Positions 1-64,000 of a DNA stretch of 64,000 nucleotides are shown here, piece by piece; within the stretch, counting starts at the first letter, position 1; each line of letters begins with the position of its first letter. Below the pieces are notes generated by a model. It made no database searches. It had not been told where the DNA came from and saw only the letters and a program-made list of their open reading frames with translations. Location of the stretch: NCBI GenBank assembly GCA_963801165.1, contig CAWDDT010000007.1, forward strand, positions 64,001 through 128,000. Reading direction: 5' to 3'. Source of the stretch: an uncultured bacterium. GTDB lineage: Bacteria; Actinomycetota; Acidimicrobiia; Spongiisociales; UBA5794. Position numbers and translations under genes: made by a program.

Positions 1-290
1 TCGCCGGGGTCTCACAGAAAACCGGGTCGCTGACGCCGGGCAAGCGTGGCGACGTCATCGTGCTACGAACCGATCGGCCCAACATTGCCCCCATCAACGA
101 CCCGATCGGCGCAGTCGTGTGGGGGATGGACACCTCCAACATCGATTATGTGTTCGTCGCCGGTCGAGGCCTTGTTCGCGAGGGTTCGCTGACCGCCGAC
201 GTGGCTCGAGCCCGGGACCTGGCGGCACAGGCACAGGCCGAGGTGATGGCCGCCGCGGGGCTCCTGAGCACGGCGGTGAAGCCGTCATGA
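1..290 (+). CDS. Amidohydrolase family protein, C-terminal part (5' truncated by window edge)
   Basis: Frame open from position 3; GSLTPGKRGDVIVL...NIDYVFVAG is the typical amidohydrolase C-terminal signature; TGA overlaps the next ATG (ATGA 287-290). Confidence 0.85.
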   Translation, partial: AGVSQKTGSLTPGKRGDVIVLRTDRPNIAPINDPIGAVVWGMDTSNIDYVFVAGRGLVREGSLTADVARARDLAAQAQAEVMAAAGLLSTAVKPS

Positions 291-1339
291 CCACCCGGAA
301 GACGACATCCTCGGCCGTGACCTCGTTCGTGGTCGCGTCGCGCTACATGCCGGTCTTCGTGGCTCTACTTCTGCTCATCGTTGTCGCGGCGATCTGGGTG
401 CCGGAGACTCTGGGCGCAGTCCCCCTGGCGGCCATCGCACCGTTCGGAGCGTTGCTCGGGATCACCGCACTCGGTCAGATGCAGGTAGTCATGACCGGCG
501 GGATAGACCTGAGCACCCCTGGCACCCTGACTCTGGCGGCGATGATCATGGTCGGCGTCGGGGATGGATCCGACGACCGCATCTGGATTGCCGCGTTTAC
601 CGCAATCGCCGTCGCTGCCTTGATCGGACTGGTGAACGGCATCCTCATCGGCGGCATCAAGCTCAATCCGCTCATCGTCACTCTCGCCGTCGGTCAGGTC
701 GTCGCCGGGATGGTCAGCCGCTACGTACGCACATTCCCGATTCAAAGCGCGGTCCCGAAGGGGCTTTCCGATTGGACCGCCAAGCGGATCCTCGGCGTCA
801 GCCCGATCTTCTGGATCGGCATCGTTGTCGCCCTGCTTCTCATGGTCGGCCTGCGCTACACCACCGCGGGGCGCCGGTTCAAGCTCGTGGGAGCGAACCC
901 CGTGTCGTCGCAGGTGGTCGGAGTACGGGTGACGTTGACGCAGATCCTCGTCTACGTGGTGGCGTCAATGTTCTATGCGATTGCCGGCATTGCTCTCGCC
1001 GGTCTCATCCGCAACCCGGGCGTCAACATCGGGTCGCCCTATCTGCTCGGTCCGATCGCGGCCGTTGTCATCGGCGGCGCTTCCCTGACCGGTGGTCTGG
1101 CCAGCCCGGTGTCCACGATGGTCGCCGCCTTCTTCCTCACAGGTCTCAATCAGATGATGCGCTCGCTAGGGCTGGCGACTGCGCTCCAGTTCGTTGTATT
1201 CGGTCTCGTGATCATCGGCGGCATGTTGCTGTCCGGAGATCGGATCATCCGGGGCGTGGAGCAGGTTCTGCGGGAGCGCCGCAAGCCCGACAGCGAGGGC
1301 AAGGGACAGACAGCGATGGCGACGAGTGAGCCGGGTTGA
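287..1339 (+). CDS. Sugar-type ABC transporter permease (RbsC-like)
   Basis: Multiple TM segments, TGGIDLS and IAAVVIGGASLTGG motifs; start at the ATGA overlap rather than 119. Confidence 0.92.
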   Translation: MTTRKTTSSAVTSFVVASRYMPVFVALLLLIVVAAIWVPETLGAVPLAAIAPFGALLGITALGQMQVVMTGGIDLSTPGTLTLAAMIMVGVGDGSDDRIWIAAFTAIAVAALIGLVNGILIGGIKLNPLIVTLAVGQVVAGMVSRYVRTFPIQSAVPKGLSDWTAKRILGVSPIFWIGIVVALLLMVGLRYTTAGRRFKLVGANPVSSQVVGVRVTLTQILVYVVASMFYAIAGIALAGLIRNPGVNIGSPYLLGPIAAVVIGGASLTGGLASPVSTMVAAFFLTGLNQMMRSLGLATALQFVVFGLVIIGGMLLSGDRIIRGVEQVLRERRKPDSEGKGQTAMATSEPG

Positions 1340-1394
1340 CCGCGAGGTCGAGCGGGAACACGAAGCGCGTTTTGGCAACCAGGAGGAGGAGAGA

Positions 1395-2789
1395 ATGAGA
1401 CTGAGCAAGATCGTCGGCCTGATCGCAGTGCTTGCGATGGTGGCCGCCGCGTGCGGGGGCGACTCCGGCAGTACGACGACGACGACGGCAGGTGCCGCCG
1501 AGACAACGACGACTACAGCCGCGGCGACGACAACAACCGGAGCGACCGCGACAACCGAGGCTACGACGACGGCGGCGCCGGGGGGCGACAACCCGCTGGC
1601 CATGTACGGCGAAGATCCCACGGCAGCAGACCCGGCGCTGGTCCTCAAGGCGCTAGGCCCCGTCGACCCATCGGACGAAGCCAGCTGGAACATCATCCTG
1701 GCTTCCATAGCTCGCGCCAACCAGAACCTCGACGAAGCCACCATTACCAAGGCGATGGACTGCTGGCGCAACCAGGAGTGCGACACCGGAAGTGGCGGCG
1801 ACCTGGTGATGGGCTACGCCGACGGCGGCGGTGACACCGTCAACGTGTGGCGCGGTGTTAGCCACATGGAGGCAATCCTCCAGGCACTCAGCTATCCGGA
1901 AATCGGGACAATCGTGTCAACGGCGGCCAACTTCGATCAGGACCCGGCAGTGCACGCCAACGACATCCGCTTCCTGATCCAGCGTGGTGTCGACTTCATC
2001 GTCGGATACCCCGATGTTGGTGTTGCTCTTGCGCAGGCAGTCTCCGAAGCGGAGGCGGCAGGCATCCCGTACCTCTCCTTCTCGGCCGGCTATGTGGGCT
2101 TGCCGGGTCAGGAGGGTGCGCTCGTTCCCGGTCAGGATTACACCTCGGTGGTTGGTGAGGATCTCTGCGCCCTCGGGAAGAGCTTCGCCGACGTGCTGAA
2201 CCAGGGAGTCGGTACAGGTAAGGTCGGCATGCTCGGTGGGACACCCGGCAATGCCCTGACGCTCGGCTGGCAGCAGTGTGCGGTGGCGGCCCTTGCGCCT
2301 GGTGTCGACCTGGTCAACCCACCCGCAGACACAAACTCGACAACAGGCGACACATACTGGGTCAACTCGTTTGCGCTCGACGCGGTGCGGGGCCTGCTGA
2401 CGACCAACCCCGACATCAAGGGCTGGGCGTACGAGTACTCGGATGGCCTCTACACCGCCCTCCAGGCGTACGACGAGTTGAACATCCCGGTGGCGAACCT
2501 GACGGTGGCGCTGCGTACGGACGAGCAGACCCTGTTCTGCGACTGGGCGGATCGCAACGAACCGACGTACAACATCTGGTACTCGGCCGGTGGCAACTTC
2601 CAGTCCCGCACTGCGGTGACCGCCGCCATGCTGGCGCTCCAGGGCGCTGAGGTCCCAGGTCAGATCATCGTGCCCCACGTGATGAGACAGGTCACCAAGT
2701 CGGACTGCAACCCGGATCGGGTCAACGCGGTCGTGTCGGGGACCTCGCTCGTGCCCGACGCCGTGCTGCAGCAGATGTTCGGCGGCTGA
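1395..2789 (+). CDS. ABC transporter substrate-binding lipoprotein (periplasmic binding protein type 1)
   Basis: AGGAGGAG RBS before ATG 1395; lipobox VAAA-C; Thr/Ala-rich linker; lies between permease and ATPase. Confidence 0.88.
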   Translation: MRLSKIVGLIAVLAMVAAACGGDSGSTTTTTAGAAETTTTTAAATTTTGATATTEATTTAAPGGDNPLAMYGEDPTAADPALVLKALGPVDPSDEASWNIILASIARANQNLDEATITKAMDCWRNQECDTGSGGDLVMGYADGGGDTVNVWRGVSHMEAILQALSYPEIGTIVSTAANFDQDPAVHANDIRFLIQRGVDFIVGYPDVGVALAQAVSEAEAAGIPYLSFSAGYVGLPGQEGALVPGQDYTSVVGEDLCALGKSFADVLNQGVGTGKVGMLGGTPGNALTLGWQQCAVAALAPGVDLVNPPADTNSTTGDTYWVNSFALDAVRGLLTTNPDIKGWAYEYSDGLYTALQAYDELNIPVANLTVALRTDEQTLFCDWADRNEPTYNIWYSAGGNFQSRTAVTAAMLALQGAEVPGQIIVPHVMRQVTKSDCNPDRVNAVVSGTSLVPDAVLQQMFGG

Positions 2790-2815
2790 TCACAAGCAGT
2801 CATGGAGGAGCGTCG

Positions 2816-4381
2816 ATGGACCATGAGCTAGTTCTCGAGATGCAGGGCGTGTCTCGCCAGTTCGGGGCGGTGCGAGCGCTGACGAACGTCAGCTTCGAGT
2901 GCCGCGCCGGTGAGATACATGCGCTGGTTGGTGAGAACGGCTCGGGGAAATCGACGCTCCTCGGGGTTGCTTCAGGATTCGTAGACCCCGACCTGGGCAC
3001 GGTGTCGATCGGGGGCAACCGGCTGCGGCGGGACTCTCCCGCCATGGCCCGCAAGCTCGGTCTGGCGATGGCCTATCAGGACGGCTCGTCCGTCCACGCC
3101 GAGCCGGTCAAGAACAACTTGTATTACGCCGCGCGTCCGGCCCAGCGGCCGCCGTACTGGCGCAGGAAGAAGTGGGCGCGCCGGGTGCTGGCGGAGTTTG
3201 ACCTGGACCTCGAGCTCTTCCCCGACGCGCCTGCCGGTTTCTTGACGCTGGCCGAGCGCCAGCTCTTCGAGGTAGCGAAGGCACTCGTGACCCATCCCAG
3301 GGTGCTGCTCCTCGACGAGCCGACGACGGCCCTTGGACCCGATGAGGTCGAGGCCCTGCACCGCACCGTGGTCGCCTGCCGGGACCGGGGTGTCGGTGTG
3401 GTGTATGTCAGCCACCGGCTGCCCGAGGTGCTCGAGGTCGCAGACCGGGTGACCGTCCTCCGCGACGGGACGCATCAGGGGACGTTCGACGCCAGGACGA
3501 CGAGCGAATCGGAGCTCGTGGAGCGAATCGTCGGGCGTCCTTTCGATGCGGCCTTCCCACCCCCGGCAACGTCACCGGACGATGGCGAGGAAGTGTTCGT
3601 CGTCGACGCCCTGCAAGGGCAGTCGTTCGGCCCGGTCAGCTTTACGCTGCGCCGGGGCGAGATAGTGGGGATCGCCGGCGCCGAAGGCAACGGCCAGCCG
3701 CAGCTCTTCGACTGTCTCGCCGGTCGGGTTCCTCCCCGTACCGGGCGCGTTGTATGCGACGGCAAGGAGCTGACGCTCATCTCTACCCACGAAGCGGTCG
3801 GTGCGGGGGTCATGCTGCTGCCGGGAAATCGCAAGCAGGAGGCCCTGATGGGAGTCCTCGGGGTGAAGGCGAACATCACGATCCAGTCACTAAAGAAGTT
3901 CTCACGGTTCGGCCTGCTGCGAAGGCGGGCGGAGCGGGTCGCGGTCAAACGGCTCGTGGATGAGATGGAGATCAGAACCCCGTCGCTCGACCAGCCGGTC
4001 GAGTTTCTCTCCGGCGGCAACCAGCAGAAGGTGTCGGTGGCCCGCTCGTTCCTCAGAGAGCCTGCGGTGATCCTGGCTTACGAGCCGACCCAGGGGGTCG
4101 ACGTTGGATCGCGCTTCGATATCTACAAGGCGCTGCGAGCCCGGGGGGACGCCGGGGCCGCCCTGCTCGTCAAGTCCAGCGACCCGATCGAGCTCTCGGG
4201 GCTGTGCAACCGCGTTCTGGTCATGTCACGGGGCACAATCATCGAGGAGATTCCCGGCGACGAGCTCGATGAGGTGCGCATTGTCGAGGCGATCGTGCGC
4301 GGTCCGGGAATGTCGAAGGCGGCCCGGTCGCCGCTGGGCGTTGCCATGCCCAAGGCCCCGATCCGCAAAGAGGCATCATGA
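2816..4381 (+). CDS. Sugar ABC transporter ATP-binding protein (RbsA-like, two NBDs)
   Basis: GENGSGKS Walker A, LLLDEPT, VSHRL, LSGGNQQK in second NBD; GGAGGAG RBS. Confidence 0.95.
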   Translation: MDHELVLEMQGVSRQFGAVRALTNVSFECRAGEIHALVGENGSGKSTLLGVASGFVDPDLGTVSIGGNRLRRDSPAMARKLGLAMAYQDGSSVHAEPVKNNLYYAARPAQRPPYWRRKKWARRVLAEFDLDLELFPDAPAGFLTLAERQLFEVAKALVTHPRVLLLDEPTTALGPDEVEALHRTVVACRDRGVGVVYVSHRLPEVLEVADRVTVLRDGTHQGTFDARTTSESELVERIVGRPFDAAFPPPATSPDDGEEVFVVDALQGQSFGPVSFTLRRGEIVGIAGAEGNGQPQLFDCLAGRVPPRTGRVVCDGKELTLISTHEAVGAGVMLLPGNRKQEALMGVLGVKANITIQSLKKFSRFGLLRRRAERVAVKRLVDEMEIRTPSLDQPVEFLSGGNQQKVSVARSFLREPAVILAYEPTQGVDVGSRFDIYKALRARGDAGAALLVKSSDPIELSGLCNRVLVMSRGTIIEEIPGDELDEVRIVEAIVRGPGMSKAARSPLGVAMPKAPIRKEAS

Positions 4382-6846
4382 CCGCCGAGATGCGAGCCAC
4401 CGGCATCGACCGGATACGTCAGCTCGGCCGCAAGCTGGTGCGCAACGCCCGTGACAAGAACAAGTGGCGCAAAGTAGTCAAGGTCCGGCTCTGGATGCCG
4501 GTCGTGCTCCAGATCTTGTTGATCATGGCCCTCCTCTGGTACACCAGCACCCGCTTCAACGGGTTCATCAATCAGGCGAACATCCTCAACATCCTGCTGC
4601 TGGCAATGCCGCTCTCCCTGGCCGCGATCGCCCAGACCCATGCGATTCTGGTCGGATACCTCGACCTGTCGGTCGGTGCGATGATCAGCTTCGGGGTCGT
4701 TGCCGGCTCCTTCCTCATGGGCGCCGACGCGTCGGCAGGCCAGATCGCTCTCGCGATCCCGGTCATCCTCGGCTGCGGTGTCGGTCTCGGTCTGGTCAAC
4801 GCCGGTCTGATTCGTGGGTTCAGGATCCCGTCGTTGATTGCAACTCTCGCCACGTTGAGCATTCTCGACGGGATCTCGCTGACGCTGCGACCTTCCGCAC
4901 AAGGGGTCATCAGCGGCGACCTGGTTTCCGTTCTCACCAAGCGCATTGGACCGATCCCCATCGCCTTCGTCGTCATCGTCGTCGGTGCCGTGCTTCTCGA
5001 CGTTTGGCTGCATGCCTCGGGGTCCGGGCTTGCGGTGCGGGCGGTCGGATTCGACGAGCGGGCGGCCAAGCGGGGCGGGATACCCACAAACTGGATTCGG
5101 GTGCGGGCGCTGATTCTCTCCAGCCTGCTGGCGGCCGTCGCTGCGTTCTTCGTGATGGCTAGATCGCCGATCGGTAATCCCCAGATCGGCTCTCCCTTCG
5201 CGTTGAACAGCATCACCGCAGCCGTTCTCGGCGGTGCATCGCTGGCGGGAGGCCGGGCGACATTCGTCGGCAGTACGGTCGCCTCCATTTTGCTCGCCTT
5301 GATCATCTCTGTGCTGCCGTTCCTGGGCCTGTCTCCGGACGACGGCTCGATGATCATCGGTCTGCTCGTGCTGATCGGGATCGTGCTCTTCCAGGTCGGG
5401 GATCTCAAAGAGTTGGTCAAGCGCAACTTCAGGCGAGCCCGCCGGCTTGTTCTCGGCAGCGGGGTCGTCGACAAGACGGAGATCCCGGCGTTCTACCCGC
5501 AGGGGACAGACTTCGCGGTTGTCCCCACCGGCCGGAAGTTGATCAAGAACGGCATCATCTTGACTCTGGATCAGACCATTGGAGATCTCCTCCCCGGGGA
5601 TGTCCTCATCGAGGATGACCGAATCGTCCGGGTGGCCCCGGAGATCGCCGTCGATGGCGCCGAGGTCATCGATGCCACCGGGATGATCGTGATGCCGGGC
5701 TTCATCGATACTCATCGCCACATCTGGGAGGGTCTGCTGCGCAACCTCGGCACCGATGTTCCGCTGGAGGGGAGGACGAGCTACATATCGTTCGTTCTCC
5801 ACAAGCTGGCGCCTGCCTTCCGTCCGGAGGACGCCTATGTGGGCGACCTCGTGTCGGCTCTCGGTGCTATCGATGCCGGGGTCACGACGTTGCTCGACTG
5901 GTCGCACATCCAGGGGTCACCGGCTCACACCGATGCAGTCGTCCAGGCGTTGAACGACTCCGGGATGCGTGCCGTCTTCGCCTATGGCTTTCCTTGGTGG
6001 GGCAAGTGGGAGGAGCGCCAGCCGAGCTGGTTCGTCCGCGCCGCCACCGAGCACTTCTCGACGCAGGACCAGAAGCTGTCGCTCGCCCTGGCGGCTCCCG
6101 GTCCCGAGTTCACGGACTTCGAAGTATCCCGGGACCATTGGAAACTGGCGAGAGAGACAGGCGCCAGGATCACCACCCACGTCGGGGTGGGCAGCTACGG
6201 ACTGGACTCAAAGGTGCAGGAGATGGGCGAAGCCGGCTTGCTCGGTCCCGACACGACTTACATCCACTGCACGACCCTCAACGACACCGAGATCCAGATG
6301 ATCGTCGATACCGGGGGGACCGTCTCGCTTGCTTCGCCGGTGGAGATGATGATGGGTCATGGCATGCCGCCGATCCAGAAGTTCCTCGATCGCGGCCTTC
6401 ATCCCAGCCTCAGCGTCGATGTCGAGACAAACGTGCCCTCCGACATGTTCAATCAGATGCGCTCGGTGCTCGGTTTGCAGAGGAACCTGGCCGCGGCGAG
6501 CGGGCGGGATCCGATCTCGGCCCGCGACGTGCTGTCCTACGCGACCATCGAGGGCGCCCGGGCCACCGGGCTCGATGCCAAGGTGGGAACCCTGACGCCG
6601 GGCAAGAAGGCCGACCTCATCCTGTTGCGGACCGACCGGATGAACGTCACTCCGCTCAACGACCCGGTGACCTCAGTTGTGCTCGGCATGGACACGGGCA
6701 ACGTCGACACCGTGATCATCGACGGCAGGATCATGAAACGCAGCGGGAAGCTGCTGCACGTCAACTGGCCGGCGCTGCGACGCCAGATCGACGAGTCACG
6801 AGATCATGTGATCGCCAAGTCGGGTTTCCGTCTCCCGAAGATCTGA
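4378..6846 (+). CDS. Fusion: RbsC-like ABC permease (N-term, about 340 aa) + metal-dependent amidohydrolase (C-term, about 440 aa)
   Basis: GYLDLSVG and AAVLGGASLAGG permease motifs, then in the same frame without a stop KLIKNGIILTLD, PGFIDTHRH (HxH), YIHCT, SVD, GTLTPGKKADL. Confidence 0.88.
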   Translation: MTAEMRATGIDRIRQLGRKLVRNARDKNKWRKVVKVRLWMPVVLQILLIMALLWYTSTRFNGFINQANILNILLLAMPLSLAAIAQTHAILVGYLDLSVGAMISFGVVAGSFLMGADASAGQIALAIPVILGCGVGLGLVNAGLIRGFRIPSLIATLATLSILDGISLTLRPSAQGVISGDLVSVLTKRIGPIPIAFVVIVVGAVLLDVWLHASGSGLAVRAVGFDERAAKRGGIPTNWIRVRALILSSLLAAVAAFFVMARSPIGNPQIGSPFALNSITAAVLGGASLAGGRATFVGSTVASILLALIISVLPFLGLSPDDGSMIIGLLVLIGIVLFQVGDLKELVKRNFRRARRLVLGSGVVDKTEIPAFYPQGTDFAVVPTGRKLIKNGIILTLDQTIGDLLPGDVLIEDDRIVRVAPEIAVDGAEVIDATGMIVMPGFIDTHRHIWEGLLRNLGTDVPLEGRTSYISFVLHKLAPAFRPEDAYVGDLVSALGAIDAGVTTLLDWSHIQGSPAHTDAVVQALNDSGMRAVFAYGFPWWGKWEERQPSWFVRAATEHFSTQDQKLSLALAAPGPEFTDFEVSRDHWKLARETGARITTHVGVGSYGLDSKVQEMGEAGLLGPDTTYIHCTTLNDTEIQMIVDTGGTVSLASPVEMMMGHGMPPIQKFLDRGLHPSLSVDVETNVPSDMFNQMRSVLGLQRNLAAASGRDPISARDVLSYATIEGARATGLDAKVGTLTPGKKADLILLRTDRMNVTPLNDPVTSVVLGMDTGNVDTVIIDGRIMKRSGKLLHVNWPALRRQIDESRDHVIAKSGFRLPKI

Positions 6847-6853
6847 GCTCGCC

Positions 6854-8035
6854 TTACGGTATCTCCCCGGCGAACTGGATCATCCCCCACTCACCATCGG
6901 TCAGCCACGTGGGGTCGGTGGCCAGGGCGTCCCGCGCCACCGCGGGGGCGACGCCGGCCGCAACCAGGGACTTGGCCGCACGCACCGCCAGCAGCGGCTG
7001 GAGCGGACGCACGATCTTCTCGAATGGTGTCGTCGGGTCCCAATGGAGGTCGCCGAGCAGCCTCCTGTAGTTGGCGTCACCCTTGACGATGACCAGGTCG
7101 GCCTCCGCCAGGTAGTCGACGAGGTCGGGTGGGCACTCCCAGAAAGGCAGAGGGGACACCCAGAAAGGATGCGTCGTGACAACTAGAGACCCGTTGCCCC
7201 GGCTCTTGGTGAGGATCCCGGCAACCTCGGACGCCGGTGCCGGCTCGGTGGCGAGACGGGCAATCGTCGCTTCGAAATCGGGGAGTGTCACATCCGATAC
7301 GAACGTCGGGTGCGGTTTGAGGTGGATGGTCACCCGGCCGCCGCGGCCGAGGACATGTGCCGTAACCATGAGGTCGGCAACCAGCTCGGCGCCGGCATTG
7401 TCGAGAATCAGGTGCACGGAGTTGGAACCTTCGCCGAGCAGCTCGACGGCGCGATCTGTGTCGTCCGCCAGGAGCCGTTCCGAGCGGTTCAATCCGAGGA
7501 TGTCGGCTGTCCGAGCCGCCGCTTCGCGCTCACCGGCCGGCCACAGGCTGAGATCCACGCGGTTGGCCCACAGTGAAGCTGCGAGCAAGATCGGAAGCTC
7601 GTCGACCACATGCCCGAGCCGCCCGCCGAGGGGAACGGCGCCATCGAGCCCGATCGCCTTCTGAGCGGTGAACGGGTCGACACCCTCACGGTCGCCCGGC
7701 TGCGAGTACCCCGTTGCTGCCAGCAGCCGCCGGTAGAAGTACGTCTCGGCGAAGAACCACGGGATGTCGCGCCAGGTCATACCCAAATACGGTGCGACGT
7801 ACTCCTTCCAGGCGGCGGCGTCGGAGAGGAGCGGCTCGTCGATCTCTGCGACGACGCCCTCGTGTATCTCGGCCACGAGCGCTTCGACGAGGCTGGTCCG
7901 TGTGGCGTCGAGCTCGTTCTCGGCGAGGGTCCGGCGTGCGATGTCGGGGAGCCTGCGCATGACGGACTCTTCAGTGAACGTACCGATCTCGTTGGCTCGA
8001 AGCGAAGCTGGTCGCGGGTGCTTTGGTGGGATCAT
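6854..8035 (-). CDS. Damage-control phosphatase ARMT1/DUF89 family
   Basis: PWFFAETYFYRR, SLWANRVDLS, LDNAGAEL, FVSD, KGDANYRRL motifs; start at ATG 8035 inferred. Confidence 0.88.
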   Translation of the reverse strand: MIPPKHPRPASLRANEIGTFTEESVMRRLPDIARRTLAENELDATRTSLVEALVAEIHEGVVAEIDEPLLSDAAAWKEYVAPYLGMTWRDIPWFFAETYFYRRLLAATGYSQPGDREGVDPFTAQKAIGLDGAVPLGGRLGHVVDELPILLAASLWANRVDLSLWPAGEREAAARTADILGLNRSERLLADDTDRAVELLGEGSNSVHLILDNAGAELVADLMVTAHVLGRGGRVTIHLKPHPTFVSDVTLPDFEATIARLATEPAPASEVAGILTKSRGNGSLVVTTHPFWVSPLPFWECPPDLVDYLAEADLVIVKGDANYRRLLGDLHWDPTTPFEKIVRPLQPLLAVRAAKSLVAAGVAPAVARDALATDPTWLTDGEWGMIQFAGEIP

Positions 8036-8154
8036 CGGCTTTCTCTTGGTCTTTGAGGGGCTGAACGATAACGCCACGAGAAGGGGCCACCTCCGCGGCT
8101 GGCCAGTCTCACGTCGGTAAGATGCCGCTCCGCGGTACGGGGACAGATGGCCAT

Positions 8155-9009
8155 ATGCCAACCGAGAACACCGAGGTCATTGCCCTCGAGAAGGTGTCGG
8201 TGGTCCGTGATGGCCACTACCTGCTGCGGGCCGTCGATTGGTGTGTCGCTCGTCATGAGCGCTGGGTCGTGCTCGGGCCAAACGGTGCAGGCAAGACAAC
8301 CATGCTCCAGGTGGCCTCGACGTACCTCGGCCCAACCCACGGCACGGTCCGGTTGCTCGGCAACGTGTACGGCAGAGTGGACGCACGAGCCCTCCGGGAG
8401 CGAATCGGCTATGCAGGGGCAGGTCCCGCAGGGCTCGTCAGGCCGGACCTGCGCACTCTCGATGTCGTTGTGACCGGTCGCCACGCATCGTTTGTTCCGA
8501 CCCGCTTTCACACCTACACAGATGACGACTGGCGCACCGCCCGGAACAACCTGGGTCGGCTCGCCGCAGGCCACCTCACCGACCGCCGATTCGGAACGCT
8601 GTCGTCGGGCGAGCGGCAGCGGGTGTTGATCGCCAGGAGCTTGATGACCCGGCCTGAGGTGCTGTTTCTCGACGAGGCCATGACCGGGCTGGACCTCGGG
8701 GCACGGGAGAGGCTGGTGGGCTCGCTTGCGGACCTGGCCGCCGACCCGGTCAGCCCCGCCGTGGTGTTGGTGACCCATCACGTCGAGGAGATCCCGCCGG
8801 GTTTCGGATACGTCTTGCTGATGAGAAACGGCAGCGTGGTCGTGTCGGGGCCGGTCGACGATGTGCTCACGGCAGACAGTCTGAGCGAGTGTTTCGAGCA
8901 GCCATTGCTCGTTGAGCGTCGCGATCGCCGCTACCACGCCTGGTCGAAGAATCGGCCGCAGGTGGTAGAGCCACCCGCGGCCGACGGAGGGGGACCCTCT
9001 TACTCGTGA
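8155..9009 (+). CDS. Stand-alone ABC ATP-binding protein (ModF-like)
   Basis: GPNGAGKT, LSSGERQR, LFLDE, VTHHVEEIPPG. Confidence 0.88.
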   Translation: MPTENTEVIALEKVSVVRDGHYLLRAVDWCVARHERWVVLGPNGAGKTTMLQVASTYLGPTHGTVRLLGNVYGRVDARALRERIGYAGAGPAGLVRPDLRTLDVVVTGRHASFVPTRFHTYTDDDWRTARNNLGRLAAGHLTDRRFGTLSSGERQRVLIARSLMTRPEVLFLDEAMTGLDLGARERLVGSLADLAADPVSPAVVLVTHHVEEIPPGFGYVLLMRNGSVVVSGPVDDVLTADSLSECFEQPLLVERRDRRYHAWSKNRPQVVEPPAADGGGPSYS

Positions 9010-9950
9010 GCCTTCACATGGTCTCTGATCACATCGGCCACGTGCGCCGGTGCCAGCCCGTACTTTTCGAGCAGTGCCTCATCCGGGCCCGACTCGCCGA
9101 AGATGTCGGAGATGCCGTGGATCTTCATCGGCAGTGGTGATTGCTGGGATAGCGTCTCAGCGATGGCACCGCCGAGGCCACCCACGACGGTGCCTTCCTC
9201 GGTTGTGACGACGAGACCGGTTCTCTGGGCGGCGGCAACGATCTCACCCACGTCCAGGGGTTTGATCGTCGGGACGTGTACCAGGTGCACGTCGATGCCT
9301 TCGTCGGCGAGGATCTCGGCGGCAGTGAGCGCCCGGGCCGTGTGCGTCCCCGTTGAGAACACGGTGACGTCCGAGCCCTCACGCATCGTTACGGTCTTGC
9401 CGATCACGAACTCGTAGTCGTCCGGAAGGATGATCGGGCTGTTGGGGCGGGTGAGCCTGTAGTAGATGGGGCCGTCGTACTCGAGGCCGGCGTTGATGGC
9501 CGCCCTCGTCTCGATCTCGTCGCCCGGGGCGATAACGGTCATGTACGCCATCGCCCGCATGATCGAAACATCGTCGAACAGGAGGTGGGTCTTGCCCGTG
9601 CTGCCGGCAAGCAGACCGGCGTAGCCGGCCATGATCTTGACGTTGGCCTTGGGCTGGGCGATGAGGACCCTGATGGCGTCGTGGGCTCGAGAGACCACGA
9701 AGGCCGAGAAGGTGCTCACGATCGGGATGAGCCCGACGGTGGCCATGCCGGCTGCCATACCGAACATGTTCATCTCGGCGATGCCAACCTGGAAGAAGCG
9801 GTCGCGGTGCGCCGCCTCGAAGATATCGGTGCGGGTCGAGCTCCCGGTGTCCCCGTCGAGAACGACGATGCGGTCGTTGGTGTTGGCGGCCTCGCTGATT
9901 GTCTCGCCCATTGTGACCCGGAGCGACTTGCCCATCGTGCGCGTTGTCAT
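9000..9950 (-). CDS. Split transketolase, C-terminal subunit (pyrimidine-binding + C-terminal domains)
   Basis: GIAEMNMFGMAAGMA, IKPLD, GGLGGAIAE, FGESG; ATG overlaps the stop of the upstream subunit. Confidence 0.92.
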   Translation of the reverse strand: MTTRTMGKSLRVTMGETISEAANTNDRIVVLDGDTGSSTRTDIFEAAHRDRFFQVGIAEMNMFGMAAGMATVGLIPIVSTFSAFVVSRAHDAIRVLIAQPKANVKIMAGYAGLLAGSTGKTHLLFDDVSIMRAMAYMTVIAPGDEIETRAAINAGLEYDGPIYYRLTRPNSPIILPDDYEFVIGKTVTMREGSDVTVFSTGTHTARALTAAEILADEGIDVHLVHVPTIKPLDVGEIVAAAQRTGLVVTTEEGTVVGGLGGAIAETLSQQSPLPMKIHGISDIFGESGPDEALLEKYGLAPAHVADVIRDHVKAHE

Positions 9951-10816
9951 GCCGCACCTCCTTCGGGTTCGCCGAGTTCTTTCATCGCCGCCGCCATTTG
10001 CTCGTCGCTTGGCACCTTGCTGTGCCATTCCGGCCGGTTCTCCATGAAGGAGACGCCCTTGCCCTTGACGGTGTGGGCGATGATGGCCACAGGCTCTCCG
10101 GTGACCGCCTTGGCCTCCTCGAGGGCCGCGAGGATCGCCGGGACGTCGTGCCCGTCGATCTCGATGACATTCCAGTCGAAGGCCCGCCACCGGTCGGCCA
10201 ACTGGTCGCCCAGATAGGGGCTGATCCGCTCGTCGAGTGTCTCACCCGTCCAGCCGAACTGCTGGAGCTTGTTGTGGTCGACGAGGGCGACGATGTTGTC
10301 GAGACCGTATCGAGCGGCCACGTGGGCACCTTCCCAGACGACGCCTTCGTTGCATTCCCCGTCGCCGAGCATGACGTACGTCGTGAAGTCCTTGTGCGCT
10401 GCCCGGGCGCCCAGCGCGATACCGAGCGAGCCGGCAAAGCCGAGCCCGAGCGACCCCGATGACATGTCGACGCCGGGGGTCACCGTCTGATCCGGATGCC
10501 CTTGGAGGCGGGAGTTCACCGCATCGAATGTCTTCAGCTCATCGACCGGGAAATAGCCGCGGAGGGCGAGCGTCGAGTAGAGGGCAATCGAGCTGTGCCC
10601 CTTCGACAAGACGAAGCGGTCCCGATCGGGATCCGCCGGATTCTCGGGATCCACATTCATCACACCGAAATACAGTGTGGCCAGCATGTCCGCCGCCGAC
10701 AGTGGGCCGCCGACATGGCCCGCACCGGCATGGCGCACGGCCTTGAGGATCTCTACCCGGATCTGGCGGGCGTATTCCGCCAGCTCAGCCGGGGTATAGG
10801 TCAGCGTTTGGGTCAT
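9947..10816 (-). CDS. Split transketolase, N-terminal (ThDP-binding) subunit
   Basis: GHVGGPLS, DRFVLSKGH, LQGHP, GDGECNEG ThDP motif, TVKGKG; GGAGGAG RBS. Confidence 0.93.
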   Translation of the reverse strand: MTQTLTYTPAELAEYARQIRVEILKAVRHAGAGHVGGPLSAADMLATLYFGVMNVDPENPADPDRDRFVLSKGHSSIALYSTLALRGYFPVDELKTFDAVNSRLQGHPDQTVTPGVDMSSGSLGLGFAGSLGIALGARAAHKDFTTYVMLGDGECNEGVVWEGAHVAARYGLDNIVALVDHNKLQQFGWTGETLDERISPYLGDQLADRWRAFDWNVIEIDGHDVPAILAALEEAKAVTGEPVAIIAHTVKGKGVSFMENRPEWHSKVPSDEQMAAAMKELGEPEGGAA

Positions 10817-10856
10817 TGACGGTCTCCTCCAGATTGGTTGGTGTCGCGGGCTCCGG

Positions 10857-12107
10857 TCACTTCTGGTTCCTCCCGGCGGCCCTCTCCATGGCTTCCAGCA
10901 TCGGTAGCGACTGGCCGCTCAAGAAGCGTACGAGCGCGCCGCCGCCGGTGCTGACGAAATCGATAGCGTCGAGATCGACGAATCGCCGTGCGCTGGCAAC
11001 AGTGTCGCCACCGCCGATGACGGACTTCCCCGAAGCGCGGGCGACCGCTTCCCAGAGGTGCCGGGTCCCGTAGTCGCCGGCCACCGACTCGTAGACCCCG
11101 GCGGGCCCGTTCACGAAGATCGTTGCGGCCGCCGCGATGAGTTGCTCGTAGCGGGCGACTGTTTCCGAGCCGATATCGATGAGTTGCTCGCCGATGGGCA
11201 GATCGGCCACGGCGACCTCGCGGCGGCTTCCGTCTGCACCCGCATACGCAACGTCCACGGGCACGTGGATGCGATCCGCGTAAAGGCCCAGCCACTCCGC
11301 GGCCCTGGGCAGGAAGCCGTCGAGTGATCTATCGGTGATGAACTTCTTCGACGGCTCACCGAGGTCGGCGCCGCCCGCCCACAGGAACACGTTTGCGGTT
11401 ACCCCCGAGGTGATGATGTCGTCGGCCGTGCCGTCCTGGAGCACCTTGCCCATCATGGCAAACGCATCGGAGATCTTGAGACCGCCCAGCACGAAGAGAC
11501 AGGGCCGCGCCGGATTCTCGGCGACGCTCGATAACGTGTTCACCTCGTCCATGAGCAGCCTGCCCCCGGCCGAGGGAAGGACCTCCTGGAAGCCGACGAG
11601 CGATGGCGCATTGCGATGTGCCGCAGCGAAGGCGTCGTTTACATACAGGTCCATTAGAGGCGCCAGGTGTCGGACCAGATAGGTCCTGGTCATTTCCTCA
11701 GGTGTCAGCTTCACCGCGTTCTCGAAAGTCGAGACCTCCTCGGTGAGAATCCGGATGTTCTCGAGCAACAGGATCTGGCCGTCCTCGAGGTCGGCAATGG
11801 CCTTGCGGGCGGCCGGGCCGGCGACGTCGTCAATGAACTTGACTTCTCTGCCAAGCTTGGCGGTGAGCTTGGTCGCGTGCTCTGCGAGCGACACGAGGTT
11901 GTGGTAGTCGAGCGTGTCGCCCTGATGGGCGATGATCACCAACCGTGCCCCGGCGTCCGCCAGGTCCGTGATCGTCGGCAGGCTCTTGTCCAGACGGTTC
12001 TCGTCGGCGATCTTGCCTGTCTCGCGATCGATCGGAGAGTTGATGTCGGGGCGCAACAGGACGGTGCGCCCCCGCAGCTCCATGTCATCGAGTGATCTGA
12101 TGTCCAT
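10857..12107 (-). CDS. Phosphoglycerate kinase family protein (archaeal-like, atypical substrate site)
   Basis: RPDINSP, LLENIR, YVNDAFAAAHR, NGPAGVYE, IGGGDT, VSTGGGA; true start inferred at ATG 12107 (MDIRSLDD). Confidence 0.88.
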   Translation of the reverse strand: MDIRSLDDMELRGRTVLLRPDINSPIDRETGKIADENRLDKSLPTITDLADAGARLVIIAHQGDTLDYHNLVSLAEHATKLTAKLGREVKFIDDVAGPAARKAIADLEDGQILLLENIRILTEEVSTFENAVKLTPEEMTRTYLVRHLAPLMDLYVNDAFAAAHRNAPSLVGFQEVLPSAGGRLLMDEVNTLSSVAENPARPCLFVLGGLKISDAFAMMGKVLQDGTADDIITSGVTANVFLWAGGADLGEPSKKFITDRSLDGFLPRAAEWLGLYADRIHVPVDVAYAGADGSRREVAVADLPIGEQLIDIGSETVARYEQLIAAAATIFVNGPAGVYESVAGDYGTRHLWEAVARASGKSVIGGGDTVASARRFVDLDAIDFVSTGGGALVRFLSGQSLPMLEAMERAAGRNQK

Positions 12108-12121
12108 GGCAATCCGTTTCC

Positions 12122-13213
12122 CTAGGAGGACGCCCGCATGGCGGCGACGACGGCGGCACCCATCTCGTTGGTGGATGCGGATCCACCCATGTCCTTGGTC
12201 TTGACCTCTCCGGCGCGGAGCGTGGCGATGATCGCGTTCTGGATATGGGCGCCCGCCTCGTCCTCCCCGAGGATCTCGAGCATCATCCTGACCGCCTCGA
12301 TGGAGGCAATCGGGTTGACCACCTTCTTCCCCGTGTACTTCGGGGCCGAGCCGTGGATCGGCTCGAACATCGACGGGTAGTCGCCTTCGGGGTTGACGTT
12401 GCCACCGGCGGCGAATCCCATCCCGCCCTGGAGCATCGACCCGAGGTCGGTGATGATGTCGCCAAACAGGTTGGAGGCCACGATGACGTCGAAAAACTCC
12501 GGGTTCTTGACGAACCACATGGTGAGGGCGTCGACCAGCGCCTTGTCGGTCTCGATGTCGGGGAAATCAGCGGCCACGTAGTCGTATGCCTCATCCCAGA
12601 AGACCATCGAGTAGTTGAGAGCGTTCGACTTGGTGCAGTTGGTCACACGCCCGACCGGGTTGGTCGAGCCGAGCTTCTTGCGCTTGCGTGCCTGGTCGAA
12701 GCCGTAGCGGATCGCCCGCTCGCATCCCTTCCAGGTGAAGATGCCGGTCTGCAGGGCAAATGCGTCCGGTGTGCCCCGCTTGAAGAAGCCGCCGGTGCCC
12801 GAGTACTCGCCCTCGGTGTTCTCCCGGATCACCAGCATGTCGACGGTCTCCGGGGTGGCCGTCGAGATCGGGGAGGAGACACCCGGGTACAGCTTGATCG
12901 GGCGCAGGTTGACGTACTGGTCGAACCCTTTGCGAATGGCGAGCAGCATTGTGAGCGAGACGTCGTCCGGGATCTTGTTGGCGTCGCCGACGCAACCGAG
13001 GAAGATCGAATCGAAGGCGGCGAGGGTCTCGAGGGCGTTATCCGGCATCATGGCGCCCTTTTCGAGGTAGCGGTCGCAGGACCAGTCGAACAACTCGGTG
13101 CTCACCTCGAAACCGTGAATCTCGGCGGCCGCTCCGAGGACACGGACGGCTTCTTCGGTGATCTCGCCGCCTACGCCGTCTCCGGGAATGAGGGCGATTC
13201 GATAGGACGTCAT
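12122..13213 (-). CDS. Isopropylmalate/tartrate dehydrogenase family (beta-decarboxylating dehydrogenase)
   Basis: IPGDGVG, YVNLRP, RENTEGEY, NLFGDIITD, FEPIHGSAP; AAGGAGA RBS. Confidence 0.92.
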   Translation of the reverse strand: MTSYRIALIPGDGVGGEITEEAVRVLGAAAEIHGFEVSTELFDWSCDRYLEKGAMMPDNALETLAAFDSIFLGCVGDANKIPDDVSLTMLLAIRKGFDQYVNLRPIKLYPGVSSPISTATPETVDMLVIRENTEGEYSGTGGFFKRGTPDAFALQTGIFTWKGCERAIRYGFDQARKRKKLGSTNPVGRVTNCTKSNALNYSMVFWDEAYDYVAADFPDIETDKALVDALTMWFVKNPEFFDVIVASNLFGDIITDLGSMLQGGMGFAAGGNVNPEGDYPSMFEPIHGSAPKYTGKKVVNPIASIEAVRMMLEILGEDEAGAHIQNAIIATLRAGEVKTKDMGGSASTNEMGAAVVAAMRASS

Positions 13214-13223
13214 GGTGTCTCCT

Positions 13224-13235
13224 TGGAACGTTCCA
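13224..13235. promoter_or_regulatory. Perfect 12-bp palindrome TGGAACGTTCCA, candidate LacI-family operator
   Basis: Self-complementary with central CG, located between the predicted -10 and the RBS of the dehydrogenase operon. Confidence 0.7.
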
Positions 13236-13244
13236 CTTCGATCA

Positions 13245-13274
13245 AACTTAGCCTTTTTGGGTACCGAGTGTCAA
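13245..13274 (-). promoter_or_regulatory. Sigma70-type promoter for the dehydrogenase-PGK-transketolase operon
   Basis: TTGACA-N18-TAAGTT on the minus strand. Confidence 0.6.
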
Positions 13275-13402
13275 TGCTCGGCGTGCAGCCGTTCGATCTG
13301 CATTCCGGACATGAGCGACATTACACGCATGTAAGGGCAATGTGACAAACAGTTTACAAAGCCTCGCGCCGACTGAGTCGGCGAATTCCCATCAGGAACC
13401 TT

Positions 13403-13446
13403 CAGACCGCGACCAGACCGCGACCAGACCGCGAGGAGACCGCGAC
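13403..13446. repeat. 11-bp tandem repeat (CAGACCGCGAC) x4, last two slightly imperfect
   Basis: cagaccgcgac cagaccgcgac cagaccgcgag gagaccgcgac. Confidence 0.9.
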
Positions 13447-13544
13447 GTAGCGAACGAGATTGCCCGGTTGGATGCGCTGCGGCGAGCGGTCGTCTTCGTC
13501 GGGTGCGTCCGGTTTCGCTCAGCTGGGACCAGGGGCGCATGCGC

Positions 13545-13802
13545 TCAGGAGCGGACCCGAAACCCGGAGAGAGTGTCGTCGGGAACGACCGGAGGGTCGA
13601 GACGTCGGCGACCCGGGCCGCGGGCGGTCCTTCCTCGAGGAAGCCGACGAAGCGGGTAACGGCCTCCTCGGGACCCTGAGCCCACGTCCTGACGGTCCCA
13701 TCGGCCCGGTTCACCACCCACCCAACAAGACCGAGCGAGCGGCCACACGCAGGGTCGTGTAGCGGAAGCCGACTCCCTGAACCCGCCCGAAACGGTCGCC
13801 AC
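13545..13802 (-). pseudogene. acyP: Acylphosphatase, frameshifted (pseudogene or sequencing error)
   Basis: [25 protein letters not shown] and C-terminal GFRVRS lie in different frames; at least three frameshifts are needed to join them. Confidence 0.8.
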
Positions 13803-13898
13803 GACGGCGCTTTACTCCTCCACTGTGACCTCTGGTCGATCCAGCACCCAGTCTGTCACATTCCTATTCGCTTGGTGGGGCGCCAATGCACCGGCCGT

Positions 13899-16800
13899 CT
13901 AGCGAAGTCGTTCGCATGCGGTCAGTGTGTCGTCGCCGCCGGCCGCTCTGCACCGATCCCTGTTGCCGTCACCTCCATTGAAGCTGTCGGCACCCGAGCC
14001 GTCGACAAGGAGATCGTTGGCGGCCCCTCCGAACATGGTGTCGTTGCCGGTACCGCCCTCGAGCTTGTCGCTGCCGACATCGCCGAGGAGCACGTCATCA
14101 CCGGCGCCACCGCCGATGTTGTCGTTCCCTGCGCCACCAAAGAGAATGTCATTCCCGCTCCGCCCATCAATGTTGTCGTTGCCGCCGGCGCCGAAAATTC
14201 GGTTGTCGCCGCCGTCTCCGCGGATCGTGTCATTCCTGTCGCTGCCGAAGACGTTCTCGAAGTCGACAAGGATGTCTCTTCCCCATCCTCCGGCCAAATG
14301 CGCGGCCAGGTCAACCGTTACGCCCTTTGGCGATCCTGCGAAGCTGACACGATCTCCCGGTTCGGGTATCGGGCCGCCGCTCTGCGGGTTGTCGTCGCCA
14401 CCGAACAGCATGTCGTCGCCGCCGCGGCCGTTGATGACGTCGTTCCCTGCTGCTCCGTAGATTCGGTTGTTGTGGTCATCCCCGGAGATGTCATCGCCGT
14501 AATCCGTGCCGAATACGTTCTCGAATCCGGTGACCGTGTCTGAACCCCACCCAGAGGCCATGCCGGCCTCGAGGTCGACGGACACACCCAGCGGCCCTCC
14601 TGCGAAAGTCAGGCGATCCCCTGGTTCGGGAATGGGGCCGTCGATCAGCGATGTCTGGTTGCCCCCATCGAGGCGGTCGTCGCCGCCACGGCCGTTGATC
14701 ACGTCATTTCCGTCGTTGCCCCTGATGACGTTCGCGGCCTGGTCGCCTTGGAGGCGGTCACCGAAGGCCGACCCTTCGAGGTTCTCGATCCCGGTTAGCT
14801 GGTCAAGCCCCTCACCCGTCCCGATCCCTTCGACCAGATCAACGCTGACCGCAGCCACCGAATTCGAGTAGTCGGCGGTGTCGACGCCGGGGCCACTGTC
14901 GGGTCCGCCGTCGCCGTCGAGAATGTCGTCGCCCGGGCCACCAATCAGCGTGTCGTCACCTGCTCCCCCAAGGATGATGTCGTTGCCACCCCCGCCGTAG
15001 ATGATGTCGTTGCCTCCAAGACCGCAGATCACTTCGGAGTCTTCTGTTCCCATGAGGCCCAGGTCGTCTCCCGGGGTACCCCGGATGTCACATATGTCGG
15101 AGCTCACCTGGATGGTGTCAGCGCCACAGCCGCCATCGTCGTCGCACACCTCAACCGTCACGGTGGCGGAAACGCCGCTGTCGTAGCCAGTCGAGAGGGT
15201 GGCTTCGACGGAGGAGCCGGAGATCGGCGCCGACTGCCAACCGTTGCCGTCGCCCCAATCGACCTGTGCAGTGTGAGTGTCGTTGGCGCCTGGATCATCA
15301 AAGGAAGCGGTGACTGTAACCGGATCTCCCGGCGGTACCGTCTGGTCCTCGCCGGCGTTCACCGTCGGTGTCACGTTCCCAATCGCGAGTTCGGCGGTTG
15401 CCGACACCACCACACCGGACTCCGTTGCCGTCAGCGTTATGAGATAGGTGCCATCGTCGGTACACGTGATGGTCGTCTCGGAGGCGGCGGCGTCAGTAAA
15501 CACGCAGGTCGCTCCAGGGTCGACGTTGTTGGTGGCGGCGTATGACCAGGCCTTGGCCGGGGTGCCATCCGGATCGGTAGCCGATCCCGCGACCGTCACC
15601 GGGGCACCTTCAGATCCGGAGTACGGACCGCCGGCGTCGACAATCGGCGGGTCGTCGACGCCCCCGACTGTGATCGAGACCGATGCGGAGTCGGTGAATC
15701 CCGTTCCGTCAGCGATCGTGTACTCGAACGAGTCGGCACCGGCGAAGTTGGGGGCCGGAACGTAGTGAATGGTGCTATCAGGATTGACGGTGGCAGTGCC
15801 ATGCTGCGGCGCCGTCACCTCAATGATTGACAACGAGTCCCCGTTCGGGTCTGAGTCGTTGGCGAGGACGTCGATGTCCACCTCACCGTCCTCGCCCACG
15901 GATGCCATGTCGTCTGCTGCCTCGGGAGGCATCGCCGCCTCCGTCACGGTCACCGTCACGTCGGCCGTGTCGCATAACGAGGTTGTGTCACATATCGAGT
16001 AGGTGAAAGTGTCGAATCCCACAAAGCCAGCGGCCGGCGTGTATACGACCGTTCCATCGCCTCCGGGTGAGCTCGAGCCGTTTGCCGGCGCCAACTCGAT
16101 CACAACCGAAGCCAGATCGAGGTTGCCGTCGGGGTCTGTGTCGTTGGAGGCCACATCAATCACCACCGACGTGTCCTGGGTCGTAGTGGCTGCGTCGTCG
16201 ATGGCCACCGGTGCTTCCGGACCGAGAACCGTGATATCCACCGTCGCCGGGTCCGACGTTCGGACACCGTCAGACACGGTGAAGGAGAATGAATCGGCGA
16301 CCGTCCCGACTTGGGGCGTGTAGTCGACCGTGGCCGTGCAGCCCGTTGCGGTGCAGTCGGGCGCAGATATCGCCGAGAGGGCACCGCCCGTGGGTGAGGC
16401 AGAGACGGCGAATGTCAGAGGATCGCCATCCGGGTCGGATCCGGACAGCGAGATCGGAGTCGCCACGCCGGCGGTGACGCTGATCGACGACGGAGAAGCG
16501 GCAGGGCTCTGGTCGAGTTGGCCGACCCCAACTACGTAGACCGGAGTGGCGGACCATTCGTTCTGCCCAATCGGCTCCGGCCCATCGCCGAGCTCCCCGG
16601 ATCCGTCCCCGCCCCAGCACACCAGCGACCAGTCACCGAGCACGGCGCAAGCATGTGACTCTCCCACCGAGATCGCCCTGACCCCGGTCAGCGCGTCGCC
16701 GGATTCGTCCGGTGCGACCACCGTCTGTGGGGTTGGCTGATCACCCGTTGCCCCATCGTCACCTGTTCCCAACCGGCCGTTATTCATTTGACCCCAGCAC

Positions 16801-17807
16801 CGGACCTCGCCGACGGCCAGGAGAGCGCAAGTGTGTAGCCTCCCTGCGCCGATGGAGACGGCGGCTGCCAGGGACTCCACCTTCTGTGGCGTGGCGTGGG
16901 GAAGTCCGGGAGGACTGCCGAGCTGTCCAGAACTATTCGCTCCCCAGCAGTACACGTCCCCGTCCTCGGTTACCACGCACGTGTGGCTTTGGACCTTGGC
17001 CGTCGAGATGCCCGCTGCTTTCACGTCGGGGGGCAACGCCACTTGTTGAGGGCTGGCGCTTGGACCACCAGCCGCGCCGTTACCCAACTGGCCGTCGAAG
17101 TCGGCGCCCCAGCACCATGTGCTTCCGTCGTCGAGGATGACACAGGTGTCCAACCAGCCAGCTGCGATCGCAACGGCACCGGAGAGCTCAGTCCCACTTT
17201 GATAGAGAACCGGGACGGGAATCGATCGATTGGTCGTGGAACCGTCGCCGAGCTGTCCGTAGGCGTTTGCACCCCAGCAGCGGATCGTGCCGCCTGCCAT
17301 GAGGGCGCAGCCGTGGTCCGCTCCCACCGCAATCTGTGCGATCCCGCTCAGCGGCGTGCCTGTTTCATCCGCTACGACATCAGTCGGGAACGGAGCGTCT
17401 ACGAACTCGCCCGTTCCCAGCTGACCCTTATCGCCGGCACCCCAACACTCGGCCCTGCCCGTGGCGAGTAACGAGCAACCGAAATCGCTGCCCGCAGCGA
17501 CCGCGACTGCACCGCCGATTGGCGTTCCGTTGCTGTCAACGATCCGCTGTGCGATGTCGCTCTGCGATGGGTTCTGAAGCGACGTCATCGCTCCCCAGCA
17601 CCATACGTCCGTGTCGCCGTCCACAACACACGAGTTGAAGGTGCCCATGCTCATGCGCCCGTGAATACCAGCCAAAGCAGCGCTCTGACCGGAGTCGGCC
17701 AACGACGCGGGTGCGGCCGATCCGAGTTGTAGCGCCGTCGCTACCAACATCGTTACCAAGAACACTGTACGCCGACGCGGCACACCTCTGCGGTTTGTTC
17801 CCTGCAT
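13899..17807 (-). CDS. Large secreted multidomain protein: RCC1/BLIP-II repeats, Ig/cadherin-like repeats, PKD-like domains, RTX-type Ca-binding repeats
   Basis: Signal peptide; CWGxNxxGQLG repeats; DVLANDSDPNGD / DSFEYTIAD; VDWGDG; GGxGNDxL nonapeptides; GGGAGG RBS before ATG 17807. Confidence 0.88.
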   Translation of the reverse strand: MQGTNRRGVPRRRTVFLVTMLVATALQLGSAAPASLADSGQSAALAGIHGRMSMGTFNSCVVDGDTDVWCWGAMTSLQNPSQSDIAQRIVDSNGTPIGGAVAVAAGSDFGCSLLATGRAECWGAGDKGQLGTGEFVDAPFPTDVVADETGTPLSGIAQIAVGADHGCALMAGGTIRCWGANAYGQLGDGSTTNRSIPVPVLYQSGTELSGAVAIAAGWLDTCVILDDGSTWCWGADFDGQLGNGAAGGPSASPQQVALPPDVKAAGISTAKVQSHTCVVTEDGDVYCWGANSSGQLGSPPGLPHATPQKVESLAAAVSIGAGRLHTCALLAVGEVRCWGQMNNGRLGTGDDGATGDQPTPQTVVAPDESGDALTGVRAISVGESHACAVLGDWSLVCWGGDGSGELGDGPEPIGQNEWSATPVYVVGVGQLDQSPAASPSSISVTAGVATPISLSGSDPDGDPLTFAVSASPTGGALSAISAPDCTATGCTATVDYTPQVGTVADSFSFTVSDGVRTSDPATVDITVLGPEAPVAIDDAATTTQDTSVVIDVASNDTDPDGNLDLASVVIELAPANGSSSPGGDGTVVYTPAAGFVGFDTFTYSICDTTSLCDTADVTVTVTEAAMPPEAADDMASVGEDGEVDIDVLANDSDPNGDSLSIIEVTAPQHGTATVNPDSTIHYVPAPNFAGADSFEYTIADGTGFTDSASVSITVGGVDDPPIVDAGGPYSGSEGAPVTVAGSATDPDGTPAKAWSYAATNNVDPGATCVFTDAAASETTITCTDDGTYLITLTATESGVVVSATAELAIGNVTPTVNAGEDQTVPPGDPVTVTASFDDPGANDTHTAQVDWGDGNGWQSAPISGSSVEATLSTGYDSGVSATVTVEVCDDDGGCGADTIQVSSDICDIRGTPGDDLGLMGTEDSEVICGLGGNDIIYGGGGNDIILGGAGDDTLIGGPGDDILDGDGGPDSGPGVDTADYSNSVAAVSVDLVEGIGTGEGLDQLTGIENLEGSAFGDRLQGDQAANVIRGNDGNDVINGRGGDDRLDGGNQTSLIDGPIPEPGDRLTFAGGPLGVSVDLEAGMASGWGSDTVTGFENVFGTDYGDDISGDDHNNRIYGAAGNDVINGRGGDDMLFGGDDNPQSGGPIPEPGDRVSFAGSPKGVTVDLAAHLAGGWGRDILVDFENVFGSDRNDTIRGDGGDNRIFGAGGNDNIDGRSGNDILFGGAGNDNIGGGAGDDVLLGDVGSDKLEGGTGNDTMFGGAANDLLVDGSGADSFNGGDGNRDRCRAAGGDDTLTACERLR

Positions 17808-17916
17808 TATCCGTCCCTCCCGATCCGCAACCGATCCTACGCAGGCATATTGTGGAATGGGCGTGATTCTCGGCCATCCCCGCATTGGCGGTGGCGACCT
17901 GTGGCACACTGGCGGC

Positions 17917-18771
17917 ATGATCGATCTCGGCGCCGAGATATCCGCCGCCCTCGACTGCGTGGTGGTGACGATGACTCCGCTCGGTGGTGGTGACGTCGCC
18001 GACAGCTATCGAGCCGTTCTCGATGATGGGCGAGCCGTCTTCGCCAAGACCAAGAGAGACGCCGCAACCGGGTTCTTCGTCACCGAGGCGGTCGGGCTCG
18101 GCTGGTTACGTGAGGCGGGCGCGGCTGCGGTTCCTGAGGTGCTTGCTGTATCGGACGACCCGCCGTTCCTGATCCTGGACTGGATCGAGCCTGGATACCC
18201 GACCGGGACGACCGAGAGCGACTTCGGCCGTGCCCTCGCCGCGTTGCACCGGGCGGGTGCGCCCTTCTTTGGGCGGGAGGATCGCCGCACTACCGGTAGC
18301 CGTGGGCTGCCAAACGATCCGGAGACCTCGTGGGCGGAGTTCTACGCAGAGCAACGCCTGGTGCCCCTGGCACGCCTGTGCCGGGACTCAGGCTCTTTGC
18401 CGAAGCGGGCGATCGCCGGGCTCGAGTCTGTAGCGAACCGCATCGACGATCTGGCGCCGCCCGAGGAGCCGCCATCCCGGCTGCACGGTGACCTCTGGGC
18501 GGGCAACCGTCTCGTCGGAGCGGGTGGAGTGAGCTGGCTCATCGACCCCGCAGCCTTCGGCGGGCATCGTGAGTTCGACCTGGCCATGATGCGTCTGTTT
18601 GGTGGTTTCGGCCGCGATTGCTTCGCCGCCTACGAGGAGACGTTCCCGCTTGCTGCGGGTTGGGAGTGGCGGATCCCGCTGCACCAGCTCGCCCCGCTGG
18701 CGGTACACGCCATCAAGTTCGGTGGCTCCTATGTTTCGGCGACCCAACATGCCCTGGATGCTTTGCGATAG
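17917..18771 (+). CDS. Fructosamine kinase family protein
   Basis: LHGDLWAGN, LIDPA, GGHREFDLAMM; CACACT-N6-ATG leaderless start. Confidence 0.92.
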   Translation: MIDLGAEISAALDCVVVTMTPLGGGDVADSYRAVLDDGRAVFAKTKRDAATGFFVTEAVGLGWLREAGAAAVPEVLAVSDDPPFLILDWIEPGYPTGTTESDFGRALAALHRAGAPFFGREDRRTTGSRGLPNDPETSWAEFYAEQRLVPLARLCRDSGSLPKRAIAGLESVANRIDDLAPPEEPPSRLHGDLWAGNRLVGAGGVSWLIDPAAFGGHREFDLAMMRLFGGFGRDCFAAYEETFPLAAGWEWRIPLHQLAPLAVHAIKFGGSYVSATQHALDALR

Positions 18772-18823
18772 CGCTCCCGGTCCCTGGGGTCGGTCGGCCA
18801 CCTCGAGAGTCGGCACAAAAGGC

Positions 18824-18850
18824 TCAAGATCGGTCCGGCAAGACCGAACA
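18824..18850 (+). promoter_or_regulatory. Candidate sigma28 (FliA/WhiG)-type promoter
   Basis: TCAAG-N14-ACCGAACA, ending 6 nt before ATG 18857. Confidence 0.5.
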
Positions 18851-18856
18851 CATCCC

Positions 18857-19462
18857 ATGACCTTATATGTCGGTTCATTGCGGATAGCCGAGACAAATGA
18901 CGTGGTCGAAGCCCAGTTCGACGTCGCCGAAGATGAGCTCACCGTCAGTACAGATGGCGAGCAGCTGGGAACCTGGCCGCTGCGCGAGATCGGCCTCGAC
19001 GACACCGGGACAGAGATCTATATGGCACTCGGTGGCGAAGATGTCATCGTCAACATGCGCGATCGCGATGCGTTCGTGGCTGCAATCACACCTCCCAAGA
19101 AAGCTAGAGCCCGCCATGCCAAGCCGAAGCGGACCAGGCCGGAGATGCCCCACATGCTGGGTGCGGTCCGCCGGTTGGTGGACCGTGACCAGTGGCGGGA
19201 CTGGCTGTCGGACCGATTGGTTCGGTGGGTCATTGCGTCGGGCGTCGTCATCATCGTGGCGTTGCTGGCGCTCTTTGCCACGAGCAGCCTGGGCATGGTC
19301 CTCGTACTCGGGGGCATGGTCGCCATGGTGATCGCCGCCCTCGCCGTCAGCGAGGATCTGAGCGCGGTCAGTTGGGTGCCGGAGCAGCTGTCCGAAGCGA
19401 CTCTCGTGATGATTGGTGTCGCGGCCATGGCACTCGGCGGTCTTCTGATCTTTCTCGACTGA
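18857..19462 (+). CDS. Hypothetical membrane protein (soluble beta-rich N-terminus, three C-terminal TM helices)
   Basis: Plausible composition and hydrophobic C-terminus; fills the gap between the kinase and qor; no family recognised. Confidence 0.7.
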   Translation: MTLYVGSLRIAETNDVVEAQFDVAEDELTVSTDGEQLGTWPLREIGLDDTGTEIYMALGGEDVIVNMRDRDAFVAAITPPKKARARHAKPKRTRPEMPHMLGAVRRLVDRDQWRDWLSDRLVRWVIASGVVIIVALLALFATSSLGMVLVLGGMVAMVIAALAVSEDLSAVSWVPEQLSEATLVMIGVAAMALGGLLIFLD

Positions 19463-19483
19463 GAACGCCTCGACTGAGAACGC
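19454..19483. repeat. 15-bp perfect tandem duplication CTCGACTGAGAACGC spanning a stop codon
   Basis: Seen directly between convergent genes. Confidence 0.9.
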
Positions 19484-19492
19484 ATCGGCGAC

Positions 19493-20461
19493 TCAGGGCA
19501 CTAGAAGCACCTTGCCCGACGTCTCGCGACTCTCGAGCGCCCGGTGGGCGGCCGCCGCCTCGGCGAGTGGCATCGTCCTGTCGACGTTGAGATCCAGATC
19601 ACCTTTCGTGATCAGAGCAGTCAACGCATCCACACGCGCTAGCAATGTTTCCCGGTCGGGTATGTAGCTGCCCAACGTGGGTCTGGTCACGTAAAGCGAG
19701 CCGAGCCTTGCCAGGACACCGAGATCGAACGGTGGCACGACCCCGCTCGACTGGCCGAACAGGACCATGAGACCGCGCGGTTTGAGCAGCATGAGCCCCC
19801 TCTCGAACGTTGCGGCGCCGACACCGTCGTAAACGACGTCGAGAGAACGATCCCCTGCGATTTGCTCGACCGCCTCCACGAAGTCTTCATCGGTGTAGTT
19901 GATGACGTGGGTTGCGCCCGCTTCCCCGGCTAGTGCAGCCTTGCTCGCGCTCGAGACCGTCGTGAAGACCTCGGCGCCGGCCCGGCGGGCCAGTTGAACC
20001 AGCAAACGTCCGACGCCACCGGCGCCGGCGTGAACCAGACAGCGATGATCCGACGAGAGATGGAAGACGCTGGTGGCCAGGTAATGGGCGGTGATCCCTT
20101 GCATCATCATCGCCGCGGCGTCCATCAGAGAGATACTCTCCGGAACCGCGACGGCCCTATCGGCCGCTATGACGACGTTCTCCGCATAGGAGCCGAGCTG
20201 ATCCGCCCACGCGACCCGATCACCCTTGTGAAAGCCCGTGACCCCGGGACCGGTGGCTTCTACCACTCCGCTGCCCTCCAGCCCTGGAGTGAACGGCGTT
20301 CCCACCGGGTAGATGCCGCGACGGTGGTAGGTGTCGATGTAATTGAGCCCGGCAGCAACCACGGCCACTAGGAGTTGACCCTCGGCCGGCTCGGGAAGCG
20401 GTGTCTCTTCCCAGACCAGTTGCTCGGGACCGCCCGGCTGGTGAACCCGTATCGAATGCAT
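19493..20461 (-). CDS. qor: NADPH:quinone oxidoreductase (zeta-crystallin family)
   Basis: [39 protein letters not shown]. Confidence 0.93.
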
Positions 20462-20543
20462 ACCCTGGGCAGCATACCGATCGACCGGGTGCGATAGTGT
20501 CTGGTCACGGGCTCGAGTCGCCCGAAGCCGACACGGAGAGACA

Positions 20544-22172
20544 ATGGTCCTCAACCAAGACGCAAAGGAATGGGTTGCGCTGCGCAACCACCGTGACGAG
20601 ACGTCGTTCGAGCTGCGGGAGCTGTTTGCGGCCGATCCCCAGCGAGCGGAGCGATTCACCTACGGGGCGGGCGACCTGGTGGTCGACCTCTCCAAGCACC
20701 TCGTCGACGCCACCACGATGGCGTTGCTGGTGCAGCTCGCCGAGTCCTCAGGTCTCGAAGCCCGTATCGAGGGCATGTTCTCGGGAGAGCACATCAACAC
20801 CACCGAGGACCGGGCGGTCCTGCACACTGCGCTGCGCGCAGCGTCCGGCGATGACTTCAGCGCCGATGGAGTCGATGTCGTTCCCGAGGTACATGCCGTC
20901 CTCGATGCGATGGGCGTATTCGCCGAACGAGTCCGCTCCGGGGATTGGCGGGGCCATAGCGGGATGCCGATCCACACCGTGGTGAACATCGGGATCGGCG
21001 GCTCCGATCTGGGCCCCTTGATGTCGTACAGGGCGCTGCGGCACTATCGACACCCCGAGATCGAAGTCCGCTTCGTCTCCAACATCGACCCGGCCCACCT
21101 GGTGGCTGCGCTGGCCGACCTCGATCCTGCGGAGACCCTTTTCGTGATTGCCTCAAAGACGTTCACGACTCTCGAGACGCTCACCAACGCCCGGGCCGCA
21201 AGAGACTGGACTCTCGAGCGGTTCAGCGGTGACGAGACCTCGATCGCCAAGCACTTCGTGGCCGTCTCAACCAACGAGGAGGAAGTCGGCGCGTTCGGCA
21301 TCGACACCGCCAACATGTTTGGGTTCTGGGACTGGGTCGGGGGCCGATACTCCTTCGACTCGGCAATCGGGCTCTCGCTGATGATCGCCATAGGACCGCG
21401 TCCTTTCAGCGAGATGCTCGGCGGATTCCGGGCTATGGACCAGCACTTCCGTACGACGCCGTTCGACCGCAACATCCCGGTCCTACTCGGCCTGATCGGC
21501 ATTTGGTACCGCAACGTCCTCGGCTTCCCCACCTATGCGGTGCTGCCCTACTCCCAGGATCTCGGCAGGTTCCCGGCCTACCTGCAACAGCTCGACATGG
21601 AATCGAACGGCAAGCGAGTGCGGCTGGACGGCTCGCCGGTCGACACGGACACGGGTCCGATCCTGTGGGGAGAGCCGGGGACCAACGGTCAGCATGCCTT
21701 CTTCCAGCTGCTCCACCAGGGAACCAGCGTCGTTCCGTCTGATCTCATCGGATTCTTCGAGGCGACCGACGATATCGGGCTCCAACACGACCTCCTTGTG
21801 GCAAATCTGTTCGCCCAGGCGGAGGCGCTGGCTTTTGGCAAGACCGCCGACGAGGTGAGGGCCTCGGGTGTCGTGCCCGACCAGGTTCCGCACAGGACGT
21901 TCCCCGGCAACCGGCCGACCTCGATGATTCTCCTACCAAAACTGACCCCGGCGACACTCGGTCAGCTCGTCGCTCTCTACGAGCACAAGGTATTCACCCA
22001 GGGTGTGATCTGGGGCATCAACTCATTCGACCAATGGGGTGTCGAGCTGGGCAAGGTCCTGGCAACAAAAATCATCGGCGAGCTCGCCGACCCTTCGCTC
22101 AGCCTCGACCACGACGCATCGACGAATGCGCTGATCGAGCGCTACCGCAATCGGCGCCACCCGGGGACCTAG
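20544..22172 (+). CDS. pgi: Glucose-6-phosphate isomerase
   Basis: [38 protein letters not shown]. Confidence 0.98.
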
Positions 22173-22228
22173 CGCTCCGGTCGCCACAAATTGCCATCGA
22201 TCGCTGTCAAGCGTATCCGCGGACAAGA

Positions 22229-22278
22229 GTTCACATTCGTGTCACACAAGGGTGTGTTTCGGTTCACCTGGTGTACCT
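22229..22278 (+). promoter_or_regulatory. PHO box array (11-bp phased GTTCAC units)
   Basis: GTTCAC at 22229, TGTCAC at 22240, GTTCAC at 22262, all in 11-bp phase upstream of pstS; matches actinobacterial PhoP/RegX3 direct-repeat units. Confidence 0.75.
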
Positions 22279-22377
22279 ACTTTGCATCACAACCGGGCGA
22301 GCGTGGCTGGGCCCCAACGGAATGGTGGGCACCGGCTCAGTGAGTAGCCCGGCAGCGGAACACTTAGGAAGGTATCA

Positions 22378-23484
22378 ATGAGATCCTTTAGTTGGAGAAT
22401 TCTCGTTGCCTCGTTGGCCGTCTTTGCGCTGCTGGTTGGCGCGTGCGGCGGTGACAACACCGGCACGACGACGACGGCGGGTACGGGTGAGGCCACAACG
22501 GCAGGGGAAAAGCTCTCCGCCGACCTGCTCGGCGCCGGAGCATCGTTCCCGGCGCCCATCTACCAGGAGTGGATAGGCGAGTACCAGACGACGGTACAGC
22601 CCGGAGTGTCGATCAACTACCAGTCGATCGGATCGGGTGGTGGCGTCGAGCAGTTCATCGGCCTGCAAACCGATTTTGGTGCGTCCGACGCCTTCCTCTC
22701 CGATGAGGATCTCGCCGCCGCTCATGACGCTCGCGGCTGTGATGCCGTCCATATCCCGACGGTGTTCGGCGCCGTTTCTATCGGCTACAACCTGGAAGGG
22801 ATCGACAAGCTCATTCTGGACGGCCCGACGCTTGCCGACATCTTCCTCGGAAACATCGACAATTGGAGCGACCCGGCCCTAGCCGCGCTCAACCCGGCGG
22901 TGACGCTGCCTGATGAGCCCATAATCGTGGCGCATCGGTCGGACGGTTCGGGAACCACCAGCATTTTCACCACCTATCTCTCCGATGTCTCTCAGGCTTG
23001 GGCAGACGGGCCCGGCAAGGGCAAAGACGTCGAATGGCCGGCCCCGAACTCGGTTGGCGGTGAGAAGAACGACGGTGTTGCTGCCCAGATCCAGCAGAAC
23101 CCCGGTGCGGTCGGGTATATCGAACTCTCGTATGCCATCGAGACCGACATCCCGGTCGCCGACATGGTGAACGCCGACGGCAACGCCATCACCCCGACGC
23201 TGGAGTCGACCGCGGCCGCTGCCGACGGGATCACGATCCCGGACGACCTGCGGTTCAACATTCTCGGTGTGGGCGGCGACGGCTACCCGATCGCCGGCGC
23301 CACCTGGCTCCTGGTGTGGAAGTGCGGGTACGACGAGAGCACGACGGCGGCGCTCAAAGACTGGATCACCTGGGATCTGACCCAGGGCGACGACCTGGCT
23401 CGGGAACTGCTCTATTCGCCGCTTCCGGACTCTCTCCAGGAGAAGGCTCTCGCCAAGGTTGATCTGATCAACTCGGAGGGTTGA
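22378..23484 (+). CDS. pstS: Phosphate ABC transporter substrate-binding lipoprotein
   Basis: Lipobox, GAGASFP, YQSIGSGGG, HRSDGSGTT. Confidence 0.97.
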   Translation: MRSFSWRILVASLAVFALLVGACGGDNTGTTTTAGTGEATTAGEKLSADLLGAGASFPAPIYQEWIGEYQTTVQPGVSINYQSIGSGGGVEQFIGLQTDFGASDAFLSDEDLAAAHDARGCDAVHIPTVFGAVSIGYNLEGIDKLILDGPTLADIFLGNIDNWSDPALAALNPAVTLPDEPIIVAHRSDGSGTTSIFTTYLSDVSQAWADGPGKGKDVEWPAPNSVGGEKNDGVAAQIQQNPGAVGYIELSYAIETDIPVADMVNADGNAITPTLESTAAAADGITIPDDLRFNILGVGGDGYPIAGATWLLVWKCGYDESTTAALKDWITWDLTQGDDLARELLYSPLPDSLQEKALAKVDLINSEG

Positions 23485-23511
23485 TCGCCCTGCTCCAACG
23501 AAACGCGGCAT

Positions 23512-23546
23512 GGCTCTGCGGACCTCTGTTGCAGGTCCGCAGAGCC
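23512..23546. terminator. 14-bp perfect stem-loop between pstS and pstC (mRNA stabiliser or partial terminator)
   Basis: GGCTCTGCGGACCT-N7-AGGTCCGCAGAGCC; no U-tract. Confidence 0.75.
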
Positions 23547-23586
23547 TGCCGGTACATTCGAGGCCGAGGACGGACGTGGAGGACCG

Positions 23587-24582
23587 ATGACAGCAACGGA
23601 CACGACTGATGGTGTGGCCGGCAGACCCTCGCTCGCGGGGACGAAGTCGTCCGCCGACAAGTGGTTCCGCTGGCTTCTGACCATCGCCGGAACGAGCGTG
23701 CTGGTCATCCTGGCGACGATGATGATGTTCACCGTCATCGATGCCTGGCCCGTATTCCGCCACGAAGGGTGGAGCTTCGTCTTCAGTTCCACCTGGGACC
23801 CGGGCGTTTCCCGCACCGAGATCACCGGCCAGTATGGGGCCCTGGCGTTCATCGTCGGGACGCTGCTGACCTCGGCGATCGCATTGGTGGTGGCCGTTCC
23901 CCTGTCCATCGGAACGGCTCTGTACCTGACGCACGCGGCACCTCGGGCGATCAAGAACCCGCTCACATATGCGGTGGAGTTGCTCGCGGCAGTGCCGAGC
24001 GTTGTCTACGGGCTGTGGGGTTTACTGTTCTTTGTCCCGGTGGTTTTACGGCCGATCATGAACTTCGTCGCCCGGACCCTCGGGAGCTTTATCCCGTTCC
24101 TCGGTCCGCCGGTCGTCACCTACAACTACTTCGCCGCCGGAATCGTGCTGGCCATCATGGTGCTGCCCATCATCACGGCAGTGACGCGTGAGGTCATGTC
24201 GAAGACCCCGGCGAGCGAGATCGCTGCGGCATATGCGTTGGGGGCGACGAGGTGGGAGATGATGCGGTTCGTCGTCCTGCACCGGGCTCGTCCCGGAATC
24301 ATCGGAGCGACGATGCTCGGGCTGGGCAGAGCGCTCGGTGAGACGATCGCCGTCGCCATGCTCGTCGGCGGCTCGAAACTGATCGGGCACAGCGTTTTCC
24401 TCGGTGGACAATCAATGGCCGGGATCATCGCGGTGACATTCCAGGAGGCGGCTCCCGAGAACGTCAAGGCACTCATCGGTGTCGGCGTCGTTCTGTTCGT
24501 GATCACGATCATCGTCAATGTGGCTGCACGGGGGATTGTGTTACTCACGGGGGGCCACGTCACCGGAGATGCGGCGCTATGA
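23587..24582 (+). CDS. pstC: Phosphate ABC transporter permease
   Basis: ELLAAVPSVVYGLWG, GRALGETIAV. Confidence 0.96.
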   Translation: MTATDTTDGVAGRPSLAGTKSSADKWFRWLLTIAGTSVLVILATMMMFTVIDAWPVFRHEGWSFVFSSTWDPGVSRTEITGQYGALAFIVGTLLTSAIALVVAVPLSIGTALYLTHAAPRAIKNPLTYAVELLAAVPSVVYGLWGLLFFVPVVLRPIMNFVARTLGSFIPFLGPPVVTYNYFAAGIVLAIMVLPIITAVTREVMSKTPASEIAAAYALGATRWEMMRFVVLHRARPGIIGATMLGLGRALGETIAVAMLVGGSKLIGHSVFLGGQSMAGIIAVTFQEAAPENVKALIGVGVVLFVITIIVNVAARGIVLLTGGHVTGDAAL

Positions 24583-25490
24583 GCATCGATAGCGCGCCCA
24601 CGAACGCACGCCCGAGCCTGCACACCAGAAGCGCAAACGCCGCCAAACGCAAGCGGAAAGATCGGATGATGACGGGTTTGTTGATCTTCTGCGTCACGCT
24701 TGTTCTGATCCCGATTGCTCTTATCTTGTACCAGGTGGTCCAGCGGGGAATCGGGGCGATGTCCTGGGAGTTCCTGTCCAAGGTGCAGCCTTTCGCGCAG
24801 CGGCGTGAGGGTGGCGGCTACCTCAACGGTCTCTTCGGAACGCTTTATCTGCTCGTGATCGCCGTCACGGTCGCAGTGCCGCTCGGTATCGCCACAGCCA
24901 CCTTCATTGTCGAGTACAAGGACAGCAAGCTGAGCCCGGTCATCCGGTTCTTCACCGACGTCATGAGCGGGGTTCCCTCCATCTTCATCGGCCTCTACAT
25001 CTATGCGCTCCTCGTCCAGGGCCGGATCGGATTCTCCATCGGCTTCTCGACACTCGCCGGTGGGCTCGCTCTCAGCCTGCTGATGCTGCCGATTGTGGCG
25101 CGGGCTTCCGAGGAGGTGCTGCGTCTGGTCCCGGACGATCTCCGCAACGCCGCGTTCGGTTTGGGAGCACGACGATGGCAAGTGGTCACCAAGACGGTGC
25201 TACCGGCCGCGTCGAGCGGTCTCATCACAGGATCGATGCTGGCCGTGGGTCGAGCCGCCGGAGAGACCGCACCGCTCCTTCTCACCGCATTGGGGGCATT
25301 TGTCGTAACACCGGCGCTGGTGAACTCCCCCCAGTCGGCGTTGCCCCTCCTCATATACAACGAAGCACGAGGGCCATTCGACGCGGCGCACGCCAGAGCC
25401 TGGGCGGGGGCACTCGAGCTCATGCTGCTGGTCCTCATCCTCACCATCGTCGCTCGAGCGGTGAACCGGAACCACGACATGGAGCAGTAG
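24579..25490 (+). CDS. pstA: Phosphate ABC transporter permease
   Basis: GVPSIFIG, RAAGETAPLL, RAWAGAL; ATGA overlap with pstC. Confidence 0.96.
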   Translation: MSIDSAPTNARPSLHTRSANAAKRKRKDRMMTGLLIFCVTLVLIPIALILYQVVQRGIGAMSWEFLSKVQPFAQRREGGGYLNGLFGTLYLLVIAVTVAVPLGIATATFIVEYKDSKLSPVIRFFTDVMSGVPSIFIGLYIYALLVQGRIGFSIGFSTLAGGLALSLLMLPIVARASEEVLRLVPDDLRNAAFGLGARRWQVVTKTVLPAASSGLITGSMLAVGRAAGETAPLLLTALGAFVVTPALVNSPQSALPLLIYNEARGPFDAAHARAWAGALELMLLVLILTIVARAVNRNHDMEQ

Positions 25491-25520
25491 CAATGTCGAC
25501 AGCCGATTGGAAGAGAGCGC

Positions 25521-26450
25521 ATGCACGACGAACAGAGCACTACGAGGGATACGGAGCGGGGCGAGACGATGGCAGGTGAAACCGCCACCGCACGAAGTGC
25601 CCAGCCGTCCGCTCGACCGACTGCGCGGCTCGACGCGGCGGTTCCCGGCTCTGCAACCGGGCTGGAGCCGGCCGCCGACGTCGTGATGGCAACACGGAGC
25701 ATGGAGGTCTACTACCGCGACTTCCGTGCGATCGACCCGATGGACATCGACTTCAGCGCCAGGCAGATCACCGCTCTGATCGGTCCCTCCGGTTGCGGAA
25801 AGTCGACCGCGCTTCGCTCGCTCAACCGGATGAACGACCTCATCGCCGGAGCGAGAGTCATCGGCTCGGTCACCTACCACGGCGAGGACATATACGACAA
25901 CGGCATCGACCCGGTGGAGATACGGCGCAGGATCGGGATGGTGTTCCAGAAGCCGAACCCTTTCCCCAAGTCGATATTCGACAACATCGCCTTTGGCCCC
26001 AGGATCGGCGGATTCAAGGGCAACATGGCCGAGTTGGTCGAGGAGTCCTTGCTGAAGGCCGCGCTTTGGGACGAGGTCAAGGACAAGCTGAACGAGTCAG
26101 CGTTCGCTCTCTCCGGCGGCCAGCAGCAACGGCTCTGTATCGCCAGGGCGATCGCTACCAGCCCCGACGTGCTGTTGATGGACGAGCCGTGCTCGGCGCT
26201 CGACCCGATTGCCACGCTGCGGATCGAGGAGCTGATGATGGAGCTCAAGGAGAACTACTCGATCATCATCGTCACTCACAACATGCAGCAGGCGGCCCGG
26301 GTATCGGACATGACCGCGTTCTTCAATGTCGCACTGAACGACAGGGGGCAGCGGACGGGTCATCTCGTCGAGTTCAGCCCCACCGACCAACTCTTCACGT
26401 CGCCGAGAGAGAAAGCCACCGAGGACTACATAACCGGCCGGTTCGGCTGA
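25521..26450 (+). CDS. pstB: Phosphate ABC transporter ATPase (start could be 25569)
   Basis: [36 protein letters not shown]. Confidence 0.97.
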
Positions 26451-26463
26451 TCCGGGGGAGACG

Positions 26464-27195
26464 ATGACCACACACCGCAAGCTGGGCTCGGAGACCCCGA
26501 TGATGAGCGACCGGGGCCGCCACCATTTCGAAGAACAGCTCCACACGATCCAGCAGCAGCTCGTGACGATGGGCTCGCTCGTCCTCGAGAATGTGCGTCT
26601 TGCCGGCGATGCCATGGTCGAGGACCGGCTCGATCTCGTGGAGAAGGTGAGGGACGCGGACAACCGGGTCGACGAGATGTACCTGGAGACCGAGAAGCTC
26701 ACCTTTGGCACGCTGGCCCGTCAGCAGCCGGTTGCCGGAGACCTTCGCTTCCTGGTTGCAGCCACCCGCATTCTCTACGAGCTGGAACGTTCCGGTGACC
26801 TGGCGTACAACTGTGTGAAGATGCTCCAGCGCCTCTATGGCTTCTCGCAGCACGCCGTGATCACGCCACTGCTCGAGGCGACTGTTCTGGCGAGCTGCAA
26901 GGTGTTCGCTATGGGCATCGACGCCCTGGCCGATCTCGACCCCGACGCTGGGACGAAGATCGATGAGGCCGACGACGAGGTTGATGATCTCGTTTCCCGG
27001 TTCTACACCGTCGTCGGCAAGCACAGTGCTGAGATCGGTCTGGAGCAGGCGATCGGCCTGTCCCGGGTAGGCCGCTTCCTGGAGCGGATCGCAGACCACG
27101 CCGTCAACATCGGCGAGCACATCACTTACGTCGTGACCGCCGAGCTGCCCGGGGAAAGTCACAACGCAGCAGGCAACAACGCCCTCGAAGACTGA
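26464..27195 (+). CDS. phoU: Phosphate signalling complex protein
   Basis: QPVAGDLR, LERSGD, LERIADHAVNIGE. Confidence 0.95.
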   Translation: MTTHRKLGSETPMMSDRGRHHFEEQLHTIQQQLVTMGSLVLENVRLAGDAMVEDRLDLVEKVRDADNRVDEMYLETEKLTFGTLARQQPVAGDLRFLVAATRILYELERSGDLAYNCVKMLQRLYGFSQHAVITPLLEATVLASCKVFAMGIDALADLDPDAGTKIDEADDEVDDLVSRFYTVVGKHSAEIGLEQAIGLSRVGRFLERIADHAVNIGEHITYVVTAELPGESHNAAGNNALED

Positions 27196-27252
27196 GCTGC
27201 CCGCCATACGGTCGACTCGTCGTCGGGAATCCGAACCACGACACTGAGCATC

Positions 27253-28056
27253 ATGTCCGATACCGCGCCGCAGACCGGCATGCCATCGCTCCGTACGATC
27301 GCGTTGCCGGTCGAGCACGGTGGCTGGGGCTTCACCCTCGAGCCGGTCCTGCTCGGGCTGCTGGTCGCTCCATCCTTGGCCGCGTGGGCTCTGGCGCTGA
27401 CGGCGGTCGCTGTGTTTCTCGCCCGCAGGCCGACCAAGCTCGTGCTGGCCGATGTCCTACGGAATCGATGGCGGTCTCGCACCACCGTTGCCGCAGCCTT
27501 CACCGCTCTGTACGGAGTAATCGCCGTGGCCGGTATCACCGGTGCGCTGGCGAGCGGCGACAGGCGGCTTCTCGTCGCATACGGTGTTGCCGTTCCGCTT
27601 GCATTGGTTGCGGTGGCGGCTGATGTGAACCGAAAGAGCCGTACCCTGCTTGCTGAAGTCTGCGGTGCGACGGCAATGGGGGCCACGGTCACCGCCATGG
27701 CGAGCGCCGCCGGTTGGGAATATCAGGAGGCCGTTGGTCTCTGGCTCGTCCTCTTGGGGCGAGATCTGACCGCGATTGTCCTCGTCAGAGAGCAGATCCG
27801 GCGCGCCCACGGGCGACCCGGTGAGGTGTCTCGCGTTTACCTGGTTTGCGCACTAGCCATGATCGCGATGGCTGCGCTCGCCGCCGCGGGTTTCGTGCCC
27901 TGGCTTTCCGTGCTGGCTCTGGCCGGGATCGCATCACTGGCACGTGTCTCGCTGACCCGACCGCCCATCCCTGCCCGTGCGGTGGGCTGGACCCAGATGG
28001 TCACCGGTCTCGTGGTGGTGGTACTGACTGCCGTCGGGGTCAGGCTCGGTTGGTGA
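27253..28056 (+). CDS. YwiC-like membrane protein
   Basis: N-terminal PxEHGGW motif, multiple TM helices, C-terminal 'VGW'. Confidence 0.8.
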   Translation: MSDTAPQTGMPSLRTIALPVEHGGWGFTLEPVLLGLLVAPSLAAWALALTAVAVFLARRPTKLVLADVLRNRWRSRTTVAAAFTALYGVIAVAGITGALASGDRRLLVAYGVAVPLALVAVAADVNRKSRTLLAEVCGATAMGATVTAMASAAGWEYQEAVGLWLVLLGRDLTAIVLVREQIRRAHGRPGEVSRVYLVCALAMIAMAALAAAGFVPWLSVLALAGIASLARVSLTRPPIPARAVGWTQMVTGLVVVVLTAVGVRLGW

Positions 28057-28166
28057 GATCTGCTGGTGTGTCGGCTCTTCGGTCGGCCGTGTGAGGTCCG
28101 ATCGTCAGAATCGCTCAACCGGGTGTGCCACGATGTTGGTGAATCGAGGCGCAGGAGGTGACCAGG

Positions 28167-28829
28167 ATGCCGGAGAGGCCGGGGGCGGGTGGCGGCCACC
28201 TGTTCGGGTGGCGGCAGCCGACTAGTCACGAGCGGATGACGGGTGTGCCCTGGGATGCGTCGTACCAGGATGGTCCCGCACCTTGGGATACCGGTGGACC
28301 TCAGCCCGCAGTCGTGCGAGTGGCCGCTGAAGGCGGATTCGCCGGGGTCGTGCTCGATGCCGGATGCGGAACCGGCGAGAACGCCCTTCACGTCGCCTCA
28401 CTCGGATTGAAGGTGCTCGGAGTCGATGTGGCTGGGACCGCCCTGGCGATCGCCAGACAGAAAGCCGTCGACCGTGGGATCGATGCCGAGTTCGCTGCGG
28501 CCGATGCGCTCGGGCTCGAGCGGTTGGGCCGCAGGTTCGACACCGTTTTGGACTGTGGACTGTTTCACACCTTCGACGGCGACGAGCGACCCCAATACGT
28601 GGCGAGCCTGGCGGCAGTGACCGAGCACGGTGGGAAGCTGTTTGTGTTGTGCTTCAGTGACCGTGGTCCCAACACAGGCCCACACCCCATTAGCGAGGAA
28701 GAGTTGAGAACGGCGTTCGACCCCGGCGCCGGATGGGATGTCGGTGCCATCGAACCGGACCGGGTCCATACGAGATTCCACGACGACGCCGGTGCGCCGG
28801 CCTGGTTTGCCGCCATCAACCGGATCTAG
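28167..28829 (+). CDS. Class I SAM-dependent methyltransferase
   Basis: PWDTGGPQ, VLDAGCGTGE, DCGLFH; AGGAGG RBS before ATG 28167. Confidence 0.9.
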   Translation: MPERPGAGGGHLFGWRQPTSHERMTGVPWDASYQDGPAPWDTGGPQPAVVRVAAEGGFAGVVLDAGCGTGENALHVASLGLKVLGVDVAGTALAIARQKAVDRGIDAEFAAADALGLERLGRRFDTVLDCGLFHTFDGDERPQYVASLAAVTEHGGKLFVLCFSDRGPNTGPHPISEEELRTAFDPGAGWDVGAIEPDRVHTRFHDDAGAPAWFAAINRI

Positions 28830-28864
28830 GTGGGAACTCGTTGGGCCAGTCGATGCTCCGGGCT

Positions 28865-29167
28865 CTAGCCGAACCAGTGGACACGGCACCACGTGCGGCG
28901 CTCGCATTCGGGGCACTGCATCCAGCGGCTGTATTGCTTGCCGGGAACCCAGAAGGAGATGAAGGCCACCCGCACCCCGAGCTCGAGGGTTGTCATCCGC
29001 GTGTGGGCGAGACACCGCGAGCATTCCACGACGACGGTGCCGCGCCGTCTCGGTCCTGCGCTGAAGAATGCGCGCTTGCCCTGCTCCGGCGACGAACCGG
29101 ACGCGACGTCGCCGGGCGCCGGGGGTGAGAACAGGGCCTTCTTGCCCATCGGATCAGTGCCGCTCAC
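28865..29167 (-). CDS. Small hypothetical protein with two CxxC motifs (putative Zn ribbon)
   Basis: ECSRC and QCPEC; GAGGAG RBS and GTG start inside the 3' end of parA. Confidence 0.75.
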   Translation of the reverse strand: MSGTDPMGKKALFSPPAPGDVASGSSPEQGKRAFFSAGPRRRGTVVVECSRCLAHTRMTTLELGVRVAFISFWVPGKQYSRWMQCPECERRTWCRVHWFG

Positions 29168-29945
29168 TGCTTCTCCTCTTTCCGGCCCGTACCGCACCGT
29201 CGATGGCCTTTGCCAGCGATCGGTAGGCAACAGCGGGTTTGGACGAGCGGGCGTGCCGCAATACGGACTTGCCGTACGCCGGTGCTTCGGCTGCTCGTAC
29301 CGACTTCGGTATCGGTGGATCGAATACCTTCAGTTCGTGCTGGCTCGCAACCGTTTCGAGCACTTGCCGGGCCAAGCGCGTGCGACCGTCGTACATCGTT
29401 GCGACGCCACCAAGAACACCGAGAGAGTCGTTGGTGTAGGCGCGCACATCGCCGATCGTCTCCAGGAGTTGCCCTACGCCCCGATGGCTGAGCGTGTCGC
29501 ACTGGAACGGTATCACCACCCAGTCCGCCGCGGTCAGAGCGTTGATCGTCAGGATCCCGAGAGAAGGCCCGCAGTCGATGAGCATGTAGTCGTAGTTATC
29601 GTGCAGCGGCTTGAGCGCCCGCGCCAGAACGAACTCGCGGCCCGTCCTGGTCATGAGATGAACCTCGGCGCCGGCGAGGTCGATCGAGGAGGGGAGCAAG
29701 TCGGGACCATCGTGGCTCTCGATCAACACCGATCGAGCAGGGGTACGGCCGACAAAGACGTCGTGGAGCGTGGCCTCCAGATTCTCGCCGTTGACGCCCG
29801 AGGCATAGGTGAGACAGGCCTGTGGATCGAGATCGACGAGAAGCACCGACCGGCCCATGTCCGCGAGCGCATCGCCGAGCGTATGCACGGTCGTGGTCTT
29901 GGCGACGCCGCCCTTCTGGTTGGCGAATGCGATCACTGACGCCAT
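29154..29945 (-). CDS. ParA/Soj family ATPase (orphan)
   Basis: NQKGGVAKTTT deviant Walker A, DLDPQ, IDCGPSLG; TACACT-N7-ATG leaderless start; no parB adjacent. Confidence 0.93.
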   Translation of the reverse strand: MASVIAFANQKGGVAKTTTVHTLGDALADMGRSVLLVDLDPQACLTYASGVNGENLEATLHDVFVGRTPARSVLIESHDGPDLLPSSIDLAGAEVHLMTRTGREFVLARALKPLHDNYDYMLIDCGPSLGILTINALTAADWVVIPFQCDTLSHRGVGQLLETIGDVRAYTNDSLGVLGGVATMYDGRTRLARQVLETVASQHELKVFDPPIPKSVRAAEAPAYGKSVLRHARSSKPAVAYRSLAKAIDGAVRAGKRRSSERH

Positions 29946-29988
29946 GACACGGAGTGTAGTTGCGGGCGCGGCCGCGGCTGCTGGGAGG

Positions 29989-31413
29989 TCAGTCCCAATC
30001 TGTGTGGAACAGCTCTCCGGGCGGTCCGTCGACCCGCTCGTAGGTGTGTGCCCCGAAGAAGTCGCGCTGTGCCTGGATGAGGTTCGCCGGAACGCGGGCC
30101 GACCGGTATCCGTCGAAGAAAGCCAGGGCAGCACTGTATGCGGGCACCGCGATGCCGGCCGCCACCGCCCGGTTCACGGTTCGTCTCCAGCCGGGTTGGG
30201 CTTCGTCGATCGCAGCTGCGAAGTAGTCGCTGACAAGGATGTTCCCCAGATCGCCGTCGGCGGCGAACACATCCATGAGCTCCCCTAGAAAGCGGGAGCG
30301 GATGATGCAACCACCTCGCCACATCGAGGCGATCGAGGCGAAGTCGAGATCCCAACCGTGGGCCGCCGCCGCACCGGACAGGATCATGAATCCCTGCGCG
30401 TACGCGACGATCTTGGACGCGTACACGGCGTCGTGCAGGTCGCGGATCACCGCATCGGCCGGATCCGGGATGCGCACGGCAGGAGCGGAGAAGCGGGAAG
30501 AGGCCACCCTCCGCTGCTCGAGTAGCGACGAGACGATGCGGGCATACACCGCGGCGGCGGCGATGGTGGTGGGTTCGCCGAGATCCATGGACGATTTCAC
30601 CGCCCACTTGCCGGTACCTTTCTGACCAGCCCGGTCGAGGATCTTCTCGAGCAATGGGGTGCCATCGGTGTCGAGCCGCTTCATGATCGCTGCGGTGATT
30701 TCAACCAGGTACGAGTCGAGCGGTCCGTCGTTCCAACGGGCAAACACCGCGGACATGTCGTCGTGGTTGAGCCCGAGCCCACGGTGCATCACGTCGTAGG
30801 CCTCGGCGAGCACCTGCATGTCGCCGTACTCGATCCCGTTGTGAACGGTCTTGACGAAGTGGCCGGCGCCGTCGCTGCCGATCCATTCGCAGCAGGGTGT
30901 ACCGTCGACGTCGGCGGCGATGTCCTGGAAGATGGGCCTTACCGACGGCCATGCGCTTGCGGTTCCGGCGGGCATGATGGAAGGCCCGGTCCGTGCCCCG
31001 GCCTCTCCCCCCGATATCCCGGCGCCGATGAAGGCCAGGCCCGCCGCTTCGAGCCTACGGGCCCGATCGATGGTGTCGGTGTAGAGCGAGTTGCCGCCGT
31101 CGATAATGATGTCACCCTCATCGAGCATTGGCTGTAGCCTCCCGATGAGGTCCTCCACGGGACTGCCCGACTTCACCATGAGCAGGATTCGGCGTGGCTT
31201 TGCAAGCGATGCGACGAGTTCCTCGAGCGAGTGGGTGCCGATCACAGCGGTGTCTCGGGCGGGACCGCCGAGGAAGTCGTCCACAGTGCTGGCCGTACGG
31301 TTCCATACGGCCACCACGTAGCCGTGGTCGTCCATGTTCAGCACGAGGTTGCTCCCCATGACGCCGAGACCCACCACGCCTATGTCTGCTTTCGGTGTCA
31401 TTTCCGTGATCAT
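29989..31413 (-). CDS. gnd: 6-phosphogluconate dehydrogenase, decarboxylating (start 31413 or 31401)
   Basis: GLGVMG, HNGIEYGDMQ, QKGTGKW, QAQRDFFGAHTY. Confidence 0.98.
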   Translation of the reverse strand: MITEMTPKADIGVVGLGVMGSNLVLNMDDHGYVVAVWNRTASTVDDFLGGPARDTAVIGTHSLEELVASLAKPRRILLMVKSGSPVEDLIGRLQPMLDEGDIIIDGGNSLYTDTIDRARRLEAAGLAFIGAGISGGEAGARTGPSIMPAGTASAWPSVRPIFQDIAADVDGTPCCEWIGSDGAGHFVKTVHNGIEYGDMQVLAEAYDVMHRGLGLNHDDMSAVFARWNDGPLDSYLVEITAAIMKRLDTDGTPLLEKILDRAGQKGTGKWAVKSSMDLGEPTTIAAAAVYARIVSSLLEQRRVASSRFSAPAVRIPDPADAVIRDLHDAVYASKIVAYAQGFMILSGAAAAHGWDLDFASIASMWRGGCIIRSRFLGELMDVFAADGDLGNILVSDYFAAAIDEAQPGWRRTVNRAVAAGIAVPAYSAALAFFDGYRSARVPANLIQAQRDFFGAHTYERVDGPPGELFHTDWD

Positions 31414-31582
31414 CTCCCGTCGAATCTTGGCACATCGCCCGGCCGCAAAGGACGATGTCACACGGGTGGCTGCGACTGTTGCGACGCTATGTCGGGATAG
31501 TGGGTCGGGCGACTCATTTCGAAATTTCCTACCGCCCGCACGGCTTTCGGTAGTACCTTGCTATGTGTGAGAGAGGACTCTC

Positions 31583-31614
31583 ACGTGTTGCGTGTCTGAC
31601 GTGTTGCGTGTCTG
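31583..31614. repeat. 16-bp perfect tandem duplication ACGTGTTGCGTGTCTG
   Basis: Seen directly, immediately upstream of the GGDEF-EAL ORF. Confidence 0.9.
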
Positions 31615-34278
31615 GTGGTGCGAGTGACCTTCGGTAACAATCGGAAGTCGGCGCTGAGCGTGGCCGCTAGGGCGGCTCGGCGGATGAAGCGCGGCCGCGT
31701 GGCGCGTCGCGCGGCAGTCTGGCTTTGGCTGCTGGCCCTTTCGGGGTTTGTCGCTGCCGGGCTCGTCGGATGGTGGAAATGGACCGCCCCCGCCGTTCTG
31801 CCCCACGCCCTTGCGTGGTGGGGTTTGCTCATCGGCTTCTACATATCTGAATGGCTTGTAGTCACGATCCGATACGGTAACCGGGCTCACGCATTCTCGA
31901 TGGGAGCGATTCTGCTGGTGGTTGGGCTTCTGGTCGTGAGACCTGTCGAGCTCCTCGCCGTTGTTGCTCTCTCCACTGTGGTGTATATCGGATCGAAGCG
32001 CCGCGAGCCCCTCGTTGTGCTCGTCCTGCACATCGGGCGGCGGCTGCTGGAGGCCTCGGTCGCCCTTGTTATCTACGCTCTGGCAGCCCACAGCGGTGAC
32101 CCTTTTGGTTCGACCGGATGGCTGGTGATCATGGCCGCGGTGGTGGCGGCCTTCCTGGCGGGTCATAGCGCATTCTCGCTCGCCGGCGCCATCCAGGGTT
32201 TCGAGTCCTCGTGGGGTGAGAGCCTCGAGTCATACGGCTTTGGTGCCTTCGTCAGCGTGGTCAACGCCACCCTCGGCATGCTTGTTGCCGAGGCTGTGTT
32301 CTCCGCACCGCGCGCTGCCTTCTTCGCCGTCATCCCGGCGCTCGGCCTGTTCGCAGGCTTCCGTGCCTATGCACTCTCCAAACAGGAGCGGGTCAGACTC
32401 GGCCAGCTGTACGCTGCCACGCGTGATCTGCATGCGTCTCCGCAGCTGGAGGAGTCTCTCCTCTCGGCTGCCGGTCATGCCCGGGCGATGTTCGATTCCG
32501 AGTTCTGCGAGATCGTGCTCGAGCTCGGGGGCGAGCGGAACGCCTTTCGCACCATCGCCGGTCCCGGCGACAACAAGTCAGCGATGGAGGCGACCGAGAT
32601 GGACCGGTGGCGTACGGTCTGGGACCAGGCCAAGGAGCGAAATGCCGCGTTCGTCATCGACCGTTCCGGATCGCTCGCCTCGTCGGCCGGCGACCGGCGT
32701 CTCCCCATCGTCGCCGCCATGGTGGCCCCGGTCTGTGTCGGCGAGGCCCATGTCGGCATAATCGTCGTAGCCAACCCCCTCGACGATGCCGCCCTTTTCT
32801 CCAAGTCCGACCTGAAGCTGCTCGCCGCACTCTCCGAGCAGGTAGCGGTTGCCGTCGACAACGGGCAGCTCGAGGACTCGTTGTTAGAGCTGACCCAGCT
32901 CAAGGCGGAGCTGGAGCATCAGGCCCTGCACGACGGTCTGACCGGGTTGGCGAACCGGGCGCTGTTCGGCGAGAGCATCTTCCACGCCTTGCAGCAGACG
33001 AGACGCACGGCAGGCGACATCGCGGTGCTGCTCATGGATCTCGACGACTTCAAGGAGATCAACGACAGCCTGGGTCACGGAGCGGGCGACGAGGTGCTGG
33101 TGGCGGCGGCCAACCTGCTGCGTAGCGAGTGTGGTCAGGAGGACATCATTGCCCGGCTCGGCGGTGATGAGTTCGGGGTGCTTCTTCAGGATGTCAGCGG
33201 CGCCCAGCAGGCGATCGAGACGGCGCAGAGGATCCTCGCCGCGCTGGGTAGCTCGCTGCGAATCTCGGGTCGGGACATCCAGGCCAACATCAGTATCGGG
33301 ATCGCCTTCGGCCGCTATGGCGACACCTCGACACAGGTGCTGCGCAACGCCGATGCGGCGATGTACGCAGCCAAGAGCGACGGGAAGGGCACGTTCCGGG
33401 TCTTCGAGTCGAGCATGCACGCCGCCGTGCTCGCTCAGCTCAAGATGCGGGAGGATCTCGAGGCAGCGATCGCGCGACAGGAGCTCCGGTTGCTGTATCA
33501 GCCGATCGTCAACCTGGCGGACGGCTCGCTCCGTGGCTTCGAGGCCCTGCTGCGCTGGCAGCACGCGCTCAAGGGATGGCAGAACCCGGCTACCTTCATT
33601 CCCTTTGCTGAGGAGACGGGGCTCATCCACGACATCGGGCGCTGGGTTCTGTGGGAGGCGGCCCGCCGTTGCCGGGCGTGGATCACGCTTCTCAATCCCC
33701 AACCCGGTGAGTTCAAGGTGTCGGTGAACCTCTCAGCTCGGCAACTCGACGACGCGTCGATCGTCGCCGAGGTCTCCAGGGTCCTCGAGGAGATGGCCTT
33801 CGATCCCCGATTCCTCGTCCTGGAGATAACGGAAACGGCGATGATGAACGCCGCTCCGAGCCTTCTCGATGAGCTCCACAGCCTGGGTTGCCCGCTGGCG
33901 ATCGATGACTTCGGCACTGGTTACTCCTCGCTGGCCTCACTGCACAAGCTGTCGATGGATATCATCAAGATCGACCAGGTGTTCGTGCGCGGGCTGGCCG
34001 ACGAGAACGACAATTCGTCCCCGTTCGTCGGCACGATGGTCGGTCTCAGCCAGGCACTCGGGCTGCAGACGATTGTGGAGGGTATCGAGACCAAGGAGCA
34101 ACTCGAGAAGCTCATAGAGTTGGGCTGCGACACAGGCCAGGGGTTCTATTTCGCCAAACCGCTCCCGCTCGAGCAGGCCCAGCAGCTCGTGGAGCGTCAG
34201 GCCAAGGGCGAGCCGGTGTTCGATCTCGAAGCTATGGCGGCCGGCTATCGCGATCGACGGCTCAGGTCGGTCCCGTAG
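31615..34278 (+). CDS. Membrane-bound diguanylate cyclase/phosphodiesterase (TM-GAF-GGDEF-EAL); start may be 31684
   Basis: HDGLTGLANR, DLDDFK, RLGGDEF, FEALLRW, EITE, IDDFGTGYSS, QGFYF. Confidence 0.95.
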   Translation: MVRVTFGNNRKSALSVAARAARRMKRGRVARRAAVWLWLLALSGFVAAGLVGWWKWTAPAVLPHALAWWGLLIGFYISEWLVVTIRYGNRAHAFSMGAILLVVGLLVVRPVELLAVVALSTVVYIGSKRREPLVVLVLHIGRRLLEASVALVIYALAAHSGDPFGSTGWLVIMAAVVAAFLAGHSAFSLAGAIQGFESSWGESLESYGFGAFVSVVNATLGMLVAEAVFSAPRAAFFAVIPALGLFAGFRAYALSKQERVRLGQLYAATRDLHASPQLEESLLSAAGHARAMFDSEFCEIVLELGGERNAFRTIAGPGDNKSAMEATEMDRWRTVWDQAKERNAAFVIDRSGSLASSAGDRRLPIVAAMVAPVCVGEAHVGIIVVANPLDDAALFSKSDLKLLAALSEQVAVAVDNGQLEDSLLELTQLKAELEHQALHDGLTGLANRALFGESIFHALQQTRRTAGDIAVLLMDLDDFKEINDSLGHGAGDEVLVAAANLLRSECGQEDIIARLGGDEFGVLLQDVSGAQQAIETAQRILAALGSSLRISGRDIQANISIGIAFGRYGDTSTQVLRNADAAMYAAKSDGKGTFRVFESSMHAAVLAQLKMREDLEAAIARQELRLLYQPIVNLADGSLRGFEALLRWQHALKGWQNPATFIPFAEETGLIHDIGRWVLWEAARRCRAWITLLNPQPGEFKVSVNLSARQLDDASIVAEVSRVLEEMAFDPRFLVLEITETAMMNAAPSLLDELHSLGCPLAIDDFGTGYSSLASLHKLSMDIIKIDQVFVRGLADENDNSSPFVGTMVGLSQALGLQTIVEGIETKEQLEKLIELGCDTGQGFYFAKPLPLEQAQQLVERQAKGEPVFDLEAMAAGYRDRRLRSVP

Positions 34279-34281
34279 CCG

Positions 34282-35505
34282 TCAGCCTGCCAGCACCGCA
34301 GCGATCTGCTCCAGTGCCCAGTCGACCTCGTTGCGTGTGATCACCAGCGGTGGGGCGATCCGCAGCGTGTTCTCATGAGTGTCCTTGGCGAGCAACCCCC
34401 GCTGCTGGAGCGCTTCGATGATCGGCCGGGCGCCCCCGGCATCCTGATGGAGCTCGATGGCGAGCATCAGGCCCCTACCCCTGACCTCCTTGACCAGGTC
34501 GGAGCGGATCATGGCGAGCTGCTCCAGGAAGTAGGCGCCGAGCTGTGCCGAATTCTCGATCATCCCCTCATCGACGAGGACACGCAGCGCGGTGCGGGCC
34601 ACCGCCGCAGCCAGCGGGTTGCCACCGAAGGTGCTGCCATGCTCTCCGGGCTTGAGCACGCCGAGCACCTCGACGTTCGAGAGGACCGCTGAGATGGGGT
34701 AAAAGCCCCCCGAAAGAGCCTTGCCGATGAGGGTCACATCGGCCTCGATGCCCTCGTGCTCTTCCGCCAGCAGCTTTCCCGTCCTGCCCAGCCCCGTCTG
34801 GATCTCGTCCAGGATGAGCGTGATGTCGTGCTCCGTGCACAGTTCGCGCACAGCAGGGAAGTAGCCGGGTGGCGGGATGATCACCCCGGCCTCACCCTGG
34901 ATCGGCTCCACCAGGAAAGCCACGGTGTTCGGTCCGATCGCCGCACGCAAAGCCTCGATGTCGCCAAACGGCACTACCTTGAATCCCGGGGCGAAAGGAC
35001 CGAAGCCGGTGCGGGCGACCGGGTCGGTGCTGAATCCGACGATTCCGATGGTCCGGCCGTGAAAGTTGTTGGCGCATACGATGATCTCGGCGCAGTTGTC
35101 GGGCACGCCCCGCACCTCGTATCCCCACTTCCGTACCGCTTTGATCGCTGATTCCACAGCCTCGGCGCCGCTGTTCATCGGCAGGATCTTGTGGCTTCCG
35201 GTCAGGGCTGCCAGGTCCTCATAGAGGAGGGCGAGCTGGTCGTTCCGGAACGCCCGCGAGGTGAGTGTGAGGCGAGACGCTTGCGCCACCATCGTCTCCA
35301 GGATCTCGGGGTGGCAATGACCCTGGTTGACGGCCGAGTATGCCGAGAGACAATCGAGGTAGCGTTTCCCCTCGACATCCCATACCCAGCAGCCTTTTCC
35401 TCTGGTAAGCACGACATCAAGGGGCTTGTAATTGTGCGCCCCCAGCCGCCACTCGGTAGCGATGAGATCGGGTGGGGACGCGACCGGCTTGTCGTTGGTC
35501 TGCAT
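34282..35505 (-). CDS. rocD: Ornithine--oxo-acid transaminase
   Basis: [45 protein letters not shown]; TAGGCT-N7-ATG. Confidence 0.96.
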
Positions 35506-35762
35506 ACAGGAGAGCCTATACGGCCGCGGTTCGGGTCGAGTGGATGTCGGGTGGCCGCTGCGGGGGTCGGTTCCGCCCCGATGACGACGGAATGGTGCCG
35601 GGCCCATCTTGTGTGCGAGCCTTTGCATTTCTCATTGGGCCGCTCCATCGGCCCAGGTAGTATGTCGGAGTCCCCTGGATCTCGAGCTGGCGCAGGGGGT
35701 ACTGCTGTGGGACTAGGGTGACTAGACATCGGGCGACACGGCGAAATGGCGCCACTTATAGA

Positions 35763-35789
35763 TCAAGACGGGTTTGGTACGGCCGATAG
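35763..35789 (+). promoter_or_regulatory. Sigma28 (FliA/WhiG)-type promoter
   Basis: TCAAG-N14-GCCGATAG, ending 8 nt before ATG 35798. Confidence 0.7.
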
Positions 35790-35797
35790 GAATTCCT

Positions 35798-38700
35798 ATG
35801 AACAGCGCAAATGTCCCAAGCGGCCCCAGACGGCCGAGGTTCTCGACGGCCCGCCGCGGCTTCGAGAAGGAGGAAGTCGAGACCTTCGTCAATGAGATGT
35901 GGGAGACGCACGACAAGTTGGCGTCTTCCGCAGCACTCGCCGAACGCCGGCTGACGGACGCGACCTCGCGCCTCGAAGAGAACGAACTCCGCCTCAAAGA
36001 GGCAACGGATCGCATAACCGACCTCGAGTCCCGGATGGCGACGGGGTCCGAGGCTACCGACCCGGTCAAGACCGACGACGAGCAGATGAAGTCGATGCTT
36101 GCGGCCAAAGAGCGCATCCTCGACCGTGCCAAGGAGCGGGCCCGGCAGATCGAGGACGAAGCACGGGAATCCGCAAGTCAGGTCGTTGCCCGCGCTCGTG
36201 ATGAGGCCGACCGAATTGCAGCCGCTACCCCCGTCTCGGCCCCCGCTACCCAGTTCACCACTGAGCCCACCACTGAGATTGCTTCCCCGACCCACGAAAG
36301 CGTTGTTCTCGCCAAGAAGGAAGCAGCCGTTGTCCTGGCGCGCGCTGAGCAGAAGGCCGCGACGATCATCGCCGACGCTAAGCAGATCGAACAACAGGCC
36401 CGGAGTGCGAGCTTTGCCAAGAGCGACGTCGACGAGTTGGCTCGGGGCACGCTCGATGCTGCCCACGCCCGCGCCGCCTCGATCACCGCGCGCGCTGAGG
36501 CTGTTGCTGCCGAGGCGTCGCAGGACGCGGCCCGAATGCGGGCCGAAGCCACCGCCGCCACCGCACAGGCTCGTGAAAAACTAGCCGCGGCCGGCGCCGA
36601 GGCCGCTCATATGACCGTGGAAGCAAACGAGTTGCTGGCCAAGGCACGGACCGCCATAGCCGCGGCCCGGGAGGAAGCCGAGACCGCCACCGCCGAGGCC
36701 GAGGCCCGGGTCAACATGCTGACCCGTACCGCCGACAACTATGCGACCCGGGTTCGCTCCGAGGCCGACCAGGCGGCAAAGCGCGTACGTGCGCTCGCCG
36801 ATGACGACGCCGGCAAGCTGCGGGTCCAGGTCGACACCGAGGTCGGCGACGCTCGCTCCAATGCCGAGGCGATGCTCGCCGAGGCTGCTTCGGCCCAGGA
36901 GAGTGCCGAGGCTGCGCTCCGTGGCGCCAGGCTCGAGGCGAAGTCGCTCGTCGACGAGGCGAATCGCCGGGCGGCCGAGGTGCGGGCTGCCGCAACCAGC
37001 GAAGCCGCCGAGGAGAAGACACGTATTACGGCTGAGGCCGAGGCGATGCGGCTCCGAGCCGCCGAGGAAGCACAACTCCTGGAGCGGAAGACCGAGCGGG
37101 CCCACAAGGAAGCTCGCGCTCGGGCCGACAACGCACGCAACGACGAAGAGAGGGCTGCCTCTCTGGTCGTCGAGGCCGAGGCAAAGGCCGAGGGAATCAT
37201 GGCCGCAGCCGAACAGGCGGCCGCCAACCGGCAAGCCGACCTGGACCGGCAGGCACTGCAGGCCAAGGAGGAGTTCGCCGCCCGTATGGCCGCCATCGTC
37301 GAGAGCGAGCAGAGTCTCGCCGGCAAGACGCAAGATCTCGAGACCGAGCGTGGGGAGCAGGCAGCTGCCCACGCAGCGGGCCAGGCCGAGGTTGCCGCTC
37401 TGAAAGAGCAGGCAGTCGCAGAACTGGAGCGGGCCAAGACCGAGAGCGCCAAAGTCATCGAGTCGGCACGGGGCGAGGCAGCGCGTCTCGTCACCGAAGC
37501 CGAAGCGTCTGCACAGGATCGGCTCGCTGGAGCCGACGCGGACGCCGCCGACAAGATAATGGCTGCCGAGAGGCGCGCCTCCGACATCATTGGTGCCGCC
37601 GAGACGAGCAAAGCCAAGTTGATCGCCGAGGGTGAGAACCTTCTGCAAGCTGCTCAGCGTGAGGGCGTCTCCGCCCGGCGCGAGGCCGGCGAGGCGGCCG
37701 GCGAGATGCGTAGTGCTGCAGCCGCCGAATGCGACATGACCAAGGCAGAGGCTCGACGTTACCTCGCCGAGGCCGAGGAAGAGCGTCGGCAGGCTCGTGA
37801 CGATCACGCAGAGGCCACCGCCGTCCTCGACCGGGCCAAGACCGACGCTGAGGGGATTCGGGCGGCAGCCGAGCGCGAGGCGACCGAGCGTGCTCTGGGA
37901 AACCGTGCCGAGCGGGAGCGTCTCGGCAAGCTCGCGGAGGAGCTCGAGGCTCAGCGACGCGAGGTCGAGGTAGAACAGTCAACGCTCGCGGCTCAGAAAT
38001 CGCAGTCCGAGATGTCGCGGCGTGAGGCAGATGAGACTCTGTCGCGAGCCCGTGCCGATGTCACCCGCATGCTCGAGGAAACCAAAGCCCAGATGGCCGA
38101 GGAGAAGTCACAGATCGATCTGCGTCGCCAGGAGATAGCTCAAGACCGGGAGGCGATCGAGTCGTGGCGTGCCGAGCTGACGGGATGGAGAGCCCAGCTC
38201 GACAAGGAACGGGCCATGGTCGATGCCTCAAAGTCGCTGGTAGAGCAGGAACGTGCCGAGCTGAAGCGGGAGATGGCCAAGACCGAAGGGCGCTGGGACG
38301 AGCTGGAGAGGCGTGGGACGAGCCTGCTCGCGGGCGCCCAGCAAGAGGCCGACGCGATCATAGAGCGAGCCTGGTCCGAGGCGAGGCGTGTCATCGGCCA
38401 TGCCGACGAGAGCGACGAGGCCGAGCGGCTTGCCGAGCTGCGTGCCGAATTGGAGAAGCAGCGTGGCGACTTCGAGAAGAGCCGGGTGGAGTTTGAGCAG
38501 AGCCAGGCTCAGCTGGAGCTGGAGCGTGCCGAACTGATCGCCGACCGCGAGGCGTTCGTCGCCGAGGTCGCCGCCAACAGCCAGGTCGACGGAGCAACGA
38601 TCAGCGAAGCGCTCAACGAGTTGGAGCAAGAACTGGCCCGGTTGGACGCGGCTTCCCCCGAACCGCCCAGCCTGGAGCCGGTGACTCCCAACACCACCGA

Positions 38701-39106
38701 TGGTGTGCAGGGCCCACGGGGCAACTGGGACATGAGCTGGTCGGCGGAGGACAAGGCAGCCGAGATGCCCGATGAAGAGGCAGAGCCGGTTGCCGAGGAC
38801 AGCGGCGACACTGAAGCCGGTGATGACGCCGACGCAGACGATGACGCCGACGATGACGCCGACGCAGACGATGACGCCGACGACACAGCCGACGCCGCAG
38901 CCGACGACGCAGCGGAATCCTCCCCGGACGACGAAGACGAGGCCATCCCGGAGGCTGCCGAGGGTGACGATCTCGGTGAGAGCCGGTATACCCGTAAGGG
39001 TCGCCGTCTCCCCAGGATCGAGAGCGGCGAGGGCGACTCGAAGTCCTCAGGCAGCGGTTTGAGGAACGCAATCATCAGCGGAAACAAACGCCGTAGCTCC
39101 TCCTGA
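35798..39106 (+). CDS. DivIVA-domain protein with very long Ala/Glu/Arg coiled coil and acidic tail
   Basis: FSTARRGFEKEEVETFV matches the DivIVA N-terminal motif; about 900 aa nearly proline-free A/E/R-rich; DDDADA tail. Confidence 0.85.
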   Translation: MNSANVPSGPRRPRFSTARRGFEKEEVETFVNEMWETHDKLASSAALAERRLTDATSRLEENELRLKEATDRITDLESRMATGSEATDPVKTDDEQMKSMLAAKERILDRAKERARQIEDEARESASQVVARARDEADRIAAATPVSAPATQFTTEPTTEIASPTHESVVLAKKEAAVVLARAEQKAATIIADAKQIEQQARSASFAKSDVDELARGTLDAAHARAASITARAEAVAAEASQDAARMRAEATAATAQAREKLAAAGAEAAHMTVEANELLAKARTAIAAAREEAETATAEAEARVNMLTRTADNYATRVRSEADQAAKRVRALADDDAGKLRVQVDTEVGDARSNAEAMLAEAASAQESAEAALRGARLEAKSLVDEANRRAAEVRAAATSEAAEEKTRITAEAEAMRLRAAEEAQLLERKTERAHKEARARADNARNDEERAASLVVEAEAKAEGIMAAAEQAAANRQADLDRQALQAKEEFAARMAAIVESEQSLAGKTQDLETERGEQAAAHAAGQAEVAALKEQAVAELERAKTESAKVIESARGEAARLVTEAEASAQDRLAGADADAADKIMAAERRASDIIGAAETSKAKLIAEGENLLQAAQREGVSARREAGEAAGEMRSAAAAECDMTKAEARRYLAEAEEERRQARDDHAEATAVLDRAKTDAEGIRAAAEREATERALGNRAERERLGKLAEELEAQRREVEVEQSTLAAQKSQSEMSRREADETLSRARADVTRMLEETKAQMAEEKSQIDLRRQEIAQDREAIESWRAELTGWRAQLDKERAMVDASKSLVEQERAELKREMAKTEGRWDELERRGTSLLAGAQQEADAIIERAWSEARRVIGHADESDEAERLAELRAELEKQRGDFEKSRVEFEQSQAQLELERAELIADREAFVAEVAANSQVDGATISEALNELEQELARLDAASPEPPSLEPVTPNTTDGVQGPRGNWDMSWSAEDKAAEMPDEEAEPVAEDSGDTEAGDDADADDDADDDADADDDADDTADAAADDAAESSPDDEDEAIPEAAEGDDLGESRYTRKGRRLPRIESGEGDSKSSGSGLRNAIISGNKRRSSS
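38822..38881 (+). repeat. 30-bp in-frame tandem repeat x2 encoding DDADADDDAD
   Basis: gatgacgccgacgcagacgatgacgccgac repeated twice. Confidence 0.85.
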
Positions 39107-39134
39107 CGAGGAGTTACTTCCCCGAGACGGTGTG

Positions 39135-42100
39135 ATGAGACGAAGCAGAAAGGTCGCCGACCGGCCGGATGCGGGTCCTGAAAGCGCCGGGGACGAGGCG
39201 CTGAATCCTCCTTCGGAGGGCGACGACTCACCGATAGACACCGAGCCCGTCGCTGAAGCCGGCGCCGGTCAGCCTGAGCGACCCCCGATACCCTCGGTTC
39301 TCGACCGGCTCGGCGCAAACTCAGACGAGACGACACGTGATCTCCTGGCAGCTGCCGAGGCGCGCGCCAGTTCGATCCGGGCTCGTGCCGAGGTCGAGGT
39401 AGCGGACGCGCTGGCGGCAAGCGCCCGGATGCGCTCGGAGGCCGCCTCGCTGTCGGCGACGGCGCGCGAGGCGCTGGCAACCGCATCGAACGATGCCGAG
39501 AGGACCCGCCACAAGGCCCGGTCTGCCCGTGAAGAGGCAGAGGCGTTGCTGGAGCGCGCCCGCGTCGATGGGCCCCAGATCCTTGCGTCGGCTCGCCAGG
39601 AAGCGAGCGCCTTGCTCGAGGCTGCCCGCAAGAAAGCCGCCAAGAGCGAAGCCGAGACCCGGCTGATCGTCGACGAGCAGCTCGATCTGGCGCGGCACGA
39701 GGCGGCCGAGATCGTGATGAAGGCCAGGAGAGAAGCCGAGCAAGCCCGAGAGCGGCTCCTCGATGAGCTCGCGGAGCTGCGGAGCGCTGCCGACAGCCAG
39801 ATTGCCGAGCGACGTGCCGATGCCGAAGATCAGACCGCGGCCTTGTTCAGCGCCGTGGACGAGGCTCGCGCCGATCTCGACAACGCGATAGTCCGTACCG
39901 CGTCTGATGTCGCCGACGCCCACCGTGCCGCAGAATCGGTTCTCGACGACGCACAGGTGCTTGCAGACGCCATCAAGACCGCAGCCGCCGACGACCAGGC
40001 TGTCGCTCAGATCAAGCTCGCTGAGGCCACCTCCCGCATCGCCGAGATGAATGCGGACCTCGACGACCGGCTTGCTGCAGTTGCTCGCCGGGAACGCGAA
40101 GTCATCCAAATGCGTGTCGACGTCGAGGAGGAAATCGCTGAGATGCAGCGGCGGTCCGCCGCGGCAGCCGAGGCAGTCCACCATGAGATCGAGGAGCGCC
40201 GTCGGGAGGTCGGCAAACTCAACCACGAGCTCGAGGCGGTCGAGCTGGAGACGGCGGCGCGGATTGCCTCGAGTCAGGCAGAGGCCGCCGAGTCGTTGGC
40301 GGCGGCAACAGAACGAGCTCGCCAGACGGAGGAGTCGGCAGAGGGGCGCGCCGCAGAAATGCTCGCGGATGCCGAGACGAGGCTGGCGACGGCGGAGCGC
40401 AAACTGGCGGATAGCGAGCTGCGAGAGCGTGAGTCCCGGCAGGTGCGCGAGGACGCCGAGCAAGAGGCGAGAAGGCTTCGCCAGGAGGCGGATATGGCCT
40501 CGATTGCGTTGGAGCGGAGCCGCACGGAGGTGGAGCAGGTCACCGCCGAGGCGGTCGGCGCCGCCAACGCCACACGCATGGAGGCCGAGCAGGAGGCCGA
40601 GGAGATTAGAAACGCGGCGCGTGCCGAGGCAGAGAAGGTGAGGGAGGAAGCATCCGTCCGTCTGGCCGATGCGGTGGCCGAGGCCGCGTCGATCCACGCC
40701 GCGGCCGAAGAGTCGGCGCGACTCGTCGAAGAGGGGCGTCGCCAGGCGGCGGATCAGTACGTGGAGCACCGAAGATCCGCGGCCGCCGCGCTCATCATCC
40801 AGGCCGAAGACCGTGGCGCCGAGTTGACTGCGCTTGCCGAGAAACGCGCCGAATCGCTCCGCAAGCAGCGAATCATCGAGCTCGACAGCGAGCTTGCAGA
40901 CCGGCGCGAGGAGCTGGCTGCTGAGCTGGCCGCCGGACGCGAAGCGGCTCGGGTCAAGGTGGACGAGGCGTTGGCGCGCGCCGGGGAGATCGAGAACGAC
41001 GCCGTGCAAACGGCCACGGAGACGGTGGCCTTCGCCGAGCAGAGAGCCGCCGCCTTGACCGCCGAGGCGGAAGCAACGGCCGGCAGGGTGCGGGCCGACG
41101 GTCAGCGACTTGCCGACGACATGGTTGCCGAGGCGACGCGGAGGCGTGACGAGATTCTCGCCTCGATACAAGCAGAGACCGCAGCAATCGATGCGGCCGC
41201 CAAGACCGCTCGGGAAGCCAGGGCAGAGGCTGCGAGGCAGACCGCGGCGGACCTTGTGGCCGGGGCCGAGGAGGAGGCGACGCAGCTGGCGGCCGCAGAG
41301 CAGGCCCGCCTGTCGGTGCTCGGCGAGGATGCGGCTGCACATGCGGTAGAGCTCGTCGGCCGTGCGGAGGCCGAGGCCGAGGAGATCAAGCGGGTGGCCG
41401 CGGCGGAAACGGAATCGATCGCTGCTGAGAGGGAAGCCGCTGCCGCGCAGGCGGTTGAGTTGGTTCGTCGTGCGGAGGCTGAGGCTGAGGAGATCCGCGC
41501 TGGGGCAGATCGAGCACGGATGGAAGGGGAGGCCGGGGCGGCTCGGTTGGTGGACGAGGCCAGGGCGGAGGCCGAGGAGATTAAGCGGGCGGCCGCGGCG
41601 GAGACGGAATCGATGGCCGCAGAGAAGCAGGCCGCTGCCGCGCAGGCGGTTGAGTTGGTTCGGCGGGCGGAGGCTGAGGCGGATGAGGTTCGGTCGGCGG
41701 CGGCTGCCGAGCGTGAGGCGGCGGCGCGGACGGCTGGCGAGTTGATTGCTCGGGCGGAGCAGGAGGCTGCGGAGTTGGCGTCTGTTGAGCAGGCGCGGTT
41801 GGCGGCGCTTGCGGAGGACGCGACGGCGCAGGCTGCCGAGTTGGTTCGTCGTGCGGAGGCTGATGCTGAGGAGATCCGGTCGGCGGCGGAAGCCGATCGT
41901 GAGGCTGCGACCGCACGGGCGCTGGATCTGATCGCCAACGCGGAGTTGGAAGCGAAGGATGTGGCCAAGCAGGCGGTGGCCGAAGCGACGGCCGAGCAGC
42001 ATGGTGTGCTCGACGCAAGAGCTGAGCTGGCTGCGGCGCAGGATGCTTTCTCGTTGCGGGAGGAAGCTCTGGCTATAGAGAAGGGCTCTCTTGCGGAGGA

Positions 42101-42605
42101 GCATGAGCGCATCGGCGCCGAGCGGGAGCATCTCACCGCCGAGAACGAGAAGCTGCACAGAAAACAGGCGTTGCTGGCGGAAGCGCAGGAAGCCTTCGTG
42201 AGCGAGCGCACGCTACTCCAGCGGCGATGGGCCGAAGTCGAGCACGAAGGCATCGCAGCTCTCGAGAAAGCACACGAGCAGGCGGAGCGCATCCTCGAAG
42301 ACGCGAGAAAGCAGGCGGATGCTCTCGCCGCCGGTCGATCGGACGCTGATGAGGTCGGGGCGACCTCCGCTACCACCGCACACGAAGCACTGGCTCGTCT
42401 CGATTCTGCGCTCGACGCCGCCCGTCGGGTCGTGGCCCGACGTGCCAGTGCCGAGGAGGAGGAGACCGGCGTCGACAACGACACCGCGATGTCGGGCGTG
42501 TGGGATGAGATCGCCGCAGACACGACGACGGGCTCGGACCGGCCGGCCACGTTCGAGGTCCCGAGGGACCCGGCCGTAGACGAGACCGGATTGTCGCCGG
42601 CCTGA
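39135..42605 (+). CDS. Very long coiled-coil protein (Scy-like composition)
   Basis: About 1156 aa, A/E/R-rich, recurring 'A(R/E)xEAEEI' units, disordered Pro/acidic ends; no catalytic motif. Confidence 0.85.
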   Translation: MRRSRKVADRPDAGPESAGDEALNPPSEGDDSPIDTEPVAEAGAGQPERPPIPSVLDRLGANSDETTRDLLAAAEARASSIRARAEVEVADALAASARMRSEAASLSATAREALATASNDAERTRHKARSAREEAEALLERARVDGPQILASARQEASALLEAARKKAAKSEAETRLIVDEQLDLARHEAAEIVMKARREAEQARERLLDELAELRSAADSQIAERRADAEDQTAALFSAVDEARADLDNAIVRTASDVADAHRAAESVLDDAQVLADAIKTAAADDQAVAQIKLAEATSRIAEMNADLDDRLAAVARREREVIQMRVDVEEEIAEMQRRSAAAAEAVHHEIEERRREVGKLNHELEAVELETAARIASSQAEAAESLAAATERARQTEESAEGRAAEMLADAETRLATAERKLADSELRERESRQVREDAEQEARRLRQEADMASIALERSRTEVEQVTAEAVGAANATRMEAEQEAEEIRNAARAEAEKVREEASVRLADAVAEAASIHAAAEESARLVEEGRRQAADQYVEHRRSAAAALIIQAEDRGAELTALAEKRAESLRKQRIIELDSELADRREELAAELAAGREAARVKVDEALARAGEIENDAVQTATETVAFAEQRAAALTAEAEATAGRVRADGQRLADDMVAEATRRRDEILASIQAETAAIDAAAKTAREARAEAARQTAADLVAGAEEEATQLAAAEQARLSVLGEDAAAHAVELVGRAEAEAEEIKRVAAAETESIAAEREAAAAQAVELVRRAEAEAEEIRAGADRARMEGEAGAARLVDEARAEAEEIKRAAAAETESMAAEKQAAAAQAVELVRRAEAEADEVRSAAAAEREAAARTAGELIARAEQEAAELASVEQARLAALAEDATAQAAELVRRAEADAEEIRSAAEADREAATARALDLIANAELEAKDVAKQAVAEATAEQHGVLDARAELAAAQDAFSLREEALAIEKGSLAEEHERIGAEREHLTAENEKLHRKQALLAEAQEAFVSERTLLQRRWAEVEHEGIAALEKAHEQAERILEDARKQADALAAGRSDADEVGATSATTAHEALARLDSALDAARRVVARRASAEEEETGVDNDTAMSGVWDEIAADTTTGSDRPATFEVPRDPAVDETGLSPA

Positions 42606-42819
42606 GCCGCAATCCACGGTTTCAGGTTGTCGGATCGCTCGATTGGCGTGGCCCCACCGTGATCGCGGTGGGGATCGCGTCCACGCACAGAGCGAAGCTG
42701 ACGAAACCGCCACGCCCCAGATTCCATTGCGGATCGAGCCATTCCTCCTCCCCGATCCGCACACCGCGGCTGAGCGAGTATCGTGGCTGTCTTGCATTCG
42801 ATTTCCCCGAGGTGTTGAT

Positions 42820-43719
42820 TTGAAGCGCTATCTGATTTGTGCCGCGGTTGTGGCCATGTTCGCTGCCGCTTGCGGCGGCGGTGGCAATGTCGCGGCCACT
42901 GTGAACGGGTCCGACATACAGGAGGCGACGGTGAGGAGCCTGGTCTCGGCCGATCAGGAGATGACCGATGCCGACTTCCGTGGTGTCCTCACCGCCATCG
43001 TCGAGTGGACCGCGATCAACGATGCCGCCAGTGCCGATTTCGGTATCGAGCCGACCGACCAGGAGATATCGGACTACTCGGACGGCATGGTCACCGATGC
43101 CGGTGTCTCCCGTGATGACTACCTGACGCAGAATCAGGTGTCGGAAGCTGGCTTTCTGCTCTACGCCGAGCAGCTTCTGATCGCAGACAAGGTGTTGGAG
43201 ATCTTCCGGCCCCAGGTCGCGACTCCCACCGCTGAGGAGGCTCAGCAGGCTCTGGCGGACGATCCGCTCTCGTGGACCACGGTGTGTGCATCCCACCTCC
43301 TAGTGGGGACCGCGGACGAAGCGAATGCCGCTCTCGCCCGGCTCGACGCAGGTGAGGACTTCGCCACGGTGGCGACCGATGTGTCGATCGATACCACGAG
43401 CGGCGCCAACGGCGGGGACCTCGGTTGTGTATCCCCTTCGCAGTGGGACCCGGACTTCGCCGACGCCGCGATGAACGCTGAAATCGGCGCCGTGACCGGG
43501 CCGGTGGAGACTCAGTTTGGGTTCCACCTCATCCTGGTCACGAGCCGTACCGAGGATACGACCGACGAGATCATCAGCCAGCTTGCGGATCAGCGTCTGT
43601 CCGACCTGGTGGGCGGGTGGTACCTGACCTCCGTTACCGACGCCGCGATCACCGTCGACCCCCAGTTCGGCACGTGGCAGACGGACCCGGCTCCGCAGAT
43701 CGTCGCTCCCGAGTCGTAA
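42820..43719 (+). CDS. PrsA/PpiC-type peptidyl-prolyl isomerase lipoprotein
   Basis: TTG start after GAGGTG; lipobox FAAAC; ASHLLV, GGDLG, TQFGFHLI. Confidence 0.9.
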   Translation: MKRYLICAAVVAMFAAACGGGGNVAATVNGSDIQEATVRSLVSADQEMTDADFRGVLTAIVEWTAINDAASADFGIEPTDQEISDYSDGMVTDAGVSRDDYLTQNQVSEAGFLLYAEQLLIADKVLEIFRPQVATPTAEEAQQALADDPLSWTTVCASHLLVGTADEANAALARLDAGEDFATVATDVSIDTTSGANGGDLGCVSPSQWDPDFADAAMNAEIGAVTGPVETQFGFHLILVTSRTEDTTDEIISQLADQRLSDLVGGWYLTSVTDAAITVDPQFGTWQTDPAPQIVAPES

Positions 43720-45084
43720 ATGGCGCGCCGCCGGTTTGGGGTCCTCGCCGACACCGCGGACACACCGGTTCGCGGTGAGATCCGGTTTCGCCCCGGTGCC
43801 CTCATCGTCTGTGATCCGGACGGCCGGATCGAGATGGTCGTGGAGCCGGGCGATGGCCAGTACGACAGTGTGAGGCAGGCCCTCGAGGCGAGCGGCGACC
43901 TGATTGCTGCCGGTCGGGGCGTCGTGCTGCTCCCCGGGTTCGTCGACCTGCACAACCATGCGCCACAATGGCCCCAGCTGGGCAAGGCACTCGACGTGCC
44001 GCTCGAGGTCTGGCTCGACCGCTATACGTTCCCGCTGGAGGCACGTTTTGCCGACCCCGCGTTCGCCGAGCGGGTCTATCGATCGTTGGTCGATCGGACG
44101 CTGCGCAATGGGACCACCACAGCCGTCTATTTCGGCACAGTGCACCAACGAGCAACCCGGCTGCTGGTGGACATCTGCCTCGAGTACGGCCAGCGGGCGG
44201 TGGTGGGCAAGGTGGCTATGGATCTGGAGGAGACCTGTCCCGATTACTACCGCGACGAGTCGGCGGCCGCGGCGATCTCGGCCACTGCCGACTTCATCGA
44301 ATACGTGAGGGCCCATACCCAGAACGAGAACGAGCTGGTACTGGCGGCCGCGACTCCCCGGTTCATCCCGAGTTGCAGCGACGAGTTGCTGACGGGGATG
44401 GGGGAGCTCGTCGCCGCAACGTCGTGTCTGGTGCAGACCCACTGTTCGGAGTCGGACTGGGCGCACCACTACGGTCTCGATCGATACGGGCGTTCCGATG
44501 TGCTCTCGTACGACGCGTTCGGTCTGCTGCGGCGGGGAACGGTGCTCGCCCACTCCAACTTCATCGACGCCGCCGACATGGACCTGGTCGCTGCCCGCGG
44601 TGCCGCGGTGGCCCATTGCCCGCTCTCCAACGCCTTCTTCGCCAATGCTGTCTTCCCGGTGCGGCGCGCTCTGGAGCGAGGCGTCACAGTCGGGCTGGGC
44701 ACGGACGTCTCAGGCGGTCCGCACCCGTCCCTCATGCGTACGGCGGCCGACACGGTCGTGGTCTCCCGGATGCTGGAGGACGGTGTCGATTCGCATCTCC
44801 CCGCCGATGTACGCGGCGTCGCCGGGAGCCGGGTGTCGTTCGCCGAGGCCCTGTGGATGGCAACGAGTGGCGGGGGTAAGGCCCTGGGTCTCCCCATCGG
44901 TCTCATCGAGCCCGGTTATCGCTTTGATGCCGTTGCGGTAGACACCTCACGGACCGACACCGATCTGATCGTTTGGCCGGATCTCGACACCCCGGCGGAC
45001 ATCGTGCAGAAGATCCTCAACAATGCGGCGCCTGTGGACATCGCCACGGTATGGGTCGACGGCCGGATCGTGGTGGGTGGCTGA
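43720..45084 (+). CDS. guaD: Guanine deaminase
   Basis: PGFVDLHNHAPQ, TPRFIPSCS, QTHCSE, HCPLSN, LGTDVSGG. Confidence 0.92.
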   Translation: MARRRFGVLADTADTPVRGEIRFRPGALIVCDPDGRIEMVVEPGDGQYDSVRQALEASGDLIAAGRGVVLLPGFVDLHNHAPQWPQLGKALDVPLEVWLDRYTFPLEARFADPAFAERVYRSLVDRTLRNGTTTAVYFGTVHQRATRLLVDICLEYGQRAVVGKVAMDLEETCPDYYRDESAAAAISATADFIEYVRAHTQNENELVLAAATPRFIPSCSDELLTGMGELVAATSCLVQTHCSESDWAHHYGLDRYGRSDVLSYDAFGLLRRGTVLAHSNFIDAADMDLVAARGAAVAHCPLSNAFFANAVFPVRRALERGVTVGLGTDVSGGPHPSLMRTAADTVVVSRMLEDGVDSHLPADVRGVAGSRVSFAEALWMATSGGGKALGLPIGLIEPGYRFDAVAVDTSRTDTDLIVWPDLDTPADIVQKILNNAAPVDIATVWVDGRIVVGG

Positions 45085-45774
45085 CTACCAGTCGGGCCGG
45101 ACGAGGGTGGCTCCCCGGTCGACACGCAGTGTCGTTCCGGTGACTGCAGCACTGAGGTCGCCGTTGAGCAGGAACCACACCGCCTTGCCGACATCGACGG
45201 GGTGAACGGTGACATGGCCGAGCGGCGTGGCCCTGTTGCCGTGCGGTTGCCCGTGCCGGGTCGATCCCACCGGGCCGCAGGCCACGGCGTTGACCCGGAT
45301 GGCGTTCGGGGCCACCCGGGCCGCCAGGTTCTCCATCTCGCTGCGGAGGAACACGGCAACCGGACCGGCGGGGCCGGCTCGCTCGATCGGTATCACGAAC
45401 ACGATGCTGCCCGCGTGTCCCCGATCCTGCATCCCGGTGGCCACGGTGGAGGCGAGGTCGATCCAGGGCAGGCACGACTCCAAATCGTCGTCCCGTGGTG
45501 GGTTGACGACGAGGTCGTCGATCCGCATCGATGGTGATGCACTCAGACGCTCGACAAGGACGGTGTCGATCGGGTGCGGCGGGTTGTCGATCCTGGCGAT
45601 CGCCACATCGAGCAGGGCGGTGTCCGTTGCCGCCGCGGTGACCGTTGCCCCGGCGCGAGCGATGACGTTGAGCACACCGGGCCCGGGGCCGGCGACGGCG
45701 TCGGCGATCAGGACCGCCCTGCCTTCGAACGAACCCGCCACTCCTTTGATCCGGTCGGCTCGCTTGCGAAACAT
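45085..45774 (-). CDS. Degenerate SDR-fold protein
   Basis: IRVNAVACGP and VTGTTLRVDRG SDR C-terminal signatures; no TGxxxGxG or YxxxK; TATGCT-N6-ATG. Confidence 0.75.
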   Translation of the reverse strand: MFRKRADRIKGVAGSFEGRAVLIADAVAGPGPGVLNVIARAGATVTAAATDTALLDVAIARIDNPPHPIDTVLVERLSASPSMRIDDLVVNPPRDDDLESCLPWIDLASTVATGMQDRGHAGSIVFVIPIERAGPAGPVAVFLRSEMENLAARVAPNAIRVNAVACGPVGSTRHGQPHGNRATPLGHVTVHPVDVGKAVWFLLNGDLSAAVTGTTLRVDRGATLVRPDW

Positions 45775-45835
45775 GCCAGGAGCATACGCCGACGGGGGTC
45801 TGTTCTTTGTCGGGGGTACCCGGTAGGTTGGCCCC

Positions 45836-46522
45836 ATGAGCAAGAGATATTTCACGCCAAGACTGTTTGCGTTCTTCAGAGACCTCGCTAAGAACAACAA
45901 CCGCGAGTGGTTCAAGGAGAACCAGGACGTCTACGAGAGCTACGTGCGGGAACCCGCCCTGGATTTCATCAACGACTTCGCCGGTCCTCTCGCCGGGATC
46001 AGCAGCCATTTCGTCGTCGATTCACGCAAGGTGGGCGGCTCGCTGTTTCGCATCCAGCGTGATACGCGCTTCGCCAAGGACAAGACGCCGTACAAGCCGA
46101 ACACGGGAATGCAGTTCCGCCACCGCGCCGGCAAGGATGTGCACGCCCCGGGCTTCTACATCCACCTACAGCCGGGGGAGTGCTTCGTCGGTGCCGGGCT
46201 GTGGCATCCGGAGACTGCGGCCGCCTATGCCATTCGGGAGAAGATCGACGAAGACAGGGCGGCGTGGAAGCGGGCCACCAGGTCCAAGCGGTTCACCGAG
46301 CGCCTGGCGCTCGGAGGCGACTCGCTGTCACGACCACCGCGTGGCTTCGATGCGGATCACCCTCTGATCGACGATCTGAAACGTAAGGACTTCATAGCAT
46401 CGACTCCGCTGACACAAGCGACGGTCACCTCGGATCGGCTCATGGATGACTTCACCGACGTGTGCCGGCGCTCGGCACCCTTGATGAAGTTCTTGTGCGA
46501 GGCGGTCGGCATTCCATTCTGA
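45836..46522 (+). CDS. DUF2461 / TIGR02453 family protein
   Basis: NNNREWF, FRIQRDTRFAKDKTPYK, PRGFD, LKRKDF. Confidence 0.92.
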   Translation: MSKRYFTPRLFAFFRDLAKNNNREWFKENQDVYESYVREPALDFINDFAGPLAGISSHFVVDSRKVGGSLFRIQRDTRFAKDKTPYKPNTGMQFRHRAGKDVHAPGFYIHLQPGECFVGAGLWHPETAAAYAIREKIDEDRAAWKRATRSKRFTERLALGGDSLSRPPRGFDADHPLIDDLKRKDFIASTPLTQATVTSDRLMDDFTDVCRRSAPLMKFLCEAVGIPF

Positions 46523-46583
46523 CCCGGCGATCTAGCAGGGGCCCCGGTCGTGTCGAGCCGGGGCCTCCACAAACCCGGTGAAC

Positions 46584-47666
46584 CTACAACTCGGCGATCT
46601 TGCCTGCTACCGCATCGAGAAGGTCGTCGAACGAGTCCTGGAACGCCTTGACACCGGCCACCTTGAGATCGGCGGTGATCTCGTCGAAGTCGATGCCGAA
46701 CTCGGCCAGCACGGCAATGTCGTGTCGAGCGTCTGCCACGTTGTTGGCCAGATCTGCCTTGGAGACGTCTCCGTGGTCGAGGAACGCATCGATCGTTGCC
46801 GGTGGCATCGTGTTGACCGTGTTGGGGCCGATCAGAGGCTCGACATAGAGCACGTCGGAGTACGCGGGGTTCTTGGTCCCGGTGCTGGCCCACAAGACGC
46901 GCTGCGCCCGGGCGCCGCGGGCGCGCAAGTCGGCAAAATCGGCGGTCTCGAAGATCTCGCGGTAGCGGTCGTAGGCGAGCTTGGCGTTGGCGACCGCGGC
47001 CTTGCCGCGCTGCGCCATGGCGGCATCCGAGCCGTTCTTCTCCAGAGCGGAGTCGGTGCTGGTGTCGACGCGGCTCACGAAGAACGAGGCGACGGACGCG
47101 ATCTTCTCAGGCTGTTGCGCGCGGCGGAGACCCCTCACATACGCCTGGGCGACGGCCTCGTAGTCCCCGAGCGAGAACATCAACGTGGAGTTGACATTGA
47201 CACCGGCGGCGATCAAATCCTCGATCGCGGGGACGCCCTCATCGGTTGCGGGGACCTTGATCATCAGGTTGGGCCGGTCGACGAGGTTCCACAGACGATG
47301 AGCGTCGGCGATGGTGCCCTCTGTGTCGTAGGCCAGGTGCGGCGAGACCTCCAGGCTGACGTATCCGTCGTCACCGCCGCTCGAGTCGTAGACCCCGCGC
47401 AACAAGTCGGCCGCTTCCTGGATATCGGCGACGGCGAGGCTCTCGAAGACGGCGACGGCCGAAGCGTCATCGGCTGCCGCGGCGATGGCGCCGTCGTAGT
47501 CGGCGGAGCCGGCTATGGCATTCTTGAAGATGGCCGGGTTGGAGGTCAGCCCGCGGATTCCGTCGTCGACCATCGACGCCAGCTCACCGTTCTCGAGAAT
47601 GTCGCGACGGATGAAATCGAGCCAGACCGATTGGCCTACATCGTGCAGATCGTGGAGCTTGCCCAT
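46584..47666 (-). CDS. tal: Transaldolase
   Basis: GQSVWLD, GLTSNPAIF, VSLEVSP, MIKVPAT, SFFVSRVD, LWASTGTK. Confidence 0.97.
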   Translation of the reverse strand: MGKLHDLHDVGQSVWLDFIRRDILENGELASMVDDGIRGLTSNPAIFKNAIAGSADYDGAIAAAADDASAVAVFESLAVADIQEAADLLRGVYDSSGGDDGYVSLEVSPHLAYDTEGTIADAHRLWNLVDRPNLMIKVPATDEGVPAIEDLIAAGVNVNSTLMFSLGDYEAVAQAYVRGLRRAQQPEKIASVASFFVSRVDTSTDSALEKNGSDAAMAQRGKAAVANAKLAYDRYREIFETADFADLRARGARAQRVLWASTGTKNPAYSDVLYVEPLIGPNTVNTMPPATIDAFLDHGDVSKADLANNVADARHDIAVLAEFGIDFDEITADLKVAGVKAFQDSFDDLLDAVAGKIAEL

Positions 47667-47745
47667 CGGAATTCCTCTTTCTGGTTTGGGTAGTCGTGGC
47701 GTAAGCCAACCTTACCCGTATGGGATCGTATGCAAACGTGTGCGC

Positions 47746-48615
47746 TCACCTGAGAAGGGCGGCGATCCGGTCGCGCAGAGCTTCCCCCAGCTCCGGATGC
47801 TCCAGACCGTAGGCGATCCCGGCCTCCAGGAATCCGAGCTTGTCGCCACAGTCGAATCGGGTGCCGGCGAGCTTGAGACCATGAAACGGGCTCTTGCCGA
47901 CGAGGTCGATCATGGAGTCTGTTAACTGGATTTCGTTACCCGCGCCCGTCTTGCCGCGACCGAGGTACTCCATCACCTCGGGTTGCAGGATGTACCTGCC
48001 GACGATGGCGAGGTTGGAGGGTGCGTCTTCAGGGGCGGGCTTCTCGACCAGACCCTTGATCTCGACGAGCCGGCCGTCGACCTCGCCCGGGGTGATCACG
48101 CCATAGCGCGCGGTCTGTTCCGGCGGAACCTCCATCAGTGAGACGACGCTGCCACCGTGCTTCTCGTACACCTCTACCAGTTCGACGAGTGTCGGCTTGT
48201 CGGCCTTGATGAGATCGTCTGCGAGCAGGACGGCAAAGGGCTCGTCGCCGATGAGGTTCCGGGCACACCACACGGCGTGGCCGAGTCCGAGGGGCGCCAT
48301 CTGACGCACGTAGGCGATCTGGCCCGGTTCGAGCTTCGGAGCGTTGATCAATGCCAGCTCTTTGTCCTTGCCGCGCTCGGTGAGGGTGGTTTCGAGCTCG
48401 AAGTCGCTGTCGAAATGGTCCTCGATGGCGTTCTTGCCACGGCCGGTGACGAAGATGAACTCCTCGATTCCAGCCGCCCTCGCTTCATCCATGACGTACT
48501 CGATGAGCGGCCTGTCGACTACCGGCAGCATCTCCTTCGGCAGAGTTTTGGTAGCGGGGAGAAATCGGGTACCGAGCCCTCCCGCCGGGAAGATTGCCTT
48601 GCGAACAGGTTTCAA
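47746..48615 (-). CDS. galU: UTP--glucose-1-phosphate uridylyltransferase
   Basis: GLGTRFLPATK, PKEMLP, LGLGHAV, VEKP, EIQLTD; TTG start inferred. Confidence 0.96.
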   Translation of the reverse strand: MKPVRKAIFPAGGLGTRFLPATKTLPKEMLPVVDRPLIEYVMDEARAAGIEEFIFVTGRGKNAIEDHFDSDFELETTLTERGKDKELALINAPKLEPGQIAYVRQMAPLGLGHAVWCARNLIGDEPFAVLLADDLIKADKPTLVELVEVYEKHGGSVVSLMEVPPEQTARYGVITPGEVDGRLVEIKGLVEKPAPEDAPSNLAIVGRYILQPEVMEYLGRGKTGAGNEIQLTDSMIDLVGKSPFHGLKLAGTRFDCGDKLGFLEAGIAYGLEHPELGEALRDRIAALLR

Positions 48616-48723
48616 GATGACGTTCCCTTCATAGCGCCCTTCATGGAGCACGGTGCATCGTATCGGTCGTGCCTGAGATTGGCACCCCACCCGAGCCGGC
48701 CGTCGGCCATACCGCCGTCAACG

Positions 48724-49182
48724 CTAGAGGACGGCGTCACCTACCCGGGCAACGTGGGCTTTGGCACGCACGTTGTACCAGGCGTGCTCGATCACCCCGC
48801 TCCCGTCCACCACAAAAGTGGAGCGGATGATGCCCTCGTACTCCTTGCCATAGTTCTTCTTCATCCCCCAGGCACCGAAGTCAATTGCCATGGAGTGATC
48901 CTCGTCGCTGAGTAGGGCAAACGGCAGCTCGTAGTCCTTGCGGAACTTGGCAAGGCGCGCCACGGGGTCGGGGCTGACGCCGACTACGTCATAGCCTGCG
49001 TCGAGAAAGCGGTGATAGTTGTCGCGAAAGTCGCATGACTCGCCCGTGCAACCGGGGGTGAATGCCTTGGGGTAGAAGTAGATGACGAGACCGCGACCGG
49101 CGAAGTCCTTGTCCGTCCGTTGGCTGCCCTGGTCGTCGATCCGGCTGAAGCCGGGCATCTTGGTCCCTGGTTCGAGTTTCAT
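48724..49182 (-). CDS. bcp: Peroxiredoxin Bcp
   Basis: YFYPKAFTPGCTGESC, RSTFVVD. Confidence 0.94.
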   Translation of the reverse strand: MKLEPGTKMPGFSRIDDQGSQRTDKDFAGRGLVIYFYPKAFTPGCTGESCDFRDNYHRFLDAGYDVVGVSPDPVARLAKFRKDYELPFALLSDEDHSMAIDFGAWGMKKNYGKEYEGIIRSTFVVDGSGVIEHAWYNVRAKAHVARVGDAVL

Positions 49183-49238
49183 CCCGTCCTCGCTGTTCCT
49201 CGCGAACTGAGTTTGCTCTGCGAACTCTTGCGCTCACC

Positions 49239-50315
49239 CTAATCGTGGTTTGCAGACTGTCCGTCTCTGCCCGTTTCCTGCGCACTTCGTACCCGGAGCT
49301 GGCCACAGGCCGCATCGATCTGCCGACCGCGTGTCTCGCGTTGGGTTGCGTTGGCCCCGAGATCGTTCAGCTGAGCTACGAACTCCGCGACCGCGAGCCG
49401 GCCGGGACGCCGGTAGGAGGTGAGCGGGGTGGGGTTCAGAGCGATCACGTTGATGTGAGCGTGCAGCTCTGCGGCGATGGCGGCCAGCTTTCTCGCCTGT
49501 TCGCTCGTATCGTTGACACCCTCCATCATCGTCCATTCCAGGGACACACGTCTGCCGGTGCTTGCGAAGAAGTAGGCCGCAGCGTCAATGAGCTCGCGCA
49601 ACGGGTAGCGGTTGTTGAGCGGCACGAGCGTCGAGCGCAGCTCGTCGTCGGCGGCGTGCAGGCTGACGGCAAGACCCACCTGCCAGGGTTCCTCGGCGAG
49701 ACGCCTGATGCCGGGAACGACGCCGACGGTGGATACCGTGACCGATCGGGCGGCGAGATCGACAACGTCGATCATCCTGTGCAGCGACTCGCGAACATGC
49801 CGGTAGTTGGCCAGCGGTTCACCCATTCCCATGAAGACGACGTTGGTGACCCGGTCGGGACACCCCGGAAGAGGATGCTCCCGGAGAAAGGCATTGGCGA
49901 AGGTCACCTGCGCCACGATCTCGCCGGCGTCGAGGTGGCGTTCGAACCCAAATTGACCGGTGGCGCAGAACGTGCACCCCATGGCGCATCCCGCCTGCGA
50001 GGAGATGCACAGGGTATTGCGGTGTGGATACCCCATCAGCACCGCTTCGATCGAGGCGCCATCGCTGGCACGGAGCAGCCATTTCCGCGTCGTGCCACCG
50101 TCGGCCGATTGCTCTACCTCGACCGAGAACGGCCAGATCCGGTCGCTCAGCCTTTCCCGCAACTCGCCGGGAAGGTTTGTCATCTGACCGGCATCGAGCA
50201 CGGGATGCTCGTATAGCCACTGCTTGAGCTGATCGACGCGGTATGCCGGCTCGCCGGGAACCATGGTCGCCAGCTCATCGATGTCGAGCTGGTAGGCGCT
50301 GATCGGGGAGGTCAC
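49239..50315 (-). CDS. rlmN: 23S rRNA m2A2503 / tRNA methyltransferase (radical SAM)
   Basis: CISSQAGCAMGCTFCATG, MGMGEP, SLHA, AACGQL; GTG start inferred. Confidence 0.96.
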   Translation of the reverse strand: MTSPISAYQLDIDELATMVPGEPAYRVDQLKQWLYEHPVLDAGQMTNLPGELRERLSDRIWPFSVEVEQSADGGTTRKWLLRASDGASIEAVLMGYPHRNTLCISSQAGCAMGCTFCATGQFGFERHLDAGEIVAQVTFANAFLREHPLPGCPDRVTNVVFMGMGEPLANYRHVRESLHRMIDVVDLAARSVTVSTVGVVPGIRRLAEEPWQVGLAVSLHAADDELRSTLVPLNNRYPLRELIDAAAYFFASTGRRVSLEWTMMEGVNDTSEQARKLAAIAAELHAHINVIALNPTPLTSYRRPGRLAVAEFVAQLNDLGANATQRETRGRQIDAACGQLRVRSAQETGRDGQSANHD

Positions 50316-50322
50316 GGCTTTG

Positions 50323-50661
50323 TCAGCCGAGCCGGGCTCTGGCCTGGCTGATCCAGTCGGCGACTCTGGCTTCGGTCGTTCCAACGCCATCGGCGATGGT
50401 GGCGGCATCGATCTCCGATAATCCTCGGAACGATCGTATTCCGGCTTGTTCGAGCCTGGCGGCAAAGACCGGGCCGATCCCCTTGATCGCGGTTAGGTCG
50501 TCCGGTTCCTGGTGCGGTGGCGGTGGCGTCGATCGGTAGTGGGGCCGGGGATCGTCCTCGACCTTGGGCGCCGGCAGCAGACGCTCCCTGGTCAACCAGA
50601 CGATTGCCGCCAGGACCGCCAGCAAAGTGATGACACGAAGTAGTTTCTTCAACACGAGCAT
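50323..50661 (-). CDS. Small membrane-anchored helix-hairpin-helix protein (start may be GTG 50655)
   Basis: N-terminal TM; DDLTAIKGIGPVFAARL HhH motif. Confidence 0.85.
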   Translation of the reverse strand: MLVLKKLLRVITLLAVLAAIVWLTRERLLPAPKVEDDPRPHYRSTPPPPHQEPDDLTAIKGIGPVFAARLEQAGIRSFRGLSEIDAATIADGVGTTEARVADWISQARARLG

Positions 50662-50712
50662 GATTGTACGTGACCGCGGCGGGTGCTCTGCCAAACGGCC
50701 GGCACCGGCGTA

Positions 50713-51477
50713 TCAGGGACGGCAACTCCAATGCGACCAGGGATCGTCGCCCTGGTCGACCGACCTTTGCACCAACCACGCCGCGGTCGCGATGTTGGCT
50801 TCCGGGTCGAACGCTGAGGCGTCGGCAAACCCGGCGTTTGGCGATGCCCACGCCCACGTCCCGGGGATGAACTGAAACAGACCGGAAGCGCCCGATCCCG
50901 CGTTGTATGCGAGCGGGTCTCCCCGACTCTCGCATTTGATCACCGCCAGCGCCTCGTCGACGCGCTCTTCGGGGAAGTACTCCGAGGCGAGCGGTCGCCA
51001 TTCCTCGACGTCACGGGGGCCGCCTTCTACCGGCGGTTCGGTTGTGGTCGTCGTCGGTGGCGTGGTGGTCGTAGTGGTCGTCGCGGGCGGCGGAGCAGCG
51101 GTGGTCGTTGTCGTCGTGGTCGTCGTCGTGGTGGTGGTTGGCGGTGGCGACGTGGTTGTGGTGGTTGCGGGCGGCTTTGTCGTGGTCGTCGTGGTCGTCG
51201 TTGTCGTTGCCGTAGGCGCGGTCAGCGGAGCGGGAGAAGACGCGACTGTCATCAGCGTGGCTTCGGTTGTGGTCGTCTCCTCGGGCAGGTCGATCGACAT
51301 CATGCTGGCAAACGCTCCCGCGGCAACCCGGGCGCTGAGTGCGTCGGGAAGTTCGGCTGAGGTCGTCGCCACAGGCTCGGTGCCCGGGCTTTTCGCTGAG
51401 AAGGCAGCAAATCCGAGCGCGGCAATCAGGACCACGATCAATGATCCTGCCAACGAGATCTGAAAGCGAACCCGCAC
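50713..51477 (-). CDS. Secreted lytic transglycosylase (SLT domain) with Thr/Pro linker
   Basis: Signal/TM, poly-Thr linker, CESRGDP, GASGLFQF, DPEANI, W-W tail. Confidence 0.9.
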   Translation of the reverse strand: MRVRFQISLAGSLIVVLIAALGFAAFSAKSPGTEPVATTSAELPDALSARVAAGAFASMMSIDLPEETTTTEATLMTVASSPAPLTAPTATTTTTTTTTTKPPATTTTTSPPPTTTTTTTTTTTTTAAPPPATTTTTTTPPTTTTTEPPVEGGPRDVEEWRPLASEYFPEERVDEALAVIKCESRGDPLAYNAGSGASGLFQFIPGTWAWASPNAGFADASAFDPEANIATAAWLVQRSVDQGDDPWSHWSCRP

Positions 51478-51614
51478 TGAAGTTGTTCCGCTCCTCAATG
51501 GTCTGACGACCAGGCGCAACGCACGCCTGCGGCAACCTTAAGGCTTGAGCGACGCCGCAAGCAAGCCGGGCCTTGGCATGTACTGCCATACCATCGGCGT
51601 GTAGAGTTCGCGCC

Positions 51615-52565
51615 GTGAGGCATTCCTTGATCATCGCGCTCATGGCGTTGACCGTCCTGCTCGGTGCACCCGGCGCCGCCGCGTCCGATTCGTCCCGCTG
51701 CGCCGACCTGTTTCCCGACGTTACCTGGGTCCCGCAGACGCTCGATGGGCCGACCGCTCTCGAAATCGCCGGGATGAACGAGGCAGAGTCGGAGCGTTTC
51801 GCTCTCGTTGTTTCCCAGCAATCGAAGCTCATCGAATCCGAGATCGGGGGGCTGCCGGGATCTACGGTTTGTCTTGCCACTTCAGAGCTCGCCGACGCCT
51901 TCAGCGCATACGCACCTTTCGGGCAGCGTCTCCATGCCGGTGTGTTCGCAGACGAGCAGGTGCTCGTGTTGGCTGCGGTCGAGACACGCATGGTCGACGA
52001 TGCGATCGCCTATGGGTTGCCTCAGTTGGCGTTGGCACAGGTCGCCACCGAGCTGGGCATTGATGGTGGATACCCGGAACCGCTCGGGTCGACTATCGCC
52101 AACTGGTATCTGGCGCGGGCCACCGACCGTCTCGAGCGCTACCGCGCGGGGCTCGTGATCTCCATGTTCCTCGACGACCCCAACCCTGAGAAACGAACCG
52201 ACGCCGACGCGGTGCAATGGGTGAGCGAGCGCAAGGCCGATCCGTCCTTCTTCGACCCCCAGTTTCTGGGGTCGCCGATGGGAGTGTTCGTCGACTTTGC
52301 GGTGTCGCAGCGGGGGATGGGGGTTCTGCGCGATCTGGACCAGGCAACGTGGGCCGGGCTGGAGAAGCAGTGGCGCATCTCTATCAGGGACCAGTATCCC
52401 CGCGGCAACTTCGGGGTCTGGTGGGGTGTCGGCATCGTAGTTGTGTTTCTGCTCCTCGCCATTCTCATGGCGTGGACGAAACATCGCGAGAACCGGCTCG
52501 CCGCAGCCAGATTCCCGACTCCGCCCCCGGACGAGGCCGTGTTCGGGCCGGGTGCGGGTAGCTAG
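51615..52565 (+). CDS. Hypothetical exported protein with C-terminal membrane anchor
   Basis: Signal peptide, C-terminal TM followed by basic residues; TAGAGT-N7-GTG. Confidence 0.72.
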   Translation: MRHSLIIALMALTVLLGAPGAAASDSSRCADLFPDVTWVPQTLDGPTALEIAGMNEAESERFALVVSQQSKLIESEIGGLPGSTVCLATSELADAFSAYAPFGQRLHAGVFADEQVLVLAAVETRMVDDAIAYGLPQLALAQVATELGIDGGYPEPLGSTIANWYLARATDRLERYRAGLVISMFLDDPNPEKRTDADAVQWVSERKADPSFFDPQFLGSPMGVFVDFAVSQRGMGVLRDLDQATWAGLEKQWRISIRDQYPRGNFGVWWGVGIVVVFLLLAILMAWTKHRENRLAAARFPTPPPDEAVFGPGAGS

Positions 52566-52605
52566 ACGGCGTTCCGCCGGGAGTTTTCACGGCGGTAAAC
52601 CGTCA
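52565..52605. terminator. Imperfect stem-loop after stop codon
   Basis: GACGG...CCGCCG-loop-CGGCGG...CCGTC. Confidence 0.4.
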
Positions 52606-52629
52606 GGCCCCTAGCATCTGCGGATCGAT

Positions 52630-53568
52630 GTGACACGAAGACTCGTTGGCTGGGCTGCGACCGCGGCGGCATCGGTCACAGCGGCCCTGACGGTCATCGG
52701 GTTTCTCGGCGGTCTGTGGTGGGGCTTCGATCTGGTCGCCAACTTCCGGGTCCAATACGCGCTGGTTCTGGGTGTCGTGTCGGCCACGCTGGCGCTGCTG
52801 CGCTGGTGGCGCGCTACCGGCGTTGCTGCTGTTGCGCTCATGATGAACGTATTCCTCATCGCCCCGCTCTACCTGGACACGCCAACCGCCCCGCTCGACC
52901 AGGCCCGGCTCGAGATTCTCAGTTTCAATGTGAACGCCTGGAATCCGAACCGGACGGAGATCGCCTCATACATAACGGCATCGGGGGCCGACATCGTGCT
53001 GCTCCACGAGATAACACCGGCGTGGGAGCGTGTGCTCCAGGAAGCCGATCTTCCCTATCGATTGGTCAGCGCCAGAGCGACCCACGAGCAACTCGGCACC
53101 GCTGCTCTCGTGCGTGAGGACATGGATGCCCGGGTCCTCCAATTCGGTGTTCCCGGATCCGGGTCCGTCGAGATCACGCTCCAATTCGACGGTAGAGAGC
53201 TGGAGGTGTTGGGGACCCATCCGGCATCGCCGGTCTCGTCATCCAGTGCCCGGGCTCGCGACGAGCAGCTGGCGGCAATCGGCGAGTGGGCGTCGGTCCA
53301 GCAGGACCCGGTTGTCGTGGTGGGTGACCTCAACGCATCGACCTGGTCGTACGGGTTCCGCCTCGTCACGAAGGCCGGACTGCTCAACTCGCAACGTGGC
53401 TACGGCGTGCAGCCGTCCTGGCCGGCCGGCAGGCTGCTCGATGCCATCCCGATCGACCATCTGGTGCACAGCCCGCAACTCACGACCGTCGACCGGCACC
53501 TCGGTGATCCTCAGGGGTCGGATCACTACCCGTTGTTCGTGACCCTGGCGTGGGCCGCACAGAGTTAG
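52630..53568 (+). CDS. Endonuclease/exonuclease/phosphatase family membrane protein
   Basis: Three N-terminal TMs, SFNV, GDLNA, IDH, GSDHYP. Confidence 0.92.
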   Translation: MTRRLVGWAATAAASVTAALTVIGFLGGLWWGFDLVANFRVQYALVLGVVSATLALLRWWRATGVAAVALMMNVFLIAPLYLDTPTAPLDQARLEILSFNVNAWNPNRTEIASYITASGADIVLLHEITPAWERVLQEADLPYRLVSARATHEQLGTAALVREDMDARVLQFGVPGSGSVEITLQFDGRELEVLGTHPASPVSSSSARARDEQLAAIGEWASVQQDPVVVVGDLNASTWSYGFRLVTKAGLLNSQRGYGVQPSWPAGRLLDAIPIDHLVHSPQLTTVDRHLGDPQGSDHYPLFVTLAWAAQS

Positions 53569-53637
53569 GGGACAGTTGAAGAATCCGAGTTCAGGCTCGT
53601 GACAAGCTCGACAACAGCTCAGAGCCCTGGCTTCGGT

Positions 53638-55227
53638 TCAAGAGAGGGCTGCGGTGGCGGCGACCCTGGGATCGGCGGCACCCACCACCCCGTCGCCATG
53701 CCCGGTGATCACCGACACAGGTCCCCAGCCCGGCATCCATCCCGGTGCCGGTCTGGGATGGTGACCCCATTCCCGGAGCGCCTCGACGACGCCGGTGTCG
53801 AGATGCGGCTCGAAGACAACGCCCGGGTCGTTGGTGCGCCATTCTGCGGTCGTCCAGCGCGGCTGGAGTTGGGCGGTGGCGCCGTCGAGGCCGGCCCAAC
53901 GCATGTAGGTGACCATCTGCAGCAACGTTTGCGGCTGGAAATCACCTCCGCGCGTGCCGAGGAGCATCTGTAGAGAACCATCTAAGGTCCACAAGGTAGG
54001 GGAGAGGGTATGGAGCGGGCGCTTGCCCGGTGCGATCTCGTTGGGGTGGCCCGGCTCGAGCGTGAAGCCCGAGCCGCGGTCGTGGAGAAAGAATCCGTGA
54101 TCGCCTACGCCTATCCGGGAACCGATCCCGTGGTAGTTGGATTGGATCAGCGATATCCCCATGCCCTGGTCGTCACGGACGCAGAGAAAGGCGGTCCCGC
54201 CCGGCGCCGGTGGTGGCGTAGGCCAATCCGTGCGGGTGTCGAGGTCGATCCGGGACAGTCGCTCTTCCAGCCGGCCGGTGTCGAGAAGATCATCCGGATC
54301 GATTGGTGAGAACCGGTCGTCGCACACGAGGCGGTCTCGTTCCCACGCCATCGCCCGGTACGCCTCGATGGCTGCATGGGTGAACCGGGGATGGGTGGGG
54401 TCGTGCGGAGGATCGAGGTTCTCAAACAGCCAGGCGGCGGCCAGCGTCAGGTATCCCTGCGAATTCGGCGGGATGGTCCAGCCGGTCCACCCGAGCACGT
54501 CGACCGGGATCGGATCAATCCAGTCAGCCTGCCGTCGGGCGAGGTCGTCACGGTCGATGACCCCGGCGGTGGCCGAGACGATTCCATCGCCTACGTCCCC
54601 GGCATAGAACGCCTCGCGCCCCGCCGCTGCGATTGCCCGGAGCGTCGCTGCCAGCGTGGGGCGCGTGACCAGAGCACCGGCGGCCGGTGGCGTACCGTCC
54701 GAATACAGCCCGGCCGAGGCCGGTTGCGGGCGCAGGTCCCCCGCCAGCATCTCGAGCGCCCGGGCGAGCTGTGGTGATGCAGGAAATCCGGATTCGGCGA
54801 GCGCTACCGGTGTCTCCAACACCCGGGACAGCGGCAGTGAGCCGTACTCCTCGAGGATCGCCTCCCAACCGTCGACACAGCCGGGAACGGTCACTGCATA
54901 CGGGCTCTCGACCGGTATACGGGTGAGACCCTCGCCCCGAATCATCTCAGCCCGGGCCCCCGCACCGGCGTGGCCGGATGAGTTGAGCGCCGCCGGGGTC
55001 TCCCGCCCGGGCACCTGGATGAGAGCGAACAGGTCGCCGCCGATGCCACACGTCTCCGGGGCGACGACACCAAGTGTTGCGTTGGCGGCAACCGCCGCGT
55101 CGGCGGCATTTCCACCGCCGTCGAGGATCTCGATCGCGGCCCGGGACGCCAGATGGTGCGGTGTCACCGCCACCCGGGTGCCGTGCGATGTGACCCGGGC
55201 TCCCGCGAGCCTCCCGGGTAGGGTCAC
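53638..55227 (-). CDS. ggt: Gamma-glutamyltransferase family protein
   Basis: GGNAADAAVA, GIGGDLF, PPNSQG, GGT nucleophile site, PGKRPLHTL, ADPR; GTGA overlap with upstream gene. Confidence 0.92.
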   Translation of the reverse strand: MTLPGRLAGARVTSHGTRVAVTPHHLASRAAIEILDGGGNAADAAVAANATLGVVAPETCGIGGDLFALIQVPGRETPAALNSSGHAGAGARAEMIRGEGLTRIPVESPYAVTVPGCVDGWEAILEEYGSLPLSRVLETPVALAESGFPASPQLARALEMLAGDLRPQPASAGLYSDGTPPAAGALVTRPTLAATLRAIAAAGREAFYAGDVGDGIVSATAGVIDRDDLARRQADWIDPIPVDVLGWTGWTIPPNSQGYLTLAAAWLFENLDPPHDPTHPRFTHAAIEAYRAMAWERDRLVCDDRFSPIDPDDLLDTGRLEERLSRIDLDTRTDWPTPPPAPGGTAFLCVRDDQGMGISLIQSNYHGIGSRIGVGDHGFFLHDRGSGFTLEPGHPNEIAPGKRPLHTLSPTLWTLDGSLQMLLGTRGGDFQPQTLLQMVTYMRWAGLDGATAQLQPRWTTAEWRTNDPGVVFEPHLDTGVVEALREWGHHPRPAPGWMPGWGPVSVITGHGDGVVGAADPRVAATAALS

Positions 55228-55856
55228 GACAAGACCGCGGGCAACCGGCGATTGAGGGCGTCGAGGACAGCTTTCACCGCGGCTTCGTCGTCGTCACCGT
55301 GAGAAAGCGCGGATCCAACGACGAGCTCCTCGCCGTCTTTACCGGCGAAGACGATCACAGCTATCAGCACCGTTCGCATGCCCACGTTTGCGGTGCCGAT
55401 CGAGTCGAGAGCGAGCGGTGGTGTGTCGGTGAATATCGACTCCATCGCATGGAGGGTCGCCTCCCCGAGGAGCCGCATTCGAGCCGATGCGGCGTCGGGA
55501 CCGACCGCCGAGCCGATGTGTTCATCTTGCTGCCATCCGAGGGTGACTGTGAGAGTCGCCCTGTTCTGGTCGATGCTCTCTTTGACCCTTCGCAGCACCG
55601 GTCTCGGTATCGCTCGTTCCTTGATCTTGTCCGGAGCGAGCTGCACTATTGATATCACCCTGCGGTCGATGTTGATGCCGAACTTGGCCATGGCCAGAGA
55701 TTGGATGTCGCGGGAGATCTGCTTGGGTAGCTTGGCAGGTACCGCCAGGACGTGCAGCTCGACGACGTTGCCTCCTTTGCTCACGACCCGGGCTGCCTCA
55801 ACCGACTCGAGCTGGGCAAGTGTCTCTTCGAATTCCTCGTTGTCGAACACCGTCAC
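55224..55856 (-). CDS. Conserved-looking hypothetical protein
   Basis: AGGAAGG RBS + GTG; PKQISRDIQS, IDRRVISIVQ, AVKAVLDALNRR; coupled to ggt. Confidence 0.75.
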   Translation of the reverse strand: MTVFDNEEFEETLAQLESVEAARVVSKGGNVVELHVLAVPAKLPKQISRDIQSLAMAKFGINIDRRVISIVQLAPDKIKERAIPRPVLRRVKESIDQNRATLTVTLGWQQDEHIGSAVGPDAASARMRLLGEATLHAMESIFTDTPPLALDSIGTANVGMRTVLIAVIVFAGKDGEELVVGSALSHGDDDEAAVKAVLDALNRRLPAVLS

Positions 55857-55929
55857 CGGCCTTCCTACGCTGCGCTCTCTGGGCTGCACACTAGCGGTGC
55901 CCCGGGGCCTCCTTGCAGGAATTACCCCC

Positions 55930-55938
55930 TGTGGATAA
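55930..55938 (-). promoter_or_regulatory. Single perfect DnaA box (TTATCCACA)
   Basis: TGTGGATAA on the + strand in a divergent intergenic region. Confidence 0.4.
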
Positions 55939-56052
55939 CGTACCAATGCGCCAGGGAAGGCGCTCGGGAAGCGGGGCAGAAGCATGGCGGAACATGACGG
56001 CTGCCCGGCAACTCGCCCGGTAACGAGAAGCGAACGTTGAGGATCTGGAAGG

Positions 56053-57291
56053 TTGGCTAGAACGCGTTTCAACCGGCTTGCGATGATGGTGCTGGTCGCC
56101 CTGGCAACTGCGGCGGGGATTCTCGTCTATGCGCACGTCGGTGATCCGCTCCCGCTGATCATCGGTACGGCGCTGATGACGGCGTCGCTGATGCTGCACG
56201 TCCCGGCGATGAGCGGCAACCGCGTGTATCTCGGTGTCGCCGCCGCCGCGGCCGTCCCCGTTGCGGTGGGGGATGCAGGTTTGGCGGCCGCGATATACAC
56301 GACATCTCTGACCGCCGCCTGGCTCTTGTATCTGGCGTTCCAGCTGGTTGATCGCACGTGGCTGAATTCGGAGTACCTCGCCGAGGTCATCGCCATCCTC
56401 GGCTTCGGGGGCACCTATCACCTTGTTTCCACCGTATTCGGAGTACACGGGTTCAGTTTCGCCGACCGTTTTCCCCACGAGGGCTACGTGGCGATCATCT
56501 GCGTGATCACCGGCGGAATCGTTTATCACGTTCTGCGGGCTAGTACCCGGTCGCTGATCGGTCTCGAGCGGGCGGACTTCTCACCGCGGTATTTATGGCT
56601 CGCCGGGCTCGAGGACTGGTCGGCGATCACCGTGCTCGTCCTGAGCGGGACGATGATCGGCACCGCGTATGCCGGGCTCGGATGGAAGGCGATAATTGTC
56701 GCCGCCGCCCCGTATTTGTTCACCCATCAGGCGCTCGAGCGCTACAACGGGACGAAAGTGACCTACGGCCAGACGATCCAGGCGCTCTCGCAGATTCCCG
56801 AGGTGGCGGGTCTTTCGCCTGTGGGCCACGCGGTACGCACCGGCAGGCTGGCTGCCGACATCGGTCGCGAGATGGGTCTCCACCCCGAAGATGTCGAGGA
56901 TCTCGAGTTCGCCGGCTACATGCACGACATCGGACGGATCACGCTCAACGAACCGGCGATCCTCCGAGCCGGCTACACCGAGGTCGACATTGCGCGCTGG
57001 GGCTCGCAGATAGTCTCCGAAGCGCCTCACCTGGAAGAGGTTTCGAAGATCGTCGGTGATCAATACCTTCCCTATCGCTCACCGGGAATGGAGATCGATC
57101 CGAGCGTGTCGGTGAGCTCGAAGATCGTCAAGGTCGTCAGCGCATACGACCAGTTTGTACATGAGTATCACATGGCGCCGATTCTGGCTCTCGAGCAGCT
57201 CCACAAGGGCTCCGCTTACGAGTTCGACCCCCGGGTAACCAGCTCGCTACGCAGGGTTCTCGAGTTCCGCGGCGAGCTCGACGAGCGGTAG
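56053..57291 (+). CDS. Membrane protein with degenerate HD-GYP-like domain
   Basis: About 7 TMs; TIQALS..E, GHAVR, HDIGR, EFDPRV; lacks HHE..GxGYP. Confidence 0.85.
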   Translation: MARTRFNRLAMMVLVALATAAGILVYAHVGDPLPLIIGTALMTASLMLHVPAMSGNRVYLGVAAAAAVPVAVGDAGLAAAIYTTSLTAAWLLYLAFQLVDRTWLNSEYLAEVIAILGFGGTYHLVSTVFGVHGFSFADRFPHEGYVAIICVITGGIVYHVLRASTRSLIGLERADFSPRYLWLAGLEDWSAITVLVLSGTMIGTAYAGLGWKAIIVAAAPYLFTHQALERYNGTKVTYGQTIQALSQIPEVAGLSPVGHAVRTGRLAADIGREMGLHPEDVEDLEFAGYMHDIGRITLNEPAILRAGYTEVDIARWGSQIVSEAPHLEEVSKIVGDQYLPYRSPGMEIDPSVSVSSKIVKVVSAYDQFVHEYHMAPILALEQLHKGSAYEFDPRVTSSLRRVLEFRGELDER

Positions 57292-57312
57292 CTCCCGGCC
57301 TCACCCGGGGAT

Positions 57313-57882
57313 CTAGACCTCACCGCGACGGTCTGCCGCCGATCCCGGGAGGCCCTGCGCTCCGCGCCGGAACAAACGAATCGGCTGCCGGAGTTGATCC
57401 TCGACGAACACGCCCAGCCCCACGGCGAGCAGGACGTCGCCCAGCGATATGACCGACCCCGGCATAGGGACGATATCTGCCAGAAAGGGCAACTTCGAGC
57501 TGCCGTCGAGCAAGACGTGCTTGGCATCGAGGTGCAACTTGCCGATCTCGCCTCCGGCGAGGTGGACCGCCTCGGGGAGGACGGGCATACCGTTGTTGAG
57601 CGCGATCACGGTGAGGTTCATCAAGATCCCGATACCGGCGATCCACATTCCCGGCAGACGCTGGTTGAGCAGGACAACGATGAGCAGTGGCAGGTATGAC
57701 AGGAGCACGAGCGAGACGGCCAGGTTTTTGGCATCGATGAAGTTGGCCGCGGTCTGCATACCGAGCCCGAGGAACAGCAGCCACCAGCCGCGCGCATATA
57801 TCTCCGCTACGTTGGATAGCTTCCCGCCCCGGAGTAGAGAGACCGCAACTGAAATGCCGATGACCACGAACAACCACAGCAT
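57313..57882 (-). CDS. DUF5317 family membrane protein
   Basis: LRGGKL, NLTVIALNNGMPV, LPFLADI, SLGDVLL. Confidence 0.85.
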   Translation of the reverse strand: MLWLFVVIGISVAVSLLRGGKLSNVAEIYARGWWLLFLGLGMQTAANFIDAKNLAVSLVLLSYLPLLIVVLLNQRLPGMWIAGIGILMNLTVIALNNGMPVLPEAVHLAGGEIGKLHLDAKHVLLDGSSKLPFLADIVPMPGSVISLGDVLLAVGLGVFVEDQLRQPIRLFRRGAQGLPGSAADRRGEV

Positions 57883-57952
57883 GACGCGACGTTAGCCGAG
57901 TCGCGAAACGAAGCCGTGAGTATCCTCGTCAATTGACCTCGAGGAGGAAACG

Positions 57953-58720
57953 ATGTTGCGATATGAGTGTCACGATCAGGTAGCCGTTGTGACGATCGAT
58001 GATCCGGACCGGCGCAACCCGATGACCCTCGAGACGATGGCGGAGATGGCCGGCCACGTGACCGCGGCTGCCGCTGATCCCGGGGTTCGCGTCATCGTCA
58101 TCACCGGAGCCGGGGACAGGGCATTCTCGGCCGGGGGGGATCTGAGCGGGGGATTCGTCGACTCGCCGCTGGCCGACCACGACGCCAGGGGAGCGCTGGC
58201 GAACCTGTTCCGTGCCATACGGACGTGTGGCAAGCCGGTGATTGCACGCGTCAACGGGCATGCGGTTGCCGGCGGATTCGGGCTGGCTGCCGCATGCGAC
58301 ATCGTCATTGCCGTGGAGGACGCCACCTTTGGAGCCCCTGAGGTCCGGGTCGGTCTCTGGCCGATGATGATCACCGCCATCGTGCGCAGGGTGATGCCGG
58401 CACGTGCCGCGTTCGATCTGATGGCCACCGGGAGGAGGATCGATGCCGACGAGGCGTTGCGTCTGGGTGTGGTGTCGCGGGTTGTGCCCCGGGAGAAGCT
58501 CGACGCCGCCGTCGATGAGGCCGTGGCCCGATTGATCGAGGTGTCTCCCGCGGTGCTCGCCATGGGGAAGGATGCGTTCTACGCCACCGAGGACATGCCG
58601 CTCGACGTGGCACTCGACTATCTGCACACGGGTCTGACCGCGGTCGCTATGACCGAGGACGCCGTGGAAGGCGTCAGCGCGTTTCTGGAGAAGCGCACTC
58701 CCGCGTGGCGCGGGCGCTAG
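57953..58720 (+). CDS. Enoyl-CoA hydratase/isomerase family protein
   Basis: AFSAGGDL, GHAVAGGFGL, PEVRVG, AFLEKR. Confidence 0.93.
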   Translation: MLRYECHDQVAVVTIDDPDRRNPMTLETMAEMAGHVTAAAADPGVRVIVITGAGDRAFSAGGDLSGGFVDSPLADHDARGALANLFRAIRTCGKPVIARVNGHAVAGGFGLAAACDIVIAVEDATFGAPEVRVGLWPMMITAIVRRVMPARAAFDLMATGRRIDADEALRLGVVSRVVPREKLDAAVDEAVARLIEVSPAVLAMGKDAFYATEDMPLDVALDYLHTGLTAVAMTEDAVEGVSAFLEKRTPAWRGR

Positions 58721-59313
58721 TTGAAGAAGAGTCGGGCGATGTCTGCGTCCAGATCGTCGACGGTGAGCGCACCGAAGTGGGTCTCGAGCAGGGTCCCGTC
58801 GCCGGAGATGAAGAACGTTGCCGGCAGTCCGAGAACCGGATACGCGTCATCGACTGTTCCGTCATCGAACGCGATCGTATAACCGACGCCGATTTCGTCT
58901 ACGAACGCCGTGGCGTCTGCCACCTCATCCTGCACCGACACACCCACGAAGGCGACTTCGGGATGCTGAGTCGAGGCGTTGTTGATGTCGGGCATCTCCG
59001 AGCGGCAGGGTGCGCACCACGATGCCCACAGGTTGAGTACGACCGGGCGGCCGTCGTCGGCAATGTGCTCGGCCAGGTCGAACGTAGAGCCGTCCAGTGT
59101 GGGCAGGGCGAAGGTCGGTGCCGGTTTGTCCTTGCTGGGGAGATTGGGGTCCGTTGCGGCGATGTCGCCCAGGTCGGGGTAGGTGGGCTCAGTAGACGAG
59201 CCACCGCGGCTGCCGATGGCCACGGTCACGGCGGCGGCCGCGACAAACACCGCAGCGAGCATCATCCAGGTGCGGAATCGACCGCCTTTGGCGTGTGATT
59301 CATCCGGGCCCAT
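58717..59313 (-). CDS. TlpA/ResA family thiol-disulfide reductase (start 59313 or 59334)
   Basis: TM anchor, NLWASWCAPC, GLPATFFI. Confidence 0.92.
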   Translation of the reverse strand: MGPDESHAKGGRFRTWMMLAAVFVAAAAVTVAIGSRGGSSTEPTYPDLGDIAATDPNLPSKDKPAPTFALPTLDGSTFDLAEHIADDGRPVVLNLWASWCAPCRSEMPDINNASTQHPEVAFVGVSVQDEVADATAFVDEIGVGYTIAFDDGTVDDAYPVLGLPATFFISGDGTLLETHFGALTVDDLDADIARLFFN

Positions 59314-59484
59314 GAGCGGTGACACTAGTGACATTTCCGGTCATTGCATCCCGGCGTATCGTGCATTGTGCGGACCTGCCACAGCGAACAACCGGCAAAG
59401 AAAGACAGTTCTTGCGTCGCCGCTCGTTTCCGTTTGATCTTTCCAGCCGAATAGGGATGTCAGCCGTCGGTATCCTTGGTCAAT

Positions 59485-59512
59485 CTATAGAGACGAAACT
59501 ATAGAGACGAAA
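59485..59512. repeat. 14-bp perfect tandem duplication CTATAGAGACGAAA upstream of acnA
   Basis: Seen directly just before the GAGAGG RBS. Confidence 0.9.
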
Positions 59513-59533
59513 CAACGAGAGGACGGCCCGGCA

Positions 59534-62209
59534 ATGAGCAGCACCGACCCGTTTGGCGCCGAGGAGACATTCACCAGCCCCGCGGGGCCCCGCACGGTCC
59601 ACCGGATCGACGCGCTGCGGGACATGGGCGATATCGATCGACTGCCGTACTCGATCAAGGTGCTTCTCGAAGCGGCACTCCGCAGCCACGACGGGGTGAC
59701 GGTCACCGACGAAGATGTGAGAGCTCTTGCCCAATACGACGCATCCAAAGTCGAAGAGACCGAGATTGCCTTCAAGCCGGCGCGGGTCGTTCTCCAAGAT
59801 TTCACGGGGGTTCCGGCCGTCGTCGATCTCGCCGCGATGCGGGCGGCGGTGGTTCGGATGACCGGCGATGTGAACGCGGCCCAGAAGGTCAACCCGCTCA
59901 TCCCGGTGGATCTCGTCATCGATCATTCGGTGCAGGTCGACGCCTTCAACTCGGGCATGGCGCTGCAGATCAACAGCGAGCGCGAGTTCGAGCGCAATCA
60001 CGAGCGCTACGAATTTCTCAAATGGGGGCGGTCGGCGTTCGAGAACTTCCGGGTGGTGCCCCCGGCGACCGGGATCGTTCACCAGGTCAATCTCGAGTAC
60101 CTGGCCAGTGTGGTCTGGGATGACGGCGCCGGGCTGTACCCCGACTCGCTGGTGGGCACGGACTCACACACGACGATGATCAACGGTCTCGGCGTGCTCG
60201 GCTGGGGGGTCGGAGGTATCGAGGCCGAAGCGGCGATGGTCGGGCAGCCGATCTTCATGCTCCTGCCCGAAGTGGTCGGCTTCAAGCTCACCGGCAAGCT
60301 CCAGGACGGCATGACAGCTACCGACCTGGTCCTGCGTGTAGTCCAGATGCTGCGCGAGCACGGTGTAGTCGGCAAGTTCGTCGAGTTCTACGGACCGGGT
60401 CTGGCGGAGATGCCCATCGCCAACCGGGCCACGATCGCCAATATGGCTCCGGAGTACGGGGCGACGATTGGGTTCTTCCCCGTCGACGAGCAGACACTGA
60501 CCTATCTCCGCCTCACCGGTCGCGACGAGAAGGCGATCGAGACGGTCGAGGCATACACCAGGATGCAGGGAATGTGGCGCGACGACGCACGAGACATCGT
60601 CTACAGCTCGAACCTCGAGCTCGACATGGCGACGGTGACCGCAGCGCTGTCGGGCCCGAAGCGACCACAGGATCGGATCGATCTGGGCGCAATGAAGACG
60701 CAGTGGACGAAGGATGTCGATGGCCTGCGCCGCCAGGGGGTGACTGCGACGGCACCGGTGCCCGTCGATTACGAGGGATCCAGGTTCGAGCTGGGTGACG
60801 GTGACGTCGTGATCGCGGCCATCACCAGCTGCACGAACACGTCGAATCCAGACGTCATGGTGGGCGCCGGGCTCGTGGCCCGCAAGGCCCGAGCTCGCGG
60901 GTTGACACGCAAGCCGTGGGTGAAGACCTCGCTCGCTCCCGGTTCGAAGGTGGTTACCGATTACCTGACCAAGGCCGGATTGATGGACGACCTGCAGGCT
61001 CTCGGCTTCTACCTGGTGGGGTACGGGTGCACGACCTGTATCGGCAACTCGGGCCCACTGCCCGAGTCGATCAGTGCTGCCATCAACGAGAACGATCTCG
61101 TGGTGACGTCGGTGCTCTCCGGCAACCGGAACTTCGAGGGGCGCATTTCGCCGGACGTTAGGGGCAACTATCTGGCCTCACCGCCGCTGGTCGTTGCCTT
61201 CGCCATCGCCGGCACGGTCGACATAGACCTGACCAGAGACCCGATAGGTCAGGATTCGAACGGCGACGACGTCTTCCTGGCGGACATCTGGCCATCGCAG
61301 GCGGAGATCGATGAGATCGTTACCAGCGATGTCGGCAGTGACCAGTTCACCAGGGAGTACTCGGCGGTCTTCGAAGGATCGGCGGAATGGAAGGAGATCC
61401 GGTCAGGGGACGATGCGTTGTTCCAGTGGAATCCGGCGAGCACCTACGTCCAGGAACCGCCCTTCTTCAAAAACCTCACCGCAGAGGTAACTCCGCTCGA
61501 ATCGATCGTGGGGGCACGGGTTCTGTTGAAGCTCGGAGATTCGATCACGACCGACCACATCAGTCCGGCGGGGGCGATTGCTCCCGACACACCGGCCGGC
61601 CGGTACCTGACCGACAATGGTGTCGAGCGTCGTCTCTTCAACAGCTACGGGTCCCGCAGGGGCAACGATCGGGTCATGACCAGAGGTACCTTCGCCAATG
61701 TGCGCATCCGCAACCAGATCGCGCCCGGCACCGAAGGCGGGTTCACGACCGACTTCACCGACGGTGAGGTCAAGACCGTCTACGAAGCAAGCCTCGAGTA
61801 CAAGGCGGCGGGGATCCCGCTGATCGTCCTCGCCGGGATCGACTACGGGATGGGCAGCTCGCGTGATTGGGCGGCCAAGGGAACATTCGAGCTGGGGGTC
61901 AAGGCGGTGATTGCGTCCAGCTACGAGCGGATTCACCGCTCGAATCTGGTGATGATGGGGGTGCTGCCGCTCACGTTCGCAGAAGGGGAGAACGCAGATA
62001 CGCTCGGGCTCGATGGCACCGAGACCTTCACGATCGACATCGATGACGACCTGCAACCGCGCCAGCCCGTGCGGGTGACCGCAACCACAAAGGATGGCTC
62101 CACCGTCGAGTTCATGACGCAATGTCGTGCCGACACGCCCGTTGAGATCGATTACCTACGCAACGGCGGCATCCTGCACATGGTGCTGCGCCGCATGGCG
62201 ACCGGCTGA
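59534..62209 (+). CDS. acnA: Aconitate hydratase A
   Basis: [44 protein letters not shown]. Confidence 0.98.
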
Positions 62210-62260
62210 GCGTGAGACGTGTGCCGAATAATTCCAGTTCAGGCTCGACCTCGAGCCCTG

Positions 62261-62785
62261 TCAGTGCGAATCAGCTTCGATTTCGATGTCGACCATGAGC
62301 TGTCCCGCCAGATCCTCGAAGGCCTCGGTTAGGTAGTCGACCGAGACCATGTCGGGTAGCGTCAAGATAGCGTGCGCCTTGAAGATCGTGCCGCCCTCCA
62401 TCGGGGCGCTGATCGTCTCCGTCTCGAGCTCCTCGATATTGACGTTCCGCCGCGCCAGCACCTCGGATACTTCACGGACGATGCCGGGGCGGTCGAGTCC
62501 CACCAGCTCCAGGGTGACCCTGGGTTGATGGGCGGCGCGGGGTGACGCCGATAGTTCGGCGGAGACCTCGAGCAGACCCTGCTCGCGGAGTGGGCCGAGG
62601 TCCGCAACGAGAGCGTCGACCTGGTTGTCGGGGACGGTGACCATCACGATGCCGGCGAACTTGCCGGCGAGATGAGCCATGCGGCTGGTTTCCCAGTTGC
62701 CGTTGTGGTCGGCCACGACTCCGGAGAGAGCGCGCACCAATCCTGCGTGATCGTCACCGATCGCTGTCAATACGAGTGTCGCCAT
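62261..62785 (-). CDS. Tandem ACT-domain protein (GcvR-like)
   Basis: LTAIGDDHAGLV and LVGLDRPGIV ACT motifs; TAACCT-N7-ATG. Confidence 0.85.
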   Translation of the reverse strand: MATLVLTAIGDDHAGLVRALSGVVADHNGNWETSRMAHLAGKFAGIVMVTVPDNQVDALVADLGPLREQGLLEVSAELSASPRAAHQPRVTLELVGLDRPGIVREVSEVLARRNVNIEELETETISAPMEGGTIFKAHAILTLPDMVSVDYLTEAFEDLAGQLMVDIEIEADSH

Positions 62786-62820
62786 GGGCGTCAGGTTAAC
62801 CGGACCCGGAATCGGCGTCG

Positions 62821-64000
62821 CTATCTAGGAAATGCGGGTGCCGAGGCCGGTCTGCGAGTCGTGCCGAGGTCGAGCGGCTCGGAGGTCACGACGGCGCCGG
62901 CGACGTGACCGTCTGCATCGAAGAAGGGGGCGCAGTACGTGCGCGTGTGCACCCGACTTCCATCGGTGCGTGTGATCCTGAGAATGAACGGCCCGGTCGC
63001 CTGACCGGTGCGGATAGCGTTGGTCACCGGGGCATTTTCCAAGTCAAGCGGGGTACCGTCGGCGAACCTGACGTCGAAGAGCTGCTGGCTTGCGTCCAGA
63101 TCCCCGGGGCGGGTCTTGTCGTTTCCCATCCCGAGCAGCTCGCTTTCCTTCGAGTTCCAGTCGATGAGCTGTGGCGGGTCCCCGGCGAAAACGGAAACGG
63201 CGATGGGCAGCTCGTTCAACACCGAGGAGCGCAGCCGGCGCTCGAAGACGATGTCGCGAGTCAGCCCGTTCCGGGCGATGGCAGACGACGTTAACTCGGC
63301 GAGGGCCCCTGCAACGCTGACCGGCGCACCTGTCGGGATCATTTCGACGCGTTTCCAAGTAACGGCGAGGACCGCGACTACCCGATTGCCATCGTGAACG
63401 GGCAGGAGCAAAGCGGCTTTGCCGCCGAGGTTGTCTGTCGAGCCCCACCCCGTGCTGGTTACGTCTTCCACGAGAAGCGTGTTCCCGCTGCGGAGAACCT
63501 GTTCTACGTCACGCGCCTCACCGGCGGGCACCTCTGAGCGCTCGTCGTTGTAGTAAGCCGAGCGGAAGCTCCCGTCACGTCTTGGAACGAAAAGCACTGC
63601 ACCGGTTGCCCCGAGAAGCTCGCTATAGATCTTGGCGATGCCGTTGACGACGTGTCCCAACGAGTCGCTGTTCAGTGCCCCGGCCAGATCGACCAGGAGG
63701 CGAGCCCTTGGCGAGTGGGCCTGGTAGCGCTCGTCTGCGAGGAAATCGACCATCTCGTCCTCGACGACCACATCGTCGCAGGCGGGCAACCGCAGGGTGA
63801 AGACCGCACCTTTGCTACCGGCGTTGTCACACGTGAGATCACCACCCATGGCTCGTGCCAGCTGCCGGCTCAGTGACAGTCCGAGCCCGAGTCCTTCGGC
63901 AGATGCCGAGAGGTCGAAGATGCGCTCCGCCCGGTGCGCGGGAACACCGGGGCCGGAGTCCGTGAAGACCACCAGCGTGTCATCGCCGGATCGGGAGACG
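62821..64000 (-). CDS. Sensor histidine kinase, 5' truncated: HATPase_c followed by GAF-like and PAS-like domains
   Basis: DSGPGV (G1), IF, GLGLGLSLS (G2), MGGDL; then GAF-like and PAS/PAC-like segments; frame open to the window edge. Confidence 0.85.
   Translation of the reverse strand, partial: VSRSGDDTLVVFTDSGPGVPAHRAERIFDLSASAEGLGLGLSLSRQLARAMGGDLTCDNAGSKGAVFTLRLPACDDVVVEDEMVDFLADERYQAHSPRARLLVDLAGALNSDSLGHVVNGIAKIYSELLGATGAVLFVPRRDGSFRSAYYNDERSEVPAGEARDVEQVLRSGNTLLVEDVTSTGWGSTDNLGGKAALLLPVHDGNRVVAVLAVTWKRVEMIPTGAPVSVAGALAELTSSAIARNGLTRDIVFERRLRSSVLNELPIAVSVFAGDPPQLIDWNSKESELLGMGNDKTRPGDLDASQQLFDVRFADGTPLDLENAPVTNAIRTGQATGPFILRITRTDGSRVHTRTYCAPFFDADGHVAGAVVTSEPLDLGTTRRPASAPAFPR

Follow-up and report, generated by a model that had tools for sequence, protein, structure and literature searches.

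An importer permease fused in frame to an amidohydrolase and conserved in Acidimicrobiia and Anaerolineae

The operon and its fused gene

The window, the whole 64,000-nucleotide stretch of DNA that we analysed, comes from an uncultured member of the Acidimicrobiia and opens with the genes of an ABC importer (Table 1). Importers of the CUT2 type (TC 3.A.1.2: RbsABC, AraFGH, XylFGH, LsrACDB and YtfQRT-YjfF) take up monosaccharides, polyols, nucleosides or AI-2-like solutes. They share BPD_transp_2 permeases, a two-NBD ATPase and a solute-binding protein (SBP) resembling ribose-binding protein, and all of these components are found here. Two different permeases are encoded, as in Lsr and Ytf, and the ATPase carries two ABC_tran stretches in 521 aa and resembles AraG, XylG and RbsA along its full length. 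The SBP matches Peripla_BP_4 with 61.8 bits (cut-off 35.1) and no NCBIfam model. Its sequence matches to the PDB are weak (E 1e-5), and the best Foldseek match of its AF2 model (pLDDT 85.6, pTM 0.83) is RbsB (7e7m, E 2e-14, TMt 0.85), from which it differs in being a lipoprotein and about 100 residues larger. Scores to the named CUT2 equivalog models all lie far under the cut-offs. The operon is headed by a free amidohydrolase of 436 aa, a paralog of the enzyme described below, which starts upstream of the window (G000:C7:62980). Among 46 loci whose upstream flank is complete, the free paralog was present in 44, and permease 1, the SBP and the ATPase in 45 each.

Table 1. Features of the importer operon and of the fused gene (coordinates in the window)
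Feature	Position	Strand	Basis or conservation
Free amidohydrolase paralog, 3' end (last 96 codons)	1..290	+	profile, alignment
Permease 1, BPD_transp_2, pairing with permease 2	287..1339	+	Pfam E 1e-25
Solute-binding lipoprotein (SBP), ribose-binding-protein-like fold	1392..2789	+	lipobox AAAC, Thr/Ala-rich tether
Tandem-NBD ABC ATPase, AraG/XylG/RbsA-like	2816..4381	+	below the cut-offs of those models (NCBIfam)
Permease 2 part of the fused gene (residues 1-358), with a basic N-tail ahead of ten CUT2-type helices	4378..5451	+
Fused gene, residues 359-385: 27-residue linker	5452..5532	+
Fused gene, residues 386-822 and stop: complete ATZ/TRZ-like amidohydrolase (AH) domain, NF006056	5533..6846	+	profile, fold match
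HxH metal ligands His446-Arg-His448	5713..5721	+	His in 128 and 129 of 129
Strand-5 His601, then V-G-V; Val604 at the HxxE Glu position of deaminases	6178..6189	+
Strand-6 His630	6265..6267	+	128/129
Glu656, loop after strand 7 (SPVEMMMGHG), family-specific acidic residue	6343..6345	+
Strand-8 Asp681	6418..6420	+	125/129

Unlike in known CUT2 importers, permease 2 bears a 437-residue C-terminal enzyme. The earlier note had described one 822-aa reading frame comprising a permease, a short linker and an amidohydrolase from about nucleotide 5533, and this description holds: 4378-6846 on the forward strand is a single ATG-started frame of 822 codons free of internal stops, and the junction DNA contains neither a stop nor an ATG. 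BPD_transp_2 covers residues 68-333 (E 3e-24; 85.9 bits against a cut-off of 26.8) and Amidohydro_1 residues 437-785 (E 1e-31). The NCBIfam model NF006056/PRK08204 matches residues 386-815 with 507.1 bits (cut-off 391) over model positions 4-444 of 449, and its first matched residue, 386, corresponds to nucleotide 5533. The motifs named in the note are all present, at residues 444-448 (DTHRH), 600-603 (THVG), 629-631 (IHC) and 679-681 (SVD).

The permease domain has the ten helices expected of the CUT2 type, with coupling helices at residues 215-232, and TM10 is predicted to reach into the cytoplasm up to residue 358. Twelve Lys/Arg residues in the N-tail and 11 in residues 344-400, past TM10, place the AH domain on the cytoplasmic side by prediction. 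By sequence, the permease resembled no solved structure at E 0.001 or better, and the Foldseek list for the whole fused-protein model was taken up by AH matches. The linker, which bears an [IL]P-x-[FLV]-Y motif, is the least conserved segment (major-residue frequency 0.57 vs 0.76 in the permease and 0.84 in the AH domain). In the structure model it has no secondary structure and a pLDDT of about 52-73; both domains are confident, and the whole protein reaches a pTM of only 0.63.

Conservation of the fusion

The fusion of permease and AH domain is real and conserved. Logan contigs span the junction over 4300-5771 (X1 record 1, one substitution and no gaps), 5401-6000 (X2 record 9, identical) and 5446-6152 (X4 record 16), and no insertion or deletion in 4300-6900 is listed among the contigs of the four sequencing runs compared, one of which may be the window's own source. 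Among RNA data sets, none was listed for this stretch. An assembly or sequencing artefact, merging two genes through an indel or the loss of a stop codon, might be suspected in a metagenome-assembled genome of 13 contigs but was rejected as exceedingly improbable, given indel-free contigs from several runs and studies and hundreds of independent fused sequences. Of the homologues listed, the best 120, which are 813-825 aa long and 78-100% identical, all contain both Pfam domains. The earlier note had named a stop or indel at the junction, or homologues encoded throughout as two genes, as what would speak against a fusion; the opposite was found, with the junction in frame at 80/80 related genome loci. 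In 69 of these, one unbroken alignment starts no later than residue 20 and ends no earlier than residue 819; nine loci are truncated where their contig stops, and two begin at residue 71 or 100. Likewise, all 45 metagenome loci with a permease just upstream of an AH domain keep both in one frame without a stop.

Seemingly split forms are few. One genome (G005) is broken in the linker, with additional frame changes in the same region, and another (G030) within the AH domain. Gene calls covering only the permease continue to residues 357-449 of the fused reference protein (P0001), with variable end points beyond which lies an out-of-frame tail or the contig end. From these sequences, the split forms are best read as frameshifted fusions. 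Some of them could be genuine splits, in which case the covalent link would be dispensable. A conserved two-gene arrangement of permease 2 and AH was seen in none of the loci examined. A second candidate fusion, of the free paralog with permease 1 (820 aa, locus L080), was rejected because its junction and tail are out of frame in an error-prone assembly.

In the phylogenetic tree, the fused proteins, 14 of Acidimicrobiia type and 12 of Anaerolineae type (Anaerolineae/Anaerolineales names), fall within one clade (SH-aLRT 99). This clade also takes in two apparently unfused sequences, P0181 and P0164; the standalone P0181 is basal, and the remaining standalone forms lie outside. The tree indicates that the fusion arose in one clade and has been retained in both Acidimicrobiia and Anaerolineae. 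Standalone AH relatives with 59-66% identity are encoded in related clusters where no transporter lies next to them, so tethering is not required for the chemistry.

The active site and the free paralog

The AH domain has the (beta/alpha)8 fold and the HxH, strand-5 His, strand-6 His and strand-8 Asp of mononuclear ATZ/TRZ enzymes and deaminases. Its fold matches AtzA (4v1x, E 8e-26, TMt 0.83), 3hpa (TMt 0.89), TrzN (3ls9), the 8-oxoguanine/isocytosine deaminase 7ww2, the MTA/SAH deaminase 4f0r and TM0936 (1p1m), over a range of TMt 0.83-0.91, with 19-25% of the structurally aligned residues identical. In nucleobase, nucleoside and triazine deaminases and dechlorinases, a catalytic Glu stands three residues past the strand-5 His (HxxE). 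The replacement of HxxE by HVGV reported in the earlier note is correct, and it turns out to be a trait of the whole NF006056-like family: 3hpa and 4f0r have the Glu where the fused AH has Val604, and only 3 of 129 family members, which include standalone enzymes, have Glu at this position. The fused AH also differs from the ATZ/TRZ deaminases after strand 7, where Glu656 replaces Ser-Asn; 110 of the 129 members have Glu and 14 have Asp at this position. The set of HxH, both His, Glu656 and Asp681 is complete in 35/36 fused proteins. Because the deaminase Glu is missing, standard nucleobase deamination is doubtful, and an assignment of the fused AH as a deaminase was rejected on this ground. 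NCBI labels NF006056 only as 'hypothetical protein', and the ESM Atlas yielded no matches to the AH domain beyond generic amidohydrolase clusters. The 150 best matches already comprise at least 127 clusters at a 50% identity level, marking a large unnamed amidohydrolase family with a putatively relocated catalytic acid.

The free paralog is 41% identical to the fused AH and scores 357.8 bits against NF006056, below the cut-off of 391. There is no further close AH paralog in the rest of the genome, where the two other AH matches are 28-29% identical. In the source genome, the strand-8 Asp of the free paralog is replaced by Gly. At least one catalytic residue is absent in 21 of 42 aligned paralogs and the full set is kept in the other 21; the losses amount to 10 changes on the tree, at least four of them forced by well-supported branches. 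A complex of the paralog with the tethered AH was predicted with an ipSAE of 0.95 in all three runs, compared with 0.00 for the best of three controls (241-263 contacts, at least 97% shared between runs; partner pLDDT 91). The ipSAE mark used was reached by 116/157 solved complexes and by 2/215 mismatched pairs, and, by its own warning, the predictor also passes proteins closely related to a true partner. The score may thus reflect likeness, since related homodimers have been solved (AtzA, TrzN). Glu656 lies inside the predicted interface. Paralog positions in this interface are invariant in 38% of cases vs 10% elsewhere, a level that 0/5000 random position sets reached, but the interface overlaps the conserved active-site core, and this overlap alone could raise its conservation.

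Coupling of uptake and hydrolysis

The explanation that we favour, and hold to be reasonably probable, is a CUT2-type importer with the AH flexibly tethered to permease 2, coupled to transport by proximity and with the free paralog as its dimer partner. The importer would consist of the lipoprotein SBP, permeases 1 and 2 and the tandem-NBD ATPase. A catalytically equipped mononuclear-metal AH, from the NF006056 branch within the ATZ/TRZ (COG0402-like) enzymes, would hang from the cytoplasmic C terminus of permease 2 by a flexible linker about 27 residues long. This AH may act beside the transporter exit on an imported sugar-like or nitrogen-containing compound, or on its first product, by C-N (or similar) hydrolysis in which Glu656 would substitute for the HxxE Glu. 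The working enzyme would be a dimer with the paralog from the operon head as second subunit, which in many Acidimicrobiia may have turned into a non-catalytic partner. As the permease is permanently joined to a hydrolase on the inner side, uptake and the first breakdown step are probably physically coupled. The earlier note had proposed hydrolysis at the cytoplasmic face of the transporter by channelling or trapping. The cytoplasmic placement agrees with the topology prediction, whereas the model favours a flexible tether: the low-confidence linker and the low overall pTM suggest it rather than a fixed conduit. A closed channel is not indicated, because the linker is the least conserved segment and the domain orientation is not fixed, and coupling would more plausibly occur by proximity or metabolic trapping. 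Moreover, a tandem-NBD ATPase must fill the face below the permeases, so the AH could presumably sit only beside it.

A stronger version, which we regard as doubtful, is a true transport metabolon with a tethered heterodimeric hydrolase, composed of the catalytic fused domain and, in many lineages, a pseudoenzyme paralog, in which import and hydrolysis are coupled mechanically or allosterically. The pseudoenzyme would keep its metal-binding His residues and interface, and would sense substrate or product or dock the pair under the transporter. If true, such a metabolon would be the ABC-importer analogue of group translocation.

Alternatively, loss of a stop codon may have joined permease 2 and AH passively, in a fusion that is harmless or only fixes a 1:1 stoichiometry and membrane location, without kinetic coupling. 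Such an origin is easily pictured where the stop and start codons overlap (ATGA) at the paralog/permease 1 junction and at the ATPase/fused gene junction (4378-4381), and the disordered, weakly conserved linker, the standalone relatives and the frameshifted forms would all fit it. We nevertheless consider a merely passive fusion unlikely, if worth serious attention, because the joint has been kept over two phyla at every locus examined, never as a conserved gene pair, and with a linker of constant length in 26/26 Acidimicrobiia-type sequences (alignment A1).

The AH could also form a self-dimer bridging two transporter complexes, in which case the free paralog would simply be a soluble enzyme that catalyses the following pathway step or is redundant. 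Solved relatives are homo-oligomeric by their entry titles (hexameric AtzA), half of the paralogs keep the full catalytic set, and the tolerance of the predictor for close cousins would suit this arrangement as well. However, the other half have repeatedly lost catalytic residues yet retained the predicted interface, and the paralog accompanies the fusion at nearly all loci, which makes a self-dimer rather improbable. Far less probable still is a role of the AH as a ligand-sensing regulatory appendage that gates the transporter without substrate turnover. Cytoplasmic C-terminal appendages of ABC importers are usually regulatory, as in MalK, MetN and ModC, and the canonical HxxE Glu is missing; but this loss extends to standalone enzymes, the remaining catalytic residues are kept, and the AH is attached to the permease, not to the ATPase.

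Transporters physically linked to a cargo-acting enzyme include ABC exporters with C39 peptidase domains (PCAT1), SulP-carbonic anhydrase fusions, LplT-Aas, PTS group translocation and PnuC/NadR trapping. The present fusion probably shares this linkage, but here the enzyme, a putatively catabolic amidohydrolase, is attached to the permease of an ABC importer that depends on a binding protein. To our knowledge, such importers are generally presented as serving uptake alone, with appendages that regulate, and full-text literature searches, as far as their listings and the starts of abstracts go, gave no description of this architecture or of PRK08204. The fusion is thus a natural, widely conserved case of an importer permease that itself bears a putatively catabolic enzyme, suited to questions of tethering and scarce-substrate capture, prevention of leakage or toxicity, and feedback on transport. 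With its repeated degeneration, the free paralog may exemplify a transition from enzyme to structural subunit. It recalls PyrC' of Pseudomonas aspartate transcarbamoylase, a dihydroorotase-like, catalytically inactive subunit of the amidohydrolase fold: catalytic residues have been lost and the protein kept, possibly as a structural partner. Unlike PyrC', the free protein is paralogous to the tethered enzyme and degenerate in only half of the lineages sampled, and its binding is predicted.

Neighbouring genes gave no pathway that could be named. The M24 enzyme was rejected as a guide to the substrate (best score DddP, 116 bits vs a cut-off of 600), the bicupin matched no NCBIfam model, and LhgO, a fused E1 alpha-beta and a downstream ARMT1-like gene were kept with the module at 1, 0 and 0 of the 46 loci, respectively. 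The system points to a nitrogen-containing or sugar-like compound taken up by abundant uncultured Acidimicrobiia and Anaerolineae; the fusion-bearing uncultured bacteria inhabit soil and salt marsh.

One frame for permease and enzyme

The fused gene is one ATG-started frame of 822 codons without internal stops, and its ATG overlaps the stop of the upstream ATPase gene. Both Pfam domains lie in this frame, as the earlier note had claimed from the sequence. The NF006056 match begins at residue 386, where that note had placed the start of the enzyme; all the motifs it named were found in the protein, and the junction DNA indeed holds neither a stop nor an ATG. At NCBI, NF006056 carries only the name "hypothetical protein".

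Coordinates of the fused gene, its parts and neighbouring features (window positions unless a contig or locus is named)
Feature	Nucleotides (strand)	Residues or length	Remark
Fused permease-amidohydrolase gene	4378-6846 (+)	822 aa	
Overlap of its ATG with the ATPase stop	4378-4381		
BPD_transp_2		68-333	Pfam
Coupling helices		215-232	AlphaFold2
Linker		359-385	AlphaFold2
NF006056/PRK08204	from 5533	386-815	NCBIfam, 507 bits vs cut-off 391
Amidohydro_1		437-785	Pfam
Free amidohydrolase paralog	ends at 290	436 aa	overlaps start of partner permease gene
Low-complexity tether of binding protein	1392-1640	about 18-62	about 45 residues after lipobox, pLDDT <50
ARMT1-like damage-control phosphatase homologue	6854-8161 (-)		Pfam E 1e-55; convergent with fused gene
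Single-NBD ABC ATPase	8122-9009 (+)		
Transketolase C-terminal-half gene	9000-10190 (-)		end overlapped by single-NBD ABC ATPase gene on opposite strand
Fused E1 alpha-beta	G000:C7:60872-62983 (L011:10872-12983)	703 aa	just upstream of the window

Logan contigs from four public runs (salt-marsh and soil metagenomes from four studies, one run possibly being the window's own source) were aligned over 4300-6900. One contig spanning 4300-5771 differs from the window by one substitution and no gaps, another spanning 5401-6000 is identical to it, and a third spans 5446-6152; no insertions or deletions within 4300-6900 were listed in any of the four runs. The stretch 5400-5550, which the earlier note had singled out for checking, is crossed by contigs from independent runs with no indel listed.

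The architecture proposed in the earlier note, BPD_transp_2 followed by Amidohydro_1, is present in all of the best 120 listed homologues (78-100% identity, 813-825 aa), and automatic annotations of homologues already list both domains. Among 80 related loci taken from species-representative genomes, the frame is open across the junction in every case. In 69 of them a single alignment without interruption starts no later than residue 20 and reaches at least residue 819; another nine are truncated at the end of their contig, and two begin at residue 71 or 100. Whole-genome searches of 41 related genomes found an uninterrupted full or contig-cut fusion in nine and an interrupted one in two. The frame changes within the linker in the related genome G005, where neighbouring genes of the same region contain further frame changes, and after the first strand of the amidohydrolase (AH) domain in G030. 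Permease-only gene calls (at least 365 aa and at least 59% identity) continue past the permease into linker or AH sequence and end at varying points, corresponding to residues 357-449 of protein P0001, followed by an out-of-frame tail or a contig end. Judging from their frames, the "split" forms are broken (frameshifted) fusions. No conserved pair of separate genes, permease followed by AH, occurred among the loci examined, and we found neither a stop or indel at the junction nor homologues all encoded as two genes, the outcomes named in the earlier note as speaking against a fusion. The fusion of permease and amidohydrolase is real and conserved.

Two other proteins with related permeases were encountered: P0406 (447 aa, on a contig of 1663 nt), in which the permease is followed by alpha-amylase-family sequence (PF00128) and which is probably a chimeric short contig, and P0388 (1265 aa), in which the permease occupies residues 928-1239 of a far longer protein.

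Scanning metagenome contigs with the standalone-looking relative P0181 as query gave 78 loci in three groups. Acidimicrobiia-type fused proteins (group A) have AH domains 75-83% identical to that of the window. Group B is also fused in frame, with 67-72% identity in the AH domain, 46-57% in the permease and a different linker sequence; exact look-up assigned it to MAGs of Anaerolineae/Anaerolineales, one member being an 828-aa protein encoded on a contig of 1.96 Mb. The standalone AHs of group C are 59-64% identical. Wherever the permease lies just upstream of the AH in these metagenome loci (45 of 45), both share one frame without a stop. A quick maximum-likelihood tree was computed from 64 AH sequences. 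It unites the 14 rows of group A and the 12 of group B in a single clade (SH-aLRT 99) and leaves group C and more distant standalone AHs outside. The clade also contains P0181 and P0164, both apparently unfused; P0164 differs little from one of the fused group-B proteins. The best 150 matches in a 50%-identity representative library comprised one full-length fusion and three junction-spanning fragments, the remainder being standalone AHs of at most 56% identity or fragments. The simplest reading of these sequences is one fusion event, the product of which would now reside in two phyla.

The enzyme and its free paralog

By sequence and fold, the AH domain is nearest to AtzA, TrzN, 8-oxoguanine/isocytosine deaminases, MTA/SAH deaminase and TM0936 (TMt 0.83-0.91), with 19-25% identity to the nearest solved enzymes in structural alignments. 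The HxH at 446/448, His601, His630 and Asp681 align with metal or catalytic residues of those enzymes, and Val604 occupies the site of the Glu in the deaminase HxxE, which serves as a proton shuttle in these deaminases. Among the features tested, those of the mononuclear amidohydrolase group are present and the deaminase HxxE is absent; we rejected a deaminase assignment because Val604 replaces this Glu. The doubt of the earlier note about standard deamination, raised on the HVGV motif, was therefore justified.

The absence of this Glu is a family trait and not peculiar to the fused enzyme, since only 3 of 129 sequences carry Glu at this +3 position in a family alignment that combines 127 standalone representatives with the fused AH and the paralog. 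The two HxH positions are kept in 128 and 129 sequences, the strand-6 His in 128 and the strand-8 Asp in 125; the strand-5 position has His in 111 and Asp in 16. At position 656, in the loop after strand 7, 110 sequences have Glu and 14 Asp, whereas deaminases have Ser-Asn at the site of this Glu. The alignment suggests that the NF006056-like family has shifted its acidic residue.

The full catalytic set is present in 35 of 36 fused proteins. In the free paralog heading the same operon, the HxH and strand-5 His are kept in all 42 aligned sequences. Fourteen rows, among them the copy in this genome, have Gly in place of the strand-8 Asp, eight lack the strand-6 His, and the Glu has become Gly in nine and Gln in one; at least one of these three residues is missing in 21 of the 42 rows, counting Glu-to-Asp as kept. 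These losses require ten changes on the paralog tree, at least four of them forced by well-supported branches; the four Anaerolineae-type paralogs are all intact. An 820-aa frame at L080:2564-5026, a candidate second fusion of paralog and partner permease, was rejected, as its junction and tail are out of frame, apparently owing to indel errors in this long-contig MAG.

We predicted the complex of the AH domain (residues 381-822) and the paralog from separate alignments, with controls. All three runs gave an ipSAE of 0.95 and the best of three controls gave 0.00, although related enzymes were solved as homo-oligomers and the high score may stem from this likeness. The mark applied was reached by 116 of 157 solved complexes and 2 of 215 mismatched pairs, counts that are rough with user-supplied alignments. 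The models have 241-263 contacts with at least 97% agreement between runs and a partner pLDDT of 91. The predicted interface adjoins the conserved active-site region. On the fused protein it includes the loop around Glu656 (653-663) together with residues 753-774, and on the paralog residues 259-268 and 365-386, the latter being the paralog's most invariant stretch. Invariant positions make up 38% of the paralog's predicted interface vs 10% elsewhere, and none of 5000 random position sets matched its mean conservation. The models suggest, as support and not proof, that the tethered AH works as a dimer, with the paralog as a plausible, partly non-catalytic partner.

Predicted orientation and proposed coupling to the transporter

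An AlphaFold2 model of the fused protein from a 95-row alignment (mean pLDDT 89.3) has ten helices in the permease domain, the last reaching residue 358, a linker without secondary structure and an AH domain (386-815) mostly at a pLDDT of 90 or above. Average pLDDT is 52-73 in the 10-residue blocks over 351-380, and the pTM of the whole protein is only 0.63, so that the model does not fix the position of the domains relative to each other. Lys and Arg number 12 in the N-tail and 11 in residues 344-400 after TM10, most of them right behind the helix. Ten helices together with the positive-inside rule place both termini, and hence the enzyme, in the cytoplasm; the AH domain is predicted to face the cytoplasm, in agreement with the earlier note.

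Conservation is lowest in the linker, where the major-residue frequency is 0.57, compared with 0.76 in the permease and 0.84 in the AH. The length of the linker is constant in all 26 group-A rows, and the motif [IL]P-x-[FLV]-Y is present in groups A and B.

By its sequence, the fused protein is a conserved, catalytically equipped hydrolase covalently tied to an importer permease. The binding protein would deliver a sugar-like or N-containing compound and the tandem-NBD ATPase would drive its import through the two permeases; the tethered AH, with the paralog as its probable partner, would hydrolyse the compound or its first product near the exit, which would raise capture efficiency or prevent leakage. 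Of the channelling or trapping proposed in the earlier note, proximity coupling is the form we infer, and a sealed channel is disfavoured by the flexible linker and the space needed by the ATPase. A passive fusion, fixing stoichiometry and location only, is a reasonable alternative to proximity coupling.

Transporter-enzyme fusions exist in other classes, such as PCAT exporters, SulP-carbonic anhydrase and LplT-Aas. In the part of the literature covered by our search, no description was found of a fusion between a catabolic amidohydrolase and the permease of a binding-protein-dependent ABC importer. The fusion is of interest as an experimental system.

The conserved module and its neighbours

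The conserved order is AH paralog, partner permease, binding protein, ATPase and fused gene. Among 46 loci with the full upstream flank, the paralog was found in 44, the partner permease, binding protein and ATPase in 45 each, and the fused permease in all. A divergent upstream PuuR-like HTH-cupin regulator accompanies 23, a DddP/creatinase-like M24 enzyme 16, a bicupin and an SDR eight each, and a 3-hydroxyisobutyrate-dehydrogenase-like enzyme seven. The transporter has the CUT2 importer features tested. Its binding protein is a lipoprotein with a ribose-binding-protein-like fold and a Thr/Ala-rich tether, which accounts for a spurious Pfam "New_glue" match.

The M24, bicupin, SDR and 3-hydroxyisobutyrate-dehydrogenase-like enzymes are likewise neighbours of the group-C AHs and of a standalone AH with 66% identity in the related genome G018. 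At three loci (L094 on G018:C2, L143 and L145), a standalone AH of 64-66% identity and an M24 enzyme that shares 78-82% identity with the one in this genome are arranged back to back, with no transporter nearby. The pathway may have this AH-M24 pair at its core.

Conservation of the module does not extend to the LhgO, fused E1 alpha-beta and ARMT1-like genes beside the window's copy. The 703-aa 2-oxoacid dehydrogenase protein joins E1 alpha (E1_dh) and beta (Transket_pyr and Transketolase_C) in one frame; it adjoins the module in L147 and L171 and in none of the 46 genome loci, and its halves match in different frames in G005. The ARMT1-like gene is beside the module in none of 62 loci with downstream flank. 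The single-NBD ABC ATPase gives F420-0/corrinoid/heme-importer-like scores, all below cut-off.

Follow-up and report, generated by a model that had tools for sequence, protein, structure and literature searches.

On the minus strand at 9000-13213 of the window (the whole 64,000-nucleotide stretch analysed here), four co-directional genes appear to form a real and dedicated catabolic operon, made up of paralogs of central-metabolism enzymes and acting on a non-standard substrate, an interpretation that had already been put forward in a sequence-only reading and that is supported by the results below. With regard to its function, we give about an even chance to the reading that the operon encodes the lower steps of a branch of inositol catabolism that depends on transketolase and yields ATP, and that would lead from an inositol-derived sugar acid to pyruvate.

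Organisation of the operon

The ORFs, read from the window sequence, are closely spaced (Table 1): 14 nt separate the dehydrogenase and PGK-like genes, 40 nt separate the PGK-like gene from that of the transketolase N-subunit, and the two transketolase genes overlap by 4 nt (ATGA). No gap, tpi or leu genes are present over roughly 9 kb towards lower coordinates and 22 kb towards higher ones; both this and the gene arrangement agree with what had been noticed at first. None of the four proteins matched the iol NCBIfam models.

Separate canonical copies, for which the sequence-only reading had suggested a search, were found elsewhere in the genome, so the operon copies are not the sole ones. They comprise a housekeeping gap-pgk-tpi cluster (C6:422979-425911), two further tkt-like matches on contig C4, only one of which aligned as an intact full-length transketolase, and a leuB-like gene (C6:559266). 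The grouping of dehydrogenase, PGK-like and transketolase genes is also conserved: L001-L003 keep it, and genomes of the same order have it with a further gene, in the layout dehydrogenase-GAPDH-PGK-transketolase, whereas the window operon contains no GAPDH gene.

Table 1. Features of the operon and its upstream region (positions in the window)
Feature	Position	Strand	Remark
-35-like hexamer TTGACA	13269..13274	-	read directly in the sequence
weak -10-like hexamer TAAGTT	13245..13250	-	18-nt spacer from -35; 3/6 match to TATAAT
12-bp perfect palindrome TGGAACGTTCCA	13224..13235	.	likely LacI-family operator; touches ribosome-binding site
beta-decarboxylating dehydrogenase	12122..13213	-	363 aa
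PGK paralog (PGK-like)	10857..12107	-	416 aa
split transketolase N-subunit (thiamine-diphosphate-binding)	9947..10816	-	289 aa
split transketolase C-subunit (pyrimidine-binding + C-domain)	9000..9950	-	316 aa

A palindrome shared with iol genes

Upstream of the dehydrogenase gene, the elements follow in the order TTGACA, 18-nt spacer, TAAGTT, TGGAACGTTCCA, AGGAG and ATG. Of the promoter claimed earlier, the TTGACA hexamer stands, and the arrangement TTGACA-18-TAnnTT together with the palindrome is also found upstream of the dehydrogenase gene in L002 and L003, though not in L001. A consensus scan of this region, however, called no promoter, because the -10-like hexamer matches TATAAT at three of six positions only; for the same reason, TAAGTT is best described as a possible -10 element.

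The palindrome seems to behave as the LacI-type operator that had been suggested. Seven copies are present in the 4.55-Mb genome, compared with 0.16 expected from base composition, and all of them lie upstream of genes. Besides the copy in the window, they precede a LacI gene, the IolD unit (IolD, 824 bits; cut-off 715), the IolC/IolB unit (IolC, 300.5 bits, cut-off 300; IolB, 218 bits, cut-off 205), an iolG-like gene, an iolE-like gene accompanied by a rhizopine-type binding protein and a sugar permease (inositol-type transporter genes), and the Hox hydrogenase operon hoxEFUYH. TGGAACGTTCCA is likely to be the operator of a LacI-family repressor. The identical 12 bp are common to this operon and the iolB/C/D, iolE-like, iolG-like and LacI genes, and as part of the reading given above, held with the same evenly divided confidence, we propose that such a repressor may control the operon together with the iol genes of this genome.

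Properties of the encoded enzymes

The dehydrogenase (Pfam Iso_dh, 1e-83) appears to belong to the tartrate/D-malate dehydrogenase branch, which includes the tartrate dehydrogenase/decarboxylase of P. putida (3FLK) and DmlA of E. coli. Its best solved relative is 3FLK (2.7e-97 over residues 3-356) and its top NCBIfam model is that of tartrate dehydrogenase, TIGR02089, although the score of 450.5 bits is about 20 bits short of the cut-off (470.4); actinobacterial LeuB (NF002898), behind it, gave 391.2 bits against a cut-off of 393. The cofactor motif is HGSAPKY, as opposed to HGSAPDI in 3FLK and L005. The GSAPKY stretch pointed out earlier is real, the KY pair being present in all eight orthologs of the group examined (the window and seven others). 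We take G-S-A-P-D-I to be the NAD-type motif, which the window enzyme does not have, carrying KY instead of DI. The enzyme is predicted to be a decarboxylating, NADP-preferring D-malate dehydrogenase.

The proximity to tartrate dehydrogenase, an enzyme that makes D-glycerate from meso-tartrate, would fit the order of reactions in the sequence-only reading, in which a hydroxy-diacid, for instance tartrate, would first be decarboxylated by the dehydrogenase and its product then phosphorylated by the PGK-like enzyme at the cost of ATP, with the transketolase as the final step. We nevertheless regard this order as quite improbable, since PGK-family enzymes use a carboxylate/acyl-phosphate pair, the usual partner of the PGK paralog is a phosphorylating GAPDH paralog, and tartrate, threonate and apionate genes were found in none of the neighbourhoods examined. 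Tartrate, threonate, apionate and glycerate, the substrates put forward earlier, have no support from the neighbourhoods, whereas the iol genes do. Context in other genomes indicates a different order, with C2 transfer first, then oxidation by a type II GAPDH paralog, phosphoryl transfer to ADP, and decarboxylation last; with the phosphoryl group passing from an acyl phosphate to ADP, the PGK-like enzyme would make rather than spend ATP.

The PGK paralog contains a full-length PGK domain (Pfam, 4e-105, 352 bits, residues 6-399 of 416) and shares 37% identity with the PGK of the gap-pgk-tpi cluster. Among solved structures the archaeal PGK 2CUN comes closest, matches to solved PGKs reach down to 4.8e-73, and it falls in a bacterial clade adjoining the archaeal PGKs (support 97). 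It has H-Q-G-D in place of H-x-G-R. The Arg of this motif, presumably part of the basic patch that binds the 3-phosphate of 3-phosphoglycerate, was found in 40 of the 41 canonical PGKs in the alignment (13/13 archaeal, 27/28 bacterial), whereas the position is occupied by Ser, Asp or Gly in all 32 clade members aligned and by Asp in the six same-order copies. The paralog further differs from canonical PGK by a 6-residue insert with an invariant F-E and by its location outside gap-pgk-tpi; the motifs R-x-D-x-N, E/D-N-x-R (E-N-x-R in the window) and A-H-R are retained. We infer that it may act as an ATP-making D-malyl-phosphate:ADP phosphotransferase.

Only one type II GAPDH paralog is encoded in the genome, on another contig than the operon (C5:416092-417105). 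It keeps the catalytic Cys motif SCNTT, differs from ten archaeal GAPDHs at the invariant positions R166, H196, H224, H302 and K35, and forms a separate clade, with a catabolic gene context; its closest solved relatives are the archaeal-type 2CZC and 1CF2. The two paralogs share folds and closest solved relatives with the archaeal-type GAPDH-PGK couple (2CUN; 2CZC, 1CF2), and presumably also its chemistry, from aldehyde via acyl phosphate to acid and ATP. In all six further genomes of the class with the PGK paralog, a type II GAPDH paralog directly adjoins it; the dehydrogenase is also present in four of them, and two have the order dehydrogenase-GAPDH-PGK-(two small genes)-N-subunit-C-subunit.

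On C5, the GAPDH paralog lies among genes for a SftI-like isomerase (NF048012, 254 bits; cut-off 700), an FSA/transaldolase-like protein, an ABC transporter, a split UxaA-family pair that we take to resemble the sulfolactate sulfo-lyase SuyAB, and an Ldh_2 protein with L-sulfolactate dehydrogenase as best NCBIfam match (182 bits; cut-off 500). This setting might suggest that sulfolactaldehyde, the sulfonate look-alike of glyceraldehyde-3-phosphate, is the substrate of the GAPDH and PGK paralogs, which would oxidise it to sulfolactate with gain of ATP, the operon serving sulfosugar (sulfoquinovose) breakdown. Such a role seems unlikely to us, as the SftI-like and Ldh_2 scores are far under the curated cut-offs, the iol-type operator is found on the window operon but not in the C5 cluster (none within two mismatches near the GAPDH paralog), and the dehydrogenase, as well as the LarA and malic enzyme described below, indicate malate rather than sulfolactate. 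No mention of 'sulfolactyl phosphate' was found in the papers searched, and no sulfo-TK/sulfo-TAL genes (sulfoquinovose isomerase, sulfolactaldehyde enzymes, exporter) were found beside the operon in the window.

The transketolase N-subunit matches Transketolase_N (5e-55) and the C-subunit Transket_pyr and Transketolase_C, i.e. the split two-gene architecture, as in the specialised split transketolases that serve apiose and sulfoquinovose routes. This architecture is shared with the split transketolase of Carboxydothermus hydrogenoformans (6YAJ), the C chain of which is the best solved relative of the C-subunit (5e-78). In the substrate channel, however, G-Y, S-T-G and H-L (GY...STGKTHL) replace the T-H, E-D-G and H-Q of 6YAJ (canonical T-H...E-D-G-x-(T/S)-H-Q); the TGKTHL noted earlier is genuine and occurs in all six orthologs examined (the window and five others). 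Firmicutes iol-linked transketolases have T-D...F-N-G-G-T-H-M at these positions, the TH, EDG and HQ sites being changed in both. The N-subunit is 38-47% identical to N-subunits adjoining PGK-like genes in Firmicutes iol clusters, whereas the C-subunit is closer to ordinary split transketolase and only 29-34% identical to its iol-linked counterparts, which counts against the inositol reading. The proposed donor, a carboxylate ketose, would also set the enzyme apart from 6YAJ and the specialised split transketolases.

As all four proteins are full-length matches to canonical Pfam families, they could be ordinary additional isozymes that work on the canonical substrates of PGK, transketolase and isopropylmalate dehydrogenase. 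We find this very hard to accept in view of the loss of the phosphate-binding Arg, the altered channel residues, the dedicated operon with its catabolic operator, the patchy occurrence of the PGK paralog (7 of 301 genomes of the class) and the canonical copies elsewhere in the genome.

Proposed route from inositol to pyruvate

In the inositol reading, IolG, IolE, IolD and IolB, encoded elsewhere, would make 5-dehydro-2-deoxy-D-gluconate (DKG) from inositol. This ketose acid has the free hydroxymethyl ketone and D-threo configuration that transketolase donors need, and we infer that it is the donor here: the split transketolase would transfer C6-C5 to an aldose phosphate and release (R)-3-hydroxy-4-oxobutanoate (D-malate semialdehyde), which resembles glyceraldehyde-3-phosphate with a carboxylate instead of the phosphate. 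The type II GAPDH paralog, in-operon in relatives, would convert this aldehyde and phosphate to an acyl phosphate, the PGK paralog would use the latter and ADP to form D-malate and ATP, and the dehydrogenase would oxidatively decarboxylate D-malate, with NADP as the probable cofactor, to give pyruvate and CO2. D-malate is the enantiomer derived from the stereochemistry of DKG, and on chemical grounds DKG should be the only ketose whose cleavage by transketolase yields 3-hydroxy-4-oxobutanoate.

Classical myo-inositol catabolism, as in Bacillus subtilis, proceeds through iolG, E, D, B, C, J and A; IolC spends ATP, and an aldolase splits the phosphate ester to DHAP and malonate semialdehyde. The upper steps to DKG would be common to both routes, whereas the proposed transketolase would act on the unphosphorylated ketose, and ATP would be gained. 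In this genome IolD, IolB and IolC are present at or above the NCBIfam cut-offs, iolB is directly followed by a gene for a LacD/DeoC-type class I aldolase (229 bits; cut-off 184), and methylmalonate-semialdehyde dehydrogenase is also encoded. With IolC, aldolase and this dehydrogenase present, the genome probably has the whole classical route, next to which the transketolase branch would be an additional outlet; this counts against the inositol reading.

No description of the proposed transketolase/GAPDH/PGK/dehydrogenase route was found in a literature search. Its last intermediates do have a precedent in the L-carnitine pathway of A. baumannii, for which the conversion of malic semialdehyde to D-malate and on to pyruvate and CO2, with a beta-decarboxylating D-malate dehydrogenase, is proven (PMC11353897); this last enzyme is of the same superfamily as the window enzyme. 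That pathway starts from carnitine rather than a sugar acid, uses a non-phosphorylating malic semialdehyde dehydrogenase, with no ATP gain, and has a strictly NAD-dependent D-malate dehydrogenase (PMC11353897), in contrast to the KY-bearing enzyme of the window.

Neighbourhoods in distant genomes

We also considered a distant sample of 30 loci with the PGK paralog, taken from Firmicutes, Spirochaetes and unclassified bacterial bins. A GAPDH paralog was found at 25 of these, LarA at 16, iolB/D/E at 12, malic enzyme at 11, the split transketolase N-subunit at seven and iolC at none; as many of the loci are closely related, these counts overstate independence. Neither PfkB nor class II aldolase domains were detected among the ORFs scanned, and iol genes were also present at five of the seven transketolase-bearing loci.

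The 12 loci with iol genes and the operator shared with this genome's iol genes speak for the inositol reading. Against it are the other 18 loci, at which no iol gene was seen in the sequence available, some being in other contexts; the location of the GAPDH paralog outside the operon, with no operator nearby; and IolD, which at E 1e-100 was not found in four of the seven class genomes with the PGK paralog. It is possible, if rather doubtful, that the same lower module, from D-malate semialdehyde to pyruvate with gain of ATP, is fed by a ketose acid other than inositol-derived DKG, or that the transketolase serves pentose-phosphate rebalancing. One of the four genomes without an IolD match (G297, 92% complete) has the full dehydrogenase-GAPDH-PGK-transketolase operon, same-order operons have upstream palindromes different from TGGAACGTTCCA and unrelated neighbours, the GAPDH/PGK/LarA module is also found where iol genes are lacking, and IolC and the aldolase are kept in this genome. 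A different feed is at odds with the operator that ties the operon to the iol genes, with the singular position of DKG among ketoses and with the iol clusters at most of the transketolase-bearing loci.

Malate as the product is indicated both by the closest relatives of the dehydrogenase and by the LarA adjoining the PGK paralog in L018, which scores 433 bits to the malate racemase Mar2 compared with at most 220 for lactate racemases. Mar2 (6D6Z) is a solved nickel-pincer malate racemase (PMC7583248). Its close homolog in Firmicutes and Spirochaetes follows the PGK paralog, in the place of the dehydrogenase. LarA is absent from the window, where the dehydrogenase would take D-malate directly instead of a racemase and malic enzyme.

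Organisation of the operon

The operon comprises four closely spaced, co-directional genes on the minus strand (13213-9000), as the sequence-only reading had described. They encode a dehydrogenase (DH), a PGK-like protein (the PGK paralog) and the N- and C-subunits of a split transketolase (TKN and TKC), with gaps of 14 and 40 nt and a 4-nt ATGA overlap at TKN/TKC. The best NCBIfam match of DH was tartrate dehydrogenase TIGR02089 (450.5 bits vs a cut-off of 470.4), and no NCBIfam model scored above cut-off for the other three proteins. The motifs GSTGKTHL and HGSAPKY were both recovered in the translations of TKC and DH, respectively, and the TTGACA hexamer was found upstream of DH, although a simple promoter scan upstream of the operon called no promoter because the -10 element (TAAGTT) is weak. 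Flanking genes encode a convergent ABC ATPase, an ARMT1-like phosphatase, a sugar-type ABC transporter, a 1339-aa RCC1/cadherin/RTX protein and a fructosamine kinase; as noted earlier, no gap, tpi or leu genes were found in the flanks, which were covered for about 9 kb on the low-coordinate side and 22 kb on the high-coordinate side.

Coordinates of the operon, the putative operators and other features (C4, C5, C6, C9 and C11 are other contigs of the same genome; L numbers are examined loci)
Feature	Location	Strand	Description
DH, 363 aa	window 13213-12122	minus	ORF; Pfam Iso_dh over full length
PGK-like, 416 aa	window 12107-10857	minus	ORF; Pfam PGK over full length
TKN, 289 aa	window 10816-9947	minus	ORF; Pfam Transketolase_N over full length
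TKC, 316 aa	window 9950-9000	minus	ORF; Pfam Transket_pyr and Transketolase_C, full length
TTGACA	window 13269-13274		upstream of DH, read in sequence; then 18-nt spacer and TAAGTT
Putative operator TGGAACGTTCCA	window 13224-13235		perfect 12-bp palindrome upstream of DH (DH-PGK-TK operon); then AGGAG and ATG
Putative operator	C5:395872		before LacI-family regulator
Putative operator	C5:399595		before SDR, IolC (300.5 bits vs cut-off 300), IolB (218 vs 205), LacD/DeoC-type aldolase
Putative operator	C5:405296		before 2-hydroxyacid dehydrogenase, Gfo/Idh/MocA, HpcH-type aldolase, IolD (824 bits vs 715), SDR
Putative operator	C4:14952		before iolG-like gene
Putative operator	C9:129809		before iolE-like gene, rhizopine-type binding protein, sugar permease
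Putative operator	C11:103507-103518 (L085:7507-7518)		before hoxEFUYH; adjacent extra half-site
GAPDH paralog	C5:416092-417105		type II GAPDH
Cluster around GAPDH paralog	C5:412393-424975 (L082:4393-16975)		sulfoquinovose-like
gap-pgk-tpi	C6:422979-425911		housekeeping row
leuB-like gene	C6:559266
Two small genes	L002:7236-8285, L003:7239-8292, L105:6565-7719, L107:9785-11011		C-GCAxxG-C-C protein and/or cupins
ARMT1-like phosphatase, lone ABC ATPase	window 6854-9009		downstream of operon
1339-aa protein	window 13899-17918	minus	directly upstream of operon; predicted secreted
822-aa ORF	window 4378-6846	plus	BPD_transp_2 ABC permease (68-333), amidohydrolase (437-785)
Two very long ORFs	window 35774-42605	plus	1110 and 1157 aa

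Canonical copies and conservation

The 4.55-Mb genome has 13 contigs, and the window corresponds to C7:64001-128000. Canonical counterparts lie elsewhere: C6 has the gap-pgk-tpi row and the leuB-like gene, C9 a dxs-like gene and C4 two more tkt-like matches, only one of which reads in alignment as an intact full-length transketolase. The operon proteins are at best 35-39% identical to these copies. The operon genes are therefore not the only pgk, tkt and leuB copies of the genome.

To survey conservation, we scanned the PGK-like protein against one genome per species, which gave 80 loci. Three close relatives (80-83% identity) share the DH-PGK-TK row; in two of these relatives a pair of small genes is inserted. 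The PGK paralog occurs in seven of 301 sampled genomes of the class, this one included, and in all six others it is directly adjoined by a GAPDH paralog of type II ('archaeal-type'), as DH-GAPDH-PGK-(two small genes)-TKN-TKC, as DH-GAPDH-PGK, or as GAPDH-PGK with a Gfo/Idh/MocA gene nearby (two genomes each). The grouping is thus conserved, with an added GAPDH gene in same-class genomes. The small genes between PGK and transketolase encode cupins, or a cupin and a C-GCAxxG-C-C protein; the window and the relative L001 are without them. No common upstream pathway was found in the operon neighbourhoods of the same order. In the present genome the only GAPDH paralog lies on C5; the operon without gap therefore reflects a relocated partner, not a pathway lacking one. 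This paralog is 66% identical to Firmicutes copies and scores above cut-off in both NCBIfam type II GAPDH models.

A cross-phylum set of 30 loci from Firmicutes, Spirochaetes and unclassified bacterial bins encodes PGK paralogs that are 44-55% identical. Among these loci, many of them on truncated contigs and several of them close kin, the neighbours were a GAPDH paralog (25), a LarA homolog (16), iolB, iolD or iolE (12), malic enzyme (11), a transketolase N-subunit (7), DH (1) and an iolC match (0). Five of the seven transketolase-bearing loci are iol clusters. In 94 ORFs taken from 13 of the 30 loci, Pfam scans returned IolB, IolD, IolG-type, IolE-type, DeoR, oxaloacetate decarboxylase beta and other families, and neither a PfkB kinase nor a class II aldolase. 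The LarA protein of locus L018 scored 433 bits against the solved malate racemase Mar2 and at most 220 against lactate racemases; the Mar2 study had already tied this LarA group to malic enzyme through gene context (PMC7583248). In L007, L014 and L020 the GAPDH/PGK module stands in other contexts, and it resembles a portable unit served by several feeds.

Residue changes in the paralogs

We aligned 73 PGK-family proteins, leaving out nine of the 80 loci (L006, L031, L033, L039, L047, L048, L050, L064 and L072) with a match below 380 residues or a stop in the extension. In 13/13 archaeal and 27/28 bacterial PGKs the H-x-G-R motif has its Arg, the residue that binds the 3-phosphate of 3-phosphoglycerate. 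All 32 members of the PGK-paralog clade have Ser (25), Asp (6) or Gly (1) at this position and a six-residue insert with invariant Phe-Glu, while the remaining substrate and catalytic motifs are retained; six additional copies from the same order read HQGDT and EEVSTFE. In a quick maximum-likelihood tree one branch (SH-aLRT 97) set the 32 members apart, and the clade joined archaeal PGKs (100), separate from bacterial PGKs. The catalytic Cys motif is intact in the GAPDH paralogs; five positions that are invariant among 10 archaeal GAPDHs, four of which hold Arg or His, are changed.

Aligned to the Carboxydothermus split transketolase (6YAJ) and the genome's own transketolase, TKC has G-Y for T-H, S-T-G for E-D-G and H-L for H-Q, as do five orthologs; two Arg positions, presumably the phosphate ligands of transketolase, are both kept. 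Firmicutes iol-linked transketolases have other residues at the three altered positions, and their C-subunits are only 29-34% identical to TKC. In DH and its group (8/8 orthologs), K-Y stands where the Pseudomonas putida tartrate dehydrogenase (3FLK) has D-I; in isocitrate dehydrogenases the K-Y pair is a sign of NADP use.

A predicted operator shared with iol genes

The genome contains seven copies of the palindrome that stands upstream of DH, where base composition predicts 0.16, and all of them lie upstream of genes. One copy precedes a LacI-family gene (C5:394828-395835), in line with the earlier suggestion of a LacI-type operator, which we keep as putative. The palindrome and TTGACA also precede DH in the relatives L002 and L003, not in L001, and operons of the same order have different upstream palindromes. 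One predicted operator thus ties the operon to iol genes; none was found near the C5 GAPDH paralog. The C11 copy lies about 145 nt upstream of an operon for a hoxEFUYH-type bidirectional NAD-linked hydrogenase, which suggests that hydrogen release and inositol breakdown may share regulation.

Proposed route

The analysis shows which genes are present, how they are conserved, where the operator occurs and which residues have changed; every reaction of the following route is inferred. IolB would yield 5-dehydro-2-deoxy-D-gluconate (DKG), from the keto end HOCH2-CO-CHOH-CHOH-CH2-COO-; derivation from the Fischer projection of D-gluconate puts its 3-OH left and its 4-OH right. This D-threo pattern is that of xylulose-5-phosphate and fructose-6-phosphate, so DKG would be a formally correct transketolase donor. 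The split transketolase would take off C6-C5 and leave D-configured OHC-CH(OH)-CH2-COO-, an analogue of glyceraldehyde-3-phosphate in which a carboxylate replaces the phosphate ester. The phosphorylating GAPDH paralog and then the PGK paralog, which has lost one phosphate-binding Arg, would fit this aldehyde, and such a carboxylate version of lower glycolysis would pass through D-malyl 1-phosphate to D-malate. D-malate would then need either a D-specific decarboxylating dehydrogenase, as in this operon, or malate racemase and malic enzyme, which are the two alternative gene sets found adjoining the GAPDH/PGK module. An Acinetobacter baumannii enzyme of the former kind handles D-malate (PMC11353897). 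One ATP would be gained and none consumed, whereas classical inositol breakdown uses up one ATP at IolC.

We give the full mechanism (DKG cleavage, GAPDH and PGK paralogs, D-malate) roughly an even chance of being correct. We are more confident in the core that forms D-malate and yields ATP, and less confident that DKG is the transketolase donor in this organism. The earlier interpretation, namely oxidative decarboxylation, phosphorylation and C2 transfer on a non-standard substrate, is supported in part, and the observation behind it stands.

Several findings speak against the route. The genome keeps IolC and, directly after iolB, a LacD/DeoC-type aldolase (229 bits vs a cut-off of 184), as well as a methylmalonate-semialdehyde dehydrogenase; the classical inositol outlet is probably intact, and a transketolase branch would add a second outlet. 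The low identity of TKC to the Firmicutes iol-linked C-subunits and the lack of an operator near the GAPDH paralog likewise count against the route. A reading of the genome as having no IolJ equivalent, based on a single class II aldolase, was dropped since the LacD/DeoC-type aldolase adjoins iolB. IolD was detected in 23 of 301 class genomes (one flagged unpublished) and in only three of the seven with the PGK paralog; none was found in G297, a 92% complete same-class genome with the full operon.

The surroundings of the C5 GAPDH paralog also bear on its substrate. They encode an Ldh_2 protein, a split UxaA pair (95 and 393 aa), a Gfo/Idh/MocA protein, an SftI-like isomerase (254 bits vs a cut-off of 700), an FSA/transaldolase-like protein, a 2-hydroxyacid dehydrogenase and a divergent ABC transporter; the best match of the Ldh_2 protein was sulfolactate dehydrogenase (182 bits vs a cut-off of 500). 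The cluster looks like a sulfoquinovose-type route with the GAPDH paralog in place of sulfolactaldehyde dehydrogenase, and the enzyme may therefore use sulfolactaldehyde as well as, or instead of, the carboxylate aldehyde. With this dual role allowed for, substrate-level ATP from inositol via a DKG transketolase, archaeal-type GAPDH/PGK and natural D-malyl 1-phosphate is a tentative proposal, to which we give slightly less than even odds.

Relation to known pathways

A full-text literature search, with most subscription journals outside its scope, found no transketolase-dependent inositol route, no natural malyl 1-phosphate and no GAPDH or PGK paralogs with malic semialdehyde or sulfolactaldehyde as substrate. 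Searches within PMC13524815 and PMC11770544 gave nothing relevant, and in the literature searched 'malyl phosphate' denoted solely an engineered 4-phosphate pathway. If true, the route would add to a textbook pathway an energy-conserving branch with a net ATP gain instead of the ATP cost of the classical route, and would give new physiological substrates to transketolase, GAPDH and PGK, which are among the best-studied enzyme families. It would also account for the 'archaeal-type' gap/pgk pairs that are scattered in bacterial genomes and named glycolytic by annotation pipelines, and would provide a metabolic source of D-malate in gut Firmicutes, termite-gut spirochaetes and soil and salt-marsh actinobacteria. 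To this picture the window contributes a regulon, defined by a predicted operator, that joins the module to iol genes, a DH-type (racemase-free) version joined to a variant transketolase, and a natural case of a module divided between two loci.

Occurrence in metagenomes and neighbouring genes

Metagenome runs labelled salt marsh or soil contain at least half of the sampled words, and one may be the source sample. Five contigs of a salt-marsh RNA library (151-244 nt, at least 99% alike) fall on TKN/TKC and none on the PGK-like gene or DH, where DNA carry-over is possible and such contigs cannot show absence. A salt-marsh DNA contig departs from the window at 13300; the junction upstream of the operon therefore differs between strains. 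The 1339-aa protein encoded there, with RCC1-like repeats, cadherin-like/Big_9, PKD and RTX repeats, is absent from the syntenic relative L001, in which the position of the ARMT1-like damage-control phosphatase and lone ABC ATPase genes is kept. The 822-aa ORF is either a true fusion or two genes merged by ORF calling. Finally, in the region of the two very long ORFs the G+C content is raised to 0.67-0.70 and the AT skew is strongly positive (0.22-0.30), unlike the rest of the window.

Follow-up and report, generated by a model that had tools for sequence, protein, structure and literature searches.

Tandem giant coiled-coil genes with a DivIVA-like head and a predicted sigma-28/WhiG-type promoter in an Acidimicrobiia-like genome

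Scy, FilP and DivIVA organise polar growth in mycelial actinomycetes. Scaffolds comparable to these in early-branching, mostly unicellular, uncultured classes such as Acidimicrobiia were not covered in the literature found. Two adjacent giant coiled-coil genes, here called CC1 and CC2, raise the question of whether such a scaffold is encoded in a 64-kb stretch of DNA (the window). The window was compared with eight related loci, and all counts out of nine genomes refer to the window plus these eight. Five of the eight loci come from Acidimicrobiia or Acidimicrobiaceae MAGs, in agreement with the Acidimicrobiia-like source proposed in an earlier note.

CC1 (35798, ATG, to 39106; alternative start 35774, TTG) and CC2 (39132, GTG, or 39135, ATG, to 42605) both lie on the plus strand. 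With the ATG starts they encode 1102 and 1156 aa and stand 28 nt apart, as the earlier note had stated; from GTG, CC2 has 1157 aa. The composition of CC1 is 22.7% A, 14.9% E, 10.3% R and 1.7% P, with its 19 prolines confined to residues 7–164 or 954–1072. That of CC2 is 27.1% A, 16.2% E, 11.2% R and 1.3% P, with 15 prolines confined to residues 12–148 or 1138–1156. CC1 and CC2 are real A/E/R-rich genes. Long minus-strand ORFs, which are L/R/G-rich, were rejected as shadows: the longest spans 963 aa in the window and only 286–730 aa in six relatives, while the sense frames stay open.

CC1 was followed by CC2 in all eight related Acidimicrobiia-type loci, at a gap of 20–32 nt. The CC1 proteins open with MNSA in 9/9 genomes. 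Seven intact orthologues of 1066–1093 aa shared 59–65% identity with window CC1, giving a length range of 1066–1102 aa in an alignment of 1133 columns, and six complete CC2 orthologues measured 1076–1334 aa. The L001 copy of CC1 is frameshifted. In short-read metagenome protein sets, genes of the CC1/CC2 type were present as fragments only. Profile alignment with hhalign matched CC1 206–692 to CC2 74–490 (probability 97.5%, E = 8.3e-12), which makes CC2 a paralogue of CC1 that lacks the head. The N-terminus of CC2 is basic and disordered, and orthologue comparison on the plus strand delimited a conserved rod start (39306–39551), internal repeats (41331–41963) and a conserved C-terminal region (42174–42503).

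Analysis of the N-terminus of CC1 showed a DivIVA-like domain (35840..36046, plus strand), in which the motif F15..RRGFEKEEVETFVNE33 is followed by a heptad helix at aa 24–83. The first 200 aa matched Pfam DivIVA PF05103 at 30.8 bits (E = 3.2e-7, cut-off 28), and the whole protein, at 12.8 bits (E = 0.12), stayed under that cut-off. Isolated heads from all nine genomes matched at E ≤ 0.01 (best E = 6.9e-10), which bears out the DivIVA head that had been proposed for the first protein. A head profile gave 13 PDB matches that include GpsB, DivIVA and Wag31 (9pv2, 8e2c, 8e2b, 2wuk, 2wuj, 6lfa), each of them weak (E = 0.017–1.7). In the predicted structure of CC1 residues 1–23 are coil and the helix 24–83 has a pLDDT above 90; autocorrelation of residues 22–110 peaked at lags 7, 14, 21 and 28, the heptad signature. 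The head thus resembles DivIVA, Wag31 and GpsB in motif, heptad helix, PF05103 match and PDB profile matches, but CC1 is four to five times longer than these proteins and its whole-protein score is below cut-off. Unlike DivIVA, the pair also lies outside the division-gene neighbourhood (ftsZ, sepF, yggT) described for it (PMC9858780).

The same source defines the DivIVA-like domain by an N-terminal GYDxxEVD, pattern GY[DN]xx[QE]V[DN], followed by a short dimerising heptad coiled coil. CC1 and all eight orthologues instead read G-F-E-K-[DE]-[QE]-V-E. The G, [QE] and V positions fit the pattern, and the substitutions Y>F, D/N>E and D/N>E are conservative. A further departure was found at the site corresponding to the tip of the membrane-binding loop. 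In B. subtilis DivIVA this tip is a hydrophobic plus basic pair, F17/R18. CC1 profile positions 12–39 align with positions 10–37 of the 2wuk chain, so the tip pair corresponds to CC1 R19–R20, which places Arg at the membrane-inserting position. The invariant F15 of CC1 lies four residues before the tip-equivalent position. What had been called a membrane-targeting motif is the domain motif only.

Beyond the head, the CC1 rod (36293..38647, plus strand, aa ~166–950) is Ala-rich with a period of about 3.6 residues. Its peak period was 3.60–3.62 in 8/8 orthologues, at a power of 2.9–4.2 versus 1.42 ± 0.26 for shuffles, and its strongest autocorrelation lags were 7, 11, 14 and 18. The CC2 rod gave hendecad lags of 11, 22 and 33, and over both rods (8/8 CC1 and the seven CC2 sequences longer than 600 aa) the period was 3.60–3.66 residues. 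Both rods are mixed heptad/hendecad. A period near 3.6 is also given by any amphipathic helix. The CC1 tail (38720..39103, plus strand) begins with GNWDMSW (38720–38740), continues through an acidic stretch of low complexity in which D/A repeats occur in tandem (38822–38906), and ends in a conserved basic C-terminal peptide, GESRY.RK.R.LP..E ... GLRNAII..KR (38975–39103, plus strand). Residues G975, N976, W977, M979, W981, G1060–Y1064, L1071, P1072 and G1087–I1093 were invariant in 8/8. CC1 consists of a DivIVA-like head, a linker, a mixed heptad/hendecad rod of ~800 residues and a conserved tail, and CC2 has this rod but no head.

Such rods might also belong to no cytoskeleton at all and be long amphipathic 11-mer helices comparable to apolipoproteins, LEA proteins or phasins, which would either coat a membrane, a lipid or polymer granule or the nucleoid, or give protection from stress. 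The period of about 3.6, the lags 11, 22 and 33, and weak Pfam/NCBIfam matches to ATP synthase b, V-ATPase E, apolipoprotein and phasin-type helices would fit this. The predicted DivIVA-like dimerisation head with its clean heptad segment, the conserved length of CC1, and the conservation of the rod ends and of the Trp-bearing tail motifs argue against it, as do the Ala-rich hendecads described for dimeric FilP and Scy (PMC9858780). This alternative is judged highly improbable.

The architecture is closest in kind to the FilP/Scy group, in which Scy (>1000 residues) and FilP share a DivIVA-like domain placed before a hendecad rod (Martinez-Goikoetxea and Lupas 2023, PMC9858780; for Streptomyces Scy and FilP see also Chandra and Chater, PMC4255298). 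CC1, likewise, has at its N-terminus a DivIVA-like motif and a short coiled coil of heptads, after which comes a long Ala-rich, hendecad-containing rod; the rods have 23–27% Ala, with lags of 11 and 18 in CC1 and 11, 22 and 33 in CC2. Like Scy, CC1 exceeds 1000 aa and is predicted to have no helical segment before the motif, and like Scy and FilP, the two paralogous coiled-coil genes are adjacent on the same strand. Since that architecture was already described (PMC9858780), a DivIVA head on a protein of >1000 aa, which the earlier note had presented as the novelty, is not new in itself. The new elements are the lineage, the sigma-28-type control and the fact that two giant paralogues arose here by an independent duplication.

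There were also differences from Scy and FilP. CC1 and CC2 are not detectably orthologous to either: none of the 30 matches of an exhaustive search was Scy or FilP, and the Scy equivalog NF041483 (growth_prot_Scy, cut-off 1040 bits) did not match whole CC1 or CC2, protein pieces scoring 24–45 bits (24.2, and 45.1 in one L003 piece). Pfam scans of both proteins returned no Scy family, in a copy that may not include PF28068; PF28068 (Scy) was named by Atlas only. The nearest clusters in feature space were Scy and DivIVA-domain proteins (0.86–0.87), a lead only. Scy reportedly carries a 51-residue repeat, described by Walshaw et al. in 2010; unlike Scy, CC1 and CC2 have none (lag-51 autocorrelation −0.012 and 0.024, respectively). 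CC1 and CC2 are both giant, and only CC1 has a head; FilP is short and does have one. The GFEKxxVE motif, unlike that of Scy and FilP, falls outside the published search pattern, and Acidimicrobiia are absent from the orders listed for the FilP/Scy group in PMC9858780.

The region preceding CC1 was predicted to hold a sigma-28/WhiG2-type promoter (35763..35789, plus strand), with a −35 TCAA(G) at 35763–35767, a 14-nt spacer and a −10 GCCGATAG at 35782–35789. The ATG at 35798 sits 8 nt past this −10, leaving no room for a Shine-Dalgarno site. All 13 core bases of TCAAG-N14-GCCGATAG were invariant in 9/9 genomes, and no spacer column was; the distance from −10 to ATG was 8 nt in eight genomes and 7 nt in one. 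GCCGATA alone was unremarkable in the window (8 observed versus 5.6 expected). The combination T[AC]AA-N14-16-GCCGATA, in contrast, occurred once in 64 kb versus 0.013 expected, and 4 of 300 first-order Markov simulations contained a match. The core is a strong footprint of a putative sigma-28/WhiG2-type leaderless promoter, and the promoter proposed earlier, placed for leaderless translation, gains the backing of conservation across all nine genomes. Classical sigma-28 promoters have an N15 spacer. From TCAA to GCCGATAG the spacer is 15 nt, and 15 or 16 at related sites in the loci; the query of the published survey used N16, and a query so fixed would miss the CC1 promoter. Relative to the published consensus (−35 T(A/C)AA, −10 GCCGATAA; PMC8325347; bioRxiv 10.64898/2026.01.14.699351), the site has TCAA and an GCCGATAG with central CGA, matching GCCGATAA at 7/8 positions, within 200 bp of the start codon. 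Sigma-28-like sites also occurred in relatives before an S8 subtilase (L002, L005, L006) and before a PAS-HisKA kinase (L001, L002); at the kinase sites the ATG again lies 6–7 nt past the −10.

A second conserved element was found further upstream (35719..35749, plus strand), composed of the near-palindrome TGACTAGACA (35719–35728) and AATGG (35745–35749). From sequence, it may be an operator or else a weak promoter of the housekeeping type. The block TGACTAG(A/T)CA ... AATGG is conserved 35–80 nt upstream of the ATG in 9/9 genomes, with TGA..AG and TG invariant, and in L001 it holds a perfect palindrome, TGACTAGTCA; a second sigma-28-like promoter in L001 has this palindrome 11 nt ahead of its −35. 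The conserved sigma-28 motif could then be no working promoter, or one that WhiG does not read, with transcription starting at a TGACT...CACAAT-like element here or governed by a palindrome-binding regulator, and the proteins being constitutive structural components. The block does resemble TGACT-N17/18-CACAAT in 5/9 genomes, and no sigma-28 gene lies in the window or the loci. However, the 13/13 invariant core bases, the fixed spacing and the fixed ATG distance point the other way, and in relatives the core recurs in front of genes of two further families. The −10-like hexamer of the upstream element is also poor in the window and L001, and a consensus scan of this region gave no sigma-70 match. 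We regard this alternative as very unlikely.

With sigma-28-type control as the preferred reading, the comparison turns to WhiG2 regulons. WhiG2, of the sigma-28 family, is under RsiG and c-di-GMP control in Actinomycetota (PMC8325347; PMC13595943 and preprint). Acidimicrobium ferrooxidans, Acidithrix ferrooxidans and Ilumatobacter coccineus have one WhiG2 homologue each, and two of the three also have the c-di-GMP-dependent anti-sigma RsiG (PMC13595943, supplementary file 1); twin-motif RsiG is reported in 3/4 Acidimicrobiales (PMC8325347). As in those regulons, T(A/C)AA plus GCCGATAA-type elements stand right before the start codon here, and regulatory and c-di-GMP-related genes lie nearby. 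Unlike in the published regulons, the target is a cytoskeletal-type gene pair. The words 'DivIVA', 'Scy', 'FilP' and 'coiled' had no occurrence in three supplementary files of the WhiG2 literature, and the main text of the survey preprint was without 'DivIVA' and 'cytoskelet', using 'coiled' once, for RsiG. Conversely, the Scy/FilP literature, in the parts available, mentions no counterpart of the sigma-28-type leaderless promoter predicted for CC1.

The neighbourhood contains both context genes that the earlier note had placed near the pair. A ParA/MinD-superfamily ATPase gene (29154..30134, minus strand; orthologues of 252 aa) and a GAF-GGDEF-EAL gene (31615..34278, plus strand), with GGDEF, EAL and DDFG motifs present, are taken as context only. 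The ParA-like gene occurred in 4/9 genomes within the locus DNA examined, about 6 kb from the pair, and the GAF-GGDEF-EAL homologue lay upstream in 7/9. Both share the neighbourhood in several relatives, and the gene immediately 5′ of CC1 varies. Landmarks of the TipN/HubP/FimV type are membrane-anchored and differ in architecture from DivIVA, FilP and Scy. CC1/CC2 could nevertheless act like such landmarks: they would mark a pole and draw in ATPases of the ParA/MinD type and c-di-GMP proteins, so that a flagellum or a type IV pilus is sited there. The pair would then belong to the late genes of a motility regulon, with no part in growth or shape. This would suit a sigma-28-type promoter, a class that classically drives motility genes, and the co-location of the ParA-like and GGDEF-EAL genes; pili, chemotaxis and DGC/PDE genes are among the published targets of WhiG2 (PMC8325347; preprint), and a flagellar cluster is present in two of the three Acidimicrobiia tabulated in PMC13595943. 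The 64-kb window and eight related loci, however, contain no flagellar, pilus or chemotaxis genes, nor whiG (the sigma-28 gene) or rsiG, so the search for these genes suggested earlier was negative. The architecture of the pair is of the DivIVA/FilP/Scy type, and the distance and patchy presence of the ParA gene and the variable gene 5′ of CC1 weigh further against a motility landmark, which we consider rather unlikely.

An RNA hairpin whose loop contains the CC1 stop codon was found at the CC1/CC2 junction (39093..39117, plus strand). It was present in 8/9 genomes (−13.9 to −27.3 kcal/mol), with differing stem sequences and retained pairing, and was missing from the frameshifted L001 copy. 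A scan found no canonical terminator after CC2. The window alone has a candidate terminator at 42645..42681 (plus strand), a strong GC-rich hairpin that lacks a U-tract; the post-CC2 hairpin has −28.4 kcal/mol in the window and is weaker, −9.3 to −17.9, in six relatives. A PrsA-like PPIase lipoprotein gene (42820..43719, plus strand), with a rotamase domain and lipobox-like N-terminus, directly follows CC2 in 7/7 genomes with downstream DNA.

Taken together, the reading we favour, at somewhat better than even confidence, is that CC1 and CC2 are paralogous coiled-coil proteins of the cytoplasm, belong to the FilP/Scy architectural class and are encoded by a conserved bicistronic unit, probably for a sigma-28-regulated filament or polar/septal scaffold. 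The unit is preceded by a predicted promoter of the sigma-28 family, with 8 nt between the end of its −10 and the ATG. The CC1 mRNA would be leaderless, and the promoter would be read by the single WhiG2-type sigma that is tabulated for cultured Acidimicrobiia. The scaffold would then be made only upon sigma release, as the cell switches lifestyle or cell-cycle stage. As DivIVA, FilP and Scy suggest by analogy, CC1 may dimerise through its head and, alone or with CC2, build a filament or a scaffold at pole or septum. The CC1:CC2 ratio may be set by the hairpin that spans the CC1 stop codon. Filament formation, polar localisation or a hub role, developmental regulation, c-di-GMP control, membrane binding, CC1–CC2 binding and a link to ParA or GGDEF-EAL are properties that we infer.

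A more specific version, which we hold to be decidedly unlikely, is that in Acidimicrobiia the single WhiG2, held by RsiG and c-di-GMP, directly switches on a membrane histidine kinase, a secreted subtilase and a polar scaffold, the last of these a heteropolymer resembling intermediate filaments. The CC1 head would fix the scaffold at the pole or septum, the CC1/CC2 rods would co-assemble via their conserved ends, and the ParA-type ATPase encoded nearby would bind to the conserved basic peptide at the C-terminus of CC1. This peptide, G.GLRNAII..KR, may resemble the ParA-stimulating N-terminal peptide of ParB.

The locus offers a clean, testable case, with two DivIVA-like proteins the size of Scy that are lineage-specific and arose by independent duplication. 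Surveys by motif pattern or fixed spacer would miss such members, given the motif GFEKxxVE and the spacer of 15 nt. The predicted sigma-28/WhiG-type promoter, conserved base for base, ties cytoskeletal-type proteins to a sigma factor of motility, pili and sporulation that is c-di-GMP-controlled in many Actinomycetota. If the reading of a WhiG2-switched scaffold is true, control of polarity and cytoskeleton would be an old function of the WhiG switch, older than Streptomyces sporulation.

The two giant Ala/Glu/Arg-rich tandem genes that the earlier note had described proved to be real, with frames open in relatives and the pair conserved at all eight related loci. The first, encoding CC1, a protein of 1102 aa with a DivIVA-like head, runs on the forward strand from an ATG at 35798 to 39106. 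The second, encoding CC2, follows on the same strand from a GTG at 39132 or an ATG at 39135 to 42605 (1157 or 1156 aa). CC1 contains 22.7% Ala, 14.9% Glu and 10.3% Arg, and CC2 27.1%, 16.2% and 11.2%, respectively. Their few prolines are restricted to the termini and one linker, and inspection of the translated sequences revealed no signal peptide or hydrophobic segment in either protein. Forward-strand coding agreed with GC content by codon position. The longest minus-strand ORF spans 963 aa in the window versus 286–730 aa in six relatives, while the sense frames remain open; minus-strand ORFs, including one of 945 aa, were ruled out as genes, being L/R/G-rich shadows. The CC1 frame is open from a TTG at 35774, which was rejected as the start: this codon falls within the spacer of the promoter, and the sequence upstream is unconserved.

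The family is narrow, and is present in public protein sets only as fragments. Exhaustive HMMER analysis of 1.84 billion representatives returned 30 proteins at E ≤ 0.001, all of them fragments of 82–443 aa with 32–73% identity. Neither whole CC1 nor its head (residues 1–125) had a match at E ≤ 0.001 among proteins of 606–1929 aa in a word-indexed search. The metagenome fragments P0004 (443 aa) and P0018 (95 aa) carry the CC1 head fused straight to the CC1 tail, with the rod absent; such forms either occur naturally as in-frame deletions or result from assembly collapse over the repetitive rod. A genome scan with a single protein gave 128 pattern matches, none of which was confirmed. A second scan, whose query alignment combined three fragments with the head, identified eight loci (L001–L008), a lower bound, as it rested on two peptide patterns only. 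Five are titled as Acidimicrobiia or Acidimicrobiaceae MAGs, and the others as 'uncultured bacterium', 'bacterium' and 'uncultured Gemmatimonadales bacterium'. CC2 lies 20–32 nt downstream of CC1 at all eight loci; in L006 and L007 the contig stops within CC2. Intact CC1 orthologues (n = 7) are 1066–1093 aa long, share 59–65% identity with CC1 of the window, and are nearly colinear (1133 alignment columns). Complete CC2 orthologues (n = 6) are 1076–1334 aa long with 40–59% identity, and their length differences are partly due to repeat blocks of 29–65 residues (families D2 and D3). In L001, CC1 (10001–13223) is frameshifted, the start ORF stopping at 11152 and another frame running on to 13223; CC2 (13256–16861) is intact, and the EAL domain of the GGDEF gene was undetected. 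These features reflect either sequencing error or decay.

A near-consensus σ28/WhiG-type promoter, set for leaderless translation, had been proposed upstream of CC1, and comparison across relatives upheld it. The −35 element TCAA(G) lies at 35763–35767 and the −10 element GCCGATAG at 35782–35789 on the forward strand, separated by 14 nt, or 15 nt counted from TCAA. By itself the heptamer GCCGATA is ordinary in the window (8 observed versus 5.6 expected). The combined pattern T[AC]AA-N14–16-GCCGATA, however, occurs once versus 0.013 expected, and matched in 4 of 300 simulated sequences. Alignment of the upstream regions from all nine genomes, the window included, was decisive for the predicted promoter: all five bases of TCAAG and all eight of GCCGATAG are invariant, and no column of the spacer is. 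The ATG stands 8 nt past the −10 element in eight genomes and 7 nt in the ninth, and all nine proteins begin with MNSA. AGGA occurs between the −10 element and the start in just two genomes. As this interval leaves no room for a Shine-Dalgarno site, the CC1 mRNA would be leaderless, if the promoter is used. The published consensus has a −35 of TAAA and a −10 of GCCGATAA (PMC8325347), and that for the σ28-family factor WhiG2 is given as T(A/C)AA-N16-GCCGATAA (preprint 10.64898/2026.01.14.699351). The CC1 motif agrees with the published consensus, its spacer being one base below the fixed N16 of the WhiG2 survey.

Sites with the same core were found before other genes in the relatives. An S8 subtilase gene divergent from CC1 is preceded by such a site on the reverse strand in L002 (2186–2213), L005 (9834–9861) and L006 (2495–2522), with a leader of about 40–50 nt. 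A membrane PAS-HisKA kinase gene is preceded by one on the forward strand in L001 (19426–19453) and L002 (11877–11903); here the ATG lies 6–7 nt past the −10 element, the same leaderless placement as in CC1. The core of these added sites is TCAAG-N14/15-(G/T)(C/T)CGAT. This suggests that the CC1 pair, the subtilase and the kinase could form a small regulon. Upstream of the CC1 promoter, a block of TGACTAG(A/T)CA followed by AATGG (window 35719–35749) is conserved in all nine genomes. The first part is a near-palindrome, perfect in L001, where the perfect palindrome occurs again at about 19405–19415, with the kinase promoter beginning 11 nt downstream. The block may serve as an operator or act as a weak promoter of the housekeeping type.

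No sigma gene, flagellar gene, pilus gene or motif of the c-di-GMP-dependent anti-sigma factor RsiG was found in the window or the eight loci, and the RsiG pattern E(X)3S(X)2R(X)3Q(X)3D was absent from all six frames of both. Entries in supplementary file 1 of PMC13595943 list one WhiG2 homologue each for Acidimicrobium ferrooxidans (no RsiG, one flagellar cluster), Acidithrix ferrooxidans (one RsiG, one flagellar cluster) and Ilumatobacter coccineus (one RsiG, no flagellar cluster). Twin-motif RsiG is reported in three of four Acidimicrobiales (PMC8325347).

CC1 had been described as carrying a DivIVA membrane-targeting motif. The Pfam DivIVA model fell below its cut-off of 28 bits on whole CC1 (12.8 bits, E = 0.12), but matched the first 200 residues (30.8 bits, E = 3.2 × 10−7) and all nine orthologous heads at E ≤ 0.01 (best 6.9 × 10−10). 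A profile of residues 1–75 retrieved just 13 PDB sequences at E ≤ 10, including three GpsB entries (E = 0.017–0.026) and two Bacillus subtilis DivIVA entries plus Wag31 (E = 0.9–1.7). In the profile alignment, RRGFEK(D/E)(Q/E)VE.YLDE of CC1 pairs with ARGYRREEVDAFLDD of GpsB. Autocorrelation of residues 22–110 showed clean heptads (lags 7, 14, 21 and 28), and AlphaFold2 gave a confident helix at 24–83 preceded by coil. The monomer model of the head has three helices (mean pLDDT 77.6, pTM 0.28), and its single Foldseek match in the PDB (E = 3.4) is of no use; a monomer of long helices cannot display the DivIVA dimer fold. The strict published pattern GY[DN]xx[QE]V[DN] failed to match the head, and Arg is aligned with the tip residue of B. 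subtilis DivIVA. Together, these results support a DivIVA-like domain at the CC1 N-terminus, with membrane targeting a putative property.

Periodicity was analysed by windowed Fourier transform. The rod period was 3.60–3.62 in all eight CC1 orthologues and 3.62–3.66 in the seven CC2 sequences longer than 600 aa, with power of 2.9–4.5 versus 1.4 ± 0.25 for shuffles (maximum 2.6), though a period near 3.6 is also that of a plain helix and alone is no proof of a coiled coil. The 107-residue CC2 stub of L007 peaked at 3.54. Autocorrelation lags of 7, 11, 14 and 18 in CC1 indicate mixed heptads and hendecads, and lags of 11, 29, 33 and 22 in CC2 indicate hendecads; neither protein gave a signal at lag 51. 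Rod pieces found only weak coiled-coil-type matches in NCBIfam. Profile-profile comparison aligned CC1 206–692 with CC2 74–490 (probability 97.5%, E = 8.3 × 10−12), and BLASTP with composition correction aligned CC1 212–395 with CC2 65–270 (E = 5 × 10−10) and CC1 780–862 with CC2 987–1062 (E = 4 × 10−4). On these alignments CC2 is identified as a head-less paralogue of CC1. Complex prediction for the rod starts, CC1 200–360 with CC2 58–215, scored 0.12 against a mark of 0.32, which counts as 'no answer' and weighs neither for nor against an interaction. Conservation is strongest in the head, rod starts, rod ends and short tail motifs, namely GNWDMLW and GESRYARK.R.LP..E ... GLRNAII in CC1, and SGVW and F(D/E)VP in CC2. 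A D/A-rich tandem repeat at 38822–38906 (periods 12, 18 and 30 nt) enlarges the acidic tail tract of CC1 relative to relatives.

The CC1 stop codon sits in the loop of a hairpin (window 39093–39117) that recurs at the same position in L002–L008, that is in eight of nine genomes, at −13.9 to −27.3 kcal/mol. In single-sequence folds the stems differ in sequence with pairing kept, the non-coding 3′ arm varying with the coding 5′ arm. RNAalifold gave no consensus for the junction, because MAFFT had not aligned it in structural register. As an attenuator, stabiliser or coupling element, the hairpin may modulate read-through into CC2 or the coupling between the two genes. A strong hairpin lacking a U-tract also lies 3′ of CC2 (42645–42681, −28.4 kcal/mol); the gap from CC2 to the next gene is 214 nt in the window versus 47–79 nt in relatives, which have no hairpin as strong. 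That next gene encodes a PrsA-like PPIase lipoprotein in all seven genomes whose downstream DNA was covered, followed in six by an amidohydrolase gene. Seven of nine genomes have a GAF-GGDEF(-EAL) gene upstream, and in four a ParA-like gene was seen within the DNA covered. Directly upstream of CC1 is an aminotransferase gene (four genomes), the S8 subtilase (three) or GGDEF-EAL (two). An operon link to ParA or GGDEF-EAL found no support past common neighbourhood, and a neighbourhood conserved among fairly close relatives does not itself point to a functional link. Elsewhere in the window, a 1339-aa protein (13899–17918, reverse strand) combines RCC1 and RTX repeats with a PKD domain and bacterial Ig/cadherin-like domains, resembling a large protein that is either secreted or displayed on the surface. 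An 822-aa ORF (4378–6846, forward strand) within an ABC transporter cluster fuses an ABC-type branched-chain permease to an amidohydrolase. A forward-strand gene at 56053–57291 encodes an HD/HD_5 domain protein, possibly HD-GYP-like, and may be another c-di-GMP-related gene; it adjoins a DUF5317 membrane protein gene (57313–57882, reverse strand).

The DivIVA-like domain has been defined as comprising the motif and a heptad coiled coil that is dimeric, and in FilP and Scy of Streptomyces this domain precedes Ala-rich hendecad rods; Scy exceeds 1000 residues and is described there as without the N-terminal buttressing helix (Martinez-Goikoetxea and Lupas, PMC9858780). The scy gene adjoins filP (Chandra and Chater, PMC4255298). 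Architecture and tandem arrangement are common to both systems. CC1 and CC2, however, fall short of the NCBIfam Scy equivalog model, and the exhaustive search returned their narrow family alone. They differ further in their own motif variant, lineage and σ28-type leaderless promoter, and in that both are giant and CC2 is head-less. By sequence comparison the pair is placed outside Scy/FilP, though the architecture is common. Atlas neighbours at 0.86–0.87 were Scy and DivIVA-domain clusters, a nearness that offers leads only on kinship. No literature pairing Acidimicrobiia with DivIVA was found; PMC9858780 and PMC4255298 alone name Scy, FilP and Acidimicrobi together, and the available portions of their text describe no such pair. 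The main text of the WhiG survey contains no 'Acidimicrob', 'DivIVA' or 'cytoskelet', and the three of its supplementary files covered no 'DivIVA', 'Scy', 'FilP' or 'coiled'. The case is solid that the genes are real and paired, that they are paralogues with non-heptad rods, that CC1 bears a DivIVA-like head, and that the pair has a conserved leaderless promoter of the σ28 type. By analogy with the Streptomyces proteins, CC1 and CC2 would form a regulated scaffold, either polar or cytoskeletal, and c-di-GMP may control their expression through RsiG.
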